DNA of 64,000 nt from NCBI GenBank assembly GCA_963729715.1, contig CAVSPA010000005.1, positions 672,001-736,000 of the forward strand, given 5' to 3'. The notes beneath the pieces were generated by a model that was given only the letters and a program-made list of their open reading frames with translations, made no database searches and had not been told where the DNA came from. How positions within the stretch are numbered: the first letter of the stretch is position 1; every line of letters begins with the position of its first letter. This document shows positions 1 to 64,000 of this stretch, piece by piece. This DNA is from an uncultured delta proteobacterium (lineage in GTDB: Bacteria > Desulfobacterota > Syntrophia > Syntrophales > UBA2185). The translations under genes and the position numbers were made by a program.

Positions 1-822
1 GGCCAGAATGAAATCACATTGATGCACCATCCGGTTTGCCAGCTCATTACCGTGCGTTCCTATCAACCCCAGGTTGTATCCATTGACGGAGTCAACGGAA
101 CCGATGCCCATCATCGTAGTGACGAAGGGGATCTTCGCCTTTTCAATCAGATCGCGTATCAGGCGAAATGCATTGCTAAGTTTAACTCCTCCTCCGATGA
201 TGAGGATAGGCCTTTCGCTCTGATTCAATGTCTTGGCAATCATCTCCAGTTGTTCACGATCTTCTTCAGTTTTGTAGTTCGTTTTCAACGCAGGGGCAGC
301 TTTCTTTTCTGCCAGAGGGCATTTCGACGACAGAATATCGCGGGGGATATCCACTAAGACCGGACCCGGCCTGCCGGTCTTGGCAAGTTCAAATGCCTGC
401 CTCAGTGTTGCCGCAAGATTATTCACATCATGCACCTGGTAACTGTGTTTTGTGATAGGCAAGGTTATGCCGATGATGTCTGTTTCCTGGAAGGCATCAT
501 GTCCGAGAAGGCTTGTGCTCACCTGTGCTGTAAGGGCGACCATGGGCGTTGAGTCCATGAAGGCCGTGGCAATTCCCGTCACCAGGTTGGTCGCCCCCGG
601 TCCCGATGTTGCGATGCAGACGCCTACTTTTCCGGTGGCACGAGCGTAGCCGTCGGCAGCGTGAGCCGCTGCCTGTTCGTGTCGCATGAGGTAGTGCCGG
701 ACCTCGCTGTTTATCAACCGGTCATGAAGGGGAAGAGTGTTTGCCCCCGGGTATCCGAAGATTACATCAACTCCTTCCTCCTTTAAGATTTCTATGATTA
801 TATCTGCGCCAATGGTTTCCAT
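1..822 (-). CDS. ilvB: acetolactate synthase large subunit, 5' part (runs off window edge)
   Basis: Not in ORF track. Manual translation from ATG at 822: METIGADIIIEILKEEGVDVIFGYPGANTLPLHD...HYLMRHEQAAAHAADGYARATGKVGVCIATSGPGATNLVTGIATAFMDS, the typical ThDP-dependent AHAS N-terminus. Confidence 0.93.
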   Translation of the reverse strand, partial: METIGADIIIEILKEEGVDVIFGYPGANTLPLHDRLINSEVRHYLMRHEQAAAHAADGYARATGKVGVCIATSGPGATNLVTGIATAFMDSTPMVALTAQVSTSLLGHDAFQETDIIGITLPITKHSYQVHDVNNLAATLRQAFELAKTGRPGPVLVDIPRDILSSKCPLAEKKAAPALKTNYKTEEDREQLEMIAKTLNQSERPILIIGGGVKLSNAFRLIRDLIEKAKIPFVTTMMGIGSVDSVNGYNLGLIGTHGNELANRMVHQCDFILA

Positions 823-849
823 ATTCGCTTCTTGCTCCTTGCTGTTCAG

Positions 850-886
850 AAAATAAAAAGCCGCCAGTTCATTTGCACAGCGGCTT
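850..886 (-). terminator. second intrinsic terminator-like hairpin in ilvB leader
   Basis: Minus strand AAGCCGC...GCGGCTTTTTATTTT. Confidence 0.55.
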
Positions 887-895
887 GTAAGGCAT

Positions 896-928
896 AAAAA
901 AGCCGCGGGTTACAGGGGCCCGCGGCTC
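896..928 (-). terminator. attenuator terminator of ilv leader
   Basis: Minus strand AGCCGCGGG-loop-CCCGCGGCT followed by a U tract; its 5' arm can alternatively pair with leader sequence 959-972. Confidence 0.85.
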
Positions 929-947
929 TTTGTTCTATGTCATTCCA

Positions 948-1037
948 TCACAGAAACCGAGCAGCGGTCCCCCGAAGTACAGATACTACGACTACGGCTA
1001 CAATAAGGGTACTTGTGCTCAGGATGTAACGAATCAT
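948..1037 (-). CDS. branched-chain amino acid attenuator leader peptide (29 aa)
   Basis: MIRYILSTSTLIVAVVVVSVLRGTAARFL*, RBS GAGGT upstream, I/L/V run, immediately upstream of terminator and ilvB. Confidence 0.88.
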   Translation of the reverse strand: MIRYILSTSTLIVAVVVVSVLRGTAARFL

Positions 1038-1057
1038 CTGCTTACCTCTACTCATTA

Positions 1058-1085
1058 ATCTTATATAAGAAATCAGATTTGTCAA
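1058..1085 (-). promoter_or_regulatory. sigma-70-type promoter of ilv leader
   Basis: TTGACA-16 nt-TAAGAT on minus strand. Confidence 0.5.
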
Positions 1086-1106
1086 GGAATTTTTGGGCTA
1101 CTCTCA

Positions 1107-3149
1107 TTAACGGGAACCGTCTTTATTGAGCCTGTTGGTTTCTTCTTGCGTTTCCTTGATTTCTATAGGTACAGCGCGAGTCCCTGTCGTACCCTCGAGA
1201 AAGCTCTCGAATATGGCATCCTGGGTCGAGCGTGTAGCCGGAATACCTGTGTGAGGTTCTACCTTGATGAAAACAATTCCGTCCGGCACGGGAAAAACTT
1301 CTCTGGGCCTTCCCTGCAGGGCTTTTTCCATAAAATAGAGCCATATTGGAGCTGCCGCCCTGCCTCCCACTTCTTCTCTGCCGAGTGAGGTTTCCTGGTC
1401 AAAACCAACCCATACCCCGGCCACGAGAGACGGTGTAAAACCTATGAACCAGGCATCTCTCGTATCATCTGTCGTTCCCGTCTTGGCTGCCACGGGCCGG
1501 CCGATGCTCTTTACTCGCCTCCCTGTGCCGCTTTCCACTACATCCTGCATGACATAGGAAGTCATAAATGCTATGCGGGGGTCAATTACCTCCTCACTTT
1601 TTACCTGGGTCTCTTCAAAGACATGACCCGTCCGATCGACGATTTTCTTGATGAAAAAAGGAACGACCCTCTTGCCTTGATTTGCTAGGACACCGTATCC
1701 CCTCACCATTTCCAGCAGAGTGACTCCCGATGTTCCCAGGGCCAGAGAGAGGTTCTTTGACAAGGGAGAAGTTATCCCCATGTTCGTGGCATATGCGGCG
1801 GCATAGTCGACCCCGATCTCCTGGAGAATCTTTATCGTAATGATATTTCGTGACTGCACGAGGGCGTTTCTAAGAGTGGTCGGCCCATTGAATTTACCGT
1901 CGAAGTTTCTTGGTTTCCAGAAACCATCAGGAGATGCTCTATCTTCATACACAATGGGAGCGTCCAGTATGCGCGTAGAGGGTGTCATTCCCTTGTCAAA
2001 GGCGGCTGTGTATATAAATGGCTTAAATGCCGATCCGGGCTGCCTCCGTGACTGGGTGGCACGGTTGAATTCACTCTTCTTGAAATCCCTGCCTCCGACC
2101 ATAGCCGTGATAGCACCGGTCTTCGCCTCCATACAGAGAAGAGCCCCCTGAACAAGTCCCTTCTCATACTTCTCCCGGTCTTCCAATTCTTGAAGCCCCT
2201 TTTCTACTGCGTCCCGTGCCGCCTTCTGCATGTCTATGTTAAGGGTAGTATAGACCTCAAGACCTTCCTTGTAGAGCACGTCGCTCCCGTATTTTTCCAA
2301 AATGTATTTCCGTATGTTTTCGACAAAATAAGGGGCGATTTTTTCTTTGGGTCTGATGGACTTGAGGGCTACAGGCACTGCCAGGGCCCGTTCTTTCTCT
2401 GCTGCGGTAATGTATTCGTCTTCGACCATCCTCTCAAGCACGTATGCCTGTCTCTGGCGGGCACGGTCGAAATGAAGGAAAGGAGAATAGCTGCTGGGCG
2501 CTTTGGGAAGACCGGCCAGGAGTGAGGCTTCCGCGAGGTTCAGATGCCTGGCGCTTTTCCCAAAATATCCTTGTGATGCTGCCTCAATGCCGTAAGTGCC
2601 ATGCCCTAAATATATGTGGTTGAGGTATAAGTTCATAATTTCGTCTTTGGAAAGATACTTGTCAATCTTATAGGCTAAGAAGGCCTCCTTGATTTTTCTC
2701 ATGTAGCTTTTTTCCGAAGACAGATAAAGGGATTTTGCTACCTGCTGTGTTATGGTGCTTCCGCCCTGAACTATACGACCGGCTTCGATATTCTTATAAA
2801 AGGCCCTTGTCATGCTCACCAAGTCAAAGCCGGTATGCTGATAAAATCTCGCATCTTCCGCGGCCACAAAGGCCTGAACGACCACCTTTGGAACTTCAGA
2901 CAGCTTAATGATTTTTCTGTCTTCCATGAAAAATTCATCGATTAGTTCGTTATTGTCTGCGTACACCCGCGTGGCGATGCTGGGACGGTAGTCCTTTAAG
3001 GCGGCTATGCTAGGTAATTCTTGCTGAAGGACATAGTACAAGATACTGCTTACTATGATTGCCAGAACGACAAAGCACACTGTGGCTATCAGCAGTACTG
3101 TGCCAAGACGGGAGTGTTTAGGTTGCGTTTTCTTGTATTTGGGTCTCAT
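1107..3149 (-). CDS. mrcA: class A penicillin-binding protein 1A
   Basis: N-terminal TM; transglycosylase motifs EDARF, GGSTITQQ; transpeptidase SAFK, SRN, KTGT. Confidence 0.92.
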   Translation of the reverse strand: MRPKYKKTQPKHSRLGTVLLIATVCFVVLAIIVSSILYYVLQQELPSIAALKDYRPSIATRVYADNNELIDEFFMEDRKIIKLSEVPKVVVQAFVAAEDARFYQHTGFDLVSMTRAFYKNIEAGRIVQGGSTITQQVAKSLYLSSEKSYMRKIKEAFLAYKIDKYLSKDEIMNLYLNHIYLGHGTYGIEAASQGYFGKSARHLNLAEASLLAGLPKAPSSYSPFLHFDRARQRQAYVLERMVEDEYITAAEKERALAVPVALKSIRPKEKIAPYFVENIRKYILEKYGSDVLYKEGLEVYTTLNIDMQKAARDAVEKGLQELEDREKYEKGLVQGALLCMEAKTGAITAMVGGRDFKKSEFNRATQSRRQPGSAFKPFIYTAAFDKGMTPSTRILDAPIVYEDRASPDGFWKPRNFDGKFNGPTTLRNALVQSRNIITIKILQEIGVDYAAAYATNMGITSPLSKNLSLALGTSGVTLLEMVRGYGVLANQGKRVVPFFIKKIVDRTGHVFEETQVKSEEVIDPRIAFMTSYVMQDVVESGTGRRVKSIGRPVAAKTGTTDDTRDAWFIGFTPSLVAGVWVGFDQETSLGREEVGGRAAAPIWLYFMEKALQGRPREVFPVPDGIVFIKVEPHTGIPATRSTQDAIFESFLEGTTGTRAVPIEIKETQEETNRLNKDGSR

Positions 3150-3916
3150 ATTTCCTTTTGATCGTCTTTCAAATCTTCTGCCTTGGGACGTTTCTTCTCA
3201 GCGAGCTTGGCTACGATTATACCAATCTCATAAAGGCCCATCAATGGTACAGCCATGATGATCTGGGTAATCGCATCAGGGGAAGGCGTCAGGATTGCAG
3301 CAGCGATAAATATTATAAGAATAGCGTAACGCCTGTTTCGCGACAGCGTTCTTGAACTTACGACACCGATTTTGGCTAAGAAAAAGATAACAACGGGGAG
3401 TTCAAAGGACACACCAAACGCAAGCAAGAGCTTCAGGGAGAGAGAAAGATACTCTCGCAGTGAAAACATGGGCTTAAGAAAGTCAGATGAAAATTCCACG
3501 AAAAAGCTGAATGCCGGAGGAAGGGCAAGATAATAGCCGAATAGTACGCCGCAAATAAACAGAATGGTGGAAGAGATAACGAAGGGAAGCATGTATTTCT
3601 TCTCTGACCTATAGAGACCAGGTGAGATGAATTTCCACAGTTGATAAAGGATGTAGGGGCTTGTAAGAAAAAGTGACGCGTAGAAGGATATTTTCATGTA
3701 GTTGAAAAACGCCTCGGGCAGGCTGGTATATATCATGAAGCTGTTCGGGGGTAGGACCTGGTATAGAGGCCTTGTAATGATCTGGAATAGCCATTCTTTA
3801 AAATACCAACAGACACCGAAACCGATAGCTGCGGCAATCATTATGCGGATGATTCTGGTCCGCAATTCTTCCAGATGATTAGTGAAGGGCATTTTTTCTT
3901 CTACAGGGTCTTCCAT
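3146..3916 (-). CDS. tatC: twin-arginine translocase subunit TatC
   Basis: HLEELRTR, FISPGLY, FELP, ILTPSPD motifs; multiple TM segments. Confidence 0.95.
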   Translation of the reverse strand: MEDPVEEKMPFTNHLEELRTRIIRIMIAAAIGFGVCWYFKEWLFQIITRPLYQVLPPNSFMIYTSLPEAFFNYMKISFYASLFLTSPYILYQLWKFISPGLYRSEKKYMLPFVISSTILFICGVLFGYYLALPPAFSFFVEFSSDFLKPMFSLREYLSLSLKLLLAFGVSFELPVVIFFLAKIGVVSSRTLSRNRRYAILIIFIAAAILTPSPDAITQIIMAVPLMGLYEIGIIVAKLAEKKRPKAEDLKDDQKEI

Positions 3917-3970
3917 AGATTAATTATCAGCGTCTCCTCTTATAAATTGATTCTAACTCGAGTAGTGAAT

Positions 3971-4288
3971 TCAAGATTGAGCTTTAAAAGGGGAATCTTT
4001 GTGGGGGGGTTCTTTTGTTTCATCGCCGCCTGGCGGAGAATGCTTATGGTCATCCTGGTCATTTTTTTTAACATACAGCAGTGAAGCTTTAAAGTCATTG
4101 ACTTCTTTTTTTACATCTTCCGGCTTGAGAGTTTCCTTGATATTTTCCGTTACATCATCGGCCGCTCTGCGAAATTCGGAGAGACCGTTGCCGAAGGATT
4201 TTGCAAGATCTGGCAGCTTCTTCGGACCCACGACGATCAATGCGATAACTGCTATTACGATGAGCTCAGGCAAACCGATGCCGAACAT
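3971..4288 (-). CDS. tatB: twin-arginine translocase TatA/TatB family subunit (TatB-like)
   Basis: [29 protein letters not shown]; directly upstream of tatC. Confidence 0.8.
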
Positions 4289-4464
4289 GATTTCAACCTC
4301 TTATTCGCTAAAGCGGCTTGAATATATATCTATTTATGCATTTGTCAATGTTTTTCCAGGAGCAGAGAATGCCGTCGCCACGCTGGGAAACTTTTTGCGT
4401 TCTCATTGCTTTTGTGCTAAAAGCTTGTGCCTGTGTAGAAAAACCCTTCCAGGGATGGTGACCA

Positions 4465-5520
4465 ATGTCTCGAAAAACGGGTATTGTTAAGGATGAAAGG
4501 TATTTAAGGCATGACGCCGGATTCGGACATCCCGAATCACCACAGCGGCTTGGAGCGACCTACACTATGCTTGAAGCCTCTGGTATGGCCGGACAGTTTA
4601 TCGAAATTGAACCGCGTTATGCCACCCATGAAGAGATTGCAATGATTCATTCTCTTTCTTATATAAATCTTGTCGCCTCTACTGCAGGGAAGATATTTGT
4701 TCCCCTTGATCCCGATACGGCTGCCACACCGGAATCGTATGATGTTGCGAAGCTGGCAGTGGGGGGACTATTTAACGCTATCGACAGCGTTGTAGCGGGT
4801 GAAGTTGACAATGCCTTTGCCCTTGTCAGGCCTCCCGGACATCACGCAGGAGTATCCAATGCGGCCGGCTTCTGCCTTTTCAATAATGTTGCCATAGGAG
4901 CCATGCATGCTATTTCCAAGCACAAGATGGAAAGGATTCTGGTAGTCGACTGGGATCTACACCATGGCAATGGCACCCAAGCGCAATTCTATGAGGACCC
5001 GAGGGTTTTGTATTTCTCAACGCACCAGTATCCATATTATCCTGGCACAGGCGCCATAGAAGAAATAGGACGAGGGAAAGGTATCGGATACAACATCAAT
5101 ATACCCTTGAGACCCGGCACAGACAGCGCTCAGTATGTCAAGATTTTCAAAAAAATTATCTATCCTGTCTCTATGAAGTTTAAGCCGGAGCTGGTCCTTA
5201 TCTCGGCCGGGTTCGATCCTTACTACAAGGACCCCTTAGGAGGAATGAAGGTTACGCCCGCCGGGTTTGCCTGTCTGACACGTATTCTCATGGATATCGC
5301 TGATCAGTGCTGCGGTGGAAAGGTGGTTGCAACCCTCGAAGGCGGGTATCATATCAGCGGACTTGCAGAGTCGATAAAAACAGTGCTTATCGAAATGAGG
5401 GACGGCACGCATGTGACCGATGATGAGCTCGAGCGAATTGCAAAAGAGGCAGACAGCAATACGGATCCAGTAATCAAGAAGGTCATCGATCAGATAAATC
5501 CTTACTGGCGGCTGTCATGA
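4465..5520 (+). CDS. histone deacetylase family (class II-like) Zn deacetylase
   Basis: HPESPQR, RPPGHHA, GFCLFNN, DWDLHHGNGTQ, SAGFD, LEGGY. Confidence 0.93.
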   Translation: MSRKTGIVKDERYLRHDAGFGHPESPQRLGATYTMLEASGMAGQFIEIEPRYATHEEIAMIHSLSYINLVASTAGKIFVPLDPDTAATPESYDVAKLAVGGLFNAIDSVVAGEVDNAFALVRPPGHHAGVSNAAGFCLFNNVAIGAMHAISKHKMERILVVDWDLHHGNGTQAQFYEDPRVLYFSTHQYPYYPGTGAIEEIGRGKGIGYNINIPLRPGTDSAQYVKIFKKIIYPVSMKFKPELVLISAGFDPYYKDPLGGMKVTPAGFACLTRILMDIADQCCGGKVVATLEGGYHISGLAESIKTVLIEMRDGTHVTDDELERIAKEADSNTDPVIKKVIDQINPYWRLS

Positions 5521-5550
5521 ATTCATTGTTGCAGTTATGAGGATACGGCG

Positions 5551-5838
5551 TTGAAGATCACAAAGGAAGAAGTTGAATACGTGGCTCATCTGGCGAGGCT
5601 CGATTTTAGCGAAGAACAAAAAGTGACATTTACCTCACAGCTAAACGATATACTGATGTATATGGATAAGCTCAATGAGGTGGACACAGCGGGCATCGAA
5701 CCAATGAGTCATGCCATTGCCCTTCAGAATGCCTTCAGAAACGATACCGTCAAAGATTCACTCAGTCATGAACTGTCCCTGTCCAATGCCCCCGAAGCAA
5801 GGGGCCCGTTTTTCCGGGTACCGAAAGTTATAGAATAG
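5551..5838 (+). CDS. gatC: Asp/Glu-tRNA amidotransferase subunit C
   Basis: VEYVAHLARL...FRVPKVIE; precedes gatA. Confidence 0.95.
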   Translation: MKITKEEVEYVAHLARLDFSEEQKVTFTSQLNDILMYMDKLNEVDTAGIEPMSHAIALQNAFRNDTVKDSLSHELSLSNAPEARGPFFRVPKVIE

Positions 5839-5850
5839 GATAGGGGCGGC

Positions 5851-7308
5851 ATGGAACTTCATCAGTTAACGATTCACGAGTTGCAGAAATTGATCAGGTC
5901 GAAGGAGATAAATTCCTCGGACATAGTTGAATCCGTGTACAAAAGGATTGATGCCGTAGAAGGCCGTGTTCATGCATATATCACCTTAATGAAGGAACAT
6001 GCATTTGCAGAGGCCACCAAAGCAGACCGCTGTATCAAGGAAGGAAATGTCCGGGCGCTGACGGGAATACCCATCGCCCTCAAAGATATCGTCTGCACGA
6101 AAAATTTCTTGACAACCTGCGGATCCCACATCCTGTACAACTACATCCCGCCTTACGATGCCACGGTGGTGGAGAAATTGAAGGAAGCCGGTGCGGTATT
6201 CACGGGCAAGACGAATATGGATGAATTCGCGATGGGCTCATCCACGGAGACCTCATATTTCGGGATAACCAGAAATCCCTGGGCTCTCGACAGGATACCC
6301 GGTGGGTCAAGCGGCGGGTCCGCCGCTGCTGTGGCCGGGGATGAGTGCATTGCCTCTATCGGTTCAGATACAGGCGGCTCCATCAGGCAGCCCGCAGCTT
6401 TATGTGGTGTTGTGGGAATGAAGCCAACCTATGGAAGAGTGTCCCGATACGGACTCATCGCCTTTGCCTCCTCCCTGGATCAGATTGGTCCTTTTACAAA
6501 AGACGTTGAAGACTGCGCTATCATGATGAATGTTATTGCCGGATATGATCCGAGGGAGTCTACATCTGTTCCTCTCGACGTACCCGATTACACGGCATTT
6601 CTCTCACGGGGGATTGATGGCTTCAAAGTGGGGATTCCGAAGGAGTACTTCATCGAGGGCATTGACCCGGAGATAACGGAGGCCATGAACGAAGCCAGGA
6701 AGGCCATCGAGGAACTGGGAGCAACGTGTGTCGAGACATCTCTTCCCCATACGGAATATTGCCTGGCCGTGTATTACATCATTGCTCCCGCGGAGGCGAG
6801 TTCCAATCTGGCCCGATATGACGGTGTGAGGTACGGATTCCGGGCGGAAGACTGCAGAGACCTTCTGGATATGTACAAGAAAACCCGCTCTGCCGGTTTC
6901 GGGGCCGAAGTAAAAAGGCGGATAATGATAGGGACGTACGCGCTGTCTTCCGGCTATTACGATGCTTACTATAAGAAGGCTTCCCAGGTGCGGGCGCTGA
7001 TTAAGCGGGATTTTGAAGAGGCATTGAAGCATTGCGATGTAATCCTTACACCGACGACCCCCACCCCTGCCTTCAAGATCGGCGAGAAGATGGACGATCC
7101 CCTGCAGATGTATCTCTCCGACATATTCACCATATCAACAAACCTGGCGGGCATACCGGGCATATCCGTGCCGTGCGGATTTACGCGGCAAGGGCTCCCC
7201 ATTGGCGCGCAGTTCCTGACAGGACATTTTGAAGAAGGGAAATTAATTCAAATTGCCGCTGCATTTGAAAAACATGCAAACCTAAAGCAGAGGAGACCGA
7301 CTCTCTGA
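5851..7308 (+). CDS. gatA: Asp/Glu-tRNA amidotransferase subunit A
   Basis: Amidase signature [32 protein letters not shown]. Confidence 0.97.
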
Positions 7309-8741
7309 TGGCATATGAACCGGTCATAGGGCTGGAAATACATGCCCAGCTTCTTACTAAATCAAAAATATTCTGCAGCTGCTCAACGTTGTTCGGGGCG
7401 GAGCCCAATACGCACACCTGTGCAGTGTGTATGGGGATGCCCGGTGTCCTTCCCGTCTTGAACAGGACGGTGGTTGAGTATACGATTAAAATGGCACTCG
7501 CGACCAACTGCGCAATAAATGAGTCATGCAATTTCGCGAGGAAAAACTATTTCTATCCTGACCTCCCCAAAGGGTATCAGATATCCCAGTACGCCCAGCC
7601 TCTTTCCGAGCACGGATATGTCAATATTGAACAGAACGAAGGAAGAAAAAGGATCGGCATAACGCGAATCCACATGGAGGAAGATGCAGGCAAAATGATT
7701 CACGATGAGCATATGCCTTCGAGTTACATTGATCTCAACAGGACAGGAGTGCCACTCATTGAGATTGTCAGCGAGCCGGATATGAGAAGCGCCGAGGAGG
7801 CATCCGCCTATCTGAGAAGACTGCATGAAATACTCGTTTATCTGGAGATCTGTGACGGGAATATGGAGGAGGGAAGCTTCCGCTGTGATGCCAATGTATC
7901 CATCAGGCCAAGAGGAGAAAAAGCCTTCGGTACGCGGACAGAACTGAAAAACATGAATTCCTTCCGGAATGTCCAGCGTGCACTAGATTATGAAATCAAG
8001 CGTCAGCAGTATATCCTGGAGAGCGGCCAGGCAGTGATCCAGGAAACGAGGCTGTGGGACGATTCACAAGGGGTAACCCTATCCATGCGGGGAAAAGAAG
8101 AGGCCCACGATTACCGATATTTTCCCGATCCCGATCTCGTTCCTATAGTAATAGATGAGTTTTGGGTGGAAGAGGTCAGAAAGAAAATTCCCGAACTTCC
8201 TCTCGCGAAACGGGAGCGGTTTATGAGAGATTATCAGCTCCCTTCCTATGATGCCGGTGTATTGACGTCAAGCCGCGTACTTGCTGATTACTTCGAAGAT
8301 GTGGCCAGCCTTTCCGGAAAACCGAAGGCAGCCAGCAACTGGGTCATGGGGGATATCCTCCGATTCCTAAATGAGGAAAAGCGGGATATAAAAGAGTGTC
8401 CCATTCTACCACAGTCACTCGCGGAGATGATTCAACTCATTGAAGATGGAACTATCAGCGGGAAGATGGCCAAGGATATTATTGAGGAGATGTACAGGAC
8501 AGGCAAGCCGCCGAAGACGATCATTGAAGAGAAGGGCATGATTCAGATTACCGATGAAGTTGCGCTAGCGAAAACTATTACTGAGATTCTGGCGAAAAAT
8601 ACGGCACAGGTTGAGCAGTACCGGGGAGGCAAAGAGAAGCTCTTTGGCTATTTTGTGGGTCAGGTGATGAAAGCAACCAAGGGAAAAGCCAATCCCCAGC
8701 TCATCAATGACCTTCTAAAAAAAATGTTAGCAGCGTCGTAA
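7308..8741 (+). CDS. gatB: Asp/Glu-tRNA amidotransferase subunit B
   Basis: [43 protein letters not shown]. Confidence 0.97.
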
Positions 8742-8829
8742 TCATCCGGAGCCTTGGTGGTAAGATTTCTCAGAATGAGTTTAGCGGGGCAAAAATCTTC
8801 TTTCCACCTTAAGAAGGAAAACTAATAAG

Positions 8830-9879
8830 ATGAATAGTGCGATCAGGACGATTTTCTGGAAGGATGATGCGGTCGTCATGATCGACCAGAAGGCCCTTCC
8901 CCAGGAAGAGCGCCACCTGAGGTTTACTGATTATCAGGATGTCATCGCGGCAATCAAGGATCTGACCGTCCGCGGCGCCCCGGCAATCGGAGTAGCTGCT
9001 GCAATGGGTATTGCGCTCGGCACGCTCCATTTTGCCGCCTCATCAAAAGAAGATTTCAATCTCGCGTTCCGCGCAATCTGTTATCAGTTCTCCCAGACCC
9101 GGCCCACAGCGCGGAATCTTTTCTGGGCCATAGAAAGGATGAAAAAGCGTTTTGACGAAGCGTCCGCAGCGCCTATGGATCAGATAAAGAGGGTTCTTGT
9201 GGAAGAAGCCATGCACATCTGTGAGGAGGATATTGCCATAAATGAGAGAATCGGTATTAACGGAAGATCACTGATTCAGGACGGCGATAAAATTCTCACA
9301 CACTGCAATGCCGGCGCCTTGGCAACGGCCGGTTGCGGTACGGCCCTCGGTGTTATCAGGGCCGCTTGGGAGGAAGGGAAGAAACTCCATGTTTTTGTCG
9401 ATGAAACGCGACCCGTCCTTCAGGGAGCGCGGCTCACAGCCTGGGAACTCATGAAAGAGAAGATCCCTGCGACGCTAATAGCTGATAATATGGCAGGTTT
9501 TTTAATGAAACAAGGAAGGATCAGCAAGGTTATTGTCGGGGCGGACCGGATCACCGCCAATGGCGATGTGGCAAACAAGATCGGCACATATTCTCTCGCT
9601 GTTCTGGCAAAAGAGCATAACATTCCTTTTTATGTGGCAGCACCCTTATCTACCATAGACGTGTCGCTTCAAAACGGCGATGAGATTCCCATTGAGGAAA
9701 GAGATGCGGAAGAGATCACGACGATTCGAGGAACAAGAGTGGCGCCTGAGGGCATGCATGTTTATAACCCGGCCTTTGATGTTACTCCAAATCGTCACAT
9801 CACTGCCATTGTAACTGAAATGGGTATTGTCTTTCCTCCTTATTGCATGGGAAAAGTAGCACGGCATCCTAAAAAATGA
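8830..9879 (+). CDS. mtnA: S-methyl-5-thioribose-1-phosphate isomerase
   Basis: [46 protein letters not shown]. Confidence 0.94.
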
Positions 9880-9959
9880 TGAACGAGCTAAAAGGTTCTA
9901 TAAGCGGTTTTATACATTTCAGTTCATACACGGCTTCCTCAATGACACTGTAGTCTTTT

Positions 9960-9975
9960 CGGCACGTCTCTTGCA
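9960..9975 (+). promoter_or_regulatory. sigma-54 (-24/-12) promoter upstream of MCP
   Basis: CGGCACGTCTCTTGCA = GG-N10-GC. Confidence 0.7.
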
Positions 9976-10190
9976 CGTCATTTCTCTCATGATTTGATCT
10001 GAATTACTCCATTGCTAATCCTAAAAATTCTCTCCGGCAGAGCAGGGGATTTCTTTATGCGCGATTGTTCGAATCTCTCTGAGAGCAAATTTTGTCAGCA
10101 AATACAGAATGCTCCTAAAGAAAGAAGAGAATTATCCGATTTAATGAAAAGCATCTCGTTGTCACAAAAAATTAATTCTGTGAGGTAACT

Positions 10191-11705
10191 ATGAAAAATG
10201 CAAGATTAAGTCTCAAATTAATCGGGGGGTTTATGATTGTTGCCTGCCTGCTCCTGGTGGGCGGCTTTGCCGGGTGGTACAGTGTTACTCTCCTCAGTAA
10301 CTGCATTGAAGAAGTCAATAGTAACCGTATACCCGATATGAGAGGGCTTGCGATGATTAGTGAAGCCCATGTGGCGATTCAGAAGGGCGAGCGCAGTCTG
10401 TTGATTCCCGAGTTCTTCAAAGATGATAACGAAAAGGCTCAACAGATGAACAATCTCGCGAAAGACTGGAAAGTTGCGGAGCAGGGTTTCAAGATGGTCG
10501 ATCCCTTGCCCCGGACAAAGGAAGAGACCGAAATCTGGAACAACTTCAAGATTGCATGGCAAAACTGGCAAAGGGAGCACAATCAGGTTATCGAACTTCT
10601 CAAAATGGACAAGCGTGACGAGGCGCTCGCCCTTTCTTCGGGCAAAACGAGAGGAGTAATCAGAGTTGTTGAGAATCTCTTAGGTGAACTGATCTCAGTC
10701 AATACGAAATTGGCAGCGGCAGAAACTGAAGCCACAGCGCTGACAGTAAAATGGACTAAGGTTGTGACCTCCATAGGAACAGGGATCGGTATCCTGGTTG
10801 CTTTTTTGCTTGGGATTTTCTTTGCTAACTATATTACAAAACCAATCAATCACGTCATTAAGCGCCTCATCGAAAGCGCAGATCACGTGGCGACAGCTTC
10901 GTCGGAGGTGACTGCTGCCAGCCAATCCCTTGCCGAAGGGGCTTCCGAACAGGCGGCTGCTGTTGAGGAAACGTCTTCATCCCTCGAAGAGATGTCTTCC
11001 ATGACGAAGAACAATGCCGATAATGCACAACAGGCCAGTCTGCTCATGTCGCATGACGCCAAAGTAAGTTACCGCGTGATAACTGAAAAAATGACTCAGA
11101 TGAAGGAGGTTATCAACGCGAGTGTCGAAGCGAGTCTGGAGACAGCAAAGATAATTAAGACCATCGATGAGATAGCCTTTCAAACGAATCTGCTTGCTTT
11201 AAATGCTGCAGTAGAGGCCGCGAGGGCCGGCGAAACAGGCGCCAGTTTTGCCATCGTGGCTGAGGAGGTACGGAATCTGGCTATGCGATCGGCGGAAGAG
11301 GCAAAAAATACGGAAACCCTGATCGCAGGCTCCACCGCGAAAATACAAGAGGCATCTACCCTCTTCGAACAAATTAACACTGAGTTGTCAAGCAATCGTC
11401 AAATTGCCAGAAAAGTGACGGAACTTGTCGGCGAAATTGCGGCAGCGTCTCAGGAGCAGGCGCAAGGTATAAATCAGATAAATAATGCCGTCATGGAGAT
11501 GGATAAGGTGGTGCAGCTGAATGCGGCGAGCGCCGAAGAATATTCCGGTGCCTCGGCGGAGATGAATACACAGGCAAAATATCTGAAGAATATTGTTGGA
11601 AATCTGAAAGATTTGGTCGAAGGTCAATCGAGGGACATTGCAAGTACAAGAGAAATGGATTCCGACGCTCACAGACTTAAGGCATTAATGGCAGATAAAA
11701 CGTAA
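10191..11705 (+). CDS. methyl-accepting chemotaxis protein with four-helix-bundle sensor
   Basis: Two TMs flanking a periplasmic domain; signalling hairpin [21 protein letters not shown]. Confidence 0.93.
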
Positions 11706-11965
11706 CTCGGTGAAGCAAAGACTGCATAGCTGCGGCCGTAATGAACTGAATTCTAAATGTTGTATAATGAAGTACATTAATTCCAACGATATGGGTAAAG
11801 GTTAATATTATTAAGTCTGTTCAAGAAACCTTGGTATATTGAAAAAAAGTGAAATAAACCTTGACTTTCAGCTTTGATCGTACTAAATGTACTTCAACAT
11901 TTGCACCCCTTAGAAATGATAGGGTGCAGTAGAAGTTGGATCAGACATATTGAAGTGCAAAGGTT

Positions 11966-12004
11966 GGCCACCATGCCCTTTAGGTCTTGGTGGCCTTTTT
12001 CTTT
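11966..12004 (+). terminator. terminator-like hairpin inside csp 5' leader
   Basis: GGCCACCA-loop-TGGTGGCC followed by TTTTTCTTT, about 60 nt upstream of the csp start. Confidence 0.5.
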
Positions 12005-12059
12005 CTGTCAAAACGGCAATCCGACTGTGAGAAAATTTTGAGAAAGGAGGATTCAAGCG

Positions 12060-12260
12060 ATGCCAGAAGGTAAAGTAAAGTGGTTTAATGAGCAGAAGGG
12101 CTTCGGTTTCATCGAAAAGGATGACGGTGGTGATGTGTTTGTTCATCACAGCGCGATTCAAGCCGAGGGCTTCAAGACGTTATATGAAGGTCAGCGAGTG
12201 AGCTTCGACGTTCAGCAGGGCAAGAAAGGCCCGGCAGCAGACAACGTGAAGGCCCTGTAA
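12060..12260 (+). CDS. cold-shock protein (CspA family)
   Basis: GKVKWFN, KGFGFI (RNP1), VFVHHSAI (RNP2); RBS AGGAGG. Confidence 0.96.
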
Positions 12261-12285
12261 AAGCACGATTGCCAAGAAACAAAAG

Positions 12286-12326
12286 AGGCACTCAGGTCTA
12301 TAGGCAACTATAGACGAGTGCCTTTT
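12286..12326 (+). terminator. csp intrinsic terminator
   Basis: AGGCACTC..GTCTATAG-GCAA-CTATAGAC-GAGTGCCT-TTT. Confidence 0.8.
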
Positions 12327-12449
12327 GCTTTGTATGAGACTACACGCAAATAGCGCCATTGTAACTCATTTCAGTTACGACTTGGGATCGGTCATAAACG
12401 ATGAGTCCGGCTCCTTAGGCGGGCAGCTCGAGATGCAGGAGAATAAATC

Positions 12450-13022
12450 ATGCACAAACTTTCAATTTCTCTTTTCGCGGCTATTACTATTATTCTTATG
12501 ATAGCACTGAACTATGAATACAGATTTGTAGGGGACACTTCTTTATATCAAGAAGCCCGTGACAACAGAATAGAGAAGGCTATAGTGAAATCTGTAGTAT
12601 GGGCTACCGACGAACAGATTCGCAGATTGGCTCTGATTATAGAGAAGAAATATGGCAGCCAAATCGAGCAGATTTCAAGAAAGTATTACGCTTCCCCGGA
12701 AGATATCAAGGCTATTGCTATTGTCGAGTCTTTGACTGATGAGAATGCCGAGTCTAGTGTCGGCGCTGTAGGCCTGATGGGAGTTAAGCGAACAACGGGC
12801 AAGGAAATGGGTTTTGATAATATCGAGGGTCCCCTAAATAACCTTAAGGCCGGAACAAAATACTACAAGATGTTGCTCAAAAAATTTAAGGACCGAGAAC
12901 TGGCTTTGGCAGCCTATAACCTTGGTCCAGGTGAAGTGGGAAACAGATTGAACAATGGATTTGACCCTGAAACAATCGCCTATATCTGGAAAATCAGAAG
13001 AGTAAGCCGGCTCGTTATTTGA
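12450..13022 (+). CDS. lytic transglycosylase (SLT domain), N-terminally anchored
   Basis: AIAIVES (catalytic Glu), GAVGLMG, ALAAYN motifs; hydrophobic N-terminus. Confidence 0.82.
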   Translation: MHKLSISLFAAITIILMIALNYEYRFVGDTSLYQEARDNRIEKAIVKSVVWATDEQIRRLALIIEKKYGSQIEQISRKYYASPEDIKAIAIVESLTDENAESSVGAVGLMGVKRTTGKEMGFDNIEGPLNNLKAGTKYYKMLLKKFKDRELALAAYNLGPGEVGNRLNNGFDPETIAYIWKIRRVSRLVI

Positions 13023-13088
13023 AAGATGTGATGGGCTTCCCTCGCACCAACTTTCTTTAGGTCCTTAACCATTCCCCTTTGATTTCAT

Positions 13089-13220
13089 TTAGCACTTGAT
13101 TTCTGTATGGTAAGCTTGCAGGGATTTGGCATGGCCGTGTCCCTCGCGATTGGCCGCTATCCCCTTGGCAGCGGCAATGGCTGCCGCCACCGTAGTAATG
13201 TAGGGGATCTTGTGCTTGAT
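13089..13220 (-). pseudogene. carB: isolated 3' fragment of carbamoyl-phosphate synthase large subunit (carB-like MGS tail)
   Basis: Reads IKHKIPYITTVAAAIAAAKGIAANREGHGHAKSLQAYHTEIKC*, resembling the CarB C-terminus (IPYxTT...SLQxYH); no upstream carB sequence or start codon. Confidence 0.7.
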
Positions 13221-13229
13221 TTCCCGGTA

Positions 13230-13258
13230 TTGACACCCCTACCTTTATTCATTATACT
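13230..13258 (+). promoter_or_regulatory. sigma-70 promoter of ABC-F gene
   Basis: TTGACA-17 nt-TATACT. Confidence 0.7.
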
Positions 13259-13296
13259 CCCCAGCCTGAAATATAGTTAATATCGGTATTTAATCA

Positions 13297-15330
13297 GTGA
13301 TTTATCTAAACAACATCTCCTTGTCCTTCGCTGACAACACGATCTTCGATGGCATCACTTGGATGATTCCGGAAAAAAGTAGGATCGGACTCGTAGGGGA
13401 TAATGGCACCGGGAAGACCACATTGTTCAGGGCTATCCTGGGGATGGTAGATATAGATCAGGGCAGCATAGAGATTCCGAATAGAAGGAACAGGACAATC
13501 GGCTACCTGCTCCAGGATCTGGTAGAACTGGAGCCCTTCCCCCTGATTGACTATCTCAGGAAGAAAAGTGGCATAGACGATATCGAACATACTCTGAAAG
13601 ATCATGAGAGGCGCATGTCCCAGTGTGATCCGGACTCGGCCGAGTATCAGGAGATAATGAAGGCATACGAAGTCGCGACTGCCCGCTATCAGGCCGCCGA
13701 AGGATACCGATTCGACGCAAAGGCGAAACAGATACTAAACGGCTTCGGGTTCCGGGAAAAGGATTTCTCTAAGAACTGCACTGAATTTTCCGGTGGCTGG
13801 AAGATGCGCATCCTGATAGCGCTGATCTTACTATCCGCCCCGGATATCATGCTCCTCGACGAGCCGACCAATCACCTCGATACGGAAAGCATGGAGTGGC
13901 TGGAGAGCTATCTGAAAAATTACCACGGTACTCTGCTTGCGATTGCCCACGACCGCGTGTTCCTCGACAAAATGGTCCATCAGATCGTCGAGCTCGCCAA
14001 TCATCGACTCACCGTATACAAGGGAAACTACTCTTACTATCTCGCGGAAAAGGAACGGCGTCTGGAGGCCCTGAAAAAGCAGATGGCCCTTCAGCGTGGA
14101 GAGATCAAGAAGACACAGGAATTCATCGAGCGGTTCCGGTATAAAGCCACCAAGGCCAAGCAGGTCCAGAGCCGCATCAAGATGCTCGAACGGTTTGAAG
14201 TCATTGAAAGTGAAAGAAGCAGGAGGCAGGTTCATATCAGATTTCCCGAAGCGCCGAAAAGCGGCAGGGACGTTGTATCTGCAAGGCGGGTCTCCAAGAA
14301 CTATGGGGACCTCTCAGTTTTCAATCCCTTTGACCTGACAATCTACAGGGGTGAAAAGATCGCTCTTGTTGGTGTCAACGGGGCAGGTAAATCCACCTTG
14401 GCCAGGATTCTCGCCGGTACGGAAGATCCGTCTTCCGGTATGGTTACCTATGGCCTCAACGTGAGCATGGCCTTCTTTTCTCAGGAAAGCGCAGAGAATC
14501 TCGACTATGGGCGTACCATCTGGGACGATGTCTCTCTGACCGGCCGTCGCAGTAATGATCAGGGAAAAAGGAACCTCTTGGGGACTTTTCTCTTCTCCGG
14601 GAATGACATCTATAAGGATATTTCCGTGCTCTCCGGCGGAGAGAAGTCGCGTCTTGCCCTGCTGAAAATTCTTCTCCAGGATTCCAATTTCCTGATCCTC
14701 GACGAACCCACCAATCATCTCGACCTCAAGACGAAAGAGATCCTCCAGAATGCCCTGCTCGGGTACACAGGCACGGTGGTAATAGTTTCCCACGACCGTT
14801 TCTTCCTGGATCGCCTCGTCACCAGGGTGATCGAGATTCGCGATGGGCGATGCTACGAATATCTTGGCAACTACTCCTACTTCATCCAGAAGCGCGGTGA
14901 AATGGCCGCGGCGATCATGGGCACAGACGGCGCCTCAGTAGCCGGTAATCCACCTGCAACGGCTTCACCGCCTGAAGTGAGTGAGACGACGCCCGGCCGG
15001 AGGCCCTTTAAGACGAAGGACGAAAAACGGCTGGAGGCTGAGGAAAGAAACCGGCTTTCGCGAATTATGAGCGACTTTAAAAAGAAACTGAAGGCGCTGG
15101 AGAATCAGATTATCCAGCTCGAAGAGAAGAAGGCGGATAACGAAAAGATTCTTTGTGAGCCTAACATTCACAAGGAACCGCAGAAGATCAAAATGCTGAA
15201 TCAGGAGCTGCATGATATCACCAGGGAACTCGAATATCTGTATGTTTCATGGGACACTGTTACACAAGAAATTGAAGCCCACGAAGCCGAAGGCGGCGTC
15301 ATCATACAGGATAGTTGCTCAGGACTGTAA
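13297..15330 (+). CDS. ABC-F family ATP-binding protein
   Basis: Two ABC domains (GDNGTGKT / GVNGAGKS, SGG, LDEPTNHLD), linker GNYSYY, C-terminal coiled coil, no TM. Confidence 0.93.
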   Translation: MIYLNNISLSFADNTIFDGITWMIPEKSRIGLVGDNGTGKTTLFRAILGMVDIDQGSIEIPNRRNRTIGYLLQDLVELEPFPLIDYLRKKSGIDDIEHTLKDHERRMSQCDPDSAEYQEIMKAYEVATARYQAAEGYRFDAKAKQILNGFGFREKDFSKNCTEFSGGWKMRILIALILLSAPDIMLLDEPTNHLDTESMEWLESYLKNYHGTLLAIAHDRVFLDKMVHQIVELANHRLTVYKGNYSYYLAEKERRLEALKKQMALQRGEIKKTQEFIERFRYKATKAKQVQSRIKMLERFEVIESERSRRQVHIRFPEAPKSGRDVVSARRVSKNYGDLSVFNPFDLTIYRGEKIALVGVNGAGKSTLARILAGTEDPSSGMVTYGLNVSMAFFSQESAENLDYGRTIWDDVSLTGRRSNDQGKRNLLGTFLFSGNDIYKDISVLSGGEKSRLALLKILLQDSNFLILDEPTNHLDLKTKEILQNALLGYTGTVVIVSHDRFFLDRLVTRVIEIRDGRCYEYLGNYSYFIQKRGEMAAAIMGTDGASVAGNPPATASPPEVSETTPGRRPFKTKDEKRLEAEERNRLSRIMSDFKKKLKALENQIIQLEEKKADNEKILCEPNIHKEPQKIKMLNQELHDITRELEYLYVSWDTVTQEIEAHEAEGGVIIQDSCSGL

Positions 15331-15375
15331 CTGTGCCGATACAACAGAACATATCAGCGCGGGTGGATACTACCT

Positions 15376-15759
15376 GTGAAGACTCTAAAGCTGAGCGAGA
15401 CGGAAATTGATCGGGCTATAAAAAGGGCGATTGCACGGATCCCATCAGAAATAAAGCACCATCTGAAAAATGTCGTCATTTCCGTTCAGAAGCGTCCTTC
15501 TAAGGAAATTCTCGAGGAGATAGGCCTCCATCGGAATGAACCTTTGCCCGGCATGTACAGGGGTACGGCACTCGTGGATCGTTCCGTGTTCTATCCGCCT
15601 CTTTACCCGGACGCCATTATTCTGTTTCAGGAGCCTCTGGAAAAAATGTGCAACACGATAGACGAACTTGAGGAACAAATAGAAATTACCGTGGTGCATG
15701 AAATCGCTCATTTTCTGGGGATGAGCGAGGAAAGGCTTGCGGAGCTCGGATACGGCTGA
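15376..15759 (+). CDS. minimal zincin-like metallopeptidase
   Basis: GMYRG, PDAIILFQ, TVVHEIAHFLG. Confidence 0.85.
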   Translation: MKTLKLSETEIDRAIKRAIARIPSEIKHHLKNVVISVQKRPSKEILEEIGLHRNEPLPGMYRGTALVDRSVFYPPLYPDAIILFQEPLEKMCNTIDELEEQIEITVVHEIAHFLGMSEERLAELGYG

Positions 15760-15790
15760 GCCACTGCTTCTGCAGTCAGACGAAATGGAG

Positions 15791-15825
15791 AAAAGAAAAG
15801 GCGGTCGAAGAATCCTCCCACCGCC
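15791..15825 (-). terminator. intrinsic terminator after OsmC-like gene
   Basis: Minus strand GGCGGT...ACCGCC-TTTTCTTTT. Confidence 0.55.
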
Positions 15826-15857
15826 CGTGAAATCGATCAATCACCTTGTTCTGAGAA

Positions 15858-16294
15858 TCACACCAACTCAACTTTAATAGGAGTTACACAGGCGAGATTA
15901 TCCGATACAGGACACCTGCTTTCTATTTCATGCACGAAGGCCTCTTTTTCCTCCTTCGTCATCTCGGCATCGATGCTTAACGTAACATTTATACCCTCGG
16001 CTCCGGGCCTGTTCTCCTTGCTCTTGCCAAGTATCGTCTCCTGATCAAATGTCCCCTCAACCCTCATCTGCATGCCGTTCAATTTGTACCTCTTCTTGAT
16101 GGCAATGATTCTTGCCACCGTGGCGATGCAGCCCGCGAGGGACGTGAACATATATTCGATGGGGTTCGGTCCCGCATCTTTCCCGCCGCTGTTGTCGGCT
16201 GGTCGACGTAGAGAGTATGGTTTCCCGCCTTTACTTCGCCCTTGAATCTATCATCAGACTTTGCCTCGATGCTTACTGTTTTCATCTTTGCCAT
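15858..16294 (-). pseudogene. OsmC family protein, split by a 1-nt frameshift near 16185
   Basis: ORF 16079-16294 (...YVDQPTTA) joins ORF 15858-16151 via expected GGKDAGPNPIEYMFTSLAGC...RCPVS; one G appears missing in GCGGCGGGAAAGAT. Confidence 0.8.
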
Positions 16295-16341
16295 GGTATT
16301 TTCTCCTGACGTTATTTTTTATGTCGCGCTTGGTCGTTCCA

Positions 16342-17271
16342 TCAGAACGATCCGCTGAGCCTCTCTGCAAATTCCTCAGGACCGAACCTATAGTCCTGCG
16401 TTCCATAAGTCTCCACGGCAAAGGAGGCGCAAACGCTCCCCATCCTCGCGCACTCTTCGATATCCTTGCCTTGAATCAGTCCGCTTATCAGCCCGCCCCT
16501 GTATGAATCACCGGCGCCTGTCGGGTCTTCCACCTTCCTCGGCTTAACGGCGGGAATATTTATTTCACCGCCCAGCGTGAGAACCTGCGAACCTTTCTCC
16601 CCCAAGGTGACAATAACAGTCCCGGCCCGCCGTATCAAATCCTTCCTGTCTAAGGCGGTCTTGCACATGATCAGGTCCAGTTCATAATCATTGGATATCA
16701 GTATCCGGCAACCATCTATGGCATTTGCAATATCCGCGGCAGCGAGCACTGGCAGAGATTGTCCGGGATCAAAGATGTAGCCGATTCCTCTTTGCTTGCA
16801 GATACGCGGATAGTTCACCATGTCTCCAAGATTACCGGGAGAGATGATGGCGATGGTATCCTCAGGATTGAGCTTGTCGAAATCGAGAGATGAAGAATGC
16901 TTCATGGCGCCGGGATTAAAGCCGGTAATCTGATTGTCGGCAAGGTCGGTGGTTATGTAAGCGCATGCGGTGAATTCATCTTCTATGATTTTGATGCCGT
17001 CCGTGGAAATATCATTCTTCGCCATCCAGTCGAAGTATCTGTGATGATCATGACCGATAGCAGCGGAGATGTCCGGCTTTTCGCCTACGAGAGACAGGGC
17101 GTAGGCAATATTTCCCGCCGTACCGCCGAATTTCTCCCTCATGCCGTTGACCTGGAAGCAAACGTTCAAGACGTGTATCTTCCCGGGAAGGATGTGATCC
17201 GAGAAGTGTCCCGGAAAATCCATGATCCTGTCATACGCCAGTGACCCGGAAACGATTATCTTCATATTCAT
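16342..17271 (-). CDS. PfkB family kinase (adenosine kinase-like)
   Basis: SGSLAYD, FGGTAGNIAY, DPGQ, NDYE, DPTGAGD. Confidence 0.9.
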   Translation of the reverse strand: MNMKIIVSGSLAYDRIMDFPGHFSDHILPGKIHVLNVCFQVNGMREKFGGTAGNIAYALSLVGEKPDISAAIGHDHHRYFDWMAKNDISTDGIKIIEDEFTACAYITTDLADNQITGFNPGAMKHSSSLDFDKLNPEDTIAIISPGNLGDMVNYPRICKQRGIGYIFDPGQSLPVLAAADIANAIDGCRILISNDYELDLIMCKTALDRKDLIRRAGTVIVTLGEKGSQVLTLGGEINIPAVKPRKVEDPTGAGDSYRGGLISGLIQGKDIEECARMGSVCASFAVETYGTQDYRFGPEEFAERLSGSF

Positions 17272-17278
17272 GGGCCTC

Positions 17279-17653
17279 TTAAATCAAGTCGAAGTCGCCA
17301 TCATGGATGCAACGTAACCACTCGTGCGCACTGGGTTCAGTTGATGGGAACCGGGACATCTTGGAATCGTCGATGATCTGATCAACTGTGATGATACACA
17401 CAGGCCAGCCGGGAAAGCCGTGCCGGACATGACAGTTATCATTTATCCGATAGGCGAGGAATTTCTTCCTGCTGCAGAATATCCGGTATCTCCTGTTACG
17501 GCGCTTGATGCGGAGTGTCTGATCGAGCCATCCGTTACTTTCAAAAACGCCGACAAGATTCTGGAGCACTTCCTGCGATTTAATTTCTCCATGATCGCTA
17601 AGCGGCTTATTTGTAGTTATCATGTTCACTATTCCGTTCTTTTGGTAATTCAC
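17279..17653 (-). CDS. hypothetical protein (start uncertain)
   Basis: ORF ends 7 nt upstream of the pfkB start, co-oriented; no motif recognised. Confidence 0.5.
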   Translation of the reverse strand: MNYQKNGIVNMITTNKPLSDHGEIKSQEVLQNLVGVFESNGWLDQTLRIKRRNRRYRIFCSRKKFLAYRINDNCHVRHGFPGWPVCIITVDQIIDDSKMSRFPSTEPSAHEWLRCIHDGDFDLI

Positions 17654-17880
17654 TTCTGCCCAGAGAAGTAAATAAAATGCATTTGAATGTCAAGGGCTAT
17701 TTGGGAAGATCAGATATAGCGCTATCGCGGACGCAGCTCAACTGCCGTCATATTCCGATTGAGAAAGCCCGTTGCAATCCCAAACAAAATTGACCGTTTA
17801 TAAAAAAGGTGATAACCTCATTCGCTCGTTGCAATTGTAGGCGGAACCGTTCAGATAGACGTGGGAGGTATTGTTTATCC

Positions 17881-18561
17881 ATGACGAGTGCGAAAGCTAT
17901 CTTTGACGAATGGCCTGAAAAATATGACCAATGGTTCACGACCCCTATCGGTTCCCTCGTAAGAAAATATGAAAGCGAACTGATATTGGACTTCTTGAAA
18001 CCGGCTTCAGGAGAAATGATCCTTGATGCAGGCTGCGGCACAGGGGTGTTTACGCATGATATCGTTTCGTCTGGATCACAGGTCATAGGGCTCGATATAT
18101 CTTTTCCGATGCTCAGGCGCGCAAGGGAAAAATCCGGAGGCGTTCGCTTCTATCCCATACGGGGCGATATATCAACCCTGTCCTTCCGTGACGAGTCCTT
18201 TGACAAGGTTGTTTCCGTTACTGCCCTTGAGTTTATTGACGATGCCAAGGGCGCTGTGGTCGAGTTGTTTCGCGTTGCGAAAAAAGGCGGCATCGTTGTC
18301 GTGGCAACACTCAACAGCCGGAGCCCTTGGGCAGCGCGCAGAAAGGAGGAGGCAAGAAAAGAACATGCCATTTTCAGTAAGGCCGTCTTGAGATCTCCTG
18401 ACGACTTGCTTGCCCTTTCACCCGCCCGTGGCGTGGCGAGAACGGCCATCCATTTTCATAAAGGCGATTCGCCTGAAAAAGCTGTGGAGACGGAGCGTGA
18501 AGGTCAGACCATGGGATCGATGGCAGGCGCGTTTGCCGCGGTGCAATGGCTCAAGCCCTGA
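17881..18561 (+). CDS. class I SAM-dependent methyltransferase
   Basis: ILDAGCGTG, GLDIS motifs; start moved to ATG 17881 behind GGGAGG. Confidence 0.88.
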   Translation: MTSAKAIFDEWPEKYDQWFTTPIGSLVRKYESELILDFLKPASGEMILDAGCGTGVFTHDIVSSGSQVIGLDISFPMLRRAREKSGGVRFYPIRGDISTLSFRDESFDKVVSVTALEFIDDAKGAVVELFRVAKKGGIVVVATLNSRSPWAARRKEEARKEHAIFSKAVLRSPDDLLALSPARGVARTAIHFHKGDSPEKAVETEREGQTMGSMAGAFAAVQWLKP

Positions 18562-18758
18562 GGCATAAATCCATTCCCGTTTCAGGAAATTATCTTGCCG
18601 AAAAAATCCCGCACCCGCGGGAACAGTTTTTTTAGCAGAACGTTCATTTTTTTCTATACCGTGATTGAGAAAAGAAGTATGTATAAGCCCGCGACGGAAA
18701 GAAAAGGAAAGTCGCACAAATTACGGCTTACCCAAAGCAATGGAAAGAGAGTTTATAA

Positions 18759-20849
18759 ATGCAGAATTTTTTTGACCCTTCTTCAGTGGCTCTCATTGGT
18801 GTCCCCCGCAACACCGGCAGCGGGACCTTCAACAATGCGGAAGTAATGATGCGTTACGGCTATGAAGGGAAGATATTCCCCATAAATCCAAACGCCAGCG
18901 AGATCTGCGGACTCAGGGCATATCCTTCCATAGCCGATGTCCCGGAAGTGGTAGACCTTGCGGTGATATCCGTTGGCCGAGAACGGGTCATTCCGATGCT
19001 GGATCAGTGCATTGCCGTGGGTGTAAGCCGGATCATCATAATTACCCAGGGTTTTGCCGACGCAGACGAAAAAGGTAAGAAGCTGCAGGAAGAGATTGTA
19101 AGGCGGGCAAAAGCGAACGGCGTGCGCATTCTGGGTCCCAATACAATGGGTGTTCTCAACAATTTCAAAAAATTTACCACCTCTTTTATCGATGTGGTTT
19201 ATCCAGAGACGTTTTCGCCTGTCTCGTTGATTGCACAGACGGGGCTCTTCCAGGTCGCATCGCAGGACATGGCATATAAACATTGGGGCAAGGCAGTCGA
19301 TATAGGCAACGGTTGCGACATCGATGAGGTGGATGCCCTCTCGTATCTAGCTGACGACCCGGAAACCAAATTTATTGTCGTTCATATGGAAGGGATTAAA
19401 CGGGGTGCCGATTTTCTGAAACTTGCGGCACGGACAAGCTGCAAGAAACCGGTTATTCTGTTCAAGACGGGCCGCAGCCAGGCCGGAGCAAAGGCGGCGC
19501 TCTCTCATACAGGGTCTTTGGTGGGGGAAGATCATGTCTTTGACGCCGTCTGCAGTAGGGCTGGTTTGATCCGGGTAAGAGGCAGTGCTGAATTGAAAGA
19601 TGCGATTCGAGCCCTCGTTCAGATGGGGGAGATGGAAGGCTCGCGGCTCGGCGTGGTGACAGCTTCCGGGGCGTTCGGTATAATGACGGCGGACGCCTGC
19701 GAAGATTACGGCCTGGAGTTGGCGAGACTTCCCGATGGCCTGGCAGATAAACTTTTAACAGGCTTGCCGGACTGGATCTCTGTAAGCAATCCGATAGATA
19801 TCTGGCCCATCGGCATGATAGGCGGCAATTACACCGGCGCATACGGCACAGCGCTGAAGGAACTGCTCCGCTCCCGGGACGTTGATGGAGTCCTGGGCGT
19901 ATTGCCCGTGCCGGACTCTCCACTCCATCGGAATCTCAACATGGTTGAATGTATAAAGGATGCAAGGAACAACTCAGGCAATATGAAGCCCCTGGCACTT
20001 TGGCCATATCTGGATGTTTCCTCTTTCATCGATAAATTTGAGAGCGTTCCGGGTGTGGCCTGTTTTGATACCGTGGAACAGGCTGTCAAAGGGCTTGCAT
20101 TCTGCTACAGATATCACCAGGCGAAGAAGCGCAACACTCCCGTTCAGAGGCAGTTTCCCGTCGATCTTGAGAAGCTGCGGCCTCTCGCCGAGAAGGGCAG
20201 ATCGCAGAAACTGTTGGTCGGAGATGAAGCGCTGATGCTCTTGGATCTCTTCGGTATCCCCGTTGTCAAGAGCGACATCGCCAGAAGTCGCAAGGATTTG
20301 GAAAACATCGCATCGTCAATGACCTACCCGCTTGTACTGAAGTTGACCGGAGCCGCATTCCTGCACAAGACGGAGTGGGGAGGCGTTGTTACGGGAATCA
20401 GGGATTTGAAAGATCTCCAGCGTGCGTTTGACCGGATCGTTCATAATGTCAGCACGCGTCAACCGGATGTGAAAGTTGAAACCGTTCTGGTTCAGGAACA
20501 GATCCATGGGCACGAATTGCTCCTGGGTTTGAAGAGGGACCATGAATTCGGCCACGTTATCGCCTGCGGCCTTGGCGGTATTTATACTGAAGTTTTCAAG
20601 GACATCAGTCGGTCAATTGTCCCTGTCGATCAGGAAGAGGCGGAAGGTATGCTCGCGTCTCTCAAGATAGCGCCCATATTGAAAGGCCTGAGGGGTGAGG
20701 CAGCGATTGACTGGACGGGTCTCGTGGAAATTTTGGAAAGACTATCGTTTCTTGCAAGCACACTATCGGATATCTCGGAGCTGGACATCAATCCTGTTAT
20801 AGCGACAAGCAGCAAATGTATTGCGGTGGATGCCCGGATATTGTGGTAG
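18759..20849 (+). CDS. acyl-CoA synthetase (NDP-forming), fused alpha/beta
   Basis: CoA-binding N-terminus, LGPNTMG, phospho-His SHTGSL, ATP-grasp HKTEWGGV, ELDINP. Confidence 0.9.
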   Translation: MQNFFDPSSVALIGVPRNTGSGTFNNAEVMMRYGYEGKIFPINPNASEICGLRAYPSIADVPEVVDLAVISVGRERVIPMLDQCIAVGVSRIIIITQGFADADEKGKKLQEEIVRRAKANGVRILGPNTMGVLNNFKKFTTSFIDVVYPETFSPVSLIAQTGLFQVASQDMAYKHWGKAVDIGNGCDIDEVDALSYLADDPETKFIVVHMEGIKRGADFLKLAARTSCKKPVILFKTGRSQAGAKAALSHTGSLVGEDHVFDAVCSRAGLIRVRGSAELKDAIRALVQMGEMEGSRLGVVTASGAFGIMTADACEDYGLELARLPDGLADKLLTGLPDWISVSNPIDIWPIGMIGGNYTGAYGTALKELLRSRDVDGVLGVLPVPDSPLHRNLNMVECIKDARNNSGNMKPLALWPYLDVSSFIDKFESVPGVACFDTVEQAVKGLAFCYRYHQAKKRNTPVQRQFPVDLEKLRPLAEKGRSQKLLVGDEALMLLDLFGIPVVKSDIARSRKDLENIASSMTYPLVLKLTGAAFLHKTEWGGVVTGIRDLKDLQRAFDRIVHNVSTRQPDVKVETVLVQEQIHGHELLLGLKRDHEFGHVIACGLGGIYTEVFKDISRSIVPVDQEEAEGMLASLKIAPILKGLRGEAAIDWTGLVEILERLSFLASTLSDISELDINPVIATSSKCIAVDARILW

Positions 20850-20937
20850 ATTATAGAAGCTGTTGTAGATACCTTAACGCGGATTAAAATCGCTGTCCCT
20901 GGTATTTCCAAACATCTCCCCAAAGGAGGAATGAAGT

Positions 20938-21423
20938 ATGAAAAATTTGGAATGGAAGAATCCACCTGAAATGCAGATTGACCCGGCCAAGAAATACAAG
21001 GCCGTCATTGAAACGGGGAGAGGTGTTATTGAATTGGTGCTATTTCCGCAACATGCTCCGAAAACCGTCAACAACTTCGTCTTTCTCGCGAAACAGGGTT
21101 TCTATGACGACGTATCCTTTCATCGGGTAATCAAAAATTTCATGATACAGGGCGGTGATCCGACAGGCACGGGAAGGGACGGTCCCGGCTATAAGTTTGA
21201 GGATGAGTTTAAGAAAAATCCCTTGAAACATGAAACAGGAGTGATCTCCATGGCGAATTCCGGGCCGAACACGAACGGAAGCCAGTTCTTCATCACGCAT
21301 TCCCCGCAGCCGCACCTGAACAGCAGACACACTGTATTCGGCAAGGTGGTAAGCGGTCAGAATGTAGTCGATGCAATTCAACAGGGAGACAAAATGCTCC
21401 GTGTGGAAATACAGGAGATATAG
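20938..21423 (+). CDS. cyclophilin-type peptidyl-prolyl isomerase
   Basis: [36 protein letters not shown]. Confidence 0.95.
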
Positions 21424-21429
21424 AAAGCA

Positions 21430-21650
21430 CGCCGCCACTGCGAGGCGCGCCGTGCCGTAGCAACCTCTCTCATTCTTGAACGTAGTGCAGACCTTCAGGT
21501 CTGCTGTAGCTGATATCCAAAACCAGTCGTCATTCTAATGCAAAGACTGTACTGCAATTCTCTTTATTGTCATTTCGAGAAGCGAGAAATCTTTGTTTAA
21601 CCTGAAAAAAGATCTAAAAGATTCGTCACACTCATTCGGATTGATATTGT
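21430..21650. repeat. cluster of degenerate REP-like palindromes
   Basis: GTAGT-GCAGACCT-TC-AGGTCTGC at 21482-21504; GTCATTTCGAGAAGCGAGAAATCT...AGATTCGTCAC; CACTGCGAGG...GTAGCAACCTC. Confidence 0.55.
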
Positions 21651-21699
21651 TTTCGCCTCTTAGATGGGAATCTATGCACCGCTTTCGTAAAGACAGATT

Positions 21700-22293
21700 A
21701 TGCTTTTCAAGAAAAAAGACAGAATGACCAGAGACGCAGGCGTTGCCGATATCTCCGGCATTCAAGAAGAATATGGACTCAGGATTGCGACCATTATCGA
21801 TAATAACGATTGGGTGAGAACCAAGGCGCGGGAAATAGATCTGGATAAAGAACTGCATTTGGTCAAAGACCTCGATAAAATCATGAGACACATGAAAGAC
21901 CTGCATAAGTTTGTGGGCGTCAGCTCTAATAATATATACTGGAACTTGACACAGGCGCCAATCAGGCAAATACTCATTCCGACAACGGAAAGAAAATATA
22001 TCTCCCTTATAAATCCGGAAATTCTGAAGCTGGAGGGGCAGGAGAATAGCTACGTGGAGGCATGCGGTTCAGTGCCCAACAAGGTCTATATAGTCAGGAG
22101 AAAGCCGTATGTATTGATCTCCGGGTATACAACCGGGAAAGAGCGTATTGAATTGGAATACGGATCAAAGGTCTTTTACGCGGGGGAGGATCCTATATGC
22201 TCGTCATACAGCAATCCGGAATGGGTTATCCAGCACGAAATGGATCACCTTGATGGGATAACAATCCAAGACAAAGGAGCCGTCTTGATCTGA
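21700..22293 (+). CDS. peptide deformylase family protein (divergent)
   Basis: LINPEI, EACGS (cf. EGCLS), QHEMDHLDG. Confidence 0.75.
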   Translation: MLFKKKDRMTRDAGVADISGIQEEYGLRIATIIDNNDWVRTKAREIDLDKELHLVKDLDKIMRHMKDLHKFVGVSSNNIYWNLTQAPIRQILIPTTERKYISLINPEILKLEGQENSYVEACGSVPNKVYIVRRKPYVLISGYTTGKERIELEYGSKVFYAGEDPICSSYSNPEWVIQHEMDHLDGITIQDKGAVLI

Positions 22294-22448
22294 AAAGTCC
22301 TTTGTCTGCAACGTCCTGAGAGATCCCTTTATCCGACGTCTATTGTGTTACGCATAACGACTGGTAATCAATAAAAAAAGCAGAGCCATTTCTGATCGTG
22401 CCCTTTGTATTAATGACTTGATATGGTCTGATCAATTTGCAGCCTTAT

Positions 22449-23273
22449 TTAAAGGTGAAATACCCTCTCTGCATTTTGATGTAGAAAAAGCTCCTTCCCC
22501 TCCTCATCCAACCCCAATGAATCAAGATCCTCAAGACACTTGCTTGGTAAAATCATGGGGTAGTTTGTACCAAAAAGAACTTTCTTACGGCCATTTGTTT
22601 TCATGCAAGTTACGAGCTCTTTAGGATACCGTTTCGCAGTATATGCTGATGTATCGATGAACACATTGGGATGCTTCGTGGCGACGGCAATCATTTCGGT
22701 CGTCCATGGATATCCGATATGACCACACACGATCTTCAGTTCCGGGAACTCGATAGCTACGACATCTATATAGGGGATCGGGCGACCCGGCTCAGAAGGA
22801 CAAAGAGGGCCTGTGTGTCCTACCTGAAGGCATACAGGGATGTCCAGGTTGACACATTCGGCAAAAAGTGGATAGTAGCGGCGATCGGTCGCGGGCAGAT
22901 TCCACAGCCATTGTACCATGCGGAGTCCGCGGAACATATAGTCAGTAACATATCTTCTCAATTCTCGGACGGCTTCCAAGGGCTGGTATAGATTTACTGA
23001 TGCAATACCTATGAAACGATCAGGATGCTTCCTGACAATCGCCGCCACTTCATCGTTGGAAATCAACGGTCCTTGCGGTCCCCACCATGCACAAATCAAC
23101 CCCCTCTGGACGCCGCCCCTGTCCATCGCGTCAATTGTAAATTCGATCGGTATCTCTTCCGTCACTTTTTTTACTCCTCCTGTCCATCGCCGGAGCGAAT
23201 CGAACATGGGCTGATTGATGAACCTCATTGTCGGATGCTGCATCCACACATCAATAATGACATTAGTTCTCAT
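22449..23273 (-). CDS. amidohydrolase_2 family protein
   Basis: IIDVWMQH, GHTGP, CGHIGYPW, IDTSAY, LFGTNYP. Confidence 0.88.
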   Translation of the reverse strand: MRTNVIIDVWMQHPTMRFINQPMFDSLRRWTGGVKKVTEEIPIEFTIDAMDRGGVQRGLICAWWGPQGPLISNDEVAAIVRKHPDRFIGIASVNLYQPLEAVRELRRYVTDYMFRGLRMVQWLWNLPATDRRYYPLFAECVNLDIPVCLQVGHTGPLCPSEPGRPIPYIDVVAIEFPELKIVCGHIGYPWTTEMIAVATKHPNVFIDTSAYTAKRYPKELVTCMKTNGRKKVLFGTNYPMILPSKCLEDLDSLGLDEEGKELFLHQNAERVFHL

Positions 23274-23627
23274 CGTGCTTCCCCTTTTCTATTTGCCTTC
23301 AGATTCTTCTGTATCCTTTAAATAAATCGTCAGTCTGTGAACAATATTGATAATTCCTGTAGCGATAGTCAATAGATAAATTCGGCATAAATAACTGTTT
23401 CAAGCAAGAATTACGATTTAATGCATTTATCAGTTTCAAGGTGCCGGAACATAGCTATAGCGTCTCTATTTCATTTAACCGGTGGAGGAGAAAAATATTG
23501 AAATGCAGGGGTTGTCCCAATCTGCCTTTGACACATAGAGCCTTCCATTGTATGGTTTTTCGTCACTCATAGTCATGTCTTATCAAAACGAATCAAGCGG
23601 GCAAATCAAATCGAAGGAGGAAGCTCA

Positions 23628-24284
23628 ATGAATCGCAATACACTCTGGATCGGTTCCGTGGTGCTCGCCGTTGCCATTGGCTTTGGTGTAGCGAATTTTG
23701 CGAATTCGCAGACAGGCGAGAAGCCGAAGCGTTTTCCCCAGCTCACGATGGACCAACTCAATGACCAGCAGCGGCCTCTCGGCGAAAAGATCATGAAGAT
23801 TTCAAGCGTCGGTATCGGGGGACCTTACAATCCGCTGCTGCGCAGCCCGGTCCTGGCGCAGCGCATGTATGATCTGCTCGATTATCTGCGCTGGAATTCT
23901 TCGCTGTCGCGGCAGTTGACCGAATTCGCGATCCTGATCGTGGGGTGGCAGTGGCGGAGCCAGATTGAATGGTATGCGCATTATCCGCTGGCACTGAAAG
24001 AGGGCCTGCCGAAACAGGTGGCCGATAACATCAAGGCCAACAAACGGCCGCGGGGCATGACGCCCCAAGTGGAAGCCGTCTATGACTTCTGCATTGAGCT
24101 CTCCACGAAACACGAGGTTTCCGACGCGACGTTCAAGCGGACTAGAAAATTCCTCAGCGATCAGCAAATCGTGGATCTGACGGTGCTCAGCGGCACCTAT
24201 GTGACGCTGGCCATGGTGCTGAGCATGGCGGAGGAGAGCGTGCCGGTCGGCAAGGAGCTGCCTTTCAAACCCGGCGAGCCTTGA
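23628..24284 (+). CDS. carboxymuconolactone decarboxylase/AhpD-fold protein with signal peptide
   Basis: GGPYNPLLRSP, EFAILIV, EWYAH, VSDATF; N-terminal signal-like segment. Confidence 0.8.
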   Translation: MNRNTLWIGSVVLAVAIGFGVANFANSQTGEKPKRFPQLTMDQLNDQQRPLGEKIMKISSVGIGGPYNPLLRSPVLAQRMYDLLDYLRWNSSLSRQLTEFAILIVGWQWRSQIEWYAHYPLALKEGLPKQVADNIKANKRPRGMTPQVEAVYDFCIELSTKHEVSDATFKRTRKFLSDQQIVDLTVLSGTYVTLAMVLSMAEESVPVGKELPFKPGEP

Positions 24285-24412
24285 GAGTTGTTGCTACCGA
24301 CGTCTATCCGGGAACGCGCCGATGCGCGTCCCGGATGGGCCGTTGCGCCTTCAGAACTATACCTTTGCATAGGAGATCACAAAGCTGCAAGGGATGGTAG
24401 AACGCCGTGTCT

Positions 24413-26275
24413 TTATATCGTGAATAGTTCCTCCGCCATTTCAATGGGTGTCCTGTCTCCGACCTTTATCGCTTCGCACCGGGCTTTGACTGTAGAAAGA
24501 ATATTCAGCGCGAAGAATCTGGCCGCGGCGATCTTCCCGTTATAGAAGGCAACGTCCTTGTTTTCACGGATAAGCGCCCGCTGTTTTGACTTCGATCCCT
24601 TTGCATCCTTATCCGTATAGATGGTGTTCAGCTTTTCATTGGCAATCGTAGCCGCCTGCATCAGGAGCGATCCGACGGCAACGTCGCCGAAGAGCTCCAG
24701 ATATGGAGAAGCGTTAAGGACGGGGATCAAAAAGCTTGCGCCCCTGCCCAGCCGGTAAAAATGTGTTGTCAGATCGGAGAAGGCCTTCAGGGCCTCTTCC
24801 AGGTAGTTACACGGGACGGTCAGATCTTCAAACCCCGTGCTCCTTGTTATTACACTGTAAACTTCACTGTAGAGGCTCATCATGAACTCGCCTCTTTTCT
24901 GCGCGAGTTTTCTCCCGACAAGGTCAAGGGCCTGAACCGCGTTCGTTCCCTCATAGATGGTAGTGATCTTGCAGTCGCGCATGTACTGCTCCACGGGATA
25001 TTCGCTGCAATAGCCGTAGCCGCCGTATACGTCGATGGCCTTCGAACAAACCTGCATGGCCTTATCTGAGGAATAGGCCTTGCAGATGGGAATCAACAGT
25101 TCCGCCAATCCCTGCCATTTTGACTTGTCTATCTTGGTTTCTGAGACATCCGCCATATCAAGGGAATAGGCCGTATAATAAAGCAGTACCCTTATCCCTT
25201 CCACGTGGGCCTTCATCCAGAGAAGCGTTCGTTTGATGTCGGGATGCTGGATGATGGGCACGGGCTTGGCATCCGGATTCTTCATATCCCATATGGCGAC
25301 GCCCTGAATTCTTTCCTTGGCATACGCCACGGCATGTTCGAAGGCCGCCGTTGCAACGCCCAGCGCCTGCACACCGACCTCAAGCCTGGCATCATTCATC
25401 ATCTGGAACATGATTGACATGCCAGCCCTCTCTTTTCCGAGGAGCTCGCCGATGCATCTTGCGTCGTCGCCGAAATTGAGGGTACATGTGGCGGAGCCCT
25501 TGATCCCCATCTTGTGCTCGATGTTTCCCGTGCGGACGTCATTGAACTCGCCCATGCTCCCATCGTCGTTGACGCGGTACTTGGGGACGATGAATATGGA
25601 GATACCCTTCGTTCCCGGCGCATCCCCTTCGATCCTCGCGAGAACGGGATGGACGATATTCGGGCAGAGGTCATGGTCTCCGCCGGAGATGAATATCTTG
25701 GCCCCCGTGATGCTGTATTTCCCGTCGGGCAATCTCTTCGCCGTTGTCTTCAGGGCGCCAACGTCTGTCCCTGCTCCGGACTCCGTGAGACACATCGTTC
25801 CGCCCCACTCGCCGGCAAACATCTTGCACATGTATTTGTTCTTCTGCTCTTCCGTGCCGAAACGTTCTATGAGAGAGGCGGCCCCGGTCGTAAGGAGCGG
25901 GTACATGAGGAGGGGGTAGTTTGCGGCCTGAAAAAGTTCAAAGCAGGCAGTGGAAACGCTTATCGGCATTCCCTGTCCGCCCACCTCGGGGTCTTTTATC
26001 GCGCACTGCCAGCCGGCTCCGACAAACTTCTTGTATGCGGCGTGGAAGCTCTTCGGCACGTAGACTTTTCCGTCCTTGAACGTGCATCCTTCCCTGTCCC
26101 CGTCCACATACGTAGGCAGGATCACATCGATGGCCATCTTCTCCGCTTCCGTAAGGATCATGTCCACGGTCTCTTTCGCGTAGTCCGCGTACTTGGCCTT
26201 GAAAATATCTTCTATGCCGAGCTGTTCATAAAGGACGAATTGCTGATCTCTCGTGTTCACCAATAAGTTGCTCAT
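24413..26275 (-). CDS. acyl-CoA dehydrogenase (long, ~600 aa type)
   Basis: GTMCLTESGAGTDVG, KIFISGG, EHKMGIKGSAT, GGYGY, IYEGTN. Confidence 0.93.
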   Translation of the reverse strand: MSNLLVNTRDQQFVLYEQLGIEDIFKAKYADYAKETVDMILTEAEKMAIDVILPTYVDGDREGCTFKDGKVYVPKSFHAAYKKFVGAGWQCAIKDPEVGGQGMPISVSTACFELFQAANYPLLMYPLLTTGAASLIERFGTEEQKNKYMCKMFAGEWGGTMCLTESGAGTDVGALKTTAKRLPDGKYSITGAKIFISGGDHDLCPNIVHPVLARIEGDAPGTKGISIFIVPKYRVNDDGSMGEFNDVRTGNIEHKMGIKGSATCTLNFGDDARCIGELLGKERAGMSIMFQMMNDARLEVGVQALGVATAAFEHAVAYAKERIQGVAIWDMKNPDAKPVPIIQHPDIKRTLLWMKAHVEGIRVLLYYTAYSLDMADVSETKIDKSKWQGLAELLIPICKAYSSDKAMQVCSKAIDVYGGYGYCSEYPVEQYMRDCKITTIYEGTNAVQALDLVGRKLAQKRGEFMMSLYSEVYSVITRSTGFEDLTVPCNYLEEALKAFSDLTTHFYRLGRGASFLIPVLNASPYLELFGDVAVGSLLMQAATIANEKLNTIYTDKDAKGSKSKQRALIRENKDVAFYNGKIAAARFFALNILSTVKARCEAIKVGDRTPIEMAEELFTI

Positions 26276-26538
26276 GAAGACCTCCTGAAAAACGGTGGAT
26301 TAAAGACCCGGGAAATTTTGGAACGCAATGCCTGGATGAAGGCCGATACAATGCCAATATGAGTCTGTTTTTATACATAACAAGGGCGGGCTTTGCAAGG
26401 ATTCCTTTGTGAAGATTGATCTTTCTTGCGGCTCCAGTTCTCGCCCCTGACTGTTATTGAAAATTTATAAATTTTATGAGATTAAAAGCAACTGAATACA
26501 ACGCCGCCGGAATTATCTCGGTTGAGAAGGAGAGTGAC

Positions 26539-27648
26539 ATGAAAAATTTATTGGAAAACATCGAGGAAATCCTGCTCATGGGCCCCGGCCCTTCCTGCGT
26601 ACCCCCGCAGGTCTACAAGGCCCTTAGCCGGAAGACCCTGGGACACCTGGACCCTTATTTCCTGACCATCATGGATGAGCTTATGGAGATGCTTCGCCGG
26701 ATCATGAATACGAAGAACAGGCTCACGATCCCCATATCGGGAACGGGTTCCGCAGGCATGGAGGCGAGCTTCGTGAATCTCGTGGAGCCGGGCGACAAGG
26801 TTCTTATCATCACGAACGGCGTCTTCGGCGTGCGGATGCAGGACGTAGCTGGTCGGCTTGGCGCCAAGGTCGACGCGCAGGAGTTCCCCTGGGGAACGCC
26901 GGTAGTGCCGGAGGCGGTAGAAAAGAAGATCAAACAGGATTCCTACAAGATAGTCGCCGTGGTCCATGCCGAGACCTCGACGGGTGTGATGAATCCGGTT
27001 GCGGAAATCGGTGCGCTTCTCAAAGGCAGTGACGCCATCTATCTGGTGGATACAGTCACGAGTCTGGGCGGCATCGAGGTCAGGATGGATGACTGGAACA
27101 TCGACGCTCTCTACAGCGGTACGCAGAAATGTCTTTCCTGCCCGCCGGGACTTGCGCCCCTTTCATTTTCCGACAAGGCCCTGGCGAAGCTGAACGGGCG
27201 CAAGACGAAGGTGCCCAACTGGTATCTCGATATTTCCATGATTGCGAACTACTGGGGGAAGAGCCGCGTCTACCATCATACGGCGCCCGTGAACATGATC
27301 TACGGCCTGTATGAGGCGCTGTACGTGATCTTCGAGGAGAAGCTGGAGAATGTGTTTAAGCGGCATAAGGAAAGCCATGCGGCTCTGGTGGCAGGGCTGA
27401 AGGAGCTGGGCGTGAAGATGCTGGTGGAGGAGCCGTATCGCCTTCCTATGCTGAATGCCGTCTCTGTGCCTGAGGGCGTGGATGAGCTCGCTGTCAGGAA
27501 GCGCCTGCGAAGCGAATTCAAGATCGAGATCGGCGCGGGCCTAGGACCCCTGGCCGGGAAGATATGGCGTGTGGGGTTAATGGGGCACACGGCGAGAAAA
27601 GAAAACGTTGCGAGATTCATTGCGGCCCTGAAGAAGGTTCTGAAATAA
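26539..27648 (+). CDS. class V aminotransferase (alanine-glyoxylate/serine-pyruvate type)
   Basis: LMGPGPS, HAETSTG, DTVTSLGG, SGTQKC (PLP Lys), YHHTAP; start at 26539 behind AAGGAG. Confidence 0.92.
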   Translation: MKNLLENIEEILLMGPGPSCVPPQVYKALSRKTLGHLDPYFLTIMDELMEMLRRIMNTKNRLTIPISGTGSAGMEASFVNLVEPGDKVLIITNGVFGVRMQDVAGRLGAKVDAQEFPWGTPVVPEAVEKKIKQDSYKIVAVVHAETSTGVMNPVAEIGALLKGSDAIYLVDTVTSLGGIEVRMDDWNIDALYSGTQKCLSCPPGLAPLSFSDKALAKLNGRKTKVPNWYLDISMIANYWGKSRVYHHTAPVNMIYGLYEALYVIFEEKLENVFKRHKESHAALVAGLKELGVKMLVEEPYRLPMLNAVSVPEGVDELAVRKRLRSEFKIEIGAGLGPLAGKIWRVGLMGHTARKENVARFIAALKKVLK

Positions 27649-27655
27649 TTAGTGT

Positions 27656-27826
27656 GTCACTCCCGCGGAGGTGGGAGTCCAGTTCTTTGAATCTTGGATT
27701 CCCACTTTCGTGGGAATGACAGAAGGTGGTGCGTACCTTTAGGTGCGCTGTATTGGCGGGACTAAAGTCCTGCACTACGGTTGTCAAGAAATCCCGCCGC
27801 ATCCCCCTTTAGGAAAGGGGGATGCG
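27656..27826. repeat. three adjacent palindromic miniature repeat types
   Basis: GTCACTCCCGCGGAGGTGGGAGTCC...GGATTCCCACTTTCGTGGGAATGAC (27656-27720); inverted GTAG/GTGG REP pair (27726-27778); CGCATCCCCCTTT-AGG-AAAGGGGGATGCG (27798-27826). Confidence 0.75.
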
Positions 27827-27844
27827 CGCACGGCGAGTCTGTTG

Positions 27845-27872
27845 TTGACATCCTTTTTTTGCAAAATATAAT
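27845..27872 (+). promoter_or_regulatory. sigma-70 promoter
   Basis: TTGACA-16 nt-TATAAT. Confidence 0.6.
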
Positions 27873-27916
27873 TTATTATATAGAGTCTGAACAGGATGCA
27901 TAGAAAGGATGTCGTT

Positions 27917-28487
27917 ATGGAACAACCGCTCAAGATAGTATATCGCAATATACTGCCGGCGCATAAAGATGTCATTGATCCGATAATGAGGGAGCACGCC
28001 GTTAAACTGGACAAGTACTTTCCCAAGATAATCAGTTGTCGTGGTGGAAAAGACACAAGGGCGGCATCACGTAGGCGATCTCTACAGAACAACCATAACG
28101 CTTACAGTGCCGCATAGAGAGATCGTCGTGAATCGCGAGCATCCCCGTAACCACAGTCACGAAGACATGGTTGTTACGGTAGGCCATGTTTTCGACGATG
28201 CGGCGCGGCAACTTGAAGAATATGCACGGATGCGGGGGAAGGAGCTAAAAGACCACGATCTACTGCCTCACGGTGTGATCCATAAACTCTACCTTAAGGA
28301 TGGTTATGGATTTATACAAGGATCAGGCGATAGGGAAATTTACTTTCACCGGAACAGTGTGATCGACGGGTTCGATAACCTTGAGATCGGGACAGCGGTC
28401 CGTTTTGAGGAGGAGGAAGAGAAGAAAGGCCCGCAGGACAGCACCGTCAAGATTGTGAGGAAGGAGCACACCCATCACAGGCATTAA
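27917..28487 (+). pseudogene. HPF/RaiA-like + cold-shock domain fusion, frameshifted near 28040
   Basis: MEQPLKIVYRN...KLDKYFPKIISC continues in another frame as VVEK...DAARQLEEY...GYGFIQ...IYFHRNSV. Confidence 0.78.
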
Positions 28488-28552
28488 GGTTTCGTGAATT
28501 GCAAGGCCGGCGGCCGTTATGTGCATGCATTATTTCGGTTAGGATACTAAGT

Positions 28553-28843
28553 TCACCGCGCTGCTGTGGCAGCGGCTCTCTTGCGTCCGTTTTTCTTGAC
28601 ATCCTTGAAAGGCACCTTCCCACGGGAAGGGCGCAGCACTTTTTCCGAAAGGTCTTCTTCGATAGGCACTTCTTTCCCGAATTCAAGGACCTCCATCAGA
28701 GGCTCTTCGTTTTCGTAATCGCCGAGTTCCCAGATCATCTCATCGAGGTCCCCGTCGCGGTATCTATCCCTCCCGCGTTCAAATTCCCTCGTAATGTCGT
28801 TGAGAAATGTGTCGAGCGGTTTCACTCTGTCGTAATATGCCAT
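28553..28843 (-). CDS. small hypothetical protein, acidic core with basic tail
   Basis: 96 aa ORF with RBS GAGGAGG; divergent from the giant AAA gene. Confidence 0.6.
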   Translation of the reverse strand: MAYYDRVKPLDTFLNDITREFERGRDRYRDGDLDEMIWELGDYENEEPLMEVLEFGKEVPIEEDLSEKVLRPSRGKVPFKDVKKNGRKRAAATAAR

Positions 28844-29101
28844 TTTTCCCTCCTCGGTATTTTCGAATTATAGATAAAATCTAAGCCGGATAAAAAATTA
28901 CATCCATCATAAAATTCATAAAATCCAGTTTTGAAAAACCTGAATTTTACATAAGGGAATGGATGATAGGCGCGGTTTATTTGGCCTCTCTTTCTGCGAC
29001 AGCAATTCTTACCCATTGACACACCCACCCCCTTTCTTTTATGCTCCCTGTGTGACTCTTTTACGCAAGACTGACAACTCTTTTTGAACGCAACTACAGT
29101 T

Positions 29102-32100
29102 ATGCAGGGTAAATCAGAAACAGAAGAAGGCCGTTTGCGGATCAAATGTATAGAAGAACTGGTTCGCCGAAGGGGGCTGGACGAAGGGGAAGCGCTGGTA
29201 ATCGACGAACGCCTGCTCGCACTGATGCAGATTATCTCCACGGGACTGGGAGATGATATTCATCTGAAAATTGCCCCCGGCAGCAACTGGAGATATAACA
29301 GTGAAACAAACGAAATGGTATTTCCCGTAGGATTGCTGTTGTCCTCTTCGGCAGAAGAGGTCATCGCCTTTTGCGCCCATGAGGCGGGACACAGGCAAAT
29401 ATCCCGCAGGAGCGTGAGAAAGGCGGTGTTCAAGACATTTTCCGCGACTGAATCCACCAGGCTTCTCTTGACTGCCTTTGAAGACAGCCGTGTAGATAAC
29501 TGGCTGACAAGCGTCTTTGCGGGAATAAAACACTACCTGGATATTGCCTATGACGAGATGCTCCCCCGTGATTTGTCGAGATCGTCGTACGTGGATTATC
29601 TGAAGGGTGAAATCTCCAAGAGGGCGAGTACCTGCTGCCATCCGTATCTCCTTTACCCACATCTCGAATACCTTCTCGGAATGCGCTATTACTGGCTGTA
29701 TGGCCGCCTTCCTACGCAGTTGATGAATCCGGAAGTAGGCGCTGCCCTTGCCCGGACACACGGGGATTTTGCGGAGATCTTCAATCACTATCCTCCCGGG
29801 CGGGTCTCGGAGAATGAGAATCTGAGATTTGCGGAAGAAACGGCCTTGATGGTGAGGGACAAAATCCTTCCGGAGTATGAAAACCTTGTCCTGCTCGCGA
29901 TTACAAAGCTCGCAGAGGCCATAAAGGACGGCCAGCTCCAGGTCAAGGACAAGAAATGCGCCCCGGAGGATTTGAGCCCGGATGAGATCGAGGAAGCGGC
30001 GAGAAAATTATTAGAGCTAAAAGCGAGGGAGCTGGCGGACAAGTTATCTCCCAAGACGGAAAAGCGCACCGGGAAAACAGAGGAATACAGAAAGGAAACC
30101 CCTGAAGAAACAGCTCCGCGCAGAGCGGGCGGAAAATCCGCCGGGGAAAGAACGGCGCCGTTGCCCACAGAGACTCTCCGCGACCTCATCAAGAAGCAGC
30201 GAAGGATAGACCGCGACGAGAACACAAAGATAGGTGAGTACGAAAAAGTCTTCAGGCTGATCTCGAATCTGGTCCAGGCCTTAAGCGGGGTTTTGGAAAA
30301 TCACTTCGCGAAAAATAAGAGGCCTTCCTTCAAAGGCTATTTCCCTTCCGGCCAGAAGCCTGATCTGCGGAGGGCCATGGAGCTTTCCCGGAAATTGAGC
30401 GAGGGTATTCCCGTGCAGGATAGGGATCTCAAGGTCTTCTTGAAGAGGAGGCTTCCAACACAGAGGGACCACAAAATCATCCTCGCGCTCGATGAATCGG
30501 GTTCCATGGACGAACCCAAGAGGACATCCGCCCTCGCAGGTCTTCTCATCTTTATGGAGGCCCTCGATCATATCGGCATCGACTACGGGGTGATAGGATT
30601 TTCCGATAGCCCCATTATGCACAAGGAGTTGGGCGTGAAACTGGATAACGCAGGCCGGAGGGTATTGTTCGACGAGGTCTCCCTGTGCATACCCGGAGGC
30701 TCCACCGCAGATGCAGATGCGCTCCAGTTGGCGACGAATATATTAAAGGATCAACCCGAAGATTCATCAAGGTGGATCATCATGGTGACGGATGGAGAAG
30801 GAAACGTGAATACAACCGGTAAGACGTTTGTCGAGCTTCAGAAGGAGGCTCTCGATCAAAAGATAGAGGTGCTCGGTGTGGGTCTGGGAGAGGAGGTAAC
30901 GGAGGTCATAAGGAGGTACGCAAGCGGCATGCAGATTAATGCGGTGGAAGAACTCCCGTCCGTCCTCTCGGGCATACTGGAGGAAAAACTTGTTACGCAG
31001 GATGCATACTGGGACAGTTTTCTCACGCCCCGCCATGAGGCCCATATAGAGAGGGAAGATCCCGATGTGTCCCTGCCCCCGGATTTGTCGGTGCTCCTCG
31101 CGTCTCTCTATCTTTATCTGAAGGAAAACATTCCCGCTTTCAATGTTAGGCATCTGAAGAGGGCATCGGAGCTCCTAGGATTTTTGCTGAACCGGGGTTA
31201 TCCGGGAAAAGAAGCGTTCGGAAGGAGCCTGAAATACGCCTTTGTTGATACACAGGAACAGTCCCAGCGGGTAAAAGAGCTCATCCTCGAAAGGATTGAA
31301 GACATGCGGAAGGTATTTCCGGACATCACCCGGGAAGACTTGCCGCAGGAATTTCACCAAGCGTCTTCACGGGCGGACGTTCCCGTGTCTGCGATCCCGC
31401 ATGACCTGGCTTCTGTCCTGGATATTTTAATGAAGAACAGCGCTCATCCTCGGATCGAAAAGGCCCTTTCATTGTTGAAGGCGCTCATCAGTTCCTCTGA
31501 CACGGCATTCGTGAGCATCCCCGGAATGGAAGCGGCGTTCCGGGTTATTGACGACGAACTTCTAAAGGAAATAGCCATAGAGGAGATCGAAAAAAAATTA
31601 GAGGATAAGAGCTGGGCTGTCCGCCAGCCCGCAGCCTTAGCCCTGGGCCGGGTTTATCTCGCGCTCGTCAAGCAAGGAAAAGATGTCGACTTGAGTCTGC
31701 TTGAGGAAATGCTGAAGGATGAAGATCCGTCCGTCTGCCGCGCCGCCGCACAGGCCCTCAGTCGGATCTGGTATCACTATCATGGGAAGGGAAAAATAAC
31801 GCTGGGGGCATTGGAGCGCCGACTGGGAGATGAAAACTGGGCCGTCCGCCAGGCTGCGGCAAGGGCTCTCGGAAGGATATATCCTCTACTTATGGAACAA
31901 GGACTGAATGTGGACATCAGCAAATTGGAAGGAGGGTTGTGGAATAAAAACTGGTTTGTCCGCCAGGCCGAGGCCGAGGCCTTGGGGGAGACCTACGGCG
32001 CTCTCATCAGGAAGGGAATAGAGATCAACCTCGAGGGTCTGGAAGAAAGATTGAAAGATAAAAATATACTGACCCGTCAAACCGCCGCCCTGGCCCTAGG

Positions 32101-34516
32101 ACAGGTCTATCCGCCCCTCATGAAGCGAGGGCGAGATGTTAATTTGGGAAAATTGGAAGAAAGGCTCGACAATGATGACTGGTCGGTCCGCCAGGCCGCG
32201 GCCGTGGCCTTAGGCCGGATATGGTTCCACGACTATTACCATGGCAAGATGGCTTTGACAGATTTGGAAAAGAGACTCGAAGACCCAAGCTGGCCTGTCC
32301 GCCAGGCTGCATGCCAGACCCTGGGGCAGATATACCCGACGCTTGTCGGACGGGGAAAGAATGTAAACTTAGGGAAATTGGAAGACAGGTTAAGAGACGC
32401 AGACGTGGATAGATCCGTCTGCCAAGCTGCAGCGCAGGCCCTGGGCCGGATCTGGCCTCGCAGCTATCATCGAAAGAAGATTACCTTAAAAGAGTTGGAG
32501 GAAAGGCTGAAGGATGAAAACTGGTTTGTACACCAGGCTGCCGCACTCGCCCTAGTCCGTATACAACATGTCCTTGTCAAACGGGGGAATGACGCCGAAT
32601 TAGACAAACTGGATAAGAGATTGAAGGATAAGATCTGGTCGGTCCGCCAGGCGGCGGCACGGGCGTCAATAGAAATCTTTGCGGATATAATCTCGGGCAA
32701 GAAGAAGGAGTTTGGGAAGGCGCTTGCTTCCTTCAATGAGATGCTGAGTAAACCTATGGGAAGTGCCATAGCAGGCACACATGCGGGCCAGGTGCAGATC
32801 GGTGAAAAATCTTTAACAGTGGGAGATCTGCTCTTAGACAGGGCGGAACTGAGAGACGATATACCCGCCTGCGTAATGACGGAATCCGGCTATCACATGT
32901 TAGAGACGTTGTGCATGGGCTACCTCTTGAGACACTCCGTCCTGCTCCTGGGCCCTACGTCAACAGGGAAGAGCTTCTTGATCAAATGGTTCGCGAGTGT
33001 GTTGGGCTATGAGCACCTCTCATATTCCATCAACCCCTACACCTCCAAGTTTGAGATAATCGGCGGCATTAAACCAGACAAGGAAGGCAGATTTGTCTGG
33101 CAGGACGGCATTCTTCTGAATGCGGCGCGAGACGGCCTGTGGCTCACTCTCGAAGAGATAAACCTCGCGTCTTCCGAAGTGGTCGAGATAATGAACGACT
33201 ATCTCATTACGGGACGGGTATCCTACTCGGCAAACGGGGAGCAGAAAGAATTGTATCCCCATCCCACTTTCAGACTCTTTGCCACAGGGAACCCGGAAAG
33301 TTACAGCCAGAGGCAGAAACTCTCCGAGGTATTTCTTTCCAGGTTCAAAATACTCTATCAAAAAGAACTTTCGGAAGAGGAACTGACCCAGGTATTAAGT
33401 TCTTTATTCGAGATTACTTCCGCTGCGGCCCTTCCCATTGCGAGATTTCACACTACCCTGCAGAACCAGGCGGACAGCCGCATCATCGGCAAGACGGAAA
33501 AAGACCCGTATATATTTACCCTCAGGGACATAATAAGACTGGGGAGGAGGTTGGAGCCAGTCTTGGCGAACAGATCAGCCGACAAGGAATATTTCAAAAA
33601 GTTTTTCCTCGAGTTGTTCAGCGTTTATATAGGCAGATTGAGGGACAGCTCCGAAAGAGAGGCAGTGGTCAGTCTATTGGATGCATATTTTGGTTTCCGG
33701 GCCGAGGGCTTGGACCTGAAAGAAGTGCTCATATCCGCTTCTCTGGACATGGATTCCCTACTTGCAGACTTGACATCCTCAAAGGGAGATGAACTGATTC
33801 CCCGACATGACGCAGCGATTGTACCCACACCGACCCAGAGGATAACTCTCTATCTAATCCTCACGGCCCTGATAAATAACGAACCTCTTCTTGTGGCAGG
33901 AAATCCTGCCTCAGGAAAGACCACCCTCATCAGATATCTGGCCGGTCAAAAAGAGACGAACCTCTACTATGTAAACCTCTCCTCAGATACGGGCCTGGAA
34001 GAGCTTCTGGGCGGTTATATTCAAGACAAAAAGGGGAAATGGCATTACAGGAAGGGCCTACTGTTCATGGCCATGGAAAAAGGAAGCTGGCTCCTCATAG
34101 ACGAAGCGAATCTGTCCCCCCTGTCCGAGTATTTAAACACACTCCTTGACTTTGGCTACGTCATTGATGGAGAGGAAAATGTCTGTTACGCCCATCCTAA
34201 TTTCAGGATATTTCTCTCGATGAATCCTCCTTCCGTGCATCAATCGCGTAACCTGCTCTCACCTGCGTTGAGATCAAGATTTACAGAGGTGTGGGTTGAG
34301 GAGTTGACCAATTTAGGAGAACTCGCTGGTTTAGTAGATACCTGGAGCAAGGCTCACGAGGAGGCGCAAACATCTCACAAAAAAAGTAGGGGGAAAAAGA
34401 GGAAAGATGCGCGTGATGAAAAAATCTCCGATGATAAAAAACCGGCAAAAACCGATGCCAAGAAGGAGGATGAGGGATTTGCATCCGACAAGCGATTTAC
34501 CCATTATTCGACGTGA
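29102..34516 (+). CDS. giant HExxH-vWA-HEAT-tandem AAA+ (midasin/MoxR-like) protein
   Basis: HEAGH...FEDSRVD; MIDAS DESGS..T..TDG; 10 HEAT repeats; Walker A GPTSTGKS and GNPASGKT; HPxFRxFxxxNP; LSPALRSRF. Start ATG 29102 or TTG 29084. Confidence 0.85.
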   Translation: MQGKSETEEGRLRIKCIEELVRRRGLDEGEALVIDERLLALMQIISTGLGDDIHLKIAPGSNWRYNSETNEMVFPVGLLLSSSAEEVIAFCAHEAGHRQISRRSVRKAVFKTFSATESTRLLLTAFEDSRVDNWLTSVFAGIKHYLDIAYDEMLPRDLSRSSYVDYLKGEISKRASTCCHPYLLYPHLEYLLGMRYYWLYGRLPTQLMNPEVGAALARTHGDFAEIFNHYPPGRVSENENLRFAEETALMVRDKILPEYENLVLLAITKLAEAIKDGQLQVKDKKCAPEDLSPDEIEEAARKLLELKARELADKLSPKTEKRTGKTEEYRKETPEETAPRRAGGKSAGERTAPLPTETLRDLIKKQRRIDRDENTKIGEYEKVFRLISNLVQALSGVLENHFAKNKRPSFKGYFPSGQKPDLRRAMELSRKLSEGIPVQDRDLKVFLKRRLPTQRDHKIILALDESGSMDEPKRTSALAGLLIFMEALDHIGIDYGVIGFSDSPIMHKELGVKLDNAGRRVLFDEVSLCIPGGSTADADALQLATNILKDQPEDSSRWIIMVTDGEGNVNTTGKTFVELQKEALDQKIEVLGVGLGEEVTEVIRRYASGMQINAVEELPSVLSGILEEKLVTQDAYWDSFLTPRHEAHIEREDPDVSLPPDLSVLLASLYLYLKENIPAFNVRHLKRASELLGFLLNRGYPGKEAFGRSLKYAFVDTQEQSQRVKELILERIEDMRKVFPDITREDLPQEFHQASSRADVPVSAIPHDLASVLDILMKNSAHPRIEKALSLLKALISSSDTAFVSIPGMEAAFRVIDDELLKEIAIEEIEKKLEDKSWAVRQPAALALGRVYLALVKQGKDVDLSLLEEMLKDEDPSVCRAAAQALSRIWYHYHGKGKITLGALERRLGDENWAVRQAAARALGRIYPLLMEQGLNVDISKLEGGLWNKNWFVRQAEAEALGETYGALIRKGIEINLEGLEERLKDKNILTRQTAALALGQVYPPLMKRGRDVNLGKLEERLDNDDWSVRQAAAVALGRIWFHDYYHGKMALTDLEKRLEDPSWPVRQAACQTLGQIYPTLVGRGKNVNLGKLEDRLRDADVDRSVCQAAAQALGRIWPRSYHRKKITLKELEERLKDENWFVHQAAALALVRIQHVLVKRGNDAELDKLDKRLKDKIWSVRQAAARASIEIFADIISGKKKEFGKALASFNEMLSKPMGSAIAGTHAGQVQIGEKSLTVGDLLLDRAELRDDIPACVMTESGYHMLETLCMGYLLRHSVLLLGPTSTGKSFLIKWFASVLGYEHLSYSINPYTSKFEIIGGIKPDKEGRFVWQDGILLNAARDGLWLTLEEINLASSEVVEIMNDYLITGRVSYSANGEQKELYPHPTFRLFATGNPESYSQRQKLSEVFLSRFKILYQKELSEEELTQVLSSLFEITSAAALPIARFHTTLQNQADSRIIGKTEKDPYIFTLRDIIRLGRRLEPVLANRSADKEYFKKFFLELFSVYIGRLRDSSEREAVVSLLDAYFGFRAEGLDLKEVLISASLDMDSLLADLTSSKGDELIPRHDAAIVPTPTQRITLYLILTALINNEPLLVAGNPASGKTTLIRYLAGQKETNLYYVNLSSDTGLEELLGGYIQDKKGKWHYRKGLLFMAMEKGSWLLIDEANLSPLSEYLNTLLDFGYVIDGEENVCYAHPNFRIFLSMNPPSVHQSRNLLSPALRSRFTEVWVEELTNLGELAGLVDTWSKAHEEAQTSHKKSRGKKRKDARDEKISDDKKPAKTDAKKEDEGFASDKRFTHYST
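31586..32680 (+). repeat. ten ~38-aa HEAT-like coding repeats
   Basis: Consensus LExRLxDxxWxVRQAAAxALGRIY/W repeated ten times. Confidence 0.88.
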
Positions 34517-35280
34517 GTGCCATGCTCCCCACAGGTGAAATAACCCGCCGCCTCTTTGATAGTGTGTCTTGTAGAGGGAATAACACCGTGATCGAAGAAG
34601 TCCGCATCGGCCTCGGCTATGTGGGGGTACGGTTGGACGATCGGCGCATGGGGCTGGCGGCCGTTCCACTCCACGAGCTGCCAGCAGGCTGTTCCGTATG
34701 TCCCGATGCCGGAAGAGTGGCCGGTTCAAAGGCGCTCTCTCTTCTCGGCAGCCTCATAGAAGGACAGAATCCGCTCTCGAGAGCCTTGGGTCTTGCTGCT
34801 GCGAATGCCGTTCTTCATACAGAATTCGGTGAAGATGAAAGAAATTCCCTCTCGATCATGAAATTAACGCCTGAAGATCATGTAGCCATGGTCGGTCTCT
34901 TCACGCCCATGGTTCCGAAGATCGAAAGAACGGGGGCAAAACTCACCGTCATCGAAAGGAACCCCGCCCGCCTGGCCGTTCTCGATAAGAAAGATAGTGA
35001 CAGGATATTGAAGGAATGTACTGTCGCGATTATTACGGCAACCGCACTTCTTAACGACACTCTCGAAGAAATTCTGAATGGCCTGGGTGATCCAAGGCAC
35101 GTAGCCATCCTCGGTCCCTCGACGCCCCTTCTGCCAGAAATTTTTCAGGGAACGCCTGTCCATCACCTGGGTGGGGCGATAGTCCGGGACACCGGGAAAT
35201 GCATGCAGATCATCTCCGAAGGCGGAGGCACACCGGCGATGCGCCCCTACCTTAGGTCCATAAACCTGCTCGTTAAGTAA
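34513..35280 (+). CDS. DUF364 / Rossmann-like putative metal-chelation protein
   Basis: VRIGLGY, ALGLAAANA, VAMVGLF, IITATALLNDT, ILGPSTPL; overlaps upstream stop (GTGA). Confidence 0.8.
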   Translation: MSAMLPTGEITRRLFDSVSCRGNNTVIEEVRIGLGYVGVRLDDRRMGLAAVPLHELPAGCSVCPDAGRVAGSKALSLLGSLIEGQNPLSRALGLAAANAVLHTEFGEDERNSLSIMKLTPEDHVAMVGLFTPMVPKIERTGAKLTVIERNPARLAVLDKKDSDRILKECTVAIITATALLNDTLEEILNGLGDPRHVAILGPSTPLLPEIFQGTPVHHLGGAIVRDTGKCMQIISEGGGTPAMRPYLRSINLLVK

Positions 35281-35381
35281 TGATGCAGTCATCCGGATAG
35301 ATATCTTTCCATTTGAAATAAAGGAGCATGAGGGTTAAATAGGAGCTGTTGGAGACATGGTTATGGACAGAGGATTGGACT

Positions 35382-35816
35382 ATGCCTGATTTCTCGACTT
35401 ACTTACGGCGGTTTCAAGCGGGCGAAAAGAATCTGAACCCTTATCTCGATTATTTTGAAATGACTCTCGTAGAAGTGCGTGAAGGATATGCGCGTTTCCG
35501 GATGCCTTTCCGCCCGGAATACCTGCAGGTGGGCGGCTTCCTGCAGGGGGGGCTTATCGTGGCCCTTGCAGATGAAGCCATTGCCCACGCCGCCATGACG
35601 GTCCTCCCGCCTGCTTCCGGAATTACGACCGTGGAATTGAAATGTAATTTCCTTGCCCCGGTAACAAAAGGTGAACTGATTGCAGAGGCAAGCATTTTCA
35701 AAAAAGGGCGTACACTGATTATCGGTGATTGTCTGGTGAAGGACGAAAATGGCAAGGACGTACTTCGCTGCACTGCGACGTTCTTGATGTTTCCTGATAA
35801 GAAGGACTTCGAATGA
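35382..35816 (+). CDS. PaaI family thioesterase
   Basis: GFLQGGLIVALADEA, TVELKCNFLAP. Confidence 0.85.
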   Translation: MPDFSTYLRRFQAGEKNLNPYLDYFEMTLVEVREGYARFRMPFRPEYLQVGGFLQGGLIVALADEAIAHAAMTVLPPASGITTVELKCNFLAPVTKGELIAEASIFKKGRTLIIGDCLVKDENGKDVLRCTATFLMFPDKKDFE

Positions 35817-36319
35817 CGAGCGATCCTGAGATCCATCCCTGTGAGGAAAGAGATATTGAAACTATCTGTGAAATTATTAACGCCGCGGCAGAGGCTTACA
35901 GAGGCGTCATTCCGGCGGATAGATGGAAGGAACCGTATATGTCGGAAGATGAACTCCGGCACGAGATCGACGAAGGAGTAAAATTCTGGTGTTATACAGA
36001 GAACGGAGAACTTCTCGGAGTCATGGGTATGCAGGACGTCATGGATGTAACATTGATGAGACATGCATACGTACGCACGGTCAGACGACGCCAGGGTATC
36101 GGCGGTAGGCTGTTGTCTCTACTCCGGAAGAAAACGTCCCGTCCGATCCTGATTGGTACCTGGGCGGCGGCAGCTTGGGCGGTTCGTTTCTATGAGGCGC
36201 ATGGCTTTTATATGGTCTCTCCGGAAGAAAAGGATCGTCTGCTGAAACGATACTGGTCAATACCGGAACGTCAGGTCGAAACATCAGTCGTTCTTGCGGA
36301 ACGCGGTCGTTCGCTATGA
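35813..36319 (+). CDS. GNAT family acetyltransferase
   Basis: RHAYV, RRQGIGGRLL, AVRFYEAHGF. Confidence 0.88.
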   Translation: MTSDPEIHPCEERDIETICEIINAAAEAYRGVIPADRWKEPYMSEDELRHEIDEGVKFWCYTENGELLGVMGMQDVMDVTLMRHAYVRTVRRRQGIGGRLLSLLRKKTSRPILIGTWAAAAWAVRFYEAHGFYMVSPEEKDRLLKRYWSIPERQVETSVVLAERGRSL

Positions 36320-36332
36320 GGGAGAAAAACAC

Positions 36333-36836
36333 TTGATACCTATCGTGTCCATAGTCGGTCGATCGAATACCGGGAAGACCACATTGATTGAAAAACTTAT
36401 ACCGGAGCTGAGGCGAAGGGGCTATCAGGTGGCTACGATCAAACACAACGTCCATGGCTTCGACATAGACCACGAGGGCAAAGACAGCTGGCGCCATAAA
36501 AAGGCGGGTGCACACCTTACGGTCATCGCATCACCACATAGCGTCGCTGTCATTGAGGATGTGGACAGGGACTTTGAATTGGCAGAACTGAGGGATCGCT
36601 ACATACGGGACGTCGACGTCATCCTTTCCGAAGGCTTTAAACGAAATCCGCATCCAAAAATTGAAGTGGTCCGATCGGAAATGAAGCACGAGCCCCTCTG
36701 CTCGCGAGAAGATAATCTTATGGCCATTGTGAGTGACAAGCCCGTACACAGAGGAACGCCCTGTCTAAATATCGATGACATCCGGGGTATCGCCGATCTC
36801 ATAGAAGATAAATTTCTGAAAGGGAAGACAGCGTAG
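36333..36836 (+). CDS. mobB: molybdopterin-guanine dinucleotide biosynthesis protein B
   Basis: GRSNTGKTT, VATIKH, GKDSWRH, EGFK; probable TTG start at 36333. Confidence 0.92.
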   Translation: MIPIVSIVGRSNTGKTTLIEKLIPELRRRGYQVATIKHNVHGFDIDHEGKDSWRHKKAGAHLTVIASPHSVAVIEDVDRDFELAELRDRYIRDVDVILSEGFKRNPHPKIEVVRSEMKHEPLCSREDNLMAIVSDKPVHRGTPCLNIDDIRGIADLIEDKFLKGKTA

Positions 36837-36839
36837 GGC

Positions 36840-37496
36840 TCACGCGGTTGCGGCAAAGGCATAGGCTGCAAAGAGACCGTCATGACTGAGACTGAGATCA
36901 ATTGCCGCGGGCTCGCCACTTATACATAAGAATGGCGGTCCCAGACCATAGGGACTCTTCACCCGCCTGATTTCGATATTTTCCGGGGATTCATCATAAT
37001 GTGTTGAGAGGTGCAGCTTGAGGACTTTACGCACAAAGGCTGATTCGTAATCGGGCGAAGCCTGTGAACCAGGGCTGATGCGGGCAACGTGCCAGACGAG
37101 TGCATCAATCTCATCGGATGCTGACGTAGTTCCGATGCAATGGACATAGTCGGAAGTTATCAAAACCTTGATCTCTATCCTGCCATACGGCGTATCAACG
37201 AATCCTGTAAGGGTATCACTTCCAGAAGAAAGTCGGACTGATTCTTCCGCACAATTTAGACTCACTTCATATAAGCGGGGGACGGAAGTGGCGGAAGGGT
37301 CAAGCTTCTTGACAAGCTTGTACGCCGTTTCCTTGCCTGCCCAGAGCGCCCACAAGACGGCGTCCTGGCTCTCTGCGCGGGATATCAATTCTTTTTCACG
37401 GGGTGTGAAGACGCGGTTAATGAATCGCGTATCCCGACTCTTCCCCATATTGTGTGGATCGGTCAGATCCACAATATCGTTGCCGATGCGAATCAA
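36840..37496 (-). CDS. 4'-phosphopantetheinyl transferase
   Basis: IGNDIVD, RVFTPRE, WAGKETAYK, SLSHDG; probable TTG start 37496 overlapping the end of the acyltransferase. Confidence 0.85.
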   Translation of the reverse strand: MIRIGNDIVDLTDPHNMGKSRDTRFINRVFTPREKELISRAESQDAVLWALWAGKETAYKLVKKLDPSATSVPRLYEVSLNCAEESVRLSSGSDTLTGFVDTPYGRIEIKVLITSDYVHCIGTTSASDEIDALVWHVARISPGSQASPDYESAFVRKVLKLHLSTHYDESPENIEIRRVKSPYGLGPPFLCISGEPAAIDLSLSHDGLFAAYAFAATA

Positions 37497-38226
37497 AATA
37501 ACCTTTCTCCATTTGTGCCATATGTTTGATGATCTGCTCTGCATAGCGGCGCTGAGCCCTGAGTCCGTTTTCTTGTATCGGTTCGGGCTCAAAGACTTCT
37601 ACGTTCACCGCAAAACGCTCGCGAAATCTGGGAATGAAGCCGTAAGAATGCTGGCTGTCACCTCGCAGATAGATACACATTACCTTGCAGGTTTCAAAAT
37701 CCTTGATGAACCGGCCCACACCGTAGGAAAAACTCTCGGTATTAACGCGGCCTGTCCGGGAGCGCCCTCCTTCCGGAAAAATCAGCAATGGCTGTTTCCA
37801 TTCGAGAAGGGATGTGCATTTATCAAGGGTGTTTTTCATCTCTTCACGATTGCCGCCCCTGTTGATGGGGACGCACTTGGCGAGGTAACAAAGAACTGCC
37901 ATGATGATATTCCGCTGGAAATTGTTTCTCTCCGGCAAATTCCACGGCAGCTCACGGTAATGCAGTAAGTTACGCGTGAAGGAAAATGCCGCATATGTAA
38001 TGATTAGGGAATCGATCATCGTGAGATGATTCGCGCAGATGATCCACGGCCCTTCGTAGTTCCTGAAATGACGTGCGCATTCCTCTCTGATCTTCAGTAT
38101 ATTCCTTACCCTGTAGCCCATGAGCCAGATGACTGAAAAATAAAGAGGGGCGATAACAAAAATGGCAATCCGACCAAGCGTGTATTGAATCAGCAGAGGG
38201 CCTTGGAGCATCAACTTCTTCTTCAT
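37417..38226 (-). CDS. PlsC-family lysophospholipid acyltransferase
   Basis: NHLTMID (HX4D), PINR, FPEGGRS. Confidence 0.88.
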   Translation of the reverse strand: MKKKLMLQGPLLIQYTLGRIAIFVIAPLYFSVIWLMGYRVRNILKIREECARHFRNYEGPWIICANHLTMIDSLIITYAAFSFTRNLLHYRELPWNLPERNNFQRNIIMAVLCYLAKCVPINRGGNREEMKNTLDKCTSLLEWKQPLLIFPEGGRSRTGRVNTESFSYGVGRFIKDFETCKVMCIYLRGDSQHSYGFIPRFRERFAVNVEVFEPEPIQENGLRAQRRYAEQIIKHMAQMEKGYFDSHRQRYCGSDRSTQYGEESGYAIH

Positions 38227-38234
38227 GACTGACC

Positions 38235-38483
38235 TTATCCTAATTTGCTCTTGATGATAGCTACGGCATCTCCGACTGTTCCGATCTTGTCGGCCTCGTC
38301 ATCTTCGACGGTGATGCCGAATGTGTCTTCACACTTTATAATGACATCTACCAGCCTGGCGGAATTGACCTTCAGGTCGTTTAGAATGTGGGTATCCTTT
38401 GTCGCCTTATCCAGCAAGCTCGGGTCCTTTGTATATCCCCTGAGGATATCGATCATTTTGTTAAAGATTGTCTGTTCGTCCAT
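38235..38483 (-). CDS. acyl carrier protein
   Basis: 82 aa acidic protein; DLKVNSARLVD (Ppant Ser in NS context), EDTFGI, TVGDAV. Confidence 0.9.
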   Translation of the reverse strand: MDEQTIFNKMIDILRGYTKDPSLLDKATKDTHILNDLKVNSARLVDVIIKCEDTFGITVEDDEADKIGTVGDAVAIIKSKLG

Positions 38484-38486
38484 TTC

Positions 38487-39779
38487 TTAATAGCTCCTTT
38501 GATTATTATTCCATCTCTTAAAGATGAGACAGCTGTTAACATCGCCGAAACCGAAACCGGCTTTGGCGATAATATTTAATTCAGGAAAGTCCATGCACTT
38601 CTGTGGCACCTTATCTCCAAATTCAGCAATATCGGGGTGTATGTCTTCACAATTGACGGAAGGATGGAGGAACCCCTTGTATAATTGCAGTACTACGGCA
38701 ACGCTCTCTATGGCACCTGCTGCGCCTAAGCAATGCCCCACCATAGATTTTGTGGAATTGATATAGGGAAAATTAGCGGGGCCGCGTTCGAGGGCTGCCG
38801 ACCAGTTCTTCACTTCATAAGGGTCGGCAAAGGTTGCCGTTAAGTGGCCGTTGATTGCGTCTATATGAGCCGGCATAATACGTGCGTCGGATATGGCGGC
38901 CTTGATGCATCGTTTGACACCCTCGGGATTCGGCGCGGTTATGGAGCCGCCCATGCGATGCCCTCCGCAATTGACGGCGCCTCCGAGAACTTCAGCATAA
39001 ATCCTCGCTCCACGTTCCAAGGCGGATTCCAGATCTTCAAGCACCAGAATTCCAGCGCCCGAGCCGGGGACAAAACCACATGCTGTGGCGCTCATCGGCC
39101 GTGAAGCAGTCTCCGGGTAATCATTGAATTTCTTGCAGATGACGCGCATGGCCTCGAATCCGGCCCAGATAAAGGGCGATTGGCCTTCGGAACCACCGGC
39201 TAAAATCCTTTTTGCAAGACCGTTCCGTATTCTCCACATCCCTTCAACAATCGCTTCATTCCCCGTGCTGCAGGCAGATGAATTTGAAGTCACCTGGTTT
39301 CCGAGAGCCAAGATGCCCGCGATACTTGCGCTTGTGCCGCTATTCATGACCTGCTCTACTATCCGGCTTCCCATGCGGCGCACTTTCCCCCGGGAAACCA
39401 TGGGCACGAGAACGGTTGTAATTGTATCCATGCCGCCGATTCCGGAGCCGACGATCACGCCTGTATCCCAGTCCACAGTATCATCGTGAATGCCAGGCAT
39501 CTTGAAACCTGCGTCGGTCCATGCGTCTACGGCTGAAACAGCGGCGTATCCGATGTTTTCGTTCATCGACATCAGTGTATCTTCATTAAAATAACTCTTG
39601 CGGATATCCTCAAAGTCCTGGGGGGCAGCGCCCACCTGGCAGGAAAAGTTCAATTCCTTAAGTTCAGGAAAAAACCGGATGCCGGAGCGCCCTTTCCGCA
39701 GGGCATCTTCAAAATTAACCAAGCCATGGGCATTGGGGGCTGCTATCCCCATCCCTGTTATGACAACTCTTCTTTTCAA
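38487..39779 (-). CDS. beta-ketoacyl-ACP synthase (FabF/FabB family)
   Basis: RRVVITG; Cys in SACSTG; His in NGHLTAT and GHCLGAAG; FGFG. Confidence 0.92.
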   Translation of the reverse strand: MKRRVVITGMGIAAPNAHGLVNFEDALRKGRSGIRFFPELKELNFSCQVGAAPQDFEDIRKSYFNEDTLMSMNENIGYAAVSAVDAWTDAGFKMPGIHDDTVDWDTGVIVGSGIGGMDTITTVLVPMVSRGKVRRMGSRIVEQVMNSGTSASIAGILALGNQVTSNSSACSTGNEAIVEGMWRIRNGLAKRILAGGSEGQSPFIWAGFEAMRVICKKFNDYPETASRPMSATACGFVPGSGAGILVLEDLESALERGARIYAEVLGGAVNCGGHRMGGSITAPNPEGVKRCIKAAISDARIMPAHIDAINGHLTATFADPYEVKNWSAALERGPANFPYINSTKSMVGHCLGAAGAIESVAVVLQLYKGFLHPSVNCEDIHPDIAEFGDKVPQKCMDFPELNIIAKAGFGFGDVNSCLIFKRWNNNQRSY

Positions 39780-39804
39780 CTAATATAAACCTCCATGAAA
39801 AACA

Positions 39805-40284
39805 TTAAGCGCCCTGGGAAGGTACTCCCCTCCCCGCGAGGACACCGAAACTCACGGCCTCGCCATTTTCCCTTTCCATGGTAACCTTCATTTTAAGGCT
39901 TCCCATGCGGAAATAGACTTTGTGACCTTTAACGATCACGCGCTCACCGGGATGCACGACCCCCGTGAACTCCACCCCTTCGGCAAGGGTAAAAAGTGTA
40001 GTCAATTTTTTTGCATCCTCCACCGTTGTATACGTCTGCCTCATGTGAAGATAAAGGCCGAAGGCAACAACCCCCGTCTGTGCCATGGCTTCAATGAGAA
40101 TCACACCCGGAGTAATCGGTTTGCCTGGGAAGTGTCCCTTATAAAAATACTCATCCTCACGAAACCGGTACGTGCCGACGATGTGCTCATCATCGAGCTC
40201 CAGGATATCGTCGATAAAGCGAAACGGATGCTGTTGGGGAACACTATTTAAAATTCGTGTCATCGTCTCCCGATCAGCCGCCAT
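39805..40284 (-). CDS. FabZ-type 3-hydroxyacyl-ACP dehydratase
   Basis: PFRFID, GHFPGKPITPGVILIEAMAQ (His/Glu dyad). Confidence 0.88.
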   Translation of the reverse strand: MAADRETMTRILNSVPQQHPFRFIDDILELDDEHIVGTYRFREDEYFYKGHFPGKPITPGVILIEAMAQTGVVAFGLYLHMRQTYTTVEDAKKLTTLFTLAEGVEFTGVVHPGERVIVKGHKVYFRMGSLKMKVTMERENGEAVSFGVLAGRGVPSQGA

Positions 40285-41002
40285 AAAGCCCCCCGTTCAC
40301 ATGGACGACACTTCCCGATATATAGGATCCCCCTGTTGCGAGAAAGGCCACGACCTCAGCCACTTCCTCGGGGCGTCCTATACGGCCCAGAGTAATGTTC
40401 TCGAGAATCCTCTCTTGCACCTCTTCGGGGAGATTCTGTGTCATCTCTGTCTCGATGAATCCCGGGGCAACTGAATTGACGAGGATATTCCTCCCTGCCA
40501 ATTCTTGCGACAGGGACTTCGTAAAGGCGTCGAGAGCTGCCTTTTCCATGGTGTAGGGGATCTGACCCGCATTGCCGGTATGTCCCACGACACTGGATAT
40601 ATTGATGATGCGGCCTCCTCTCTGACGAAGCATGAAGAGGCGGATTATACGTTTGGTCAGGTACCATGTTCCGCGCATCAAGGCCCGCTGGGCATCGAAT
40701 TGCTCGATCTTCATGCTGACGATATCGGCGTTGAGAGATAGACCCGCATTGTTGACAAGGACATCCACGCGGCCCGCCTTCTCTTTTATCTTGTTGACCA
40801 GAAGTTCCACCTGATCGATATCCACCAGATCAGCCGGAAGAAGAAAGCCGTCACCTATCTCGGAGAGTAAAGCCCTTGCATGTTCCTCGCTGCTCCGGTA
40901 GTGAATGCCCACCAGAAATCCTTCTCCGGACAGCGCCCGGCAACACGCCGCGCCTATTCCTTTTCCACCGCCTGTTACGATGGCAACAGGTTTCTCGCTC
41001 AT
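40274..41002 (-). CDS. FabG-type 3-oxoacyl-ACP reductase
   Basis: TGGGKGIG, NNAG, NISS, YTMEK, APGFIETEM. Confidence 0.9.
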   Translation of the reverse strand: MSEKPVAIVTGGGKGIGAACCRALSGEGFLVGIHYRSSEEHARALLSEIGDGFLLPADLVDIDQVELLVNKIKEKAGRVDVLVNNAGLSLNADIVSMKIEQFDAQRALMRGTWYLTKRIIRLFMLRQRGGRIINISSVVGHTGNAGQIPYTMEKAALDAFTKSLSQELAGRNILVNSVAPGFIETEMTQNLPEEVQERILENITLGRIGRPEEVAEVVAFLATGGSYISGSVVHVNGGLYGG

Positions 41003-41595
41003 GAACCGCTCCTCATGATGCCGCCTATCGAGTTTACCGATCGTTTCGGATAGTCGGGATAAATGATCCCTTTGAAAATGCCGGTGCGGGCATCTTTGAT
41101 GTGGGCAATCAGTTCATTGTCAACAAAAACCTTTCCGTCTCCGATGGCAATGCTCGCCCCCGAGTCCTTCAACTGAGCGAAGCGCCTCACTTCAATATCG
41201 TAGCGGACGCATTTGTTGTAGGGACGAATCTGGCCGCTGAAAGTAATCTCACCGCAACCGAGGGCCCTGCCGGCGCCCAAGGCGCCGCGCCAGACACAGT
41301 AAAAACCGAGAAGCTGCCATACTGCATCAACGCAGAGGCAGCCCGGCTGAACCGGGTCCCCGGGCATATGGCACTGAAAATACCAGGCATCAAGTCTGAT
41401 GTCCTGCTCTGCAACAATCGAACCCTGTCTGCCGACAGAACTAAACGACAGCACCCGATCTACCATGAGAAAGGGAGGCGCCGGCAGTCGCGCCTCAAAA
41501 TTTACAGGCGGGTCATCTACCAGGGTCCCGTAGGAAAAAGCGATGAGCTCCTCCAGCCCGAAACTCTGGCATTCTCTGAAATCCGCATACTTCAT
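40999..41595 (-). CDS. fabA: 3-hydroxyacyl-ACP dehydratase/isomerase (FabA type)
   Basis: LPAPPFLMVDR, WYFQCHMPGDPVQPGCLCVD (His/Asp dyad), GRALGCG. Confidence 0.88.
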   Translation of the reverse strand: MKYADFRECQSFGLEELIAFSYGTLVDDPPVNFEARLPAPPFLMVDRVLSFSSVGRQGSIVAEQDIRLDAWYFQCHMPGDPVQPGCLCVDAVWQLLGFYCVWRGALGAGRALGCGEITFSGQIRPYNKCVRYDIEVRRFAQLKDSGASIAIGDGKVFVDNELIAHIKDARTGIFKGIIYPDYPKRSVNSIGGIMRSGS

Positions 41596-41597
41596 GA

Positions 41598-42590
41598 TTA
41601 TTCCTCTACCTGTAAGACCATATGAACCCAGGACAACCCCGCCCCGACAATGGCAATGGCCACATGATCTCCCGGACGCAGGTCATTCCAGCGTTGGCTG
41701 AGAACAGCCGGCGCTCCGGAACAGCCGGTGTTGCCAAAAAATTCCACATTGTGCCAATGATTGTTTTCCGTAATTTGAGAACGCTCGCAGACAGTTTGCA
41801 GCATACCCATATTGGCCTGATGACCGATAAAGATGAAGCGATTGCCATTGAGAGCATAGGTCTGCTGCAGCATGCGAATAGCATCTGTTGTCTTGCGAAT
41901 GGCAAAGCCCTGCACGGAGTTCCCGTCCTGCTGGAAGTAACCCATACGGGGTATTCCCACCTTGTCCCAATCTGACGGTTTCGTTTCATAAGCGCAGGCC
42001 GTAAAGAATTTGTGCGACGGCACCGTGGCAGATACAATGGCTGCGGAACTGCCGTCACCGAACAGCACCGCAGATTTCCGATCGGCATAGTCCACGCAGC
42101 GAGTGAGATTTTCCGGATTGACCAGGAGTATAAAGGGCGGCAGTGCCTCGGGTCTCATGAGGCTGACAAAGTGCACCTGCGTACCAAAGCTGGTGCAGGC
42201 GGAATTCACGTCGAAGCAGGGTACGTCGATTCCGAGTTCCGCGGCTACGGTCGAGGCTTCCGCAGGGGAAACATTATCCGCTGCCGAGCTTCCGGAGATG
42301 ACAAGCCCGATGTCTTCCTTCTTGAGACCGGCGCGCTCAATGGCCATCTGTGCGGCAGAGGCTCCGGTTTGCGCGTTATTGTAAAGGCCTGCTGCAAAAG
42401 CTTCTCTCGGGTCTCTGTTTCTTGTTTCCTTTATATAGTCCAAAGGGAGCACGGTCCGGCGTGTATGAATGCCGACCCTCTCCATGATCCATGCCTCATT
42501 TGTTCCGATATCCATCTCTTCCAAAAATCTATTGGTAATAACATTCTCCGGGTGGAAATGGCCCATACCGTGAAGATAGAGTGCACTCAT
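41598..42590 (-). CDS. ketoacyl-ACP synthase III (FabH family)
   Basis: Cys SACTSF, LFGDG, His HQAN, Asn GNTG. Confidence 0.9.
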   Translation of the reverse strand: MSALYLHGMGHFHPENVITNRFLEEMDIGTNEAWIMERVGIHTRRTVLPLDYIKETRNRDPREAFAAGLYNNAQTGASAAQMAIERAGLKKEDIGLVISGSSAADNVSPAEASTVAAELGIDVPCFDVNSACTSFGTQVHFVSLMRPEALPPFILLVNPENLTRCVDYADRKSAVLFGDGSSAAIVSATVPSHKFFTACAYETKPSDWDKVGIPRMGYFQQDGNSVQGFAIRKTTDAIRMLQQTYALNGNRFIFIGHQANMGMLQTVCERSQITENNHWHNVEFFGNTGCSGAPAVLSQRWNDLRPGDHVAIAIVGAGLSWVHMVLQVEE

Positions 42591-43786
42591 ACAAGCTCCC
42601 TCCCGATAATCATGTTCTGGACCTCCCGCACACCTTCGTAAATGTCGATGATGTGCGCATCTCTCGCCAACTTCGAAATCTCATATTCTGACATGAAACC
42701 ATATCCGCCGTGGAGATGCAGGCCTTCGTTGGCGCAGAACAAAGCCGCCTCCGCGGCTGTATTCTTCGCGAGGGAGGCATACATGCCCCTGTCGTCCGCT
42801 TTTTCCTGAACCTTGAAAGCAGCTTTCATGAGCGCCATATCCGCGAGCTCGACTTTTTTCCACATTTGCACCAATGTCTCTCTTGCAACCGACAAATCAC
42901 AGATCCTTTGTCCAAATTGCTTGCGCTCTCTTGTGTATTCCAGAGTGACATCCAATGCCCGTTTGGCGAGACCCACACCTATTGCCGCAACCATGGGACG
43001 CGCATAGTCAAGAACGTCGATGACATACTTGAAACCCTGTCTCCGATCACCGATTATCTGATTGTCATTGATGACTACGTCTTCAAAGGTGACAGCGGCC
43101 GTATTTGATAAACGCTGCCCCAGCTTGTCTTCCGGTTTGCCAATGATGATCTTTCCCCCCGTGGGGAGAGTCATCTCCTTGCCCACTGCGAGATGCGGAT
43201 CTGAATTGGAGGGAAGCACCGGTGGGGCGGGAACTATTAAGCAGGCCATGAAGTTACCCGTCGGCTTCCCTACTTTACAAAAAACGGTAAATTGTGAGGC
43301 GTAGGACGCATTGGTGATAAAGCACTTGCTGCCATTGAGGACATACGTTCCATCCGGGCTCTTCTTGATGAACGTCGTCATGGCGGAGTTGTCAGAACCG
43401 GCGCACGGTTCCGTCAGACAGAAAGAAGCCATTATGGGATTCTCGACAAAGGGGCTTAAGAAAAGGGCCTTCTGTTCGTCCGTACCATGCTGGGCAATAA
43501 CCGTGTTTGCCAGATCATTACACATTGCCGACGTGGAAATCCCCGTATCTCCGTAGGACAGTTCTTTGATGATCATGGCCGTAGAAACGGGATCAACCTC
43601 AAATCCCTTAACCGATTCAGGGATGCTCAGATTCAAAATTCCGAGGCCCCAGGCCTTCTGGATAATTTCCCAGGGGAAAATATGCTTCTTTTCCAGCTCC
43701 ATAACCTGCGGTATGATTCCATACCTGACAAATCTCTTAACTGTATCCATATACATTTGCTGACTGCTGGTAAGATTAAAATCCAT
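42587..43786 (-). CDS. acyl-CoA/acyl-ACP dehydrogenase heading the lipid cluster
   Basis: FCLTEPCAGSD, KCFITN, KLGQR, RKQFG, HGGYGF, IYEG; start MDFNL at 43786 behind GAAGGA. Confidence 0.9.
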   Translation of the reverse strand: MDFNLTSSQQMYMDTVKRFVRYGIIPQVMELEKKHIFPWEIIQKAWGLGILNLSIPESVKGFEVDPVSTAMIIKELSYGDTGISTSAMCNDLANTVIAQHGTDEQKALFLSPFVENPIMASFCLTEPCAGSDNSAMTTFIKKSPDGTYVLNGSKCFITNASYASQFTVFCKVGKPTGNFMACLIVPAPPVLPSNSDPHLAVGKEMTLPTGGKIIIGKPEDKLGQRLSNTAAVTFEDVVINDNQIIGDRRQGFKYVIDVLDYARPMVAAIGVGLAKRALDVTLEYTRERKQFGQRICDLSVARETLVQMWKKVELADMALMKAAFKVQEKADDRGMYASLAKNTAAEAALFCANEGLHLHGGYGFMSEYEISKLARDAHIIDIYEGVREVQNMIIGRELV

Positions 43787-43833
43787 TACTGAAATCCTTC
43801 GTGCAAATTTTTGCCATAAACTTCTAAGCACAC

Positions 43834-43849
43834 AGCATTATCCGTGCCA
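43834..43849 (-). promoter_or_regulatory. sigma-54 promoter of the lipid cluster
   Basis: TGGCACGGATAATGCT = GG-N10-GC, ending about 48 nt upstream of the ACAD start. Confidence 0.72.
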
Positions 43850-44176
43850 GAAGGGTGATTGACACCCCTCTGTGGACTATAATCATCCATATTTATTGAC
43901 TAATTTATGATTAGTTTGATTTTTCGGATGGCTCTCAGAAGGCCGTATTCCGGGCTTATAACGCGTAATTCTCTTTGCAGTGTGTATACGGCTATGCATC
44001 ATATGATAATGCAAGAGTAGAGACCATCCCTACTGATCAAACTGCCCGGGAGCGTTCTTCAAAGAGTAAAAAATTTATCTTGACAAGGCAAAAATATATG
44101 GAGTATCTTCGCAGCATCGAGGAACGGGTTGATTTACGGACGATAGAAACTTTTTTCACAAAGGAGGTAAGAATCG

Positions 44177-44404
44177 ATGAGGAAACTGCTTGCAATCATT
44201 TTATCAATTCTTTTCGTAGTGGCGGTTACGTTTACATTAATGGGCTGCCCATCAGCACCAGAAAAGAAACCGCCTGAGCCTGCGAAGAAAGAAGCGGCGG
44301 CTCCGGCCCCGGCAGCACCAGGAGCGCCAGCACCGGCACCAGGAGCCCCTGCGGCGCCACCGACGCCACCGGCACCGGCACCAGCGGCCCCTGCGCATAA
44401 GTAG
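44177..44404 (+). CDS. small Pro/Ala-rich putative lipoprotein
   Basis: RBS AAGGAGGT; signal peptide with lipobox-like LMGC; mature part PAPAAPGAP repeats. Confidence 0.75.
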   Translation: MRKLLAIILSILFVVAVTFTLMGCPSAPEKKPPEPAKKEAAAPAPAAPGAPAPAPGAPAAPPTPPAPAPAAPAHK

Positions 44405-44424
44405 CATCGGTAATATCTTGAAAG

Positions 44425-44464
44425 AAAAAGGCCGAGCATGTTATAAGCACGCTCGGCCTTTTTT
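44425..44464 (+). terminator. intrinsic terminator (potentially bidirectional)
   Basis: AAAAAGGCCGAGC...GCTCGGCCTTTTTT. Confidence 0.85.
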
Positions 44465-44543
44465 CTTCTTTGACCTAAGCATCTCTTTTATTCACAACCT
44501 AGGGTAACATTTAATGTGAGGCAATTCGTCTTTCTCGTCTCTC

Positions 44544-44572
44544 TTGACAACCTCGTTTTTTATCTATATCTT
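44544..44572 (+). promoter_or_regulatory. sigma-70 promoter of the two-component system
   Basis: TTGACA-17 nt-TATCTT. Confidence 0.5.
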
Positions 44573-44607
44573 CATTCATATATCATCTTTTTTAAAAGCA
44601 ATTCTTT

Positions 44608-46131
44608 ATGGAAACCTTTACATTAGCAACGGTCAGCCTGATAATTTCTCTTACCCTGATTATAAATAAAAAAAAAGTTCCTGCCCATCTGTCTTTTGCT
44701 TCCCTCTGTCTCGCGATCTTTTTCTATAAAAGCGGCGCCTTTTTCGATGAGATTTTTACGGGGCATAACTGGAGAATTATAGAATACGCCGGATTGATAG
44801 CCATCCCTCCCTGCTCGGTGAAATTCGCCCGCTCTCTCCTGCGTGAACAGACCTTCTTGAGAAAAAGAGATGTCATATCCTTCACAATTTTCAGTTTTCT
44901 CCTTGCCATTACTGTTTTCTCCCCCCTTTACAACTGGCCCTACCTGAAGACTGCTTTCTTAATATATGCCGGCGCTGCACTTTCTGTCTGTTATATCGCC
45001 CTTATCCTTTATATTAGAAATAGGCCCGTAGGTGTGGAAAGAACCCGGATGGTGTATCTGGCTTGCGCCAGTGGGGCAACCGCCATCCTCAGTGTGTTTG
45101 ATATATTCTATTATTATGGATATTCTTTTCCTCCCATATCCAACCTCTTTATTGCAATCCTGCTTTATTTTGTCCTGATTCTTATTACACATCCCCGTCT
45201 GCCGGAGTTGCATGAACTCATGGGAAGGGCCCTTGTACTCTCGATCATCACTCTTTTTGCGGCTATTGCATTTACCCTAATCGTGAGATTGTTCGGAAAG
45301 GGGGAAACGCCTCCCTTCACCCATATTTTGCTGGCGTCACTAATAATTGTGATCGCCATCGAACCTTTCAAACTTGTCCTAAAGATGATGTTCAGTTATT
45401 TTTACCCGGAAGGTAAGGATGTATTCACATCCCTTTATGCCTTCGATGAAATGCTCGAGAAAGAGAAGTCCCTTCTCCTCGAGGAAATGGCGCCCGTTTT
45501 GGCTCATGAAATAAGAAACCCTCTCGGTTCCATCAAAGGCGCCGCCCAGTACCTCAGATCGGAATCGAGCGCCGGCGACCACCAGAGGCTTCTCGACGTT
45601 ATAATAGAAGAAGTAGACCGGTTGAATAGCGTCGTATCTCAGTTTCTCAATTATGCCAAACCCTATACCCTTAAGGTTAAGATGCAGGACGTAAATCAGA
45701 TTATTGAGAAGGCCATATCTGTCATCAAAGCAAGCCCGCGTTCAGATAATATCGTCATTGAAAAAGAGCTTCGTCCTGATTTGCCCCTCATCGAGGTCGA
45801 TGCGGAACAGCTGGTTCAGGTAATTCTGAATATAGCATTCAACGCCATAGAGGCAATGCAGGAGGGCGGGACCATCATTTTCCGGACGTCCAAGATCAGC
45901 AGCGGCGATGGCGAGGCGATAGGCATTTCCATCAGGGATACGGGAAAAGGAATCAAAAAAGAGGAAATGAAAAATATTTTCAAACCATTTTTCACAACCA
46001 AGGAACGGGGAGTCGGTCTTGGCCTTGCCATCAGCCAGAAGATCATCAAGAATCATGGCGGTCATATCAAGGTTAAATCCATTCCTCTTCAGGGGAGCAT
46101 ATTTTATATCAGGCTGGGTGTCACGCCTTGA
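44608..46131 (+). CDS. sensor histidine kinase with multi-TM N-terminal domain
   Basis: Polytopic N-terminus; AHEIRNPL, NAIEA, DTGKG, PFFTTK, GLGL. Confidence 0.92.
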   Translation: METFTLATVSLIISLTLIINKKKVPAHLSFASLCLAIFFYKSGAFFDEIFTGHNWRIIEYAGLIAIPPCSVKFARSLLREQTFLRKRDVISFTIFSFLLAITVFSPLYNWPYLKTAFLIYAGAALSVCYIALILYIRNRPVGVERTRMVYLACASGATAILSVFDIFYYYGYSFPPISNLFIAILLYFVLILITHPRLPELHELMGRALVLSIITLFAAIAFTLIVRLFGKGETPPFTHILLASLIIVIAIEPFKLVLKMMFSYFYPEGKDVFTSLYAFDEMLEKEKSLLLEEMAPVLAHEIRNPLGSIKGAAQYLRSESSAGDHQRLLDVIIEEVDRLNSVVSQFLNYAKPYTLKVKMQDVNQIIEKAISVIKASPRSDNIVIEKELRPDLPLIEVDAEQLVQVILNIAFNAIEAMQEGGTIIFRTSKISSGDGEAIGISIRDTGKGIKKEEMKNIFKPFFTTKERGVGLGLAISQKIIKNHGGHIKVKSIPLQGSIFYIRLGVTP

Positions 46132-46170
46132 GAATATAGATAAAGACGGTAAGGAATTATAAGGCATACT

Positions 46171-47541
46171 ATGGCAGAGAAAATATTGGTCGTTGATGAT
46201 GAGCTCAATATGCGGCTGGTCTTGAAGGCCCTGCTGAATAAGGAAGGCTATGACGTGGCCACGGCATCGGATGGCAACGAGGCCTTGAAAATCCTCAAGG
46301 GCGGCGGCGTGCAAGTCGTCGTGACTGATCTGAAGATGCCGAAGCTCGACGGCGTGGGTCTCTTGGAGCGGGTGATTCGCGACTATCCGTCCACGCCGGT
46401 TATTATTGTCACCGCTCACGGGACTATTGCCACGGCAGTGGACGCTTTGAAGAAGGGCGCCTTCGATTATATCACCAAACCTTTTGAACGTGATGAATTG
46501 AAAAATATAATCCATAAGGCCATCAGGACCCGAAGGCTCAACGAGGAAGAACTGCTCGTCAGCCCCGATGATATTGACAGGCAGGGGATAGTCGGTTCCA
46601 GTGAGCCGATGCTGAAAATATATGATACGATCAAAAGAGTGGCGCCGACGCCGACAACTGTGCTTATATCGGGGGAAACGGGCACAGGCAAGGATCTCAT
46701 AGCATATGCAATTCACAGAAGCAGCCCGCGCCGGGATAATCCGTTCGTCAAGATTAACTGTGCCGCCATTGCGGAAAATCTCATAGAGAGTGAACTGTTC
46801 GGATACGAAAAAGGGGCTTTCACGGGAGCAGTGTCCACGAAGCCCGGGAGGTTTGAGCTGGCGGATAAGGGGACTCTGTTTCTCGACGAAGTAGGAGAAA
46901 TTCCCCGGGACATGCAGGTGAAGCTCCTTCGGGTAATCCAGGATTATGAATTCGAGCGTGTCGGCGGGCTGCGTACGATTAAGGTGGATGTGAGATTAAT
47001 TGCGGCGACGAACAGGAATCTCCTCCAGGACGTGAAAGACGGCAGGTTCAGGGAAGATCTTTACTACAGGCTCAATGTCTTTCCCACGCACCTGCCTCCC
47101 TTGCGGGAAAGAAGAGAGGACATCCTTCCCCTGACAGATTATTTTATCGAGAAATTCAACGGCAAGTTAAGCCGAGAGGTTAAGCATATCGATGCGCGTG
47201 TGCAAGATGTGCTTGTCAATTATGACTGGCCCGGCAATATCAGAGAGCTGGAAAATTTCATAGAGCGGATTGTTCTCTTGTCTGGCGGAGACGCGATTAC
47301 CTTCGAAGATATTCCTCCCGAATGGAAGTCGGCCGCCGAAGCAATCTCCGTCTCCCAGCGTGGCGGCCAGAAAAAACCCTTCAAAGATTTCGTGAAGGGC
47401 CACATGGAAGAAGTGGAGAAACAGAGCATAATACAGTGCCTCGAGGAGGTGGGCGGCAATGTCACAAAAGCGGCTCAGCGTCTCGGTCTCAGCAGAAAGG
47501 GTCTGCAACTGAAGATGATAAAATATAATCTTCGCAAGTAG
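46171..47541 (+). CDS. NtrC-family sigma-54-dependent response regulator
   Basis: REC domain (VVDDE, TDLKMP); GETGTGK, GAFTGA, WPGNIREL; C-terminal Fis-type HTH. Confidence 0.95.
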   Translation: MAEKILVVDDELNMRLVLKALLNKEGYDVATASDGNEALKILKGGGVQVVVTDLKMPKLDGVGLLERVIRDYPSTPVIIVTAHGTIATAVDALKKGAFDYITKPFERDELKNIIHKAIRTRRLNEEELLVSPDDIDRQGIVGSSEPMLKIYDTIKRVAPTPTTVLISGETGTGKDLIAYAIHRSSPRRDNPFVKINCAAIAENLIESELFGYEKGAFTGAVSTKPGRFELADKGTLFLDEVGEIPRDMQVKLLRVIQDYEFERVGGLRTIKVDVRLIAATNRNLLQDVKDGRFREDLYYRLNVFPTHLPPLRERREDILPLTDYFIEKFNGKLSREVKHIDARVQDVLVNYDWPGNIRELENFIERIVLLSGGDAITFEDIPPEWKSAAEAISVSQRGGQKKPFKDFVKGHMEEVEKQSIIQCLEEVGGNVTKAAQRLGLSRKGLQLKMIKYNLRK

Positions 47542-47597
47542 AGAGGCATGAACACCAAGCGAGGATGCCTATCACCCGAAAATTTTCAGAGGGAGAT

Positions 47598-48581
47598 ATG
47601 AAAACACTGATCTTTACAAAGAAGGATATCGAAAAGGTGTTAACGCCTTCTCTGGCCAACAAGACTGTGGAACAGGCATTCAAGGCATACGGACTGGGAG
47701 AGGCCGATATGCCTGCAAAGAGTTATCTCTACTTTAAAAAAGGGGATCTCAGATCGATGCCTGCTTATATTCACGGTCAGGGCCTGAACATTGCCGGTAT
47801 CAAGAGCGTGACCGTGCACCCCGGAAATGCAATCTACGGCCTTCCCACGGTTATAGCTGTTATCATCCTTGCGGATCCCACGAACGGATTTCCGCTGGCC
47901 ATAATGGACGGTACTTACCTTACCAGCATCCGTACAGGCGCTGCGGGAGCGTTAGCGGTAAAACTCCTGAGCAGGAAGAACGCGCGGATTGCCGGATTTA
48001 TCGGTTGCGGTACGCAGGCGCGCTCACAGCTCACATGTATCCTGGAAGTGCGCAAATTAAAAACCGTAAAAATTTGGCAATCCGGCCCAAAAGATGAATC
48101 CGCGCCGAGATTCAGAGATTGGGCGGAGAAGAAACACAAGCTCGAAGCGGTAATCTCCCCGGAGATTGATGAAGTGACGACAGGCGTCGATATTCTCGTA
48201 ACAACGACGCCTTCCCGCAGACCGCTGGTGAATAAGGTCTCCCCTGGGACCCATATCAATGCCATCGGCGCCGATGCCGCCGGGAAAGAGGAGATAAATC
48301 CGAAAATATTGAAGCAGGCAAAAGTGGTCATCGACGCCTGGGCCCAGGCGTCGCACAGCGGCGAGATCAATGTTCCCGTCCGCAAGAAACTGCTGACAAA
48401 GAAAGACATCTATGCGGGACTCGGAGATATTGTTGCAGGGAAAGTTAAGGGAAGGACGAAAGCCCAGGAAATTACGCTCTTCGACTCGACCGGTCTCGCG
48501 ATCCAAGATGTATCCTGCGCCTACACCGTTTATCAGGCGCTCAAAGGCAAGCCGGGCATTAAACGGATAGAATTGTTTTAG
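47598..48581 (+). CDS. ornithine cyclodeaminase/mu-crystallin family (archaeal-type alanine dehydrogenase-like)
   Basis: DLRSMPAY, LTSIRTGAAG, GCGTQA, HINAIGAD, FDSTGLAIQD. Confidence 0.88.
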   Translation: MKTLIFTKKDIEKVLTPSLANKTVEQAFKAYGLGEADMPAKSYLYFKKGDLRSMPAYIHGQGLNIAGIKSVTVHPGNAIYGLPTVIAVIILADPTNGFPLAIMDGTYLTSIRTGAAGALAVKLLSRKNARIAGFIGCGTQARSQLTCILEVRKLKTVKIWQSGPKDESAPRFRDWAEKKHKLEAVISPEIDEVTTGVDILVTTTPSRRPLVNKVSPGTHINAIGADAAGKEEINPKILKQAKVVIDAWAQASHSGEINVPVRKKLLTKKDIYAGLGDIVAGKVKGRTKAQEITLFDSTGLAIQDVSCAYTVYQALKGKPGIKRIELF

Positions 48582-48617
48582 TCAATGAAACTGCCAAGGG
48601 AAGCGGAAGCCCCTATT

Positions 48618-49652
48618 CTACGCTTCCGCCCTTTCCAGGTGACTGGCCCTCATGCCGATGAGTCGGACCCTCTTCTTGAGTTCGACCCTCTTGAGGGAGG
48701 CGAACGCCGCTCTCCTTATCTCCTCTTCTCTATCCGTCGCATTGGGGATGGTTGTGGCCCTTGTGACTGTCTCGAAATCGCTGAACCGTACCTTTACCGT
48801 AACCGTCCTCGCCTTGAAGCTGCTGTCTCTCATGTCTGTGACAACTTCCCTCGTCAGGTCTGCGAGCGTCTTGGCTATGAACTGCCAGTTTGCTATGTCC
48901 TTCTGGAATGTCGTTTCCCTGCTTATGGATTTGGGTTCCCAGTCGGTGATAAGGGGACTGTCGTCGATGCCTCGGGAGGCATGATAGAGATAATTCCCAT
49001 AAGATGAACCGAAGCTGTCGACAAGTGTTTCCATCTGCAGAGAGGCGAGCTCCTCCAGAGTTTCAATGCCCATGTCCTTCAGGTATTTCTCTGTCTTTGG
49101 TCCGATCCCCCAGAGTTTCCTCACGGGCAGCGGCTTGAGGATGGAGAGAACATCCTCCGCAAGGATCACGATGAGGCCGTCCGGTTTATCCATGTCCGAG
49201 GCGATCTTGGCAAGAAGCTTGTTGGGGGCGATGCCGATGGAGCACGTCAGGCCCGTCTCATCTCTTATCTCTTTTTTGATTAGTTGCGAGATGTCTTCCG
49301 AAGTTCTATCGATCGCCGATATGTCGAGGAACGCCTCATCGATGCCGACATCTTCCATGGCAGGCGTGAGACTCCTGAGGATGCTCTTCACCTTCTGTGA
49401 TTCCCTTGCATATGCCTCGTAATCGACAGGAAGAAAGACGGCCTTGGGACAGAGGCCGTAAGCCGTCTTCAAAGGCATGGCAGAGTGTATGCCGAACTTT
49501 CTTGCTTCGTATGAGGCGGTGGCTACGACCCCCCTTTTCGTGGGGTCCCCGCTGCCCCCTATTACTACAGGCTGGCCGATCAATTCGGGGCGTCTCTTCT
49601 GCTCCACCGCTGCAAAAAAGGCGTCCATGTCGATGTGAAGGATGCGTCTCAA
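48618..49652 (-). CDS. dinB: DNA polymerase IV
   Basis: HIDMDAFFAAVEQ, SYEARKFG, IDEAFLD, NKLLAKIASD, GIG, VRLIG. Confidence 0.95.
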   Translation of the reverse strand: MRRILHIDMDAFFAAVEQKRRPELIGQPVVIGGSGDPTKRGVVATASYEARKFGIHSAMPLKTAYGLCPKAVFLPVDYEAYARESQKVKSILRSLTPAMEDVGIDEAFLDISAIDRTSEDISQLIKKEIRDETGLTCSIGIAPNKLLAKIASDMDKPDGLIVILAEDVLSILKPLPVRKLWGIGPKTEKYLKDMGIETLEELASLQMETLVDSFGSSYGNYLYHASRGIDDSPLITDWEPKSISRETTFQKDIANWQFIAKTLADLTREVVTDMRDSSFKARTVTVKVRFSDFETVTRATTIPNATDREEEIRRAAFASLKRVELKKRVRLIGMRASHLERAEA

Positions 49653-51163
49653 GGCTTATTGCTCGGAGCGTTGCCCGAAGTCGTCTCCGGGGCGAAGATC
49701 TGGTTGTAGAGGGATGCGAAGCGGTCCTTGCCGGTCGCGAGCATCAGTGCAAGCGGCATCGATTCTTTACCCAGCTTCACCATGTCTTCCGCCGTCTTTC
49801 TTATATCCCATTGGGCGTGCGTATCTGTCCGCAGGCGGGCGATGTGGTAAAGCTCCCTTGCATTAATTTTCATGGAAACGCGCCTGCGATGGGCGTTGGT
49901 GAGAATATAGCCGGCAGCGAGCGGGGAGAACACTTTTATCCGGGCATACACGTCTTCGCTTCGTCTTACGATTTCCATGAAGGCGTCATGCATGCCGATT
50001 TCCGATACCGCGGGTGGAACCGTTGCGCCGAGGGCGGGATCATAATCTTGACAGGTTATGGTTGCCATGCGGTGGCGCTTCATCTGGGCAAAACAGCTTG
50101 CGCTGATGAGCAGCTCAAAATGTAGTTCCGCATTTTCGAATTCACGAAGGACCGCGTCGTAGGACTTGATGTGCTTTAAAGCCGTTTTCATGAGGGACTC
50201 TTTTTCGTGCCTATCCATGGAAGAGACCACCCGCAGGCACCGGGTCATCGGCAAGTCCGATGATGAGTGTATCAGCGAGGCCATAATTCTGTCGTCTCCC
50301 TCGGGAGTGGTGTGGATGAGAGAAACGTATTGTCCTTTCCGGTTGGCCGGCGCAGTTGCGGTCCTATGTTTCTTTTGCCGCATCAGTGCTGAGACTTCGT
50401 CCGTTAAATTCTGCCTCGTCAGGCGGTCGTGGTCCGTGGCCTCCGTGTAGCGGATCAGAGAGGGGGCGGTGTCTTTCGTTGCCGCAAAGAGCTTCCGGCT
50501 GCACTCCTTCGCCTCGGCGAGCGGATGTGCGGCAAGTCGGCGGAGCATGAGTTCGAGATTCCTCGCACTGACGGTCATTCCCAGCTGCGTCTCCGTGGCA
50601 AGGGAAATGCCATAGCGGGCGTCTTCCTTGGCCCAGCCTTCCAGCATCGAGTGATTGGCGGGGTCCGCTGCAAGGCCCTTGTGCTTTTCAAAGATGTGGG
50701 GTTTCAATTTTTCAAAGAGTTCGTGATACAACCTGTTCTGCTTGGTGATGATGTCCACAAAAGGCCCCTCCACAGGGGTACCGCGGATTTCTTCGGGGAT
50801 GACGAAATCGTCTTTCAGCCTAACGTAGCGCTGCGATTTTTCCGTATAAGAACAAAGGCGAAATTTTTCGATTTCCTCGACGAGCAGCCGGGAAACGCCG
50901 AGAACGTCGATGTTGAAGACGGCATGCTCGGCAACCGAGCTGTGTCCCATCTCAAAGACGATGTTCCGGTTGGACTGGCGAGCCTTCTCCACCTCCTGCC
51001 TGGCAGCGGCGCGCAATTCGTCGACCGGCTTGGGGCTGCGGCTTATCCGTGCGTAGGCGGCGGAGATCGTCTCCGGTGTGAGATCCTGCGCACCCGGCCG
51101 CAGTTTTTGAAAATCCCGGATTGTTTCGAAATCGAGATTGTAGCCGGCGAGGATAATTTTCAT
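49649..51163 (-). CDS. thyX: FAD-dependent thymidylate synthase, tandem two-domain form
   Basis: GHSSVAEH, SYTEKSQRY, EDARY; second domain QMKRHR, HAQWDIR; start MKIIL at 51163. Confidence 0.82.
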   Translation of the reverse strand: MKIILAGYNLDFETIRDFQKLRPGAQDLTPETISAAYARISRSPKPVDELRAAARQEVEKARQSNRNIVFEMGHSSVAEHAVFNIDVLGVSRLLVEEIEKFRLCSYTEKSQRYVRLKDDFVIPEEIRGTPVEGPFVDIITKQNRLYHELFEKLKPHIFEKHKGLAADPANHSMLEGWAKEDARYGISLATETQLGMTVSARNLELMLRRLAAHPLAEAKECSRKLFAATKDTAPSLIRYTEATDHDRLTRQNLTDEVSALMRQKKHRTATAPANRKGQYVSLIHTTPEGDDRIMASLIHSSSDLPMTRCLRVVSSMDRHEKESLMKTALKHIKSYDAVLREFENAELHFELLISASCFAQMKRHRMATITCQDYDPALGATVPPAVSEIGMHDAFMEIVRRSEDVYARIKVFSPLAAGYILTNAHRRRVSMKINARELYHIARLRTDTHAQWDIRKTAEDMVKLGKESMPLALMLATGKDRFASLYNQIFAPETTSGNAPSNKP

Positions 51164-51176
51164 GAGATTGACATCC

Positions 51177-51983
51177 CTACAATTTAACAAGTTCAACGTG
51201 GGATAGCGTCCGCCCGAGGAACCCTTCGCCGATCGTCTGGAAGTGATAGGGCACGTCGGTGACAAAGAAGCGGTACTTCGGATGTGTGTGCTTATGATTT
51301 CCAAGATGCTTGTCGGTGAGGAGATGCGCCGTTATATCCGCCATAGCTTCGGCGGAGTCCACGAGGCGAATATCAGGCCCCGCGATGTCCTGCAGAAGAG
51401 GCTTGATCAATGGATAGTGGGTACACCCCAGGACAAGAGTATCGATATGCTCCGCAAGAACCGGCCGCAAGTACTCCTGGGCGGTAAGCCGGGTGACGGG
51501 ATGATTCCACCATCCCTCTTCGACCAGCGGTACAAACAGGGGGCAGGCTTGGGAGAAGACCCGGATGCTAGGGTCATGCTGGTGAATGGCACGGGCATAA
51601 GCGTTGCTGTTTATGGTTGCCGGCGTGCCGATGACGCCGATATACTTGCTGTGGGTTTCGGCTGCTGCTCTGCGGGCTCCTGCATCTATGACGTCGAGGA
51701 CGGAAACAGGAGAAATGTCTTTGACTGCCTGATAGGCGACCGCGGCCATGGTGTTACATGCGACAATGAGCAGTTTCACATCTTTTTGCAGCAGGAAATT
51801 TGTGATCTCCATTGCGTATTGCGTGATCGTTTCCGGTGATTTCACGCCGTATGGCACCCGCGCGGTGTCACCGAAGTAGACGATGTTCTCGAAGGGCAGG
51901 CGTTCCATGAGGGCGCGAACGACCGTCAATCCTCCGATACCGGAATCAAACACTCCGATGGGATGGTTGGCAATTGACTGCAT
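51177..51983 (-). CDS. murI: glutamate racemase
   Basis: FDSGIGGLTV, PYG, ACNT, LGCTHYP. Confidence 0.96.
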   Translation of the reverse strand: MQSIANHPIGVFDSGIGGLTVVRALMERLPFENIVYFGDTARVPYGVKSPETITQYAMEITNFLLQKDVKLLIVACNTMAAVAYQAVKDISPVSVLDVIDAGARRAAAETHSKYIGVIGTPATINSNAYARAIHQHDPSIRVFSQACPLFVPLVEEGWWNHPVTRLTAQEYLRPVLAEHIDTLVLGCTHYPLIKPLLQDIAGPDIRLVDSAEAMADITAHLLTDKHLGNHKHTHPKYRFFVTDVPYHFQTIGEGFLGRTLSHVELVKL

Positions 51984-52157
51984 GAGAAATCCTTTTTTCG
52001 TTGAGACGGTTTCCTATTTAACACAGCCTCCGGGAAAATCAAAGTCAAGAATTGTGCGCTCTGAAGAAGCTTTCTGTTGAAATTATCGAATAAATAAGAT
52101 ACTTTTTTAGACAGCATTTCGCTTGGAAAATAAATTTCTTCTTATATCAGGATTGTC

Positions 52158-53210
52158 ATGCGCGCTTCGAAAGTACAGAACATACTTTTTTTCACGATTA
52201 TGATCTTTGTCTTCCTTCTGTTTCTCTATCTGCTTGCGCCTTTCTTTTTTCCTATTTTCTGGGCGGCTGTTATTTCCAGTATCTTCAGTCCGCTTTACAA
52301 ATATTTGAACAGGAAATTGCATAATCCCAGCGCTGCAGCTACCATTATTTTTCTGGTGGTCGCTGTAATCATCATACTGCCGGGGGGTATCATCGGTAGT
52401 GTCTTGTTCGGAGAGTCCATGCGCATGTATGAATCTCTTGATGCGGATGGCGGCAATATAGAAAATGTTGTCAAGGGTCTTACGGGTTTAATAAAAGACA
52501 GCCCGTATGTGGCACAATTTCATATCAATGAACAATTCTGGACCGAAAAGTTTGCTGAAGTCGCAAGAACCATTTCCAACTACATCTTCATCAATCTGAA
52601 GGATCTCACGCAGAACACTTTTGTTTTTATCGTTCAATTCTCTGTCATGCTCTATACACTGTTTTACTTTATTCGCGACGGCAATAAGCTTCTGGGAAAA
52701 GTTGTTCGTGTATTTTCTCTCGGGCAGGAGAGAGAAAAAGTTCTCTACGAACGCTTTGTGAAGACCGCACGAGCCACGTTGAAGGTGACCCTTATCATTG
52801 GGGGCATTCAGGGAATGCTGGGAGGGTTGCTTTTCTGGTTCACCGGCATTCAAGGACCACTGATGTGGGGGGCCATTATGATATTTACGGCCATCGTACC
52901 GGTTGTCGGCTGTTCCATCATCTGGGTACCCGCCGGTGTGATAATGATGATAATGGGACATTTTTTGAAAGGCGTCATCATTCTCGCTTTCGGCGTTCTT
53001 GTGATCAGCATGGTGGACCATTTTCTTCGTCCCATCCTCATCGGGAGAGACGTGCAGATGCATCCACTGATGGTTTTCTTATCTACCCTGGGTGGGTTAT
53101 CATTGTTCGGATTTTCCGGCTTCATAATCGGCCCTATCATCGCTTCCCTGCTCCTCGCCATTTGGGCGATGTACGAAGAATTCTACCGGGGTACATTGTC
53201 AAGCGAATAG
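52158..53210 (+). CDS. AI-2E family transporter
   Basis: Polytopic; LFYFIRDG, VDHFLRP, HPLMVFLSTLGG, GFIIGP. Confidence 0.9.
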   Translation: MRASKVQNILFFTIMIFVFLLFLYLLAPFFFPIFWAAVISSIFSPLYKYLNRKLHNPSAAATIIFLVVAVIIILPGGIIGSVLFGESMRMYESLDADGGNIENVVKGLTGLIKDSPYVAQFHINEQFWTEKFAEVARTISNYIFINLKDLTQNTFVFIVQFSVMLYTLFYFIRDGNKLLGKVVRVFSLGQEREKVLYERFVKTARATLKVTLIIGGIQGMLGGLLFWFTGIQGPLMWGAIMIFTAIVPVVGCSIIWVPAGVIMMIMGHFLKGVIILAFGVLVISMVDHFLRPILIGRDVQMHPLMVFLSTLGGLSLFGFSGFIIGPIIASLLLAIWAMYEEFYRGTLSSE

Positions 53211-53267
53211 GGCATCAATTTGACTTTTGCCCTACCGACCGAATCTTGAACACCATCCATGCAAAAG

Positions 53268-54266
53268 TTACCGGACGGTGTGCGTCACGACATGGATAGC
53301 GGCGGATATCAAAGCCGCCGCGGGAATCGTCAATATCCAGGCCCAGAGGATGTTTCCGGCCACCCCCCAACGGACGGCGGTAAGCCTTTTTGTTGAGCCA
53401 ACCCCCACGATGGCGCCTGTGATGGTATGGGTCGTACTCACGGGGATGCCGGCGATGGATGCCCCGATGATGGAGATGGCCGCCGCTGTCTCCGCGCAAA
53501 ATCCACCCATGGGCTGGAGCTTTGTGATCTTGGTTCCCATCGTCTTGACGATACGCCATCCGCCAGACATGATGCCTAGGGAAATGACCGTGTAACATGC
53601 GATAATAACCCAGAGGGGAATATAAAAGGTTTTCCCGAGTAGGCCGTGGCTGTAAAGAATTATGGCTATAATTCCCATTGTTTTCTGGGCGTCGTTCGTA
53701 CCATGGCCCATGCTGTAGATTGCGCACGAGACAAGCTGCAGCTTTCGAAACAACTTATCTGCTTTCGCAACATTGGAATACCGGTTGATGTTCAGCACTA
53801 AGATCATCATACCCAATCCGAGGATCAGACCAATGGTGGGTGAGAGCACAACAAAAACGGCTGTCTTTATAATGCCGCTCCATACAAGTACGCCTGTGCC
53901 GCCGTCTACGAGGCCTGCACCGATGAGACCGCCTATGAGGGCGTGAGAAGAACTGCTTGGGAGCCCAAAATACCAGGTAATGATGTTCCAGATGATAGCG
54001 CCGCCGAGGGCGGAAAGGATGAGCAGATTGTTTACGATATCCGGATTTATAATGCCGGTGCCGACAGTTTTTGCCACCTGTACACCGACAAAAAAGACAG
54101 CGGCAAATTCAAAGAAGGCCGCCCACAGGATGGCATATTTGGGTGAAAGAACCCTGGTTGATACAATGGTTGAAATAGCATTAGCAGAGTCATGGAAGCC
54201 GTTGAGAAAATCGAAGACCAGGGCTACGAGGATGAGAAATATAACAAATCCAAAGGAATCAGGCAT
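53268..54266 (-). CDS. PiT family inorganic phosphate transporter
   Basis: NGFHDSANAI, PSSSSH, HGTNDAQK, PVSTTH. Confidence 0.94.
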   Translation of the reverse strand: MPDSFGFVIFLILVALVFDFLNGFHDSANAISTIVSTRVLSPKYAILWAAFFEFAAVFFVGVQVAKTVGTGIINPDIVNNLLILSALGGAIIWNIITWYFGLPSSSSHALIGGLIGAGLVDGGTGVLVWSGIIKTAVFVVLSPTIGLILGLGMMILVLNINRYSNVAKADKLFRKLQLVSCAIYSMGHGTNDAQKTMGIIAIILYSHGLLGKTFYIPLWVIIACYTVISLGIMSGGWRIVKTMGTKITKLQPMGGFCAETAAAISIIGASIAGIPVSTTHTITGAIVGVGSTKRLTAVRWGVAGNILWAWILTIPAAALISAAIHVVTHTVR

Positions 54267-54879
54267 GTTTCAGGACGATACCCTCCACAATGTTTGAAAC
54301 GTCCTCACACACGTCAAGGGCCTCCTCAATACGTTCAAAGATTTCCTTCCATTTGATCAACTCGATGGCATCTTTTTCATGCTCGAAGAGGTCGACCATG
54401 GCCGTTCTCAGAACAATATCGCCTTCGTTTTCGAGAGTGTTTATCTCTACGCACGCATCGATAATCATCTTTGAATTTTTCATGTCTCTCATGGCGTAAA
54501 CGATGAGTTTGACTTTGCTGATGGCTTCGTTGAGAATCTTTGCCTGATCGATAATCACCTTCGTCGGCTTCTTTACCTTATAAAGGCTCATCCTGGCCGC
54601 TGACGCCTCGATCATATCCAGGATACTGTCCATCTTATTTACCAGAGCGTAGATGTCCTCCCTGTCCAAGGGGGTCAGGAACGACTTGTGCATCTTTTCA
54701 TAGGTTCTGTGGGTGATGATGTCCGCCTCATGTTCCAGCTCTTTGAGTTTGGTTATCTTGGGAAGGGGATATTCGTACTGTTCAACCATACACAGAAAGA
54801 CCTTCCCCCCTTCTTCGATTTTATTGATGAGTTCTTCAAATAGATCGTAAAATTTTTCTTGTTTAGGAATAAACCGCAT
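54259..54879 (-). CDS. DUF47 (PhoU-like) Pit accessory protein
   Basis: EHEAD, FLTPLDREDI, ENEGD; upstream of and overlapping pit. Confidence 0.92.
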   Translation of the reverse strand: MRFIPKQEKFYDLFEELINKIEEGGKVFLCMVEQYEYPLPKITKLKELEHEADIITHRTYEKMHKSFLTPLDREDIYALVNKMDSILDMIEASAARMSLYKVKKPTKVIIDQAKILNEAISKVKLIVYAMRDMKNSKMIIDACVEINTLENEGDIVLRTAMVDLFEHEKDAIELIKWKEIFERIEEALDVCEDVSNIVEGIVLKHA

Positions 54880-55116
54880 CTGTCCTCCGCAGCGATTCGA
54901 GCGTGCTTCTGTGTGTTATTGTGTGCCATCCCTTAACAAACATGACCCGAACGTTTTGCCATCTATTAAGGGAAGATTATGAGCGAATGCTATCTACAGG
55001 ATTAACGTTAAAAAAGCAACTGTTTTTGGCTCTTAATATGAGGAGAGGTATCGGGAATAAGTTTTTGGAAGGAGGGCTTTTAATTATAGTATCTTATCGC
55101 GTCCCCGTGAAAAAAA

Positions 55117-56127
55117 TCAGGGAGATATTGCATCCCGAATAATTCGTTCAATTGCTTGGACGAAGCTTAAACCCGAGCGCTCTATGGCAGCATAAAATCC
55201 CCCGTCCGGAGACAGGCACGGATTTGTATTCACTTCCAGGACCCACGGCTTTCCTGTACCGTCGACACGAAAATCCACCCTCGCGTATCCCCGCAGGCCA
55301 AACACCTGCCAGCACTGAAGCGCCAGGTCCTCCAAGCGGACAAGCAAGGAAGCATCCTCATCCGGAAAGTCAAAACACCGCGGCGTGTGACGATATTCAA
55401 AAGAGTCTTCGACCCATTTGGAAAGGTAGTCGACTACCCTGACCTTATCCGGCGGGAAATCGTCAAAGCGAATCTCAGCCGGGGGAAGGACATGCGGCCC
55501 TCCAGCTCCCGCGAGGAGGGAGAGATTAAATTCCCTTCCCTCAATGAACGCTTCCGTAAAACACGCCATGCCGAGCTGCTTCTGCCGGTATGTAGTTGCT
55601 TCGCGGAGCTGATTATGATCTCTTACATGAATGATGGAATCGCTCCCGAGCCAGGTAGAGGCGTGTTCCCAAACAGCCTTGATGATATATGTGCCTTCGA
55701 CAAAATGTCCGCTGAGATTCTCATGGGGCATAAATAATGGAGGTGTGGCGATGCCCGCTGCATTCAAGATCTTTTTGGCGAGAACCTTGTTAGACGTGAG
55801 AAACGTAGCCTCCGTACTTGCGCCTGTGTAAGGGATTCTTAAGAAGTCCAGAACGGACGGGGCTATGTGGATCAGGCTCCCCTGTCCCGCCATTGTTTCC
55901 ACAATATTGAAAACGAACGCAGGCCGGAGGTCCCGCAGCATGTCGATTATGCGCGCGCAATTCAACGAGAAGGGCATGGTGATGGGTTGGTATCCGAGTT
56001 CCGAAAGGGCAGAGGACACTACTGCGGCCTGGACGAGGGCGTCCTTTTCATCCATGCCGGCATCATCCGGCACATCGCTGTGCAGCACGACTGCTTTCAT
56101 GAACTGTCTGTCAGCGTGGTGACTCAT
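55117..56127 (-). CDS. D-Ala-D-Ala ligase-like ATP-grasp enzyme 2
   Basis: FNIVE, PYTG, IIKAVWEHAS, EAFIEGREF, YARVDFR, LEVNTNP; start may be 56100. Confidence 0.88.
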   Translation of the reverse strand: MSHHADRQFMKAVVLHSDVPDDAGMDEKDALVQAAVVSSALSELGYQPITMPFSLNCARIIDMLRDLRPAFVFNIVETMAGQGSLIHIAPSVLDFLRIPYTGASTEATFLTSNKVLAKKILNAAGIATPPLFMPHENLSGHFVEGTYIIKAVWEHASTWLGSDSIIHVRDHNQLREATTYRQKQLGMACFTEAFIEGREFNLSLLAGAGGPHVLPPAEIRFDDFPPDKVRVVDYLSKWVEDSFEYRHTPRCFDFPDEDASLLVRLEDLALQCWQVFGLRGYARVDFRVDGTGKPWVLEVNTNPCLSPDGGFYAAIERSGLSFVQAIERIIRDAISP

Positions 56128-57178
56128 CGCCGTTGCGACAGGTGAGACAGGTGTGGTAATACCGTGACAGGGCGGGTTCAGCAGTTGGGCAAACAGTATA
56201 CGTGTCCTGGATGCGTTTTCGCGCCGATTCCATGATCATGTTGATGAGTTCATGGTAGGTGATGCCGGCAAGCTTGCAGATTATAGGGAGATCCGAATGG
56301 TCCGGATGCAGGCCCGCCAATGGGTTAATTTCTAGGAAATGCGGCAATCCCTTTTTGTCGGCGCGGATGTCGACCCTGCCTGCGTCTTTGCAGCCGAGTC
56401 CCCGCCACGCGGCAAGGGCTGTTTCCTGAACAGCCTGGGCCATGGGGTCATCGGCCAGCCGGTATTCCACAAGCTCCTCACAGTTCTCTTTGTTTATGTA
56501 GGAATAGACGCCTTTCTCCGCATCGTCTTTAAGGTGGACTTCCATGACCCCGAGTGCGACGGCATCCTTTCCCGTTCCGACTATACCCACAGTGAACTCC
56601 CGGCCGGGAAGAAAGCGCTCGACAAGAACGGGTTGCCGAAACGTAGTTAACAAAGACCGGCATACGAAGGAGAGCTGCTTTCGGGAAGTTATCTTCGACT
56701 GGGCGTTGATGCCCTTGCTTGTGCCTTCGGCCACGGGCTTCGCAAAAAGCGGAAATGGAAGCGAGATCTTGTCAATATCATGCTCTTCGTGCACAACTGC
56801 AAAATCAGGCGTCGGGATGCCGAGGTCGCGTATGACATGCTTGGTCATGCCTTTATGAAGGGTGAGCGAGAGGATAAGAGGATCGGAAAAGGTGTACGGG
56901 ATGTTGTAGACGTCAAGGATGGCCGGCACCTGGGCTTCTCTCGCGAGTCCCTCGATACCTTCGGCGATGTTAAAGACTATGTCCCATCTGTCGCCGCATG
57001 CCAGCCTTTTGACAAGTGACTTGATGTTGCCTATGCGATCGGTGGTATAACCTAAATCCTGCAGCGTCTGTTCAATTGCCTCTATCGTATCAGCCCGGTC
57101 AAACTCTGCAGCCTCTTCTTCATTTAATCCCTCTGCTATATAATCATCGCGAAGGTCGTATGTAATTCCCGTCCTCAA
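56111..57178 (-). CDS. D-Ala-D-Ala ligase-like ATP-grasp enzyme 1
   Basis: FNIAEG, PYTFS, KPVAEGTSKG, ERFLPGREFTV, RVDIR, EINPLAG. Confidence 0.88.
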   Translation of the reverse strand: MRTGITYDLRDDYIAEGLNEEEAAEFDRADTIEAIEQTLQDLGYTTDRIGNIKSLVKRLACGDRWDIVFNIAEGIEGLAREAQVPAILDVYNIPYTFSDPLILSLTLHKGMTKHVIRDLGIPTPDFAVVHEEHDIDKISLPFPLFAKPVAEGTSKGINAQSKITSRKQLSFVCRSLLTTFRQPVLVERFLPGREFTVGIVGTGKDAVALGVMEVHLKDDAEKGVYSYINKENCEELVEYRLADDPMAQAVQETALAAWRGLGCKDAGRVDIRADKKGLPHFLEINPLAGLHPDHSDLPIICKLAGITYHELINMIMESARKRIQDTYTVCPTAEPALSRYYHTCLTCRNGDESPR

Positions 57179-57188
57179 ATGTGATACC

Positions 57189-58499
57189 TCAGGGATTGTC
57201 CGTTTGCGGAAACTGGAAATCCGGATAACGGTAGATATTCCCCTCGTAATTTCGGAGCATCAGATCATTGCCGTCCCGGCCAACGGCATAATCGGGTATC
57301 AGGGGGATCTTGCCGCCGCCACCAGGAGCGTCGATGACGTATGTCGGTACTGCATAGCCTGTCGTATGCCCGCGCAGACCTTCGATGATATCGAGTCCGG
57401 CTTTTACGGGAGTGCGAAAATGCGATGATCCGGGGATCGGGTCACACTGATAGAGATAGTAGGGTTTGACCCGTATCTTAAGCAGGCCGAGAACCAGCCG
57501 CTTCATGGTTTCCACATCGTCGTTTATTTTGTGGAGCAGGACAGTCTGGCTGCCGAGTGGTATGCCCGCGTTGGCGAGGCGGGTGCATGCCTGACTCATT
57601 TCAGGCGTTAACTCATCCGGATGGTTCACGTGGATGCTCACCCAGAGAGGGTGAAAACGCTTTAGCATGTAAGTCAGTTTCGGAGTTATTCTCTGCGGCA
57701 GCACAACTGGCATCTTGGTACCGATACGCAGGATCTCTATATGGGCAATTTTTCTCAGCCGGTCGAGAAGCCATTCCAGTCTCTCGTCGGAAAGGGTCAG
57801 CGGATCCCCGCCGGACAAGAGCACGTCACGAATTTGAGTATTGGCTTCTATGTATTCAATGGCGCCTTCCCACGCATCAGTGCTCGATATGGCCCTGACG
57901 TGACTTCCGACCATGCGTGAGCGCGTGCAATACCGGCAGTACGCTGAACAGGTGTCCGTAACAAGGAATAGGACGCGATCCGGATAGCGGTGTACGATTC
58001 CCGGGACAGGGCTGTCATGCTCCTCTCCCAAGGGATCATCGGCTTCCACCGCAGAACGGCGACGCTCAGCGGTTACAGGCACCACCATCCGTCGTAGCGG
58101 CTGGGATGAATCGAATTCGTCAAGAAGGCTCGTGTAGTAAGGCGTGATGGCCACCGGTATCGAGCCCTCATGATGGCTCATGGCATTCCGCTCGTCCTCC
58201 GACAGCCAGATGAATTGCGAAAGTGCATCGACATCCTTTATGCGGTTGACGTATTGCCAGTGCCAGTTGCTCCATTCGAGGGATGTTACTTCAGGATAGA
58301 AACGCTTCCGAAAAGCCCGTGTACGGGGGCTCTCCTTAAAACGAAAAACGTATTGGACACCCTTTGTCTTAATGACCGAAGGGTTAAGGAGAGTATTATA
58401 TGCTGTTACTATGTCGTCTGTGTAATTTTCAATACCAACAAGACCTGTTGAACTACCCGGAGGTTCAGCCTCCTCCGTAAAAAGGGTCTCGTTTTCCAT
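57189..58499 (-). CDS. KamA family radical SAM/PLP aminomutase
   Basis: HRYPDR, CSAYCRYC, SGGDPL, QTVLL, PYYLYQCD, DAPGGGGK; start MENET at 58499 behind GGAGGAGG (ORF track over-extends it). Confidence 0.92.
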   Translation of the reverse strand: MENETLFTEEAEPPGSSTGLVGIENYTDDIVTAYNTLLNPSVIKTKGVQYVFRFKESPRTRAFRKRFYPEVTSLEWSNWHWQYVNRIKDVDALSQFIWLSEDERNAMSHHEGSIPVAITPYYTSLLDEFDSSQPLRRMVVPVTAERRRSAVEADDPLGEEHDSPVPGIVHRYPDRVLFLVTDTCSAYCRYCTRSRMVGSHVRAISSTDAWEGAIEYIEANTQIRDVLLSGGDPLTLSDERLEWLLDRLRKIAHIEILRIGTKMPVVLPQRITPKLTYMLKRFHPLWVSIHVNHPDELTPEMSQACTRLANAGIPLGSQTVLLHKINDDVETMKRLVLGLLKIRVKPYYLYQCDPIPGSSHFRTPVKAGLDIIEGLRGHTTGYAVPTYVIDAPGGGGKIPLIPDYAVGRDGNDLMLRNYEGNIYRYPDFQFPQTDNP

Positions 58500-58694
58500 T
58501 CTGTTATCCTCCTCCGTATCCAGGGATGATAAAAAAAATTCCCCTTTCTTTTTTTTGTGTAATATATTTTTTTCTGTACGCTGTTTAGAAATGCTTGTCA
58601 ATATTTTTTTCATTTTTTTTGAAAAAAAATTATTTTTCTTGAAAGAAGAAAAATCAAACTGTAAAATGCAGAAAAAATTTTTCGACAGGAGCAT

Positions 58695-59477
58695 ATGCCT
58701 GAACTTCCCGAAGTAGAAACTCTGTGCCGACAATTGAGGCGAGTGATTCAAGATAGAGAGATCCTCAGTGTGGAGATCCTTGATCACAGGCTGGGAGCCT
58801 TGGGGGAACTTACGGGAAGGAAGATCACTGCCGTTACTCGTCAGGGCAAGGCCGTGGAGATGAAGCTTGATAACGATGCGCGGCTTCTTCTCCATCTTCG
58901 GATGACGGGCAAGATGCAGTGGCAGAGCGCGTCTCCGGAGATTCCTCCTCACACCCGTTTCATAATTTCATTTTCTCACGGTAGGCTTTTTTGTGTCGAC
59001 ACTCGGCGTTTTGCGACGCTTGTGATCACGGCGGACGGAAGCTCGCAAGCTTTCGTGAAGAACCCGCTGCTTGATTTCCGGATCGAAGAACTGCATAAGA
59101 TCGCGCGTGTGAAGAAACTTCCCGTGAAATCATTCCTGATGGATCAGCGATGGATTGCCGGTATCGGAAACATATATGCCTGTGAGATCCTCCATGAAGT
59201 ATCCATCAATCCCTGGCGGCCCGTATGCGGAGTGTCCTTGCGGGAGTGGAGGAAGATTGAGAGAGCGACGACGAAGATCCTTGAGAAAGCCATCAGCTGC
59301 CGGGGCACAACTGTATCGGATTGGCGTGATCTGTCCGGCCAAAAAGGCGAGTATCAGGATGAATTGAAAGTTTATGACCGTGAAGGACTACCCTGCTTTC
59401 GCTGTCGTGGCACTATTCATCGGTTGCGCCTGAGCGGCAGGGGGACATATTTCTGTCCCTCCTGCCAGAAAAGATAG
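58695..59477 (+). CDS. mutM: formamidopyrimidine-DNA glycosylase
   Basis: MPELPEVE, HLRMTG, GIGNIYACE, C-terminal CFRC...CPSCQ zinc finger. Confidence 0.95.
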   Translation: MPELPEVETLCRQLRRVIQDREILSVEILDHRLGALGELTGRKITAVTRQGKAVEMKLDNDARLLLHLRMTGKMQWQSASPEIPPHTRFIISFSHGRLFCVDTRRFATLVITADGSSQAFVKNPLLDFRIEELHKIARVKKLPVKSFLMDQRWIAGIGNIYACEILHEVSINPWRPVCGVSLREWRKIERATTKILEKAISCRGTTVSDWRDLSGQKGEYQDELKVYDREGLPCFRCRGTIHRLRLSGRGTYFCPSCQKR

Positions 59478-59638
59478 TGCTCTGATAACCGGCGCGAGAT
59501 AATCTCCGGGAAGAAACCTATGGCGGAAAAATCTGATGCTTCCGAAGAAAGCCGGTTGATGAACGGCAGGAGAGCGGCTTCATAAAGTTTCAACGACGTC
59601 TCACCACAGGCAGCATGCCCTTAGGAGCGTGAGATCAC

Positions 59639-60664
59639 TTACCGCTTGGCTGCGAGCGTCGCACGCAGCACTCCCAGACCATTTCTGATTTCAAACGTGC
59701 CCACGTATTTGCGGATGTCATCGCTTGCGTACTTGATGACGCATGTCGGAGTTGATTTAGCCTGGTATGTATTTATGATCTTATTGAGCGCCGGATACAC
59801 CGGTGACAGGTCGTAAACCGCGACGGGAACTCCCTCCGCCTTCAGCGCTTTCTTGAGGTCATCTTCACTCTGAGCGGCATGATTCTTTGCCAGAGAGAAT
59901 AGCACGCGCCGCGCATGGAGGACATTCTCGTAATTCTTTGCCGCCTTCGCCGCGTACAGATAGTACTGGGCATAGAGACGGGTTTCCTTATGGATAGGAA
60001 GATCGACGAAGGTCACCCTCACGCCTCCTCCGGACAGGAATTCCTTCACCGAGGGATCGAGCTCAGACTCCATAGTCTGGCAGTGCTCGCAGAAATAATC
60101 CGAGAAGATGATCAACTCGTATTTTCCCGAACCATACGAAGGCACAAGCGATTTTTCCGCACCATAAGCGGGTGTTGCAGAGCCGGAAAATGTGACGGCC
60201 ACGAAGCTATATCCGAGGATAACGAAAGCGAGAAGGGGTAAAGGCCTCTTCACGGCAGGAGGAAGCTCCACAGTGCCGAGGCCATAGATGATCCGGTTTG
60301 AGCAGCCTTTCCCGCGCGCGAGATCTTTTTCGTGGTTCAGTGCAAATGCGATGATAATCATAGATGCAAAGGCCAGGCAGTAGGGGCAAAACACATCCTC
60401 TTGGAACTGAAAGGCGATGAGATACGCCTCCACGCCAATCCCTGCTGCGAGGAGGGCGCGGACGTACGGCATTTTTTTCACAGCGGCAAGAATGATGATC
60501 ATCAGCATATACGCAATACCGATGTGTGACAGGTCAATCCCGAAGATATCCCCCTGCAGGTAGGTACAGGCCGTTTCGCATGTCTTATAATAAAGCATGA
60601 TTCCTATGCCTGCTGCCGCAAGGATTATTGTTATGACACGTCTTCCTGCTTTTATCTTTTCCAT
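59639..60664 (-). CDS. VKOR-like membrane domain fused to a DsbA/thioredoxin-fold domain
   Basis: TM-CETAC loop, TMs, CPYC; C-terminal FSDYFCEHC and STPT (cis-Pro). Confidence 0.75.
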   Translation of the reverse strand: MEKIKAGRRVITIILAAAGIGIMLYYKTCETACTYLQGDIFGIDLSHIGIAYMLMIIILAAVKKMPYVRALLAAGIGVEAYLIAFQFQEDVFCPYCLAFASMIIIAFALNHEKDLARGKGCSNRIIYGLGTVELPPAVKRPLPLLAFVILGYSFVAVTFSGSATPAYGAEKSLVPSYGSGKYELIIFSDYFCEHCQTMESELDPSVKEFLSGGGVRVTFVDLPIHKETRLYAQYYLYAAKAAKNYENVLHARRVLFSLAKNHAAQSEDDLKKALKAEGVPVAVYDLSPVYPALNKIINTYQAKSTPTCVIKYASDDIRKYVGTFEIRNGLGVLRATLAAKR

Positions 60665-60785
60665 TTTATTTATTTTGATGCCGTCGAGTTATCGTCAGTC
60701 ATGGCGTGACATTTTTCATGTGAACTCTATCAATTTCACCTCGCTCAATCAAGTGATGAATTATGAATGCAGCCAAGAATTCGTA

Positions 60786-61820
60786 TCAATCCTTCTCAAT
60801 CCCAGCTTTTGTTATCCACCCTGATACTTGCCTGTCTCCCGGGATGGACATGTCCAGGGGCATCAATGTCCAGTGAAAGCGGTTGTTCCGGGAAGGAGGC
60901 TCTTTGGAAGTCCTCAGCCCATCTCCTGCAGCCTGCCGCCTTGCCTGTTCCTCCGTCATTTCGTACTTGAAAGGTGAAGAGGCATTAACATAGCCGACCT
61001 GGAGCTTGCCTGCATACATGCCATATTTGTAGGATTCAAGAATGGGTGTCTGTCCTTCCAAAAGGGGTGACTGAACGTACCTGCCGTCGCGTCCGCCCAG
61101 GACAAAATGAATCGCCGGGGCTGCTTTAATGACCTCCTGCTGACTGTCCGAGGGGAGATCCGAGAGAAGTACAATTACATCCGCCTTGCCACGAAGGAGC
61201 CCCATCATTTCCCGCGCCGTCCCGACCGGATCGTTCACCATGAATCGTTTCCCTGCTTCCTTATATATATCCGTCCTGATGTTCGGAGAAAGAAGGCCGA
61301 AAAAGGCGACGCGGAGGGCGCCGACCTTTCTTATGATGTATGGCTTGAAAATAGGAGTCTTTGTCGCGGGATCAACAAGATTGGCAGAGACAAGCGGAAG
61401 CCCGCGGGATACCTCCTTACGCAGGAATGCCAATCCTGGCAGCAGATCCAAGGCACCCACATTTATTGCCGCTGTCCCCATGCGCATGTATGCGCGGCTG
61501 ATCAACCTTGCTTTTATGATGGATTGCTTCTGATTGGCGCCTGCCCATCCATTTGTGAAGAGATTACCGGAATCGACAACCAGAAGCGACCTGTCTTCGC
61601 TCTTTAATTTCTCCACAAGGGACACTCGCCGGGCGAGACCGCCCAGCACCCTCTCACCTCAGGTAGGACAGGGGAACAGGTGGCCCTGTACATTGCTACT
61701 TTGAATTAATGTAAGGTGTATTGCATCGGCAGATGCATCATTAAAAAGAAAGGTAAGGACGGCAGAGAGCAGAACTGCAGACGCTATCATGAATTTTCGC
61801 GCGTGGCCGAGAGAGGGCAT
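60786..61820 (-). CDS. exported UshA-like selenoprotein (in-frame UGA at 61659-61661, CxxU)
   Basis: MPSLGHARKFMIASAVLLSAVLTFLFNDASADAIHLTLIQSSNVQGHLFPCPT-UGA-GERVLGGLARR, in frame with ORF 60786-61649; SECIS-like hairpin follows. Confidence 0.85.
61628..61647 (-). promoter_or_regulatory. bacterial SECIS element
   Basis: GCUGGGCG-GUCU-CGCCCGGC stem-loop starting 11 nt after the UGA; loop begins with G. Confidence 0.8.
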
Positions 61821-62789
61821 TCACTCTCCTTCTTCCGGCTCTGCGTGAGGGACGTTTACAGGGCAGGAGAGAATTCCTGTCGCCGGACATGACGTTGCCT
61901 CAAATTGCAAAACGGGATGACCGATGGAAAAACGACAAAGGAGTTCACGTCGTATCTTGGCGGCAATATCATCGATCTTGCTCAGCATCTGGTCTTCCAC
62001 GACGACGTGGGCACTGAGGGCGACGCCTTCAGTTGCAATATTCCATACGTGGAGATGATGAATCTTCTCCACACCTGGCACGGCTTCTATCTCCTTTTGT
62101 ATGGCATAAAGGTCGATGTCCACGGGTGTGGCATTCATGAGGATTTCGAAGGCGTCTTTCAGAATGTCCCACCCGCTGTACATAATCAAGATCACAATGA
62201 CCCAGGATACGACGGGATCGAGCCAGTACCAGGGCTTGAATATCCATATGAGACCCAGAACAGCCACCCCGAGGGAGGTTATGGCATCGGTCAGCATGTG
62301 CAGGAAGGCGCTTCGTATATTAAGGTTGTCATGGGCTTCCGGCCGCAGCATCAACGTCGATAACATGTTTGCGAGGAATGCTATGGAGGCGATGAGTATG
62401 ACGATGTTGCCCTGTATGGGCCGCGGATTCTGGAGGCGGTGCCATCCCTCAATCGTGATGAAGAGGGCGGCGCCGAAGAGCGCGGCCACGTTAAACACGG
62501 CTGCGAAGACCTCCATGCGTTTGAAGCCGAACGTATGTTTTAGCGTAGGTTCGCGCCGTCCGATGCGCAGGGCCGAATAGCTGATCAACACGGACGTAAA
62601 ATCACTCAGATTGTGGAGGGCATCGCTGATCAGGGCCATGCTTCCCGATATGATGCCGCCGTAGAGCTGAACGGAGGGGATGATTAGGTTCATGGCCATG
62701 GTGGCTATGAGCCGTTTGTTCAGATCCACGGATTTGAAATAATGCCCTGTATGTTTTTCCATTTTGTCAGCAACGGAGCGCTCGGACAA
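61821..62789 (-). CDS. cation diffusion facilitator (CzcD/ZitB-like)
   Basis: ALISDALHNLSD, TFGFKRME, NIRSAFLHMLTD, HHLHVW. Confidence 0.92.
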   Translation of the reverse strand: MSERSVADKMEKHTGHYFKSVDLNKRLIATMAMNLIIPSVQLYGGIISGSMALISDALHNLSDFTSVLISYSALRIGRREPTLKHTFGFKRMEVFAAVFNVAALFGAALFITIEGWHRLQNPRPIQGNIVILIASIAFLANMLSTLMLRPEAHDNLNIRSAFLHMLTDAITSLGVAVLGLIWIFKPWYWLDPVVSWVIVILIMYSGWDILKDAFEILMNATPVDIDLYAIQKEIEAVPGVEKIHHLHVWNIATEGVALSAHVVVEDQMLSKIDDIAAKIRRELLCRFSIGHPVLQFEATSCPATGILSCPVNVPHAEPEEGE

Positions 62790-62952
62790 CTCAGCTTTCT
62801 CCTGTCAGTCTTCACAACTCATAAATAATGCTAACCGATATTGCAGTGCCTGCACAAGGAATTTATGATAGATTTTATTATTGTCAAGCAAAAAGGGCGA
62901 TATCTTGTGTGTACACCCGGGTGAAGAAGAGGCGATCAGATCTGTTTACCCA

Positions 62953-62981
62953 TTGACGTAGCAGAAATCAAATCTTATAAT
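62953..62981 (+). promoter_or_regulatory. sigma-70 promoter
   Basis: TTGACG-17 nt-TATAAT. Confidence 0.6.
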
Positions 62982-63060
62982 AACCAAAAAGATGTGAAGG
63001 GCAAACATAGATAAAAGGCGTCAAATGCCCGATATGGGAAGTATCTGTAAGGGAGAGACG

Positions 63061-63612
63061 ATGAAGAAAAAGGTGTTATGTCTCTTGGTGTTGCTGACAT
63101 TTCTTTTTGTCTATTTCGGTATCGCTGAGTCAGGTGCACAAGTCAAAGGAGGTAAGGATATGCAAATCAAAAGCTCAGCCTTCAAGAGTGGCGCAAGAAT
63201 ACCGGCAAAGTATACCTGTGACGGTGTGGATGTTTCACCTCCTCTCGAATGGGGCAAATTGCCGGCCGGCACGAAATATCTGGCCCTCATCTGTGATGAT
63301 CCCGATGCCCCCATGGGCACATGGGTTCACTGGGTAATCTATGATATACCCGCGAACGTCACAAGCATGCAGGAGAAATTACCGCCGCTGAAAGAAGTTG
63401 CCAATGGCGCAAAGCAGGGCATGAATGATTTCCGCGCCATCGGCTACGGAGGGCCCTGCCCCCCTTCCGGCGAGCACCGCTACTTTTTTAAACTTTACGC
63501 CCTCGATGGTCCGACGGCGCTGAAGCCGGGCGCAACGAAGAAGCAACTCCTGGCAGCCATGAAGGGACACATACTTGCGGAAGCGGAGTTGATGGGAAAA
63601 TATAAAAGGTAG
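63061..63612 (+). CDS. YbhB/YbcL (PEBP) family protein with signal peptide
   Basis: YTCDG, DPDAP, WVHWV, YGGPCPP, HRYFFKLYALD. Confidence 0.92.
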   Translation: MKKKVLCLLVLLTFLFVYFGIAESGAQVKGGKDMQIKSSAFKSGARIPAKYTCDGVDVSPPLEWGKLPAGTKYLALICDDPDAPMGTWVHWVIYDIPANVTSMQEKLPPLKEVANGAKQGMNDFRAIGYGGPCPPSGEHRYFFKLYALDGPTALKPGATKKQLLAAMKGHILAEAELMGKYKR

Positions 63613-63623
63613 AAAGAAAAGAA

Positions 63624-64000
63624 ATGCGCGCGCAGTCCTATCTCAGACTTTACATGGAGGGAAAGCTTCAGGACCGCATTGACAGAGCGCTGGAACTGAC
63701 GAGAGACTGCTTACTGTGTCCCCGGGAATGCCATGTGGATCGGCTGTCCGGGGAGCTTGGGTTTTGCCGCACGGGGAAAAAAGCAAGAGTGGCAAGTCTG
63801 CACGCCCACTTCGGAGAAGAGTCTCCCCTTGTGGGAACGGGCGGTTCAGGCACTATCTTTTTCAGATCCTGCAACCTCCTTTGCTACTTCTGCCAGAACT
63901 ATGACATCAGCCACGATGCAGGAGGCAGTGAGGTAGAGCCAAAAGACCTTGCCGACATGATGCTGAATCTCCAGATGCGTGGATGTCACAATATCAACTT
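63624..64000 (+). CDS. PflX-like radical SAM protein, 5' part (runs off window edge)
   Basis: Manual translation: CLLCPREC...GFCRTG...HFGEE...GSGTIFFRSCNLLCYFCQNYDIS...GCHNIN. Confidence 0.88.
   Translation, partial: MRAQSYLRLYMEGKLQDRIDRALELTRDCLLCPRECHVDRLSGELGFCRTGKKARVASLHAHFGEESPLVGTGGSGTIFFRSCNLLCYFCQNYDISHDAGGSEVEPKDLADMMLNLQMRGCHNIN

Follow-up and report, generated by a model that had tools for sequence, protein, structure and literature searches.

What does a protein do that carries an HExxH domain, a vWA domain with a MIDAS, a HEAT arm and two AAA modules in one chain? The gene that raises this question is located in a stretch of 64,000 nucleotides from an uncultured delta proteobacterium, referred to here as the window. 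It had been portrayed in a preliminary description as a self-contained remodelling or proteolytic machine of midasin and MoxR kinship, with reversed domain order, three copies of which might form a ring of six modules. In this work we have analyzed its integrity, parts, distribution and relatives. Taking the evidence as a whole, we lean towards a midasin-like machine of prokaryotes, made up of three chains, the likely job of which is MIDAS-guided, ATP-driven remodelling.

The gene is a single stop-free open reading frame of 1,804 amino acids and ordinary composition, as judged by frame reading and a composition check. It is organized as follows:

29016-29045, + strand: sigma-70-like site TTGACA-18-TATGCT, 57 nt 5' of the ATG
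29102-34516, + strand: whole gene (1,804 aa), a fusion of adaptor (HExxH, linker, vWA) and motor (lid2, HEAT, AAA1, lid1, AAA2)
29201-29911, + strand: HExxH domain, CobT-N/zincin-like (H93, E94, H97; E127-D-x-R130)
29939-30226, + strand: helix and charged, disordered linker (pLDDT <50 at residues 319-357)
30227-30466, + strand: helix and finger (MIDAS-loop-like) extension, preceding the vWA core and aligning with the same element of midasin
30467-30991, + strand: vWA core with full MIDAS (D464-x-S466-x-S468, T535, D564), by Pfam and structure match
31073-31321, + strand: putative relocated AAA2 lid (helices H6-H9) with the sensor-2-type motif FNVR(683)HLKRA, by profile, Atlas and model
31568-32686, + strand: ten HEAT repeats, between lid2 and AAA1
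32873-33367, + strand: AAA1 large subdomain (Walker A K1290, Walker B E1351/E1352, sensor 1 N1397, Arg finger R1414)
33368-33697, + strand: AAA1 lid, five helices in cis, sensor 2 R1475 (TLRD); Pfam AAA_lid_7 (E 9e-14) and model
33818-34348, + strand: AAA2 large subdomain and helix H5 only (K1606, D1667/E1668, N1708, R1726)
34349-34513, + strand: charged tail with conserved end peptide (KRFTHYST-like), Syntrophales forms only
34513-35280, + strand: DUF364 gene, overlapping the stop by 4 nt

Every motif listed in the preliminary description has been found at its place in the translation: HEAGH at 29378 with EDSR at residue 127, the MIDAS DESGS at 30491 with T535 and D564 (TDG), the Walker A motifs GPTSTGKS at 32951 and GNPASGKT at 33899, FVWQDG, EEINLA/DEANL, HPxFRxFxxxNP (twice), TLRD at 33518 and LSPALRSRFTEVWV. 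The Pfam matches above cut-off are VWA, VWA_2, HEAT, HEAT_2, AAA_5 (two stretches) and AAA_lid_7 (one stretch only). The sigma-70-like site is the best of 6 in the region, where 6.5 are expected by chance. Among the 91 proteins found as relatives, 29 others span all or nearly all of the chain at 42-90% identity, and 28 of these 29 keep the domain order and every motif; the HEAT-AAA part alone is covered by 47 of the 91, and most of the remainder are midasins.

The adaptor belongs to a known kind, the CobT/NorD-type HExxH plus vWA proteins. Its model (residues 1-639, pLDDT 73) comprises a helical HExxH domain, a disordered linker, which is the least conserved stretch of the adaptor, a finger and the vWA core. 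When the vWA and finger were used in Foldseek, the MIDAS of MDN1/Rea1 (human and fungal) and NorD ranked first, and the VIA structure matches were tied (Rea1-MIDAS Z 20.5, NorD Z 20.3, MDN1 Z 20.1); the superposition on Rea1-MIDAS aligned 215 residues with an rmsd of 3.6. In profile scores of the vWA, midasins reached up to 42 bits and one plasmid CobT 11 bits. The MIDAS residues are invariant in all 29 relatives.

The HExxH domain has no Pfam match of its own above cut-off. By Atlas features it scores 0.96 to phage proteins, one cluster having Pfam CobT on 15% of its members, and its best viral fold matches are CobT-like, with 11-16% identity in the top matches; no zincin occurs among the PDB fold matches listed for the adaptor, those lists being filled by vWA matches. 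Its motifs are present in all 28 fused relatives covering the domain. In the adaptor model H93-E94-x-x-H97 lies on helix 84-100 and E127 on helix 117-138, so that sequence and model together display the gluzincin-type signature of HExxH with a downstream Glu on the next long helix. In seven archaeal adaptor genes (L024:9359-10057, L026, L030, L032, L034, L045 and L047) an extra N-terminal domain of ~200 aa has been observed, with no match in Pfam and none among the representatives.

As judged by these motifs the HExxH domain is a candidate peptidase, and we rate actual activity as quite possible, a little short of an even chance. A reading built on it keeps the same ring but makes it primarily an ATP-dependent zinc protease, in which arms and MIDAS would capture, the ring would unfold and the HExxH domain would cut either the client or its own chain, thus freeing spare adaptors. 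The invariance of H93, E94, H97 and E127 in 28 of 28 fused relatives and in the aligned split genes speaks for it, as do the name Peptidase M48 of the Atlas cluster at 0.96, an Hsp20 gene directly upstream in 8 archaeal loci, and the peptidolytic role proposed, in a passage of PMC7824862, for a phage MoxR paired with a metallopeptidase-vWA protein. The Hsp20 link, however, comes from a single archaeal lineage, and in the distant family HExxH and EDxR are both kept in only 78 of 110 members, several others having lost HExxH itself. NorD's N-terminal domain, moreover, is described as a binding lever (PMC13036017), and the peptidase label of phage cobT is called a mis-annotation in a section of PMC8651126. 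A machine devoted mainly to proteolysis is therefore considered unlikely, and remodelling by a three-chain ring is preferred.

The distribution of the gene was determined by a profile scan of genomes, which gave 42 loci: 19 fused and near complete, 2 fused and cut, 12 split and 9 too short to tell. The 12 split loci consist of two adjacent genes, with a further break in two of them, and the split point always falls right after the vWA: gene A encodes HExxH and vWA, and the first part of gene B corresponds to residues 658-740. The fused form was met in Syntrophales, in a single Planctomycetia bin, in one clade of archaea and in fragments labelled Omnitrophota; the split form was met in peat and soil archaea and in Ca. 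Desulfofervidaceae. Trees of adaptor and motor yield the same five clades, joined in an open fork, with the split and fused archaeal forms as sisters. Since the trees agree and these forms are sisters, the two parts travel together, and fusion or fission has happened more than once. Within the host order, 18 of the 21 other genomes from the host family were found to have the gene, against 0 of 279 from 23 other families, which indicates one gain followed by inheritance. The relatives from phage and plasmid collections (48 and 55 records) all had a single module, and none reached 80% coverage of the tandem.

Some bins appear to be mislabelled: on reading by eye P0079 (KSB1) and P0401 (Omnitrophica) hardly differ; P0076, labelled Pacearchaeota, falls within Desulfofervidaceae, and L041, labelled Acidiferrales, within archaea. 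The Halomicrobium plasmid NZ_CP039376.1 (L064:1-7660) carries, as separate genes in a row, two protein kinases, a one-module AAA protein, an HExxH-vWA protein and a HEAT protein of 1,485 aa, the same parts list as that of the fused gene.

No neighbour gene recurs from one host group to another, so none names the client. DUF364 adjoins only Syntrophales/deltaproteobacterial copies (15 loci) and is not found beside the archaeal or Desulfofervidaceae ones; a conserved partner gene was rejected, as the DUF364 and Hsp20 links each come from one lineage. Next to the archaeal adaptor genes, a gene for 184 aa lies just downstream in 14 loci. On the opposite strand, divergent from the gene, an ORF of 96 aa (28553-28843, - strand), acidic and then basic, has similar ORFs in 7 Syntrophales loci and no match in Pfam or NCBIfam. 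Further upstream, two overlapping frames of 73 and 148 aa (27896-28487, + strand) appear to be one gene broken near 28040; the second carries a cold-shock domain by Pfam and the first may resemble HPF/RaiA proteins. Two other groups of genes in the window, assigned by Pfam, are a fatty-acid or polyketide-type cluster at 37417-43831 (- strand; acyltransferase, ketosynthase, two FabA-like proteins, reductase, FabH-like protein and acyl-CoA dehydrogenase), several genes of which recur in 5-6 related loci, and a DinB-type polymerase adjoining a 551-aa protein with two Thy1 stretches at 48618-51304 (- strand).

The distribution also bears on the proposal that the gene is a biological-conflict module for defence or attack, kin to the MoxR-vWA ternary systems and the Omnitrophota giants, with the HEAT arms as variable sensors. 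Its range is patchy across phyla and both domains, the nearest relatives are labelled Omnitrophota, some of them within longer multi-domain chains (one context being a 3-kb contig), and the arms change fast, being TPR-like in the relative P0263. Against this, the gene is retained in those 18 of 21 family genomes at a housekeeping site, the adaptor and motor trees agree, and PADLOC yields only generic AAA/HEAT matches. No third component or effector gene adjoins at the loci examined; VMAP, iSTAND, FtsH and beta-propeller proteins (Kaur 2020) were absent by Pfam from the neighbours in the window and from selected neighbours at other loci. A conflict module is thus decidedly improbable, and the remodelling machine remains the preferred reading of the motor described below.

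Of the two AAA modules that had been claimed, both cores are present, with an intact AAA_5-type set of Walker A and B, sensor 1 and Arg finger, but AAA2 is incomplete, with no lid behind it: in 78 of 78 family proteins only 24-78 residues, without a sensor-2 motif, follow R1726. In all 76 relatives the catalytic residues of both modules are unchanged. They include the EE of the first Walker B, which the preliminary description had remarked on; since these 76 and the odd modules of P0263 all have it, the EE belongs to the family and is no sign of decay. The number of ten HEAT repeats has held: it was read from the translation and is consistent with the alternating helices of the model, while a strict pattern found 6. 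These repeats diverge faster than the AAA parts. At the C-terminus, the end peptide K/R-R-F/Y-T-H-Y/F-S/T-x, found in 27 of 28 Syntrophales-type proteins (P0001-P0028) and absent from other clades, is perhaps a docking motif.

The missing lid appears to be located at the other end of the motor. Residues ~658-740, left unassigned in the preliminary description, resemble it, giving the chain order lid2-HEAT-AAA1-lid1-AAA2 with AAA2 ending after H5; at the split loci lid2 is the first domain of the motor gene. Its motif has the consensus F-N/T-I/V-R-H/D-L-K-R-A, and R683 is present in all 63 relatives covering the position, 13 others starting later. In the Atlas, residues 655-750 match the CbbQ/NirQ/NorQ C-terminal domain first (0.92, sharing only 123 of 256 features) and a dynein lid cluster next (0.89). 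The lid2 profile matches lid1 with E 4e-4 (prob. 35%) and the lids of P0263/P0299/P0293 with E 9e-5 (prob. 60%), and in the model its four helices match helices 2-5 of lid1, helix 1 remaining behind AAA2. The break in AAA2 falls at H5|H6, the point at which MoxR lids swap between neighbours: the MoxR helices H6-H9 pack against H5 of the adjacent subunit, and the five-helix lid of dynein is in cis (PMC4047620, section 3.6). Other searches gave less: the lid HMM found midasin lids at E 0.04 or worse and by itself missed the P0263 lids, of 21 further relatives only 6 showed a lid ahead of the first AAA, and these weakly, and the close lidless relative P0259 showed none there.

In a complex prediction the lid and the AAA tandem, two pieces of one chain that both resemble solved AAA domains, scored 0.54 against 0.00 for the best control, with runs agreeing in 100% of contacts and a partner pLDDT of at least 86. 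This lends weak support and may reflect the likeness to solved domains; in the benchmark, 116 of 157 solved pairs and 2 of 215 mismatched ones attained the mark, but at 0.60 or below only 18 of the solved pairs did so, together with both mismatches. Each of the lid tests is weak taken alone. On the evidence as a whole we infer with good confidence that residues 658-740 are the lid of AAA2 and that the ring is a trimer. The host genome contains no second match for the HExxH, vWA or lid profiles, and two weak further matches to the AAA profile (E 1e-6 and 2e-5); the lack of a paralogue counts for a three-chain ring, as none is available to fill it.

Multi-unit relatives bear on the same point. 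The adaptor profile matched 5,115 representatives at E <=0.001, and in the best 150 of these a motor unit AAA-lid-AAA recurs, mostly directly followed by HExxH-vWA. One of them, P0263 (4,471 aa; a single record, on 2 contigs), has lid-arm-AAA1-lid-AAA2 three times and then one adaptor; no genome locus was found for it. Its lid 1 precedes the first AAA, lids 2 and 3 adjoin the end of AAA2-H5 without a gap, and the last AAA2 has no lid; the motors are 90-94% alike and the repeat arms 32-40%. This layout of three units, with two lids directly behind AAA2, supports a trimer forming a six-module ring. Together with the complementary lid it gives evidence for the ring proposed at the outset; the self-contained remodelling machine proposed there is likewise supported. 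Further multi-module relatives are P0299, P0290, P0297, P0375 and P0269; among these relatives are forms with six or more AAA modules and an adaptor, one labelled as a Thermoproteota archaeon, and a two-module form in Elusimicrobia. Among the best 120 of 938 longer relatives (3,158-5,000 aa), the named ones are midasins or eukaryotic proteins.

Another assembly has been considered, in which lid2 folds back on its own AAA2 or six chains stack as two rings in the manner of p97/ClpB. The HEAT arm should be long enough to span two modules, the complex test is blind to cis versus trans, and the pTM of the monomer model is low (0.53), alignments that take in AAA1 giving an rmsd of ~24 with AAA1 outside ring geometry. 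Yet in P0263 each lid that precedes an arm runs on directly from the AAA2 of the unit before it, and the lid1-AAA2 part shows the in-ring geometry of Rea1 (Z 19.8, rmsd 3.1, 301 aligned) and dynein (Z 22.0, rmsd 3.8, 286 aligned). The stretch that connects AAA1 with AAA2, moreover, is ~40 residues long, as in the Rea1 alignment. Such arrangements have little probability left, and the closed ring of three chains is retained.

A tree of 106 modules, from which one partial midasin row was dropped, places the odd modules of P0263 with AAA1 and the even ones with AAA2 (SH-aLRT 99 each). AAA1 and AAA2 lie outside the midasin clades and group with prokaryotic modules; the deep forks are open. In topology tests, with five long or partial rows left out, midasin monophyly was not rejected (p-AU 0.48), while AAA1+AAA2 as one clade was (p-AU 0.02). 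The odd and even modules of midasin derive from a triplicated pair, and its modules 1, 3 and 5 group on the tree, fitting this origin. The expected midasin kinship has thus stood as regards sequence, but the modules sit in a prokaryotic tandem-AAA family and not inside midasin. Because of this position, and because 12 of 42 loci carry the pair as two genes, the protein is not a midasin of reversed order, as had been thought, but a pair of known kind fused in operon order (PMC7824862). That the gene is an assembly chimera, which the preliminary description had named as a refutation, or a decayed piece of eukaryotic midasin is a negligible prospect: the top solved-structure matches are midasins (E 1e-108 summed over six stretches) and the contamination of the host bin is 6.5%, but 28 proteins share the order, 19 of 42 loci carry the same fused ORF, a contig from the independent run X6 bridges 28707-32581 at ~90% identity, the catalytic residues are invariant, and the modules group with prokaryotic proteins.

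The proposed mechanism may be outlined as follows. Each chain would supply two AAA large subdomains and two small ones, arranged as lid2-(HEAT arm)-AAA1-lid1-AAA2-H5. Lid2 would pack on H5 and the nucleotide site of the AAA2 of the previous chain, so that the relocated lids would join three chains into a ring of six sites, in which three midasin/dynein-type sites (cis lid) alternate with three MoxR-type sites (H6-H9 of the neighbour). The HEAT repeats would loop out as three arms, probably selecting clients. The adaptor would act like NorD or the midasin MIDAS: its finger would enter the pore, the MIDAS would grip an acidic residue of the client, and ATP turnover would pull or twist the client; the HExxH domain would be a second anchor and may also cut. 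By analogy with the known systems, remodelling with a finger in the pore is probable. A fused trimer would carry three adaptors, compared with one NorD per NorQD hexamer, which counts against this reading; one adaptor at a time may engage and be pulled via its finger.

No published description of this architecture was found in the freely accessible literature examined; the preliminary description had known of none either. How MoxR hexamers gave rise to six-module single-chain rings such as midasin and dynein has been discussed on sequence grounds only, and the two kinds of ring differ in lid topology (PMC4047620). The family could tentatively be seen as a living halfway stage on this route, with a permuted unit, MoxR-style lid swap, triplication (P0263), active zinc protease and swappable arms, although we are somewhat more inclined to doubt than to accept this. 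If true, head-to-tail triplication would make a one-chain ring with contiguous lids, and midasin and dynein may share the route. Both lid topologies would be available in one motor of 1,100 residues, a size suited to expression, mutagenesis and structure determination, and the split, fused and triplicated forms that occur in nature would serve as controls. The system would offer a simple bacterial model of MIDAS-based pulling and, judging by its motifs, a candidate new ATP-coupled zinc protease of uncultured anaerobes.

Among solved structures the AAA and MIDAS parts resemble midasin (Rea1/Mdn1/MDN1) most, which upholds the kinship proposed with midasin and MoxR. Midasin pulls ubiquitin-like-domain factors from pre-60S ribosomes. 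Its AAA sequences are the closest solved ones (best stretch 121 bits, against 33 for CbbQ), and it shares the cis five-helix lid of AAA1 (AAA_lid_7) and a MIDAS with a preceding helix and loop extension. In contrast to midasin, the chain described here has two AAA modules instead of six, its MIDAS (residues 456-630) precedes the motor instead of being C-terminal behind a long linker and D/E-rich tether, no 1,700-residue linker is present, HExxH and HEAT domains and a relocated second lid are present, and the clades on the tree are separate. With the dynein ring it shares the superposition of lid1-AAA2 (Z ~22) and the passage from a small subdomain through a connector to the large one that comes next; dynein differs in having six modules in one chain and no vWA, at 16-21% identity.

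The pairs NorQ-NorD, CbbQ-CbbO and CobS-CobT have an adaptor of the same build, with N-terminal domain, flexible linker, finger and vWA/MIDAS, and likewise give the motor a dedicated vWA/MIDAS partner, here fused in 21, adjacent in 12 and cut off in 9 of the 42 loci. PMC13036017 describes one NorD on the NorQ hexamer, which inserts its finger into the pore and is twisted by ATP turnover. In MoxR proteins H6-H9 come from the neighbour; here the AAA2 lid is predicted to act in trans likewise, and the AAA1 lid is in cis. These pairs differ by a one-module hexamer in place of a tandem motor with an intact HExxH and a HEAT arm. The motor scores 29.6 against the NCBIfam CobS equivalog cut-off of 558.55 bits, unlike CobS proper, and no NOR, Rubisco or CobN gene is located in the locus neighbourhood. 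The jumbo phage group 2.2/phage cobST pair likewise combines an HExxH domain fused to a vWA with a MoxR-type ATPase; jumbo phages with a MoxR ATPase and a metallopeptidase-vWA partner appear in PMC7824862, and widespread phage cobST clusters in PMC8651126. The phage ATPase has a single module, and neither HEAT nor a relocated lid has been seen there. PMC3495828 describes MoxR-vWA fusions and MoxR as the precursor of midasin and dynein, and AAA_5 is listed among the domains of Omnitrophota giant proteins in part of a preprint (10.1101/2023.11.21.568195). The protein described here would work like NorQD and midasin, and is a member of neither midasin nor CobST.

Follow-up and report, generated by a model that had tools for sequence, protein, structure and literature searches.

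In the dissociated type II fatty-acid synthase (FAS) of the E. coli type, the genes are laid out as plsX-fabH-fabD-fabG-acpP-fabF, with fabZ, fabA, fabB and fabI elsewhere. The rhizobial cluster acpXL-fabZXL-fabF2XL-fabF1XL-lpxXL combines a private ACP and its own KS and dehydratase genes with a terminal acyltransferase of the LpxL family, which places the product on lipid A. This cluster is not known to include KSIII, FabA, ACAD or PPTase, and it is a true accessory to a complete FAS. In Enterococcus faecalis, the fabI-fabN-fabO operon is reported to combine genes for an enoyl reductase, a dehydratase/isomerase and a KAS I-like synthase (Dong and Cronan 2022, PMC9671860).

The window examined here (the whole 64,000-nucleotide stretch of DNA) contains nine co-oriented minus-strand genes between 36840 and 43786. 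They encode an ACAD-type flavoprotein, a FabH-like KSIII, FabA, FabG, a FabZ-like dehydratase, an elongating KS, an ACP, a PlsC-fold acyltransferase and an Sfp-type PPTase (Table 1). We think it probable that these genes form one operon with a sigma-54-type promoter motif and encode the main type II FAS of the cell, not an accessory one. A literature search found no publication on the cassette.

The cassette resembles an E. coli-type FAS in the families and catalytic motifs of its KSIII, KS, KR, both dehydratase types and ACP, and in having a FabD that acts in trans. It departs from the canonical system in several ways: its ACP carries N-S instead of D-S-L, the operon has its own Sfp-type PPTase and PlsC-fold acyltransferase, an ACAD fills the position expected for a reductase, the usual housekeeping control gives way to a sigma-54 element, and the canonical operon of the genome is down to yceD-rpmF-acpP-fabF. 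With the rhizobial cluster it shares a private ACP, dedicated KS and dehydratase genes and a predicted lipid-directed terminal acyltransferase. Unlike that cluster, it includes KSIII, FabA, ACAD and PPTase, and its acyltransferase is of the PlsC fold, not the LpxL family. Genes for a reductase (predicted here), a dehydratase that is possibly also an isomerase, and a synthase lie together in the cassette as in fabI-fabN-fabO. In the E. faecalis operon, however, the reductase is FabI and not an ACAD, the ACP, PPTase, acyltransferase and KSIII of the cassette have no counterpart, and the operon adds to a full main fab operon (PMC9671860). The cassette, by contrast, holds the only FabA/FabZ-family dehydratases of its genome.

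The nine genes overlap or abut, and their catalytic motifs are intact in the window ORFs. There are 4-nt overlaps at ACAD/KSIII and FabA/FabG, an 11-nt overlap at FabG/FabZ, a further overlap at acyltransferase/PPTase, and gaps of 2 nt (KSIII/FabA), 25 nt (FabZ/KS), 3 nt (KS/ACP) and 8 nt (ACP/acyltransferase). The nine-gene order is colinear in all six relatives retrieved from other families within the order, so the clustering reflects more than chance. Junctions and motifs confirm what the initial annotation had described: nine co-oriented, overlapping or near-abutting genes with intact catalytic residues, including both a FabA-type (His/Asp) and a FabZ-type (His/Glu) dehydratase. As a correction, the first gene encodes an ACAD-family flavoprotein with three ACAD domains, not a synthase.

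Table 1. Features of the cassette and its upstream region (window coordinates).
Feature	Position	Strand	Evidence
MCAD-like ACAD-family flavoprotein, 399 aa, predicted enoyl-ACP reductase	42587..43786	-	three ACAD Pfam domains
FabH-like KSIII, 330 aa	41598..42590	-	Cys132/His257/Asn287; Pfam and NCBIfam
FabA-type 3-hydroxyacyl-ACP dehydratase, possibly also isomerase, 198 aa	40999..41595	-	His76/Asp90
FabG-type 3-oxoacyl-ACP reductase, 242 aa	40274..41002	-	TIGR01830 240 bits; SDR motifs
FabZ-like hotdog dehydratase, 159 aa	39805..40284	-	PF07977 62 bits; His51/Glu65
Elongating beta-ketoacyl-ACP synthase, 430 aa	38487..39779	-	Cys170/His312/His349
Private acyl carrier protein, 82 aa	38235..38483	-	Pfam, NCBIfam; DLKVNSARLVD motif
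PlsC-fold acyltransferase, 269 aa	37417..38226	-	PF01553 54.5 bits
Sfp-type 4'-phosphopantetheinyl transferase, maximal ORF	36840..37592	-	PF01648 41 bits
Sigma-54-type -24/-12 promoter element TGGCACGGATAATGCT, 48 nt upstream of the ACAD ATG	43834..43849	-	sequence reading
Conserved block with dyad symmetry, candidate activator binding site	43963..43997	-	14 upstream regions aligned
Divergent histidine kinase, likely operon sensor	44608..46131	+	HisKA and HATPase_c
NtrC-type response regulator, likely operon activator	46171..47541	+	receiver, sigma-54 activator AAA+, Fis-type HTH

The genome bin is 100% complete by marker genes, with 6.5% estimated contamination, in 19 contigs. Model TIGR00747 scores the cassette KSIII at 140 bits and nothing else in the genome above 37 bits, and tblastn of the genome with the cassette KSIII returned the self match alone, with no second FabH-type gene. 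A PF07977 search of the genome for another FabA/FabZ-type gene gave only a 25.6-bit fragment in the biotin operon; that the cassette has the only dehydratases is a statement about the FabA/FabZ family, as distinct from MaoC/Had-type hotdogs. The genome has a single FabD by PF00698, located outside the cassette. It is 55-63% identical to 38 cassette-linked FabDs, and 55-57% identical to those linked to cassettes outside the order as against 38% to the other FabD of genome G324. By these identities it is of the cassette lineage. PF02504 finds no PlsX in the genome, and control genomes respond to the model. Because the only FabH-, FabA- and FabZ-type genes of the genome lie in this operon, it is likely the main FAS of the cell.

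These results do not sustain two terms of the initial annotation. The cluster is not self-contained, as FabD is encoded elsewhere and a classical enoyl reductase (FabI/K/L/V-type) is absent from it. Nor is it accessory in this genome, given the sole FabH-, FabA- and FabZ-type genes, the FabD lineage and the missing PlsX. The separate housekeeping fab locus that was to be confirmed is reduced to yceD-rpmF-acpP-fabF. That the cluster might be the only FAS of the genome, which the same annotation had named as fatal to its view, is largely the case; acpP, fabF, a lone fabG and acpS remain.

The retained canonical genes are AcpP, FabF (641 bits, over its cut-off), FabG (303 bits, over 273) and AcpS (127 aa, encoded separately), and a PlsB-like gene and PlsC are also present. 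Since these are kept, the private ACP, PPTase and acyltransferase still resemble a separate output line. An inducible accessory pathway would make a special acyl chain, such as a particular cis-unsaturated one, on the private ACP and transfer it to a membrane lipid. Bulk chains would then come from AcpP and FabF with borrowed cassette enzymes, or from acyl-CoA (reversed beta-oxidation or uptake) delivered to PlsB/PlsC. We regard this pathway as doubtful. It fits the invariant odd motif of the private ACP, the PPTase and an acyltransferase additional to PlsB-like and PlsC, as well as the sigma-54 element and sensor pair. The rich acyl-CoA metabolism of the genome (27 further ACAD paralogues and four EtfAB pairs) also suits it, and the use of acyl-CoA by PlsB/PlsC enzymes is established in E. 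coli. However, LpxC is present, and lipid A synthesis requires 3-hydroxyacyl-ACP. Such ACP-dependent synthesis still needs the cassette dehydratases, KSIII and FabD lineage, and therefore the cassette cannot be dispensable.

Conservation also weighs against an accessory role, being order-wide and not patchy. Each gene was counted solely in those of 80 Syntrophales loci with room for it. ACP (75/75), acyltransferase (75/75), PPTase (74/74) and KS (69/69) were always present, followed by FabZ-like (66/68), FabG (63/66), ACAD (54/55), KSIII (51/58) and FabA (26/64). The FabA and FabZ-like pair lies about 1.2 kb apart in 26 of 30 relatives, only one of the 30 (G001, 93.5 bits) has another FabZ-level match, and the cassette KSIII is the only FabH-like gene at E<=1e-20 in 19 of the 30. 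In five of five other Syntrophales genomes, the single FabD and the cassette acyltransferase are encoded on one strand, 6-8 kb apart. Thus the operon is conserved across Syntrophales, with a not-accessory pattern in most of the 30 relatives. Outside the order, cassette relatives coexist with canonical FabH (5/5) and FabZ (4/5), which makes the cassette an add-on there and is in line with the accessory pathway.

No cassette component except FabA reaches an NCBIfam equivalog cut-off, and FabA does so with one of two models: 195 bits against a cut-off of 124 for NF003509, and 157 against 238 for TIGR01749. FabG (TGGGKGIG, Ser137, Tyr150-x3-Lys154) is under the 298-bit cut-off of TIGR01830, and the FabZ-like dehydratase scores 72-79 bits with FabZ equivalogs, under their cut-offs. 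The catalytic motifs of FabA and the FabZ-like protein are kept in seven of seven aligned sequences. The KS is 34.5% identical to the canonical FabF of the genome and about equally distant from FabF-type (~190 bits) and FabB-type (~175 bits) structures in the PDB. It falls below both the FabB and FabF cut-offs, so the expected pairing of FabA with a FabB-like synthase stands as far as FabA lies beside an elongating KS; by cut-off this KS is neither FabF nor FabB, and its FabB-likeness is not demonstrable from sequence.

The low component scores could also suggest a type II polyketide-like secondary-metabolite cluster with a non-fatty-acid product (aryl polyene, dialkylresorcinol or polyene lipid). 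The private ACP and PPTase and weak matches to cispentacin and flexirubin models point the same way. We consider this highly improbable, as the full reducing set is present (KR, two DHs and a reductase candidate), the operon is without chain-length factor, cyclase, ammonia-lyase, glycosyltransferase, thioesterase or exporter, and the cassette is conserved order-wide as the only source of FabH, FabZ and FabD. Domain annotation likewise agrees with the earlier remark that aryl-polyene, ladderane and Pfa hallmark genes are lacking.

The compact set of atypical ACP, PPTase and acyltransferase noted initially is real. The ACP has DLKVNSARLVD (Asn40-Ser41) in place of DLGADSLD, invariant in 31 of 31 aligned orthologues, and the N-S motif is retained in four of four cassettes outside the order. 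The genome's AcpP has a canonical DSL, and helix II of the cassette ACP is less acidic than that of AcpP. The acyltransferase is distinct from the PlsB-like and PlsC genes. It has HX4D (His67..Asp72) and FPEGGRS motifs and one N-terminal hydrophobic helix, scores 32.9 bits with TIGR00530 (under 103), and its AF2 model (pLDDT 78.4) matches GPAT, PatA, LpxM and PlsC folds at E 3e-6 to 1e-4. The PPTase has the motifs GNDIVD, KETAYK and SLSHDG. Its conserved part begins near 37499, overlapping the 3′ end of the acyltransferase gene, and translation probably starts there and not at 37592.

Enoyl reduction is a step of fatty-acid synthesis for which we know of no member of the acyl-CoA-dehydrogenase family. 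The nearest solved structure to the cassette ACAD is a medium-chain ACAD (236 bits), and its catalytic Glu384 lies in IYEGV (YEG motif). We place its start at ATG 43786, not at the GTG 43831 of a longer ORF, because of the promoter-like element at 43834-43849. Cassette ACADs form a single clade (100% SH-aLRT) apart from the 25 paralogues of the genome in the tree. The protein also matches reductive ACAD/ETF structures, including 5ol2 and 6fah, at 160-190 bits. It shares the ACAD fold with butyryl-CoA dehydrogenase-EtfAB and caffeyl-CoA reductase CarC, in which reduction of an enoyl thioester is physiological. Those systems are catabolic, take CoA thioesters as substrates and have etfAB next to their genes, whereas the predicted substrate here is ACP-bound and none of 90 fetched cassette loci has etf genes.

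Gene order supports the predicted function of the ACAD. The L125 locus, outside the order, reads FabD - FabL-like SDR - KSIII - FabA - FabG - FabZ - KS - ACP - AT - PPTase, and Syntrophales loci of the L063 type have this order with ACAD replacing the FabL-like SDR. The SDR occurs in none of 80 Syntrophales loci and the ACAD in none of four outside loci. As the FabL-like SDR fills the exact slot of the ACAD, we predict that the ACAD is the enoyl-ACP reductase of the cassette. FabI is the best family for none of eight SDRs outside the two FAS-like operons of the genome.

Three FabK-like NMO proteins in the genome could be true enoyl reductases. They score 229-269 bits against a FabK cut-off of 453, a strict one that one of six responding control genomes passes. 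If a FabK-like protein were the enoyl-ACP reductase, the ACAD could be a dehydrogenase converting saturated acyl-ACP (or acyl-CoA) to the trans-2-enoyl form, either supplying FabA and KS in the making of unsaturated chains or connecting the breakdown of fatty acids with lipid synthesis. Oxidation is the normal direction for ACADs, MCADs are the closest solved structures and the catalytic Glu is preserved; Helicobacter FabX, a flavoenzyme run backwards in unsaturated fatty-acid synthesis, is a precedent. FabK-like genes occur in 27 of 30 relatives, but none was found in the other three, which carry the cassette. Cassettes without FabA keep the ACAD (54/55 loci, versus 26/64 for FabA), the ACAD sits in the FabL-like position, and trans-2-enoyl-ACP is already produced every cycle, so a dehydrogenase adds nothing obvious. 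We therefore judge the dehydrogenase role unlikely.

An element similar to the sigma-54 promoter (score >=10 of 12) precedes the first cassette gene in 30 of 55 related loci, 21-168 nt and mostly 37-67 nt upstream; such elements occur in 15 of 1600 random background windows. The element is invariant in an alignment of 14 upstream regions. The dyad block, a possible activator site, reads GCGTAG-N23/24-CTACGC in relatives; the window copy is imperfect (GCATAG...TTACGC). The divergent kinase has about seven hydrophobic segments in residues 1-264, followed by HisKA and HATPase_c, and its weak match to 7TMR-DISM_7TM is not significant (E 0.069). Of 80 related loci, many lacking upstream sequence, 23 have a homologue on the opposite strand in the upstream region. 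The NtrC-type regulator adjoins the cassette in three of six fetched relatives, and other sigma-54 activators lie beside two cassettes outside the order. With this conserved element and the adjacent kinase and activator, the inducibility proposed in the initial annotation is plausible. It is unusual, however, for a housekeeping synthase to have a sigma-54 promoter and a two-component system of its own; this arrangement better suits a conditional pathway.

Taken as the main FAS, the cassette would work as follows. Activation of the N-S-motif ACP would fall to the Sfp-type PPTase, and malonate loading to the single FabD, which is encoded elsewhere in this genus but within the cassette in many relatives. 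Chains would be started by KSIII and extended in cycles of the elongating KS, FabG and the FabZ-like dehydratase. The predicted reductase of trans-2-enoyl-ACP is the MCAD-like flavoprotein, standing in for an enzyme of the FabI/L/K/V types. FabA with KS would branch off cis-unsaturated chains, and the PlsC-fold acyltransferase would move chains from the private ACP to a lyso-glycerolipid. The remaining acpP, fabF, lone fabG and acpS would need to borrow the cassette KSIII, dehydratases and FabD for AcpP chains, as for lipid A and lipoate. Finally, the 7-TM kinase and NtrC-type activator may tune expression, possibly to the state of the membrane.

The nine minus-strand ORFs of the cassette overlap or come close to abutting. 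ORF calls, Pfam and NCBIfam matches and located motifs agree with the initial annotation of a nine-gene cluster with intact catalytic residues, although its reading of the first gene is corrected here: the product matches three acyl-CoA dehydrogenase domains (PF02771, PF02770 and PF00441) and is an acyl-CoA-dehydrogenase-family flavoprotein (ACAD). The FabH-like synthase KSIII matches PF08545/PF08541, with Cys132, His257 and Asn287 in conserved motifs, and scores below the NCBIfam FabH equivalog cut-offs. FabA exceeds the cut-off of NF003509 (195 bits against 124) and stays below that of TIGR01749 (157 against 238). With its active-site pair His76/Asp90 conserved, it is by sequence a FabA-family dehydratase and a candidate trans-2 to cis-3 isomerase. 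A FabG-type SDR and a FabZ-like hotdog protein are further members by Pfam and NCBIfam. The ketosynthase KS keeps Cys170, His312 and His349 in 7/7 aligned sequences, reaches neither the FabB model NF005935 (250.5 bits, cut-off 630) nor the FabF model TIGR03150 (296 bits, cut-off 494), and is about equally distant from solved FabF and FabB structures. The private ACP (82 aa) reads DLKVNSARLVD, invariant across 31/31 aligned orthologues, where the genome's AcpP reads DLGADSLD. The PPTase matches PF01648 (41 bits, residues 35-95); its orthologues of 205-280 aa are Sfp-type and distinct from the 127-aa AcpS, the genome's other PPTase. All components except FabA, on one of its two models, miss the NCBIfam equivalog cut-offs, and the cassette proteins are therefore divergent members of their families.

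Positions of the cassette, its control region, its neighbors and the distant loci discussed (window coordinates unless a contig, C, of the window genome G000 is named; L, locus)
Feature	Position	Strand	Remark
vWA, HEAT and tandem AAA+ protein	29084-34516	+	1810 aa, midasin-like
4HBT-type thioesterase, GNAT acetyltransferase, MobB	35349-36836	+	converge on operon 3′ end
Nine-gene cassette	36840-43786	-	ACAD, KSIII, FabA, FabG, FabZ-like, KS, ACP, AT, PPTase
Sigma-54-type element	43834-43849		48 nt upstream of ACAD ATG
Dyad-symmetric block	43963-43997		
Lipoprotein-like ORF	44177-44404	+	75 aa
NtrC-type sigma-54 activator	46171-47541		profile match; divergent from cassette
ThyX (Thy1) family ORF	49649-51304	-	551 aa
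Canonical locus yceD-rpmF-acpP-fabF	G000:C7:318.4-320.9k (L008 7471-9853)		
Biotin operon bioB, birA, bioA ... bioF, bioD	G000:C5:319.5-328.8k (L009 3490-12779)		
EtfB and EtfA	L009 15252-17044		
FabD	G000:C5:524.7k		

The acyltransferase (AT) matches PF01553 and carries the motifs NHLTMID (HX4D) and FPEGGRS (PEG) and a single N-terminal hydrophobic helix. A sequence search against the PDB returned no match. Its AF2 model (mean pLDDT 78.4) matched GPAT1, plant (squash) GPAT, PatA, LpxM and Thermotoga PlsC (5kym) in Foldseek, with E-values of 3e-6 to 1e-4 and TM-scores of 0.35-0.52. The modeled fold and the motifs show the AT to be a lipid acyltransferase that would use acyl-ACP or acyl-CoA. 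The subfamily of 1-acylglycerol-3-phosphate acyltransferases is not reached (TIGR00530, 32.9 bits, below 103), whereas a separate PlsC of the genome reaches 120.5 bits. In the Protein Atlas the AT falls only into Thermodesulfobacteriota clusters with the generic label 'acyltransferase family protein'. A PlsB-like protein, PlsC and an LplT-Aas-like fusion are encoded elsewhere in the genome, so the cassette AT is an extra enzyme.

The cassette had been taken for an accessory system, a claim that does not survive a search of its own genome (3.76 Mb in 19 contigs; 100% complete and 6.5% contaminated by marker genes). Absences stated here are relative to the profiles used, the dehydratase search covering the FabA/FabZ family (PF07977). 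That profile found the two cassette genes, a 25.6-bit fragment in the biotin operon and nothing else. The FabH profile TIGR00747 gave the cassette KSIII 140 bits and its next match 37 bits. PF00698 (FabD) found one gene, a singleton 188 kb off on the same contig. PlsX (PF02504) was not found in the genome, although control genomes responded. Cassette KSIII, FabA, FabZ-like, AT and PPTase returned only themselves by tblastn on the genome. Thus, the cassette is the sole FabH- and FabA/FabZ-family source, with one FabD and no PlsX found. LpxC is also encoded, and 3-hydroxyacyl-ACP is therefore needed.

A separate housekeeping fab locus exists in part. The FabF-family members of the genome are a canonical FabF beside AcpP (641 bits, above its cut-off), the cassette KS and a KS in the biotin operon. 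In many bacteria plsX, fabH, fabD and fabG usually lie between rpmF and acpP. None of these four was found between rpmF and acpP of the canonical locus, where the two genes are ~100 nt apart; thus, the acpP-fabF part of a housekeeping locus stands and the rest does not. An IS110-family transposase lies ~3 kb upstream of this locus. The biotin operon holds an insert of a FabZ-like fragment, an SDR, an ACP, a nitroreductase and the KS, an arrangement that we take to resemble the Desulfovibrio type for making the pimeloyl moiety. EtfB and EtfA lie ~2.5 kb downstream of it, past a gene for an AMP-binding enzyme.

The same pattern extends across the order Syntrophales, judged from MAGs or other assemblies. 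The nine-gene order is the same in 6/6 fetched relatives, drawn from the genus of the window and from five further families of the order. FabA and the FabZ-like gene form a pair ~1.2 kb apart in 26/30 relatives, and an extra FabZ-level match occurs in one of the 30 (G001, 93.5 bits; 93% complete, 6% contaminated). The pair is missing from G025, G026, G028 and G029 (4/30), two of which are 85-86% complete. G028 and G025 (96-98% complete) have no FabA/FabZ-family match above 36 bits, and G028 has the cassette-type KSIII. Cassette-type KSIII is the sole FabH-like gene in 19/30 relatives; an additional one of 270-435 bits occurs in 8/30, and three of the 30 have none. Two of the eight additional genes exceed the cut-off, and one of those two comes from a bin with 9% contamination.

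An AT-alignment scan of the genome collection found a relative in 341 species genomes. The best 80 of the 341 all belong to Syntrophales, Syntrophaceae, Smithellaceae or unclassified 'delta proteobacterium' MAGs, the closest coming from peat and fen. Among these best 80, counted over loci with room for the gene, the ACP and AT (75/75 each), PPTase (74/74) and KS (69/69) are always present. FabZ-like (66/68), FabG (63/66), ACAD (54/55) and KSIII (51/58) follow, and FabA is found in 26/64. FabD stands directly upstream of the cassette, next to ACAD, in 39 of the best 80 of 341. Five further Syntrophales genomes (96-100% complete) each have one PF00698 match, and in 5/5 it is inside the cassette, 6-8 kb from the AT on the same strand. 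The lone FabD of the window genome is 55-63% identical to 38 cassette-linked FabDs.

Outside the order the picture differs. In a phylum sample of 401 genomes, the AT was found in 11/13 other genomes of the order versus 5/387 outside it. Four of the out-of-order loci read FabD-SDR-KSIII-FabA-FabG-FabZ-KS-ACP-AT-PPTase (L125), FabD-SDR-FabG-FabZ-KS-ACP-AT-PPTase (L124), SDR-(FabG remnant/FabZ)-KS-ACP-AT-PPTase (L126) and SDR-KSIII-FabA-FabZ-KS-ACP-AT-PPTase (L127); ACAD is absent from 4/4. FabH over the cut-off (318-391 bits) occurs in all five outside cassette genomes, and a FabZ-level match outside the cassette (100-125 bits) in four of the five. The canonical FabH loci of three out-of-order genomes have no FabD, ACP or FabF alongside. 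The FabD of the window genome shares 55-57% identity with the cassette-linked FabDs of the outside genomes G263 and G324 but only 38% with another FabD that G324 encodes, and it has no match at E<=1e-30 in the three outside genomes with FabD-less cassettes. The simplest reading is that some Desulfobacterota carry the cassette as an add-on to a canonical FAS, and that in Syntrophales, where canonical fabH, fabD, fabZ and plsX were not found, the cassette lineage supplies those steps.

The cluster had also been called self-contained, which it is not: it lacks FabD and a classical enoyl reductase, Pfam finding no member of the known classes FabI, FabL, FabV or FabK within it. Among the steps of bacterial fatty acid synthesis, none varies more than that of enoyl-ACP reductase, a drug target with the known classes FabI, FabK, FabL and FabV. 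The best NCBIfam family of the out-of-order SDR is the enoyl-ACP reductase FabL (106-121 bits, cut-off 328 not reached), and it also matches the FabV catalytic region weakly. No orthologue of this SDR was found in the window genome or in the Syntrophales loci (0 of the best 80 of 341). Syntrophales loci of the L063 type read FabD-ACAD-KSIII-FabA-FabG-FabZ-KS-ACP-AT-PPTase; set against L125, ACAD stands exactly in the slot of the FabL-like SDR. With FabD in place, only ACAD is left in the operon as a candidate for the elongation cycle's fourth step. On these two grounds of gene position, we predict that ACAD is the enoyl-ACP reductase of the cassette.

The catalytic Glu384 of ACAD, on its C-terminal YEG motif, is invariant (31/31). 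Among solved structures, medium-chain acyl-CoA dehydrogenases come closest to ACAD (236 bits); butyryl-CoA dehydrogenases and CarC, a caffeyl-CoA reductase, rank next. A quick maximum-likelihood tree groups 16 cassette ACADs together (100% SH-aLRT) on a long stem, separate from 25 other ACAD paralogues of the window genome.

Two observations speak against this role for ACAD. First, etf genes are absent from all 90 fetched cassette loci; the window genome has four EtfAB pairs. Second, enoyl reduction could fall to FabK-like NMO proteins instead. The window genome encodes three, at 229-269 bits (below the cut-off of 453), and such proteins occur in 27/30 relatives; however, G003, G013 and G016 carry the cassette yet have no FabK-like protein. 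As for other classes, none of the eight SDRs outside the two FAS-like operons of the genome has a FabI-like best family, and the FabV profile PF12241 matched nothing in the genome or in control genomes.

The cassette has a conserved putative control region. The element TGGCACGGATAATGCT shows the GG-N10-GC spacing of sigma-54 promoters. Scanning at a threshold of at least 10 of 12 consensus positions found such an element upstream of the first gene (ACAD or FabD) in 30 of the 55 related loci having upstream sequence, against a background of 15/1600 random windows from the same loci. In an alignment of 14 upstream regions the element is invariant, and a conserved dyad-symmetric block lies ~150 nt further upstream. 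Three genes diverge from the cassette. They encode a small lipoprotein-like product, a histidine kinase that has about seven hydrophobic segments but lacks a large external domain, and the NtrC-type activator. Of the best 80 of 341, many of which are cut short, 23 carry a homologue of the kinase upstream on the opposite strand, and two out-of-order cassettes adjoin other sigma-54 activators. We infer that the kinase/NtrC pair controls the cassette and senses membrane state. The lipoprotein-like ORF, which separates the cassette promoter from the kinase gene, has a signal peptide, an LMGC lipobox and a Pro/Ala-rich tail, with a hairpin and T-run after it. A TTGACA-containing block upstream of the ORF is kept, like its 5′ end, in 14/14 aligned relatives, and no Pfam family was found for it. 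The product might assist the sensor kinase as an accessory.

Other readings of the locus were rejected. A horizontally acquired island was rejected on a GC content of 0.50-0.53 across the cassette, like the rest of the window, and on order-wide conservation. Aryl-polyene, Pfa and ladderane clusters were rejected because their hallmark genes are absent, as the initial annotation had held: no ammonia-lyase, CLF pair, glycosyltransferase, LolA/MMPL export, multidomain PfaA-C or radical-SAM set is present in the nine genes or the flanks scanned. The convergent 4HBT, GNAT and MobB genes, with the MobB stop 3 nt from the PPTase stop, are conserved within the same genus; MobB is adjacent in only 13 of the best 80 of 341, so these genes are probably unrelated and were rejected as members of the system. 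Also in the window are the vWA protein and the ThyX-family ORF, which matches that family in two stretches. This ORF is roughly twice as long as a normal ThyX and may be a tandem or a fusion of ThyX.

Among the closest known systems of the cassette are canonical type II FAS and the reductive ACAD/ETF enzymes of anaerobes; private-ACP systems, such as rhizobial AcpXL, are also near. A literature search, with most subscription journals outside its reach, returned nothing on the operon or on an ACAD-type enoyl-ACP reductase. It is tempting to speculate that the entire order dropped the textbook fabH/fabD/fabZ/fabI and runs all its fatty acid synthesis on a sigma-54-controlled cassette with an ACAD enoyl-ACP reductase, although in this full form we consider the proposal tentative and rather doubtful. 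Whether or not it holds, the data illustrate the replacement of a core pathway: the cassette is an add-on in other Desulfobacterota, but in Syntrophales it holds the sole KSIII, FabA/FabZ and FabD lineage. Caution is advised in annotation, where pipelines and cluster miners will probably file such an operon under 'accessory' or 'secondary-metabolite' FAS.

Syntrophales are key degraders of fatty acids and aromatics in methanogenic peat, sediments and digesters. If the proposal is true, ACAD would add a new class to the FAS enoyl reductases, and it may draw its electrons via ETF or ferredoxin. Enoyl reduction is very exergonic, and a syntroph living at the thermodynamic limit would recover energy from it that is otherwise wasted. 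An ACAD reductase would thus tie lipid synthesis to flavin/ETF-based electron flow in energy-limited syntrophs.

Follow-up and report, generated by a model that had tools for sequence, protein, structure and literature searches.

Organization of the locus

Three genes transcribed from the minus strand lie together in the window, by which the whole 64,000 nt stretch of DNA analysed is meant, and are referred to here as the cassette. The first, kamA (57189..58499), predicts a radical-SAM/PLP lysine 2,3-aminomutase of the KamA family of 436 aa and starts with an ATG that has GGAGGAGGA 5′ of it. The second, lig1 (56111..57178), begins at a TTG codon located 10 nt past the kamA stop and preceded by GAGG, and encodes Lig1, a Ddl-like ATP-grasp ligase of 355 aa. 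The third, lig2 (55117..56127), encodes another Ddl-like ATP-grasp ligase, Lig2, of 336 aa from a first ATG that overlaps lig1 by 17 nt, or of 327 aa from a second ATG at 56100, which is 10 nt past the lig1 stop. Most Lig2 orthologues can be aligned only from residue 10 onward. All three open reading frames were found where the first-pass annotation had placed them and, as judged from their sequence, are translationally coupled. The genes on either side are unrelated to the cassette. Downstream of lig2, a 237-bp gap is followed by genes for DUF47 and a PHO4 phosphate transporter, and upstream of kamA is a divergent fpg/mutM gene.

The AT-rich gap between fpg and kamA (58500..58694, minus strand) is conserved in the genus, includes an invariant TTGACA, and is a candidate leader and promoter region. 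In an alignment of 9 congeneric loci the mean column identity is 83%, and TTGACAAGCATTT and the ribosome site GGAGGAGGA are invariant. A sigma-70 scan returned weak sites only, the conserved TTGACA being paired with a poor -10. A sigma-54 promoter was discounted, as the 29 matches in the window hardly exceed the 28 that chance would give and none lies upstream of kamA. A riboswitch or other RNA in the leader was likewise dropped, as Rfam gave no match there up to an E value of 1, the sole Rfam match being a chance snoRNA inside lig1. Contigs from two RNA libraries of two studies span parts of kamA, lig1 and lig2, and one runs from within kamA out to 58535; at 90–95% identity they represent relatives and may stem from DNA carry-over. 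They are weak evidence of transcription, in which gaps in cover are meaningless and depth cannot rank the genes.

The aminomutase

KamA is composed of the Pfam domains Radical_SAM and LAM_C and passes the cut-off of the NCBIfam KamA subfamily model TIGR00238 (340.8, cut-off 199.2), but is below those of the AblA equivalog TIGR03820 (486.5, cut-off 525.4) and the EpmB equivalog (251.7 bits, cut-off 369.3). The match to the solved lysine 2,3-aminomutase, PDB 2A5H, has an E value of 1.6e-132, and the residues of the two proteins were paired from the printed alignment. The cysteines of the CxxxCxxC motif, C184, C188 and C191, correspond to C125, C129 and C132 of 2A5H and are kept in all 51 cassette orthologues, while K397 in the GGGGK motif corresponds to the PLP-binding K337 and is kept in 50 of the 51. 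R193, D353 and D390 are the counterparts of R134, D293 and D330, the residues of 2A5H that bind the substrate, lysine, and are present in 51, 51 and 50 of the 51 orthologues, respectively. The zinc site of 2A5H consists of C268 together with a C-terminal Cys cluster. KamA has D328 at the position of C268, and its tail of ∼39 aa past K397 is without a Cys cluster, this part containing 0 or 1 Cys in all 51 orthologues.

The comparison with 2A5H bears out the initial description of a KamA-like enzyme with CxxxCxxC, a PLP lysine in GGGGK and no C-terminal Cys cluster. With the cysteines of the radical-SAM cluster, the lysine that binds PLP and the whole set of three lysine-binding residues retained, the predicted product is beta-lysine, formed from L-lysine. 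The product had been left at beta-Lys, beta-Glu or beta-Arg, and this choice can be narrowed to an enzyme with lysine as its substrate.

Two ligases with altered pockets

Lig1 and Lig2 both belong to Pfam Dala_Dala_lig_C (98 and 63 bits, respectively) and share 27% identity. Against the Ddl models TIGR01205 (cut-off 245.65) and NF002378 (cut-off 243), Lig1 scores 123.2 and 154.7 bits and Lig2 88.4 and 111.9 bits, all below the cut-offs. Alignment with E. coli DdlB indicates that the ATP, Mg and catalytic residues K97, K144, E148, E180, E187, K215, R255, D257, E270 and N272 are kept in both proteins, and in 37–38 of 38 Lig1 orthologues and 36–37 of 37 Lig2 orthologues. The GGxSxE motif of Ddl is missing, as had been noted at first sight, with G10, G11, S13 and E15 of DdlB represented by N19, E20, E22 and A24 in Lig1 and by a gap, D22, G24 and D26 in Lig2.

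At E15, S150, Y216, S281 and L282, the D-Ala binding residues of DdlB, Lig1 has A, T, E, S and D (the last being the invariant D296), and Lig2 has D, A, W, A/S/G and G. The residues of Lig2 at Y216, G276 and L282 are W238, C304 and G310. By this alignment the D-Ala-binding residues are replaced in a family-specific manner, Lig1 gaining acidic residues and Lig2 small or aromatic ones. Extra invariant acidic residues occur in both families, and are D8, E25, D27, E73 and D296 in Lig1 and D26, D29, E77, E218 and E244 in Lig2.

In a quick tree, Lig1 (SH-aLRT 100) and Lig2 (support 99) each form a monophyletic clade that extends across phyla outside canonical Ddl, and a branch with a support of 100 separates the 5 canonical Ddl included from these two families and a third paralogue. 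The best PDB matches of the AF2 model of Lig2 (pLDDT 90.7) are all Ddl, at ∼22% identity, and a search of the ESM Atlas gave only clusters of 'D-alanine--D-alanine ligase family protein'. Weak matches of Lig2 to TTL (E 0.0026) and ATPgrasp_ST were also seen. The predicted fold of a natural Lig1-Lig2 fusion (P0006, 644 aa, from an alignment of 12 rows) has a mean pLDDT of 87.6 with both halves confident, and a pTM of 0.56, too low to fix how the two modules sit relative to each other. On these comparisons, Lig1 and Lig2 are intact enzymes of the ATP-grasp type with a Ddl fold, and belong to two old non-Ddl clades. Like the Ddl enzymes (DdlA/DdlB and the VanA family), they have an ATP-grasp fold of three domains and the full set of residues for ATP, Mg and the acyl-phosphate. 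However, they differ from these in scoring far under the curated cut-offs, in the replaced D-Ala1/D-Ala2 binding residues and in their separate clades, and also in being encoded outside the dcw cluster and coexisting with a true Ddl in relatives.

Conservation of the cassette

The order of the three genes is kept in 20 of 20 relatives' loci, and a Lig1 orthologue is present in 34 of the 41 relatives. Across a wider set, KamA and Lig1 are encoded ahead of Lig2 in 61 of the 70 loci with enough upstream DNA, a recurrence that places the triad beyond chance. Matches at E ≤1e-30 comprise 845 clusters (50% identity), and the hosts of the cassette include Planctomycetota, Leptospirales, Sphaerochaeta, Gammaproteobacteria, Bacteroidota and Bacillota. 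The expectation that similar triads occur in other anaerobes was therefore sound, the same order being found in many phyla, and the three genes are conserved together, which had been a point to check. Record titles and run labels place hosts from the genus itself in peat, fen and wetland samples. The full-text literature searched, which does not extend to subscription journals, yielded no description of the cassette or its product, and this agrees with the first-pass statement that no product was known.

Natural fusions mirror the gene order and join neighbours only. Lig2-GNAT fusions were found in 7 and a Lig1-Lig2 fusion in 1 of 80 loci, and the best 150 representatives include 15 Lig1-Lig2 fusions and 1 KamA-Lig1 fusion. 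A GNAT-deacetylase (Hist_deacetyl) fusion is present in 6 of the 80 loci, and membrane proteins of the DMT_6 (7 loci) and MatE (4 loci) families are in or beside some cassettes. Pfam searches on 76 neighbours from diverse loci revealed no recurrent partner besides GNAT, DMT_6, MatE and the GNAT-deacetylase fusion, and flanking genes outside Syntrophales are nearly all singletons. Sphaerochaeta cassettes adjoin an M42 peptidase. In 3 Desulfobacterales loci, the GNAT gene is followed by one for an Mpl-like murein peptide ligase, a name given by reading the sequence alone.

A fourth member encoded elsewhere

The fourth member of the cassette is, by its sequence and position, a small GNAT (∼165 aa) that is usually encoded just downstream of Lig2, within 3 kb in 57 of 74 loci. 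In this genome there is no GNAT gene directly past lig2, and the single GNAT homologue is on another contig (G000:C7:408232-408852). The same relocation is seen in all 11 genomes of the genus. Exactly one copy, adjacent or relocated, is found in 34 of the 41 relatives, and Lig1 and GNAT are both present in 32 genomes, both missing from 5 and discordant in 4. The GNAT of the genus is unlinked and diverged, with 39% identity to a cassette GNAT of the same family, and it is the one-per-genome pattern that suggests that it still partners with the cassette. The first-pass annotation had reported no epmA, ablB-like acetyltransferase or lysine-fermentation genes nearby. This holds for the adjacent genes, but the cassette does have an acetyltransferase, the small GNAT that has moved to another contig. 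The genome encodes epmB, efp and epmA together on a further contig (C14), with a different KamA-family paralogue. A search of the genome for lysine 5,6-aminomutase gave no match, though the search was weak and its control gave no match anywhere.

The GNAT profile matches PDB 2R7H with an E value of 5.9e-57. This entry, a 'putative D-alanine N-acetyltransferase of GNAT family', is a member of the cassette GNAT family, so that a structure has already been solved for the fourth enzyme, although its name is only a guess by the depositor. The one mention of 2R7H found in the full-text literature searched is in a paper on an unrelated Salmonella toxin. The nearest characterised relatives after 2R7H are protein N-alpha-acetyltransferases such as RimI and Naa, a kinship that would fit the N-terminus of a peptide and a protein target equally well.

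This kinship is one of the points in favour of a protein modification, in which the ATP-grasp enzymes would ligate beta-lysine or a short beta-lysine peptide to a protein terminus or side chain and the RimI-like GNAT would cap it, in analogy to RimK/TTL tailing and EF-P beta-lysylation. The TTL and ATPgrasp_ST matches of Lig2 and the GNAT-Hist_deacetyl fusions point the same way. However, no gene for a candidate target accompanies the cassette, its flanks outside Syntrophales being nearly all singletons, the ligases have only small-molecule Ddl as neighbours in fold and sequence, and EF-P is served by its own epmB/epmA in this genome. A protein target is considered unlikely.

Relationship to Ddl and the cell wall

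Canonical Ddl scores over the cut-off in 35 of the 41 relatives, including 9 of 10 other genomes of the genus, and is found together with the cassette in 29 of the 34 relatives that carry it. The first-pass counter-argument, that the ligases make D-Ala-D-Ala, does not apply on this evidence. No canonical ddl was found in this assembly, where the dcw cluster runs murC-murB-ftsQ without it. A complete congener (G005) has a ddl-ddl-alr-like segment, and all four of its genes are absent here, which points to an assembly gap. Replacement of Ddl by the cassette in this organism was rejected, since Ddl is present in congeners and the assembly lacks the ddl segment in its entirety.

A cell-wall role, with one or both ligases making D-Ala-D-Ala or a stem-peptide or cross-bridge unit bearing beta-lysine, could draw on the Ddl homology of Lig1 and Lig2, on the lack of ddl from this assembly and its dcw cluster, and on the Mpl-like ligase past the GNAT in the 3 Desulfobacterales loci. 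Against it are the coexistence of both systems in most cassette-bearing relatives, the probable assembly gap, the replaced D-Ala-binding residues, and the patchy distribution of the cassette (Lig1 in 73 of the 301 genomes sampled from the phylum), which is unlike that of an essential wall function. Such a role is judged highly improbable, and is the least supported of the candidate product classes of the first-pass annotation, which were a dipeptide or tripeptide serving as osmolyte, cell-wall unit or protein modification.

Comparison with known beta-lysine and peptide systems

AblA/AblB form an osmolyte route in methanogens that has also been proposed in some bacteria (PMC3543383 and PMC11201294). 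The cassette resembles it in starting with a lysine 2,3-aminomutase that has the same lysine-binding residues, in ending with an acetyltransferase of the GNAT fold and in leading, as predicted, to a small molecule derived from beta-lysine. It differs in the two conserved ATP-grasp ligases placed between aminomutase and acetyltransferase, in a KamA that is below the AblA cut-off and lacks the C-terminal Cys cluster, and in a shorter GNAT of another family. Plain N-epsilon-acetyl-beta-lysine synthesis, in which the ligases would have some unrelated task, has in its favour this precedent, the nearness of KamA to the AblA equivalog score and the GNAT as part of the system. Cassette GNATs, however, score 16 bits on the AblB model TIGR03827 (cut-off 205), no AblB-family match was found in the whole genome, and the ligases are as conserved as KamA, are coupled to it and occur fused to KamA and GNAT. 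This alternative is thus very doubtful.

A further likeness is to NAGGN (N-acetylglutaminylglutamine amide), made by a GNAT/ATP-grasp synthetase encoded with an M42 peptidase, in that an acetylated di- or tripeptide solute would likewise be built with an ATP-grasp enzyme accompanied by, or sometimes fused to, a GNAT; the M42 peptidase beside Sphaerochaeta cassettes adds to it. The ATP-grasp of the NAGGN enzyme is RimK-type, whereas that of the cassette is Ddl-type, the building block of the cassette would be beta-lysine and an amidotransferase is lacking. With the NAGGN synthetase model TIGR03103 the score was only 19.7 bits, and this was for a different GNAT; the relationship is one of analogy, not membership. 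In the EpmB/EpmA system, too, the beta-lysine that enters an ATP-dependent amide bond, on EF-P, comes from an aminomutase of the KamA family, but the ligase there is a LysRS paralogue rather than an ATP-grasp enzyme, and the genome has its separate epmB-efp-epmA.

Proposed pathway

The preferred reading, with a probability of roughly 0.55, is that the four enzymes convert L-lysine via beta-lysine to a small soluble acetylated beta-lysine peptide or conjugate. KamA would turn L-lysine into beta-lysine, Lig1 and Lig2 would join it into a peptide or conjugate through two successive ATP-dependent amide bonds, and the GNAT would cap a free amino group by one N-acetylation. The order KamA, Lig1, Lig2, GNAT is suggested by the gene order and by fusions that join only neighbours; Lig1 may handle the diamino acid itself and Lig2 a larger intermediate. 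The weakest step is the role of the product, which might be a solute that protects against stress or a cytoplasmic compound resembling polyamines. The peat, fen and wetland hosts of the genus offer no obvious setting for a salt osmolyte. The chemistry is read from residues and gene order. The earlier reading is partly supported: its core, in which an aminomutase supplies a pair of amide ligases other than Ddl within a conserved cassette, holds as far as sequence can show.

An oligo-beta-lysine polycation is a different outcome, also unlikely, in which the ligase pair would make a polyamine-like oligomer with a charge tuned by acetylation and deacetylation and which would sometimes be exported. 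The extra invariant acidic residues of both ligase families, the GNAT-Hist_deacetyl fusions, and the DMT_6 and MatE proteins in or beside cassettes are consistent with this, but an iterative homo-oligomer has no obvious need for two anciently diverged ligases with different pockets.

Taken more broadly, the cassette may represent an overlooked metabolite class, a proposition held at a little under even odds. Its members would be acetylated beta-lysine peptides or oligo-beta-lysine polycations, neither ribosomal nor NRPS products, made by a Ddl-derived ligase pair that acts as a unit and is often fused. About a quarter of sampled Desulfobacterota-type genomes and many further phyla would have them, and in anaerobes their function would be that of a cytoplasmic protectant or a substitute for polyamines.

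Implications

In bacteria and archaea, beta-lysine is known as a precursor of osmolytes, a modifier of EF-P and a building block of antibiotics. In the cassette it is predicted to feed a dedicated pair of amide ligases together with an acetyltransferase, in many phyla and mostly in uncultured anaerobes, including peat and digester syntrophs. Were the product identified, the Ddl branch of the ATP-grasp superfamily would gain a metabolite and two substrate specificities new to it, and hundreds of genes now annotated as 'D-alanine--D-alanine ligase' or 'D-alanine N-acetyltransferase' would be put right. Its identification would also provide a handle on the stress physiology of the organisms that drive methanogenic carbon turnover.

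Arrangement and conservation of the cassette

The window (C5:672001-736000) belongs to assembly G000 (Syntrophales, 19 contigs, 3.76 Mb), whose nearest public records are MAGs of Syntrophaceae/Syntrophales recovered from fens and peat. The first-pass annotation had described a KamA-like aminomutase followed by two overlapping Ddl-like ATP-grasp ligases, and on re-examination both its coordinates for the three genes and its motif observations were correct. All three are on the minus strand. The KamA-family gene (58499..57189, 436 aa) has a strong ribosome site, lig1 (57178..56111, 355 aa) starts with TTG 10 nt past the kamA stop, and lig2 (56127..55117, 336 aa) overlaps lig1 by 17 nt from its first start, or would begin 10 nt after the end of lig1 if the second ATG is used. 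The cassette is flanked upstream by a divergent fpg/mutM and, 237 bp downstream, by an unrelated DUF47/phosphate-transporter pair. Adjoining fpg throughout the genus is a gene (59639-60664, minus strand) for a 341 aa protein that combines a VKOR-like membrane domain with a thioredoxin-fold domain and is likely a disulfide oxidoreductase standing in for DsbB.

A 195-bp AT-rich leader is kept within the genus and includes an invariant TTGACA; it contains no Rfam match, and no sigma-54 site was found in it. In two metatranscriptome libraries, each from a different study, contigs with 90-95% identity to the window partly cover kamA, lig1 and lig2, but as they derive from relatives and DNA carry-over is possible, they do no more than hint that the genes are expressed in peat and soil.

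Within Syntrophales, 20 loci were retrieved by their Lig1 orthologues, and every one keeps the order KamA-Lig1-Lig2; one is truncated by a contig end. In another, from relative G021 (loci L015/L093), KamA and Lig2 are each broken across several reading frames, reflecting either decay or sequencing errors in a MAG that is 82% complete. A Lig2 search using one genome per species recovered 80 loci from Syntrophales, Desulfobacterales, Planctomycetota, Leptospirales, Sphaerochaeta and other Spirochaetota, Gammaproteobacteria, Bacteroidota, Bacillota, Armatimonadia and one Gloeobacteraceae MAG. Where at least 2.6 kb was available upstream of Lig2 (70 loci), Lig1 was present in 66, KamA in 62 and both in 61. 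Among the 9 that deviate are three loci of Pirellulaceae that have Lig1 and Lig2 without an adjacent KamA. Sampling of the phylum family by family found a Lig1 orthologue in 73 of 301 genomes (48 of 199 genera), and a library of 1.84 billion proteins yielded 845 clusters matching Lig1 at E<=1e-30. A full-text literature search found no paper on the KamA-Lig1-Lig2-GNAT combination; passages of PMC3543383 and PMC11201294 deal with canonical ablA/ablB.

The aminomutase

The KamA protein has Radical_SAM and LAM_C domains (Pfam) and belongs to the KamA subfamily in NCBIfam. Its closest equivalog is AblA lysine 2,3-aminomutase, where it scores 486.5, below the cut-off of 525.4, and it falls well below the glutamate, arginine and EpmB equivalogs. 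Alignment with the solved Clostridium lysine 2,3-aminomutase (2A5H; E 1.6e-132) identifies the cluster cysteines C184, C188 and C191 and the PLP lysine K397, and places R193, D353 and D390 at R134, D293 and D330 of 2A5H. In 2A5H these residues bind the lysine carboxylate and epsilon-ammonium, and they are altered in glutamate 2,3-aminomutases; their equivalents are retained in 50-51 of 51 cassette KamA orthologues. D328 replaces the zinc ligand C268, and the C-terminal Cys cluster is absent from all 51 aligned orthologues. Because the cluster, PLP and lysine-binding residues are present, KamA is predicted to convert lysine to beta-lysine.

A second KamA paralogue is part of a classical epmB-efp-epmA cluster on another contig (C14:28359-32357, L002), and the EF-P of this genome has the KPGKG loop. 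This organism is thus predicted to beta-lysylate EF-P using the second paralogue. Protein modification by the cassette itself is a rival explanation, and modification of EF-P is already catered for by the C14 cluster.

The two ligases

Lig1 and Lig2 both match Dala_Dala_lig_C (Pfam) and score far under every curated Ddl/Van cut-off. An AF2 model of Lig2 (pLDDT 90.7) has structural matches only to Ddl, at ~22% identity. When 38 Lig1 and 37 Lig2 orthologues were aligned to E. coli DdlB, the residues presumed to serve ATP, Mg and acyl-phosphate binding were retained in both families (K97, K144, E148, E180, E187, K215, R255, D257, E270 and N272, DdlB numbering), and the presumed D-Ala pocket was rebuilt differently in each. 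In Lig1, E15 is replaced by A flanked by the invariant E25 and D27, most orthologues have E in place of Y216, S281 is unchanged, and an invariant Asp (D296) takes the position of L282. In Lig2, the invariant residues D26, W238 and C304 occupy the positions of E15, Y216 and G276, respectively, and L282 is Gly. Judged from these substitutions, the Lig1 pocket would be acidic and fit for a diamino substrate such as beta-lysine, and the second site of Lig2 would be roomier, less polar and fit for a larger intermediate.

A quick maximum-likelihood tree of 5 canonical Ddl, 21 Lig1 rows, 21 Lig2 rows and a third paralogue separated the canonical Ddl from the remainder by a fully supported branch, with Lig1 (support 100), Lig2 (99) and the third paralogue forming separate clades. 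Several groupings are repeated in the Lig1 and Lig2 clades, among them a gammaproteobacterial set and the pairings of locus L046 with L056 and of L032 with the window, consistent with co-inheritance. The third paralogue, sister of the Lig2 clade in this tree, is outside the window (C5:48041-49099, L112:4041-5099; 352 aa), lacks GGxSxE and has conserved counterparts in relatives; the gene before it was judged by eye to be hypB-like.

Neither Ddl models nor E. coli and congeneric Ddl queries found a canonical ddl in the G000 assembly, which is 100% complete by markers with 6.5% contamination; the only matches were the two cassette ligases, the third paralogue and an ORF resembling carbamoyl-phosphate synthase. 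The dcw cluster reads murC-murB-ftsQ (C14:42000-61000, L111). Among 41 relatives, 35 have Ddl above the cut-off, mostly as two tandem copies, and 29 of the 34 Lig1-bearing genomes carry both. In the complete congener G005, the segment C1:2498000-2503500 holds ddl, an intervening gene, ddl and an alr-like gene, and none of the four proteins is matched in G000. As relatives carry Ddl and the whole segment is missing, it is probably unassembled in G000, and a role for the cassette as a Ddl substitute was rejected. A cell-wall unit as product is among the readings least consistent with the data. Each copy of the tandem pair (L113, the G005 segment; L115, G026:C28:6000-9500) forms its own clade across genera, so the housekeeping ligase was duplicated early in Syntrophales.

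A relocated acetyltransferase gene

Clustering of flanking ORFs revealed a GNAT of ~165 aa immediately past Lig2 in 43 loci and, including fused forms, in 57 of the 74 loci that extend far enough downstream. Of the 17 loci lacking it, 11 come from the genus of the window and its closest relatives. In G000 a single homologue (E 2e-33, 39% identity) adjoins a NUDIX-like gene at C7:408232-408852. Exactly one cassette-type GNAT, cassette-adjacent or elsewhere, was found in each of 34 genomes among the 41 relatives searched, and it is unlinked from the cassette in 11 of 11 genomes of the window's genus (by ~110 kb in G005). Lig1 and GNAT are both present in 32 relatives and both absent from 5; contig ends or low completeness explain two of the four discordant genomes. 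This single copy and co-occurrence indicate that the system in G000 is complete but split.

The family includes an uncharacterised solved structure (2R7H, a 'putative D-alanine N-acetyltransferase'; E 5.9e-57), and its next nearest relatives are RimI and N-alpha-acetyltransferases. Identity with AblB was rejected, the AblB model giving only 16 bits, and AblB has no match in the G000 genome. Plain N-acetyl-beta-lysine is likewise among the products least consistent with the data.

Fusions and accessory genes

Among the 80 loci, Lig2 is fused to the GNAT in 7 and Lig1 to Lig2 in one. The best 150 Lig1 representatives include 15 Lig1-Lig2 fusions, one KamA-Lig1 fusion and one protein that joins Lig1 to a YkgJ-type CxxCxxCC domain. 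Only genes adjacent in the gene order are fused, which suggests one pathway ordered KamA, Lig1, Lig2, GNAT. Some cassettes also include a fusion of GNAT and deacetylase (6 loci), a membrane protein of the DMT_6 family (7) or MatE (4); other neighbours are unrelated. The cassettes of Sphaerochaeta (L094-L102) are expanded by another GNAT, another ligase and an M42 peptidase. L095:5279-10259, for instance, has KamA, Lig1, Lig2, two GNATs, a third ligase that is Lig2-like and encoded on the opposite strand, an M42 aminopeptidase and a 353 aa protein without a Pfam family.

Tandem-ligase fusions of ~600-720 aa that form a more distant family make up 16 of the best 150 representatives (P0039, P0041, P0052, P0056, P0068 and others). 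They share 37-40% identity with Lig1 over the C-terminal half, and their N-terminal half falls in a separate clade, possibly representing a different pathway on the same two-ligase plan. P0085 (980 aa) has an odd architecture, with leucine-rich repeats ahead of a Lig1-like ATP-grasp domain.

Proposed pathway

The best-supported reading of the cassette is a small-molecule pathway, with AblA/AblB and the NAGGN dipeptide system as its closest analogies. KamA would produce beta-lysine, Lig1 would form a first amide bond involving it, Lig2 would add a second, and the GNAT would acetylate a remaining amino group. A rival product is an oligo-beta-lysine polycation switched by acetylation. The small-molecule pathway would yield a peptide or conjugate of beta-lysine that is neutral or zwitterionic. 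That the genus comes from peat and fens speaks against a classical salt osmolyte, though not against a general protectant.
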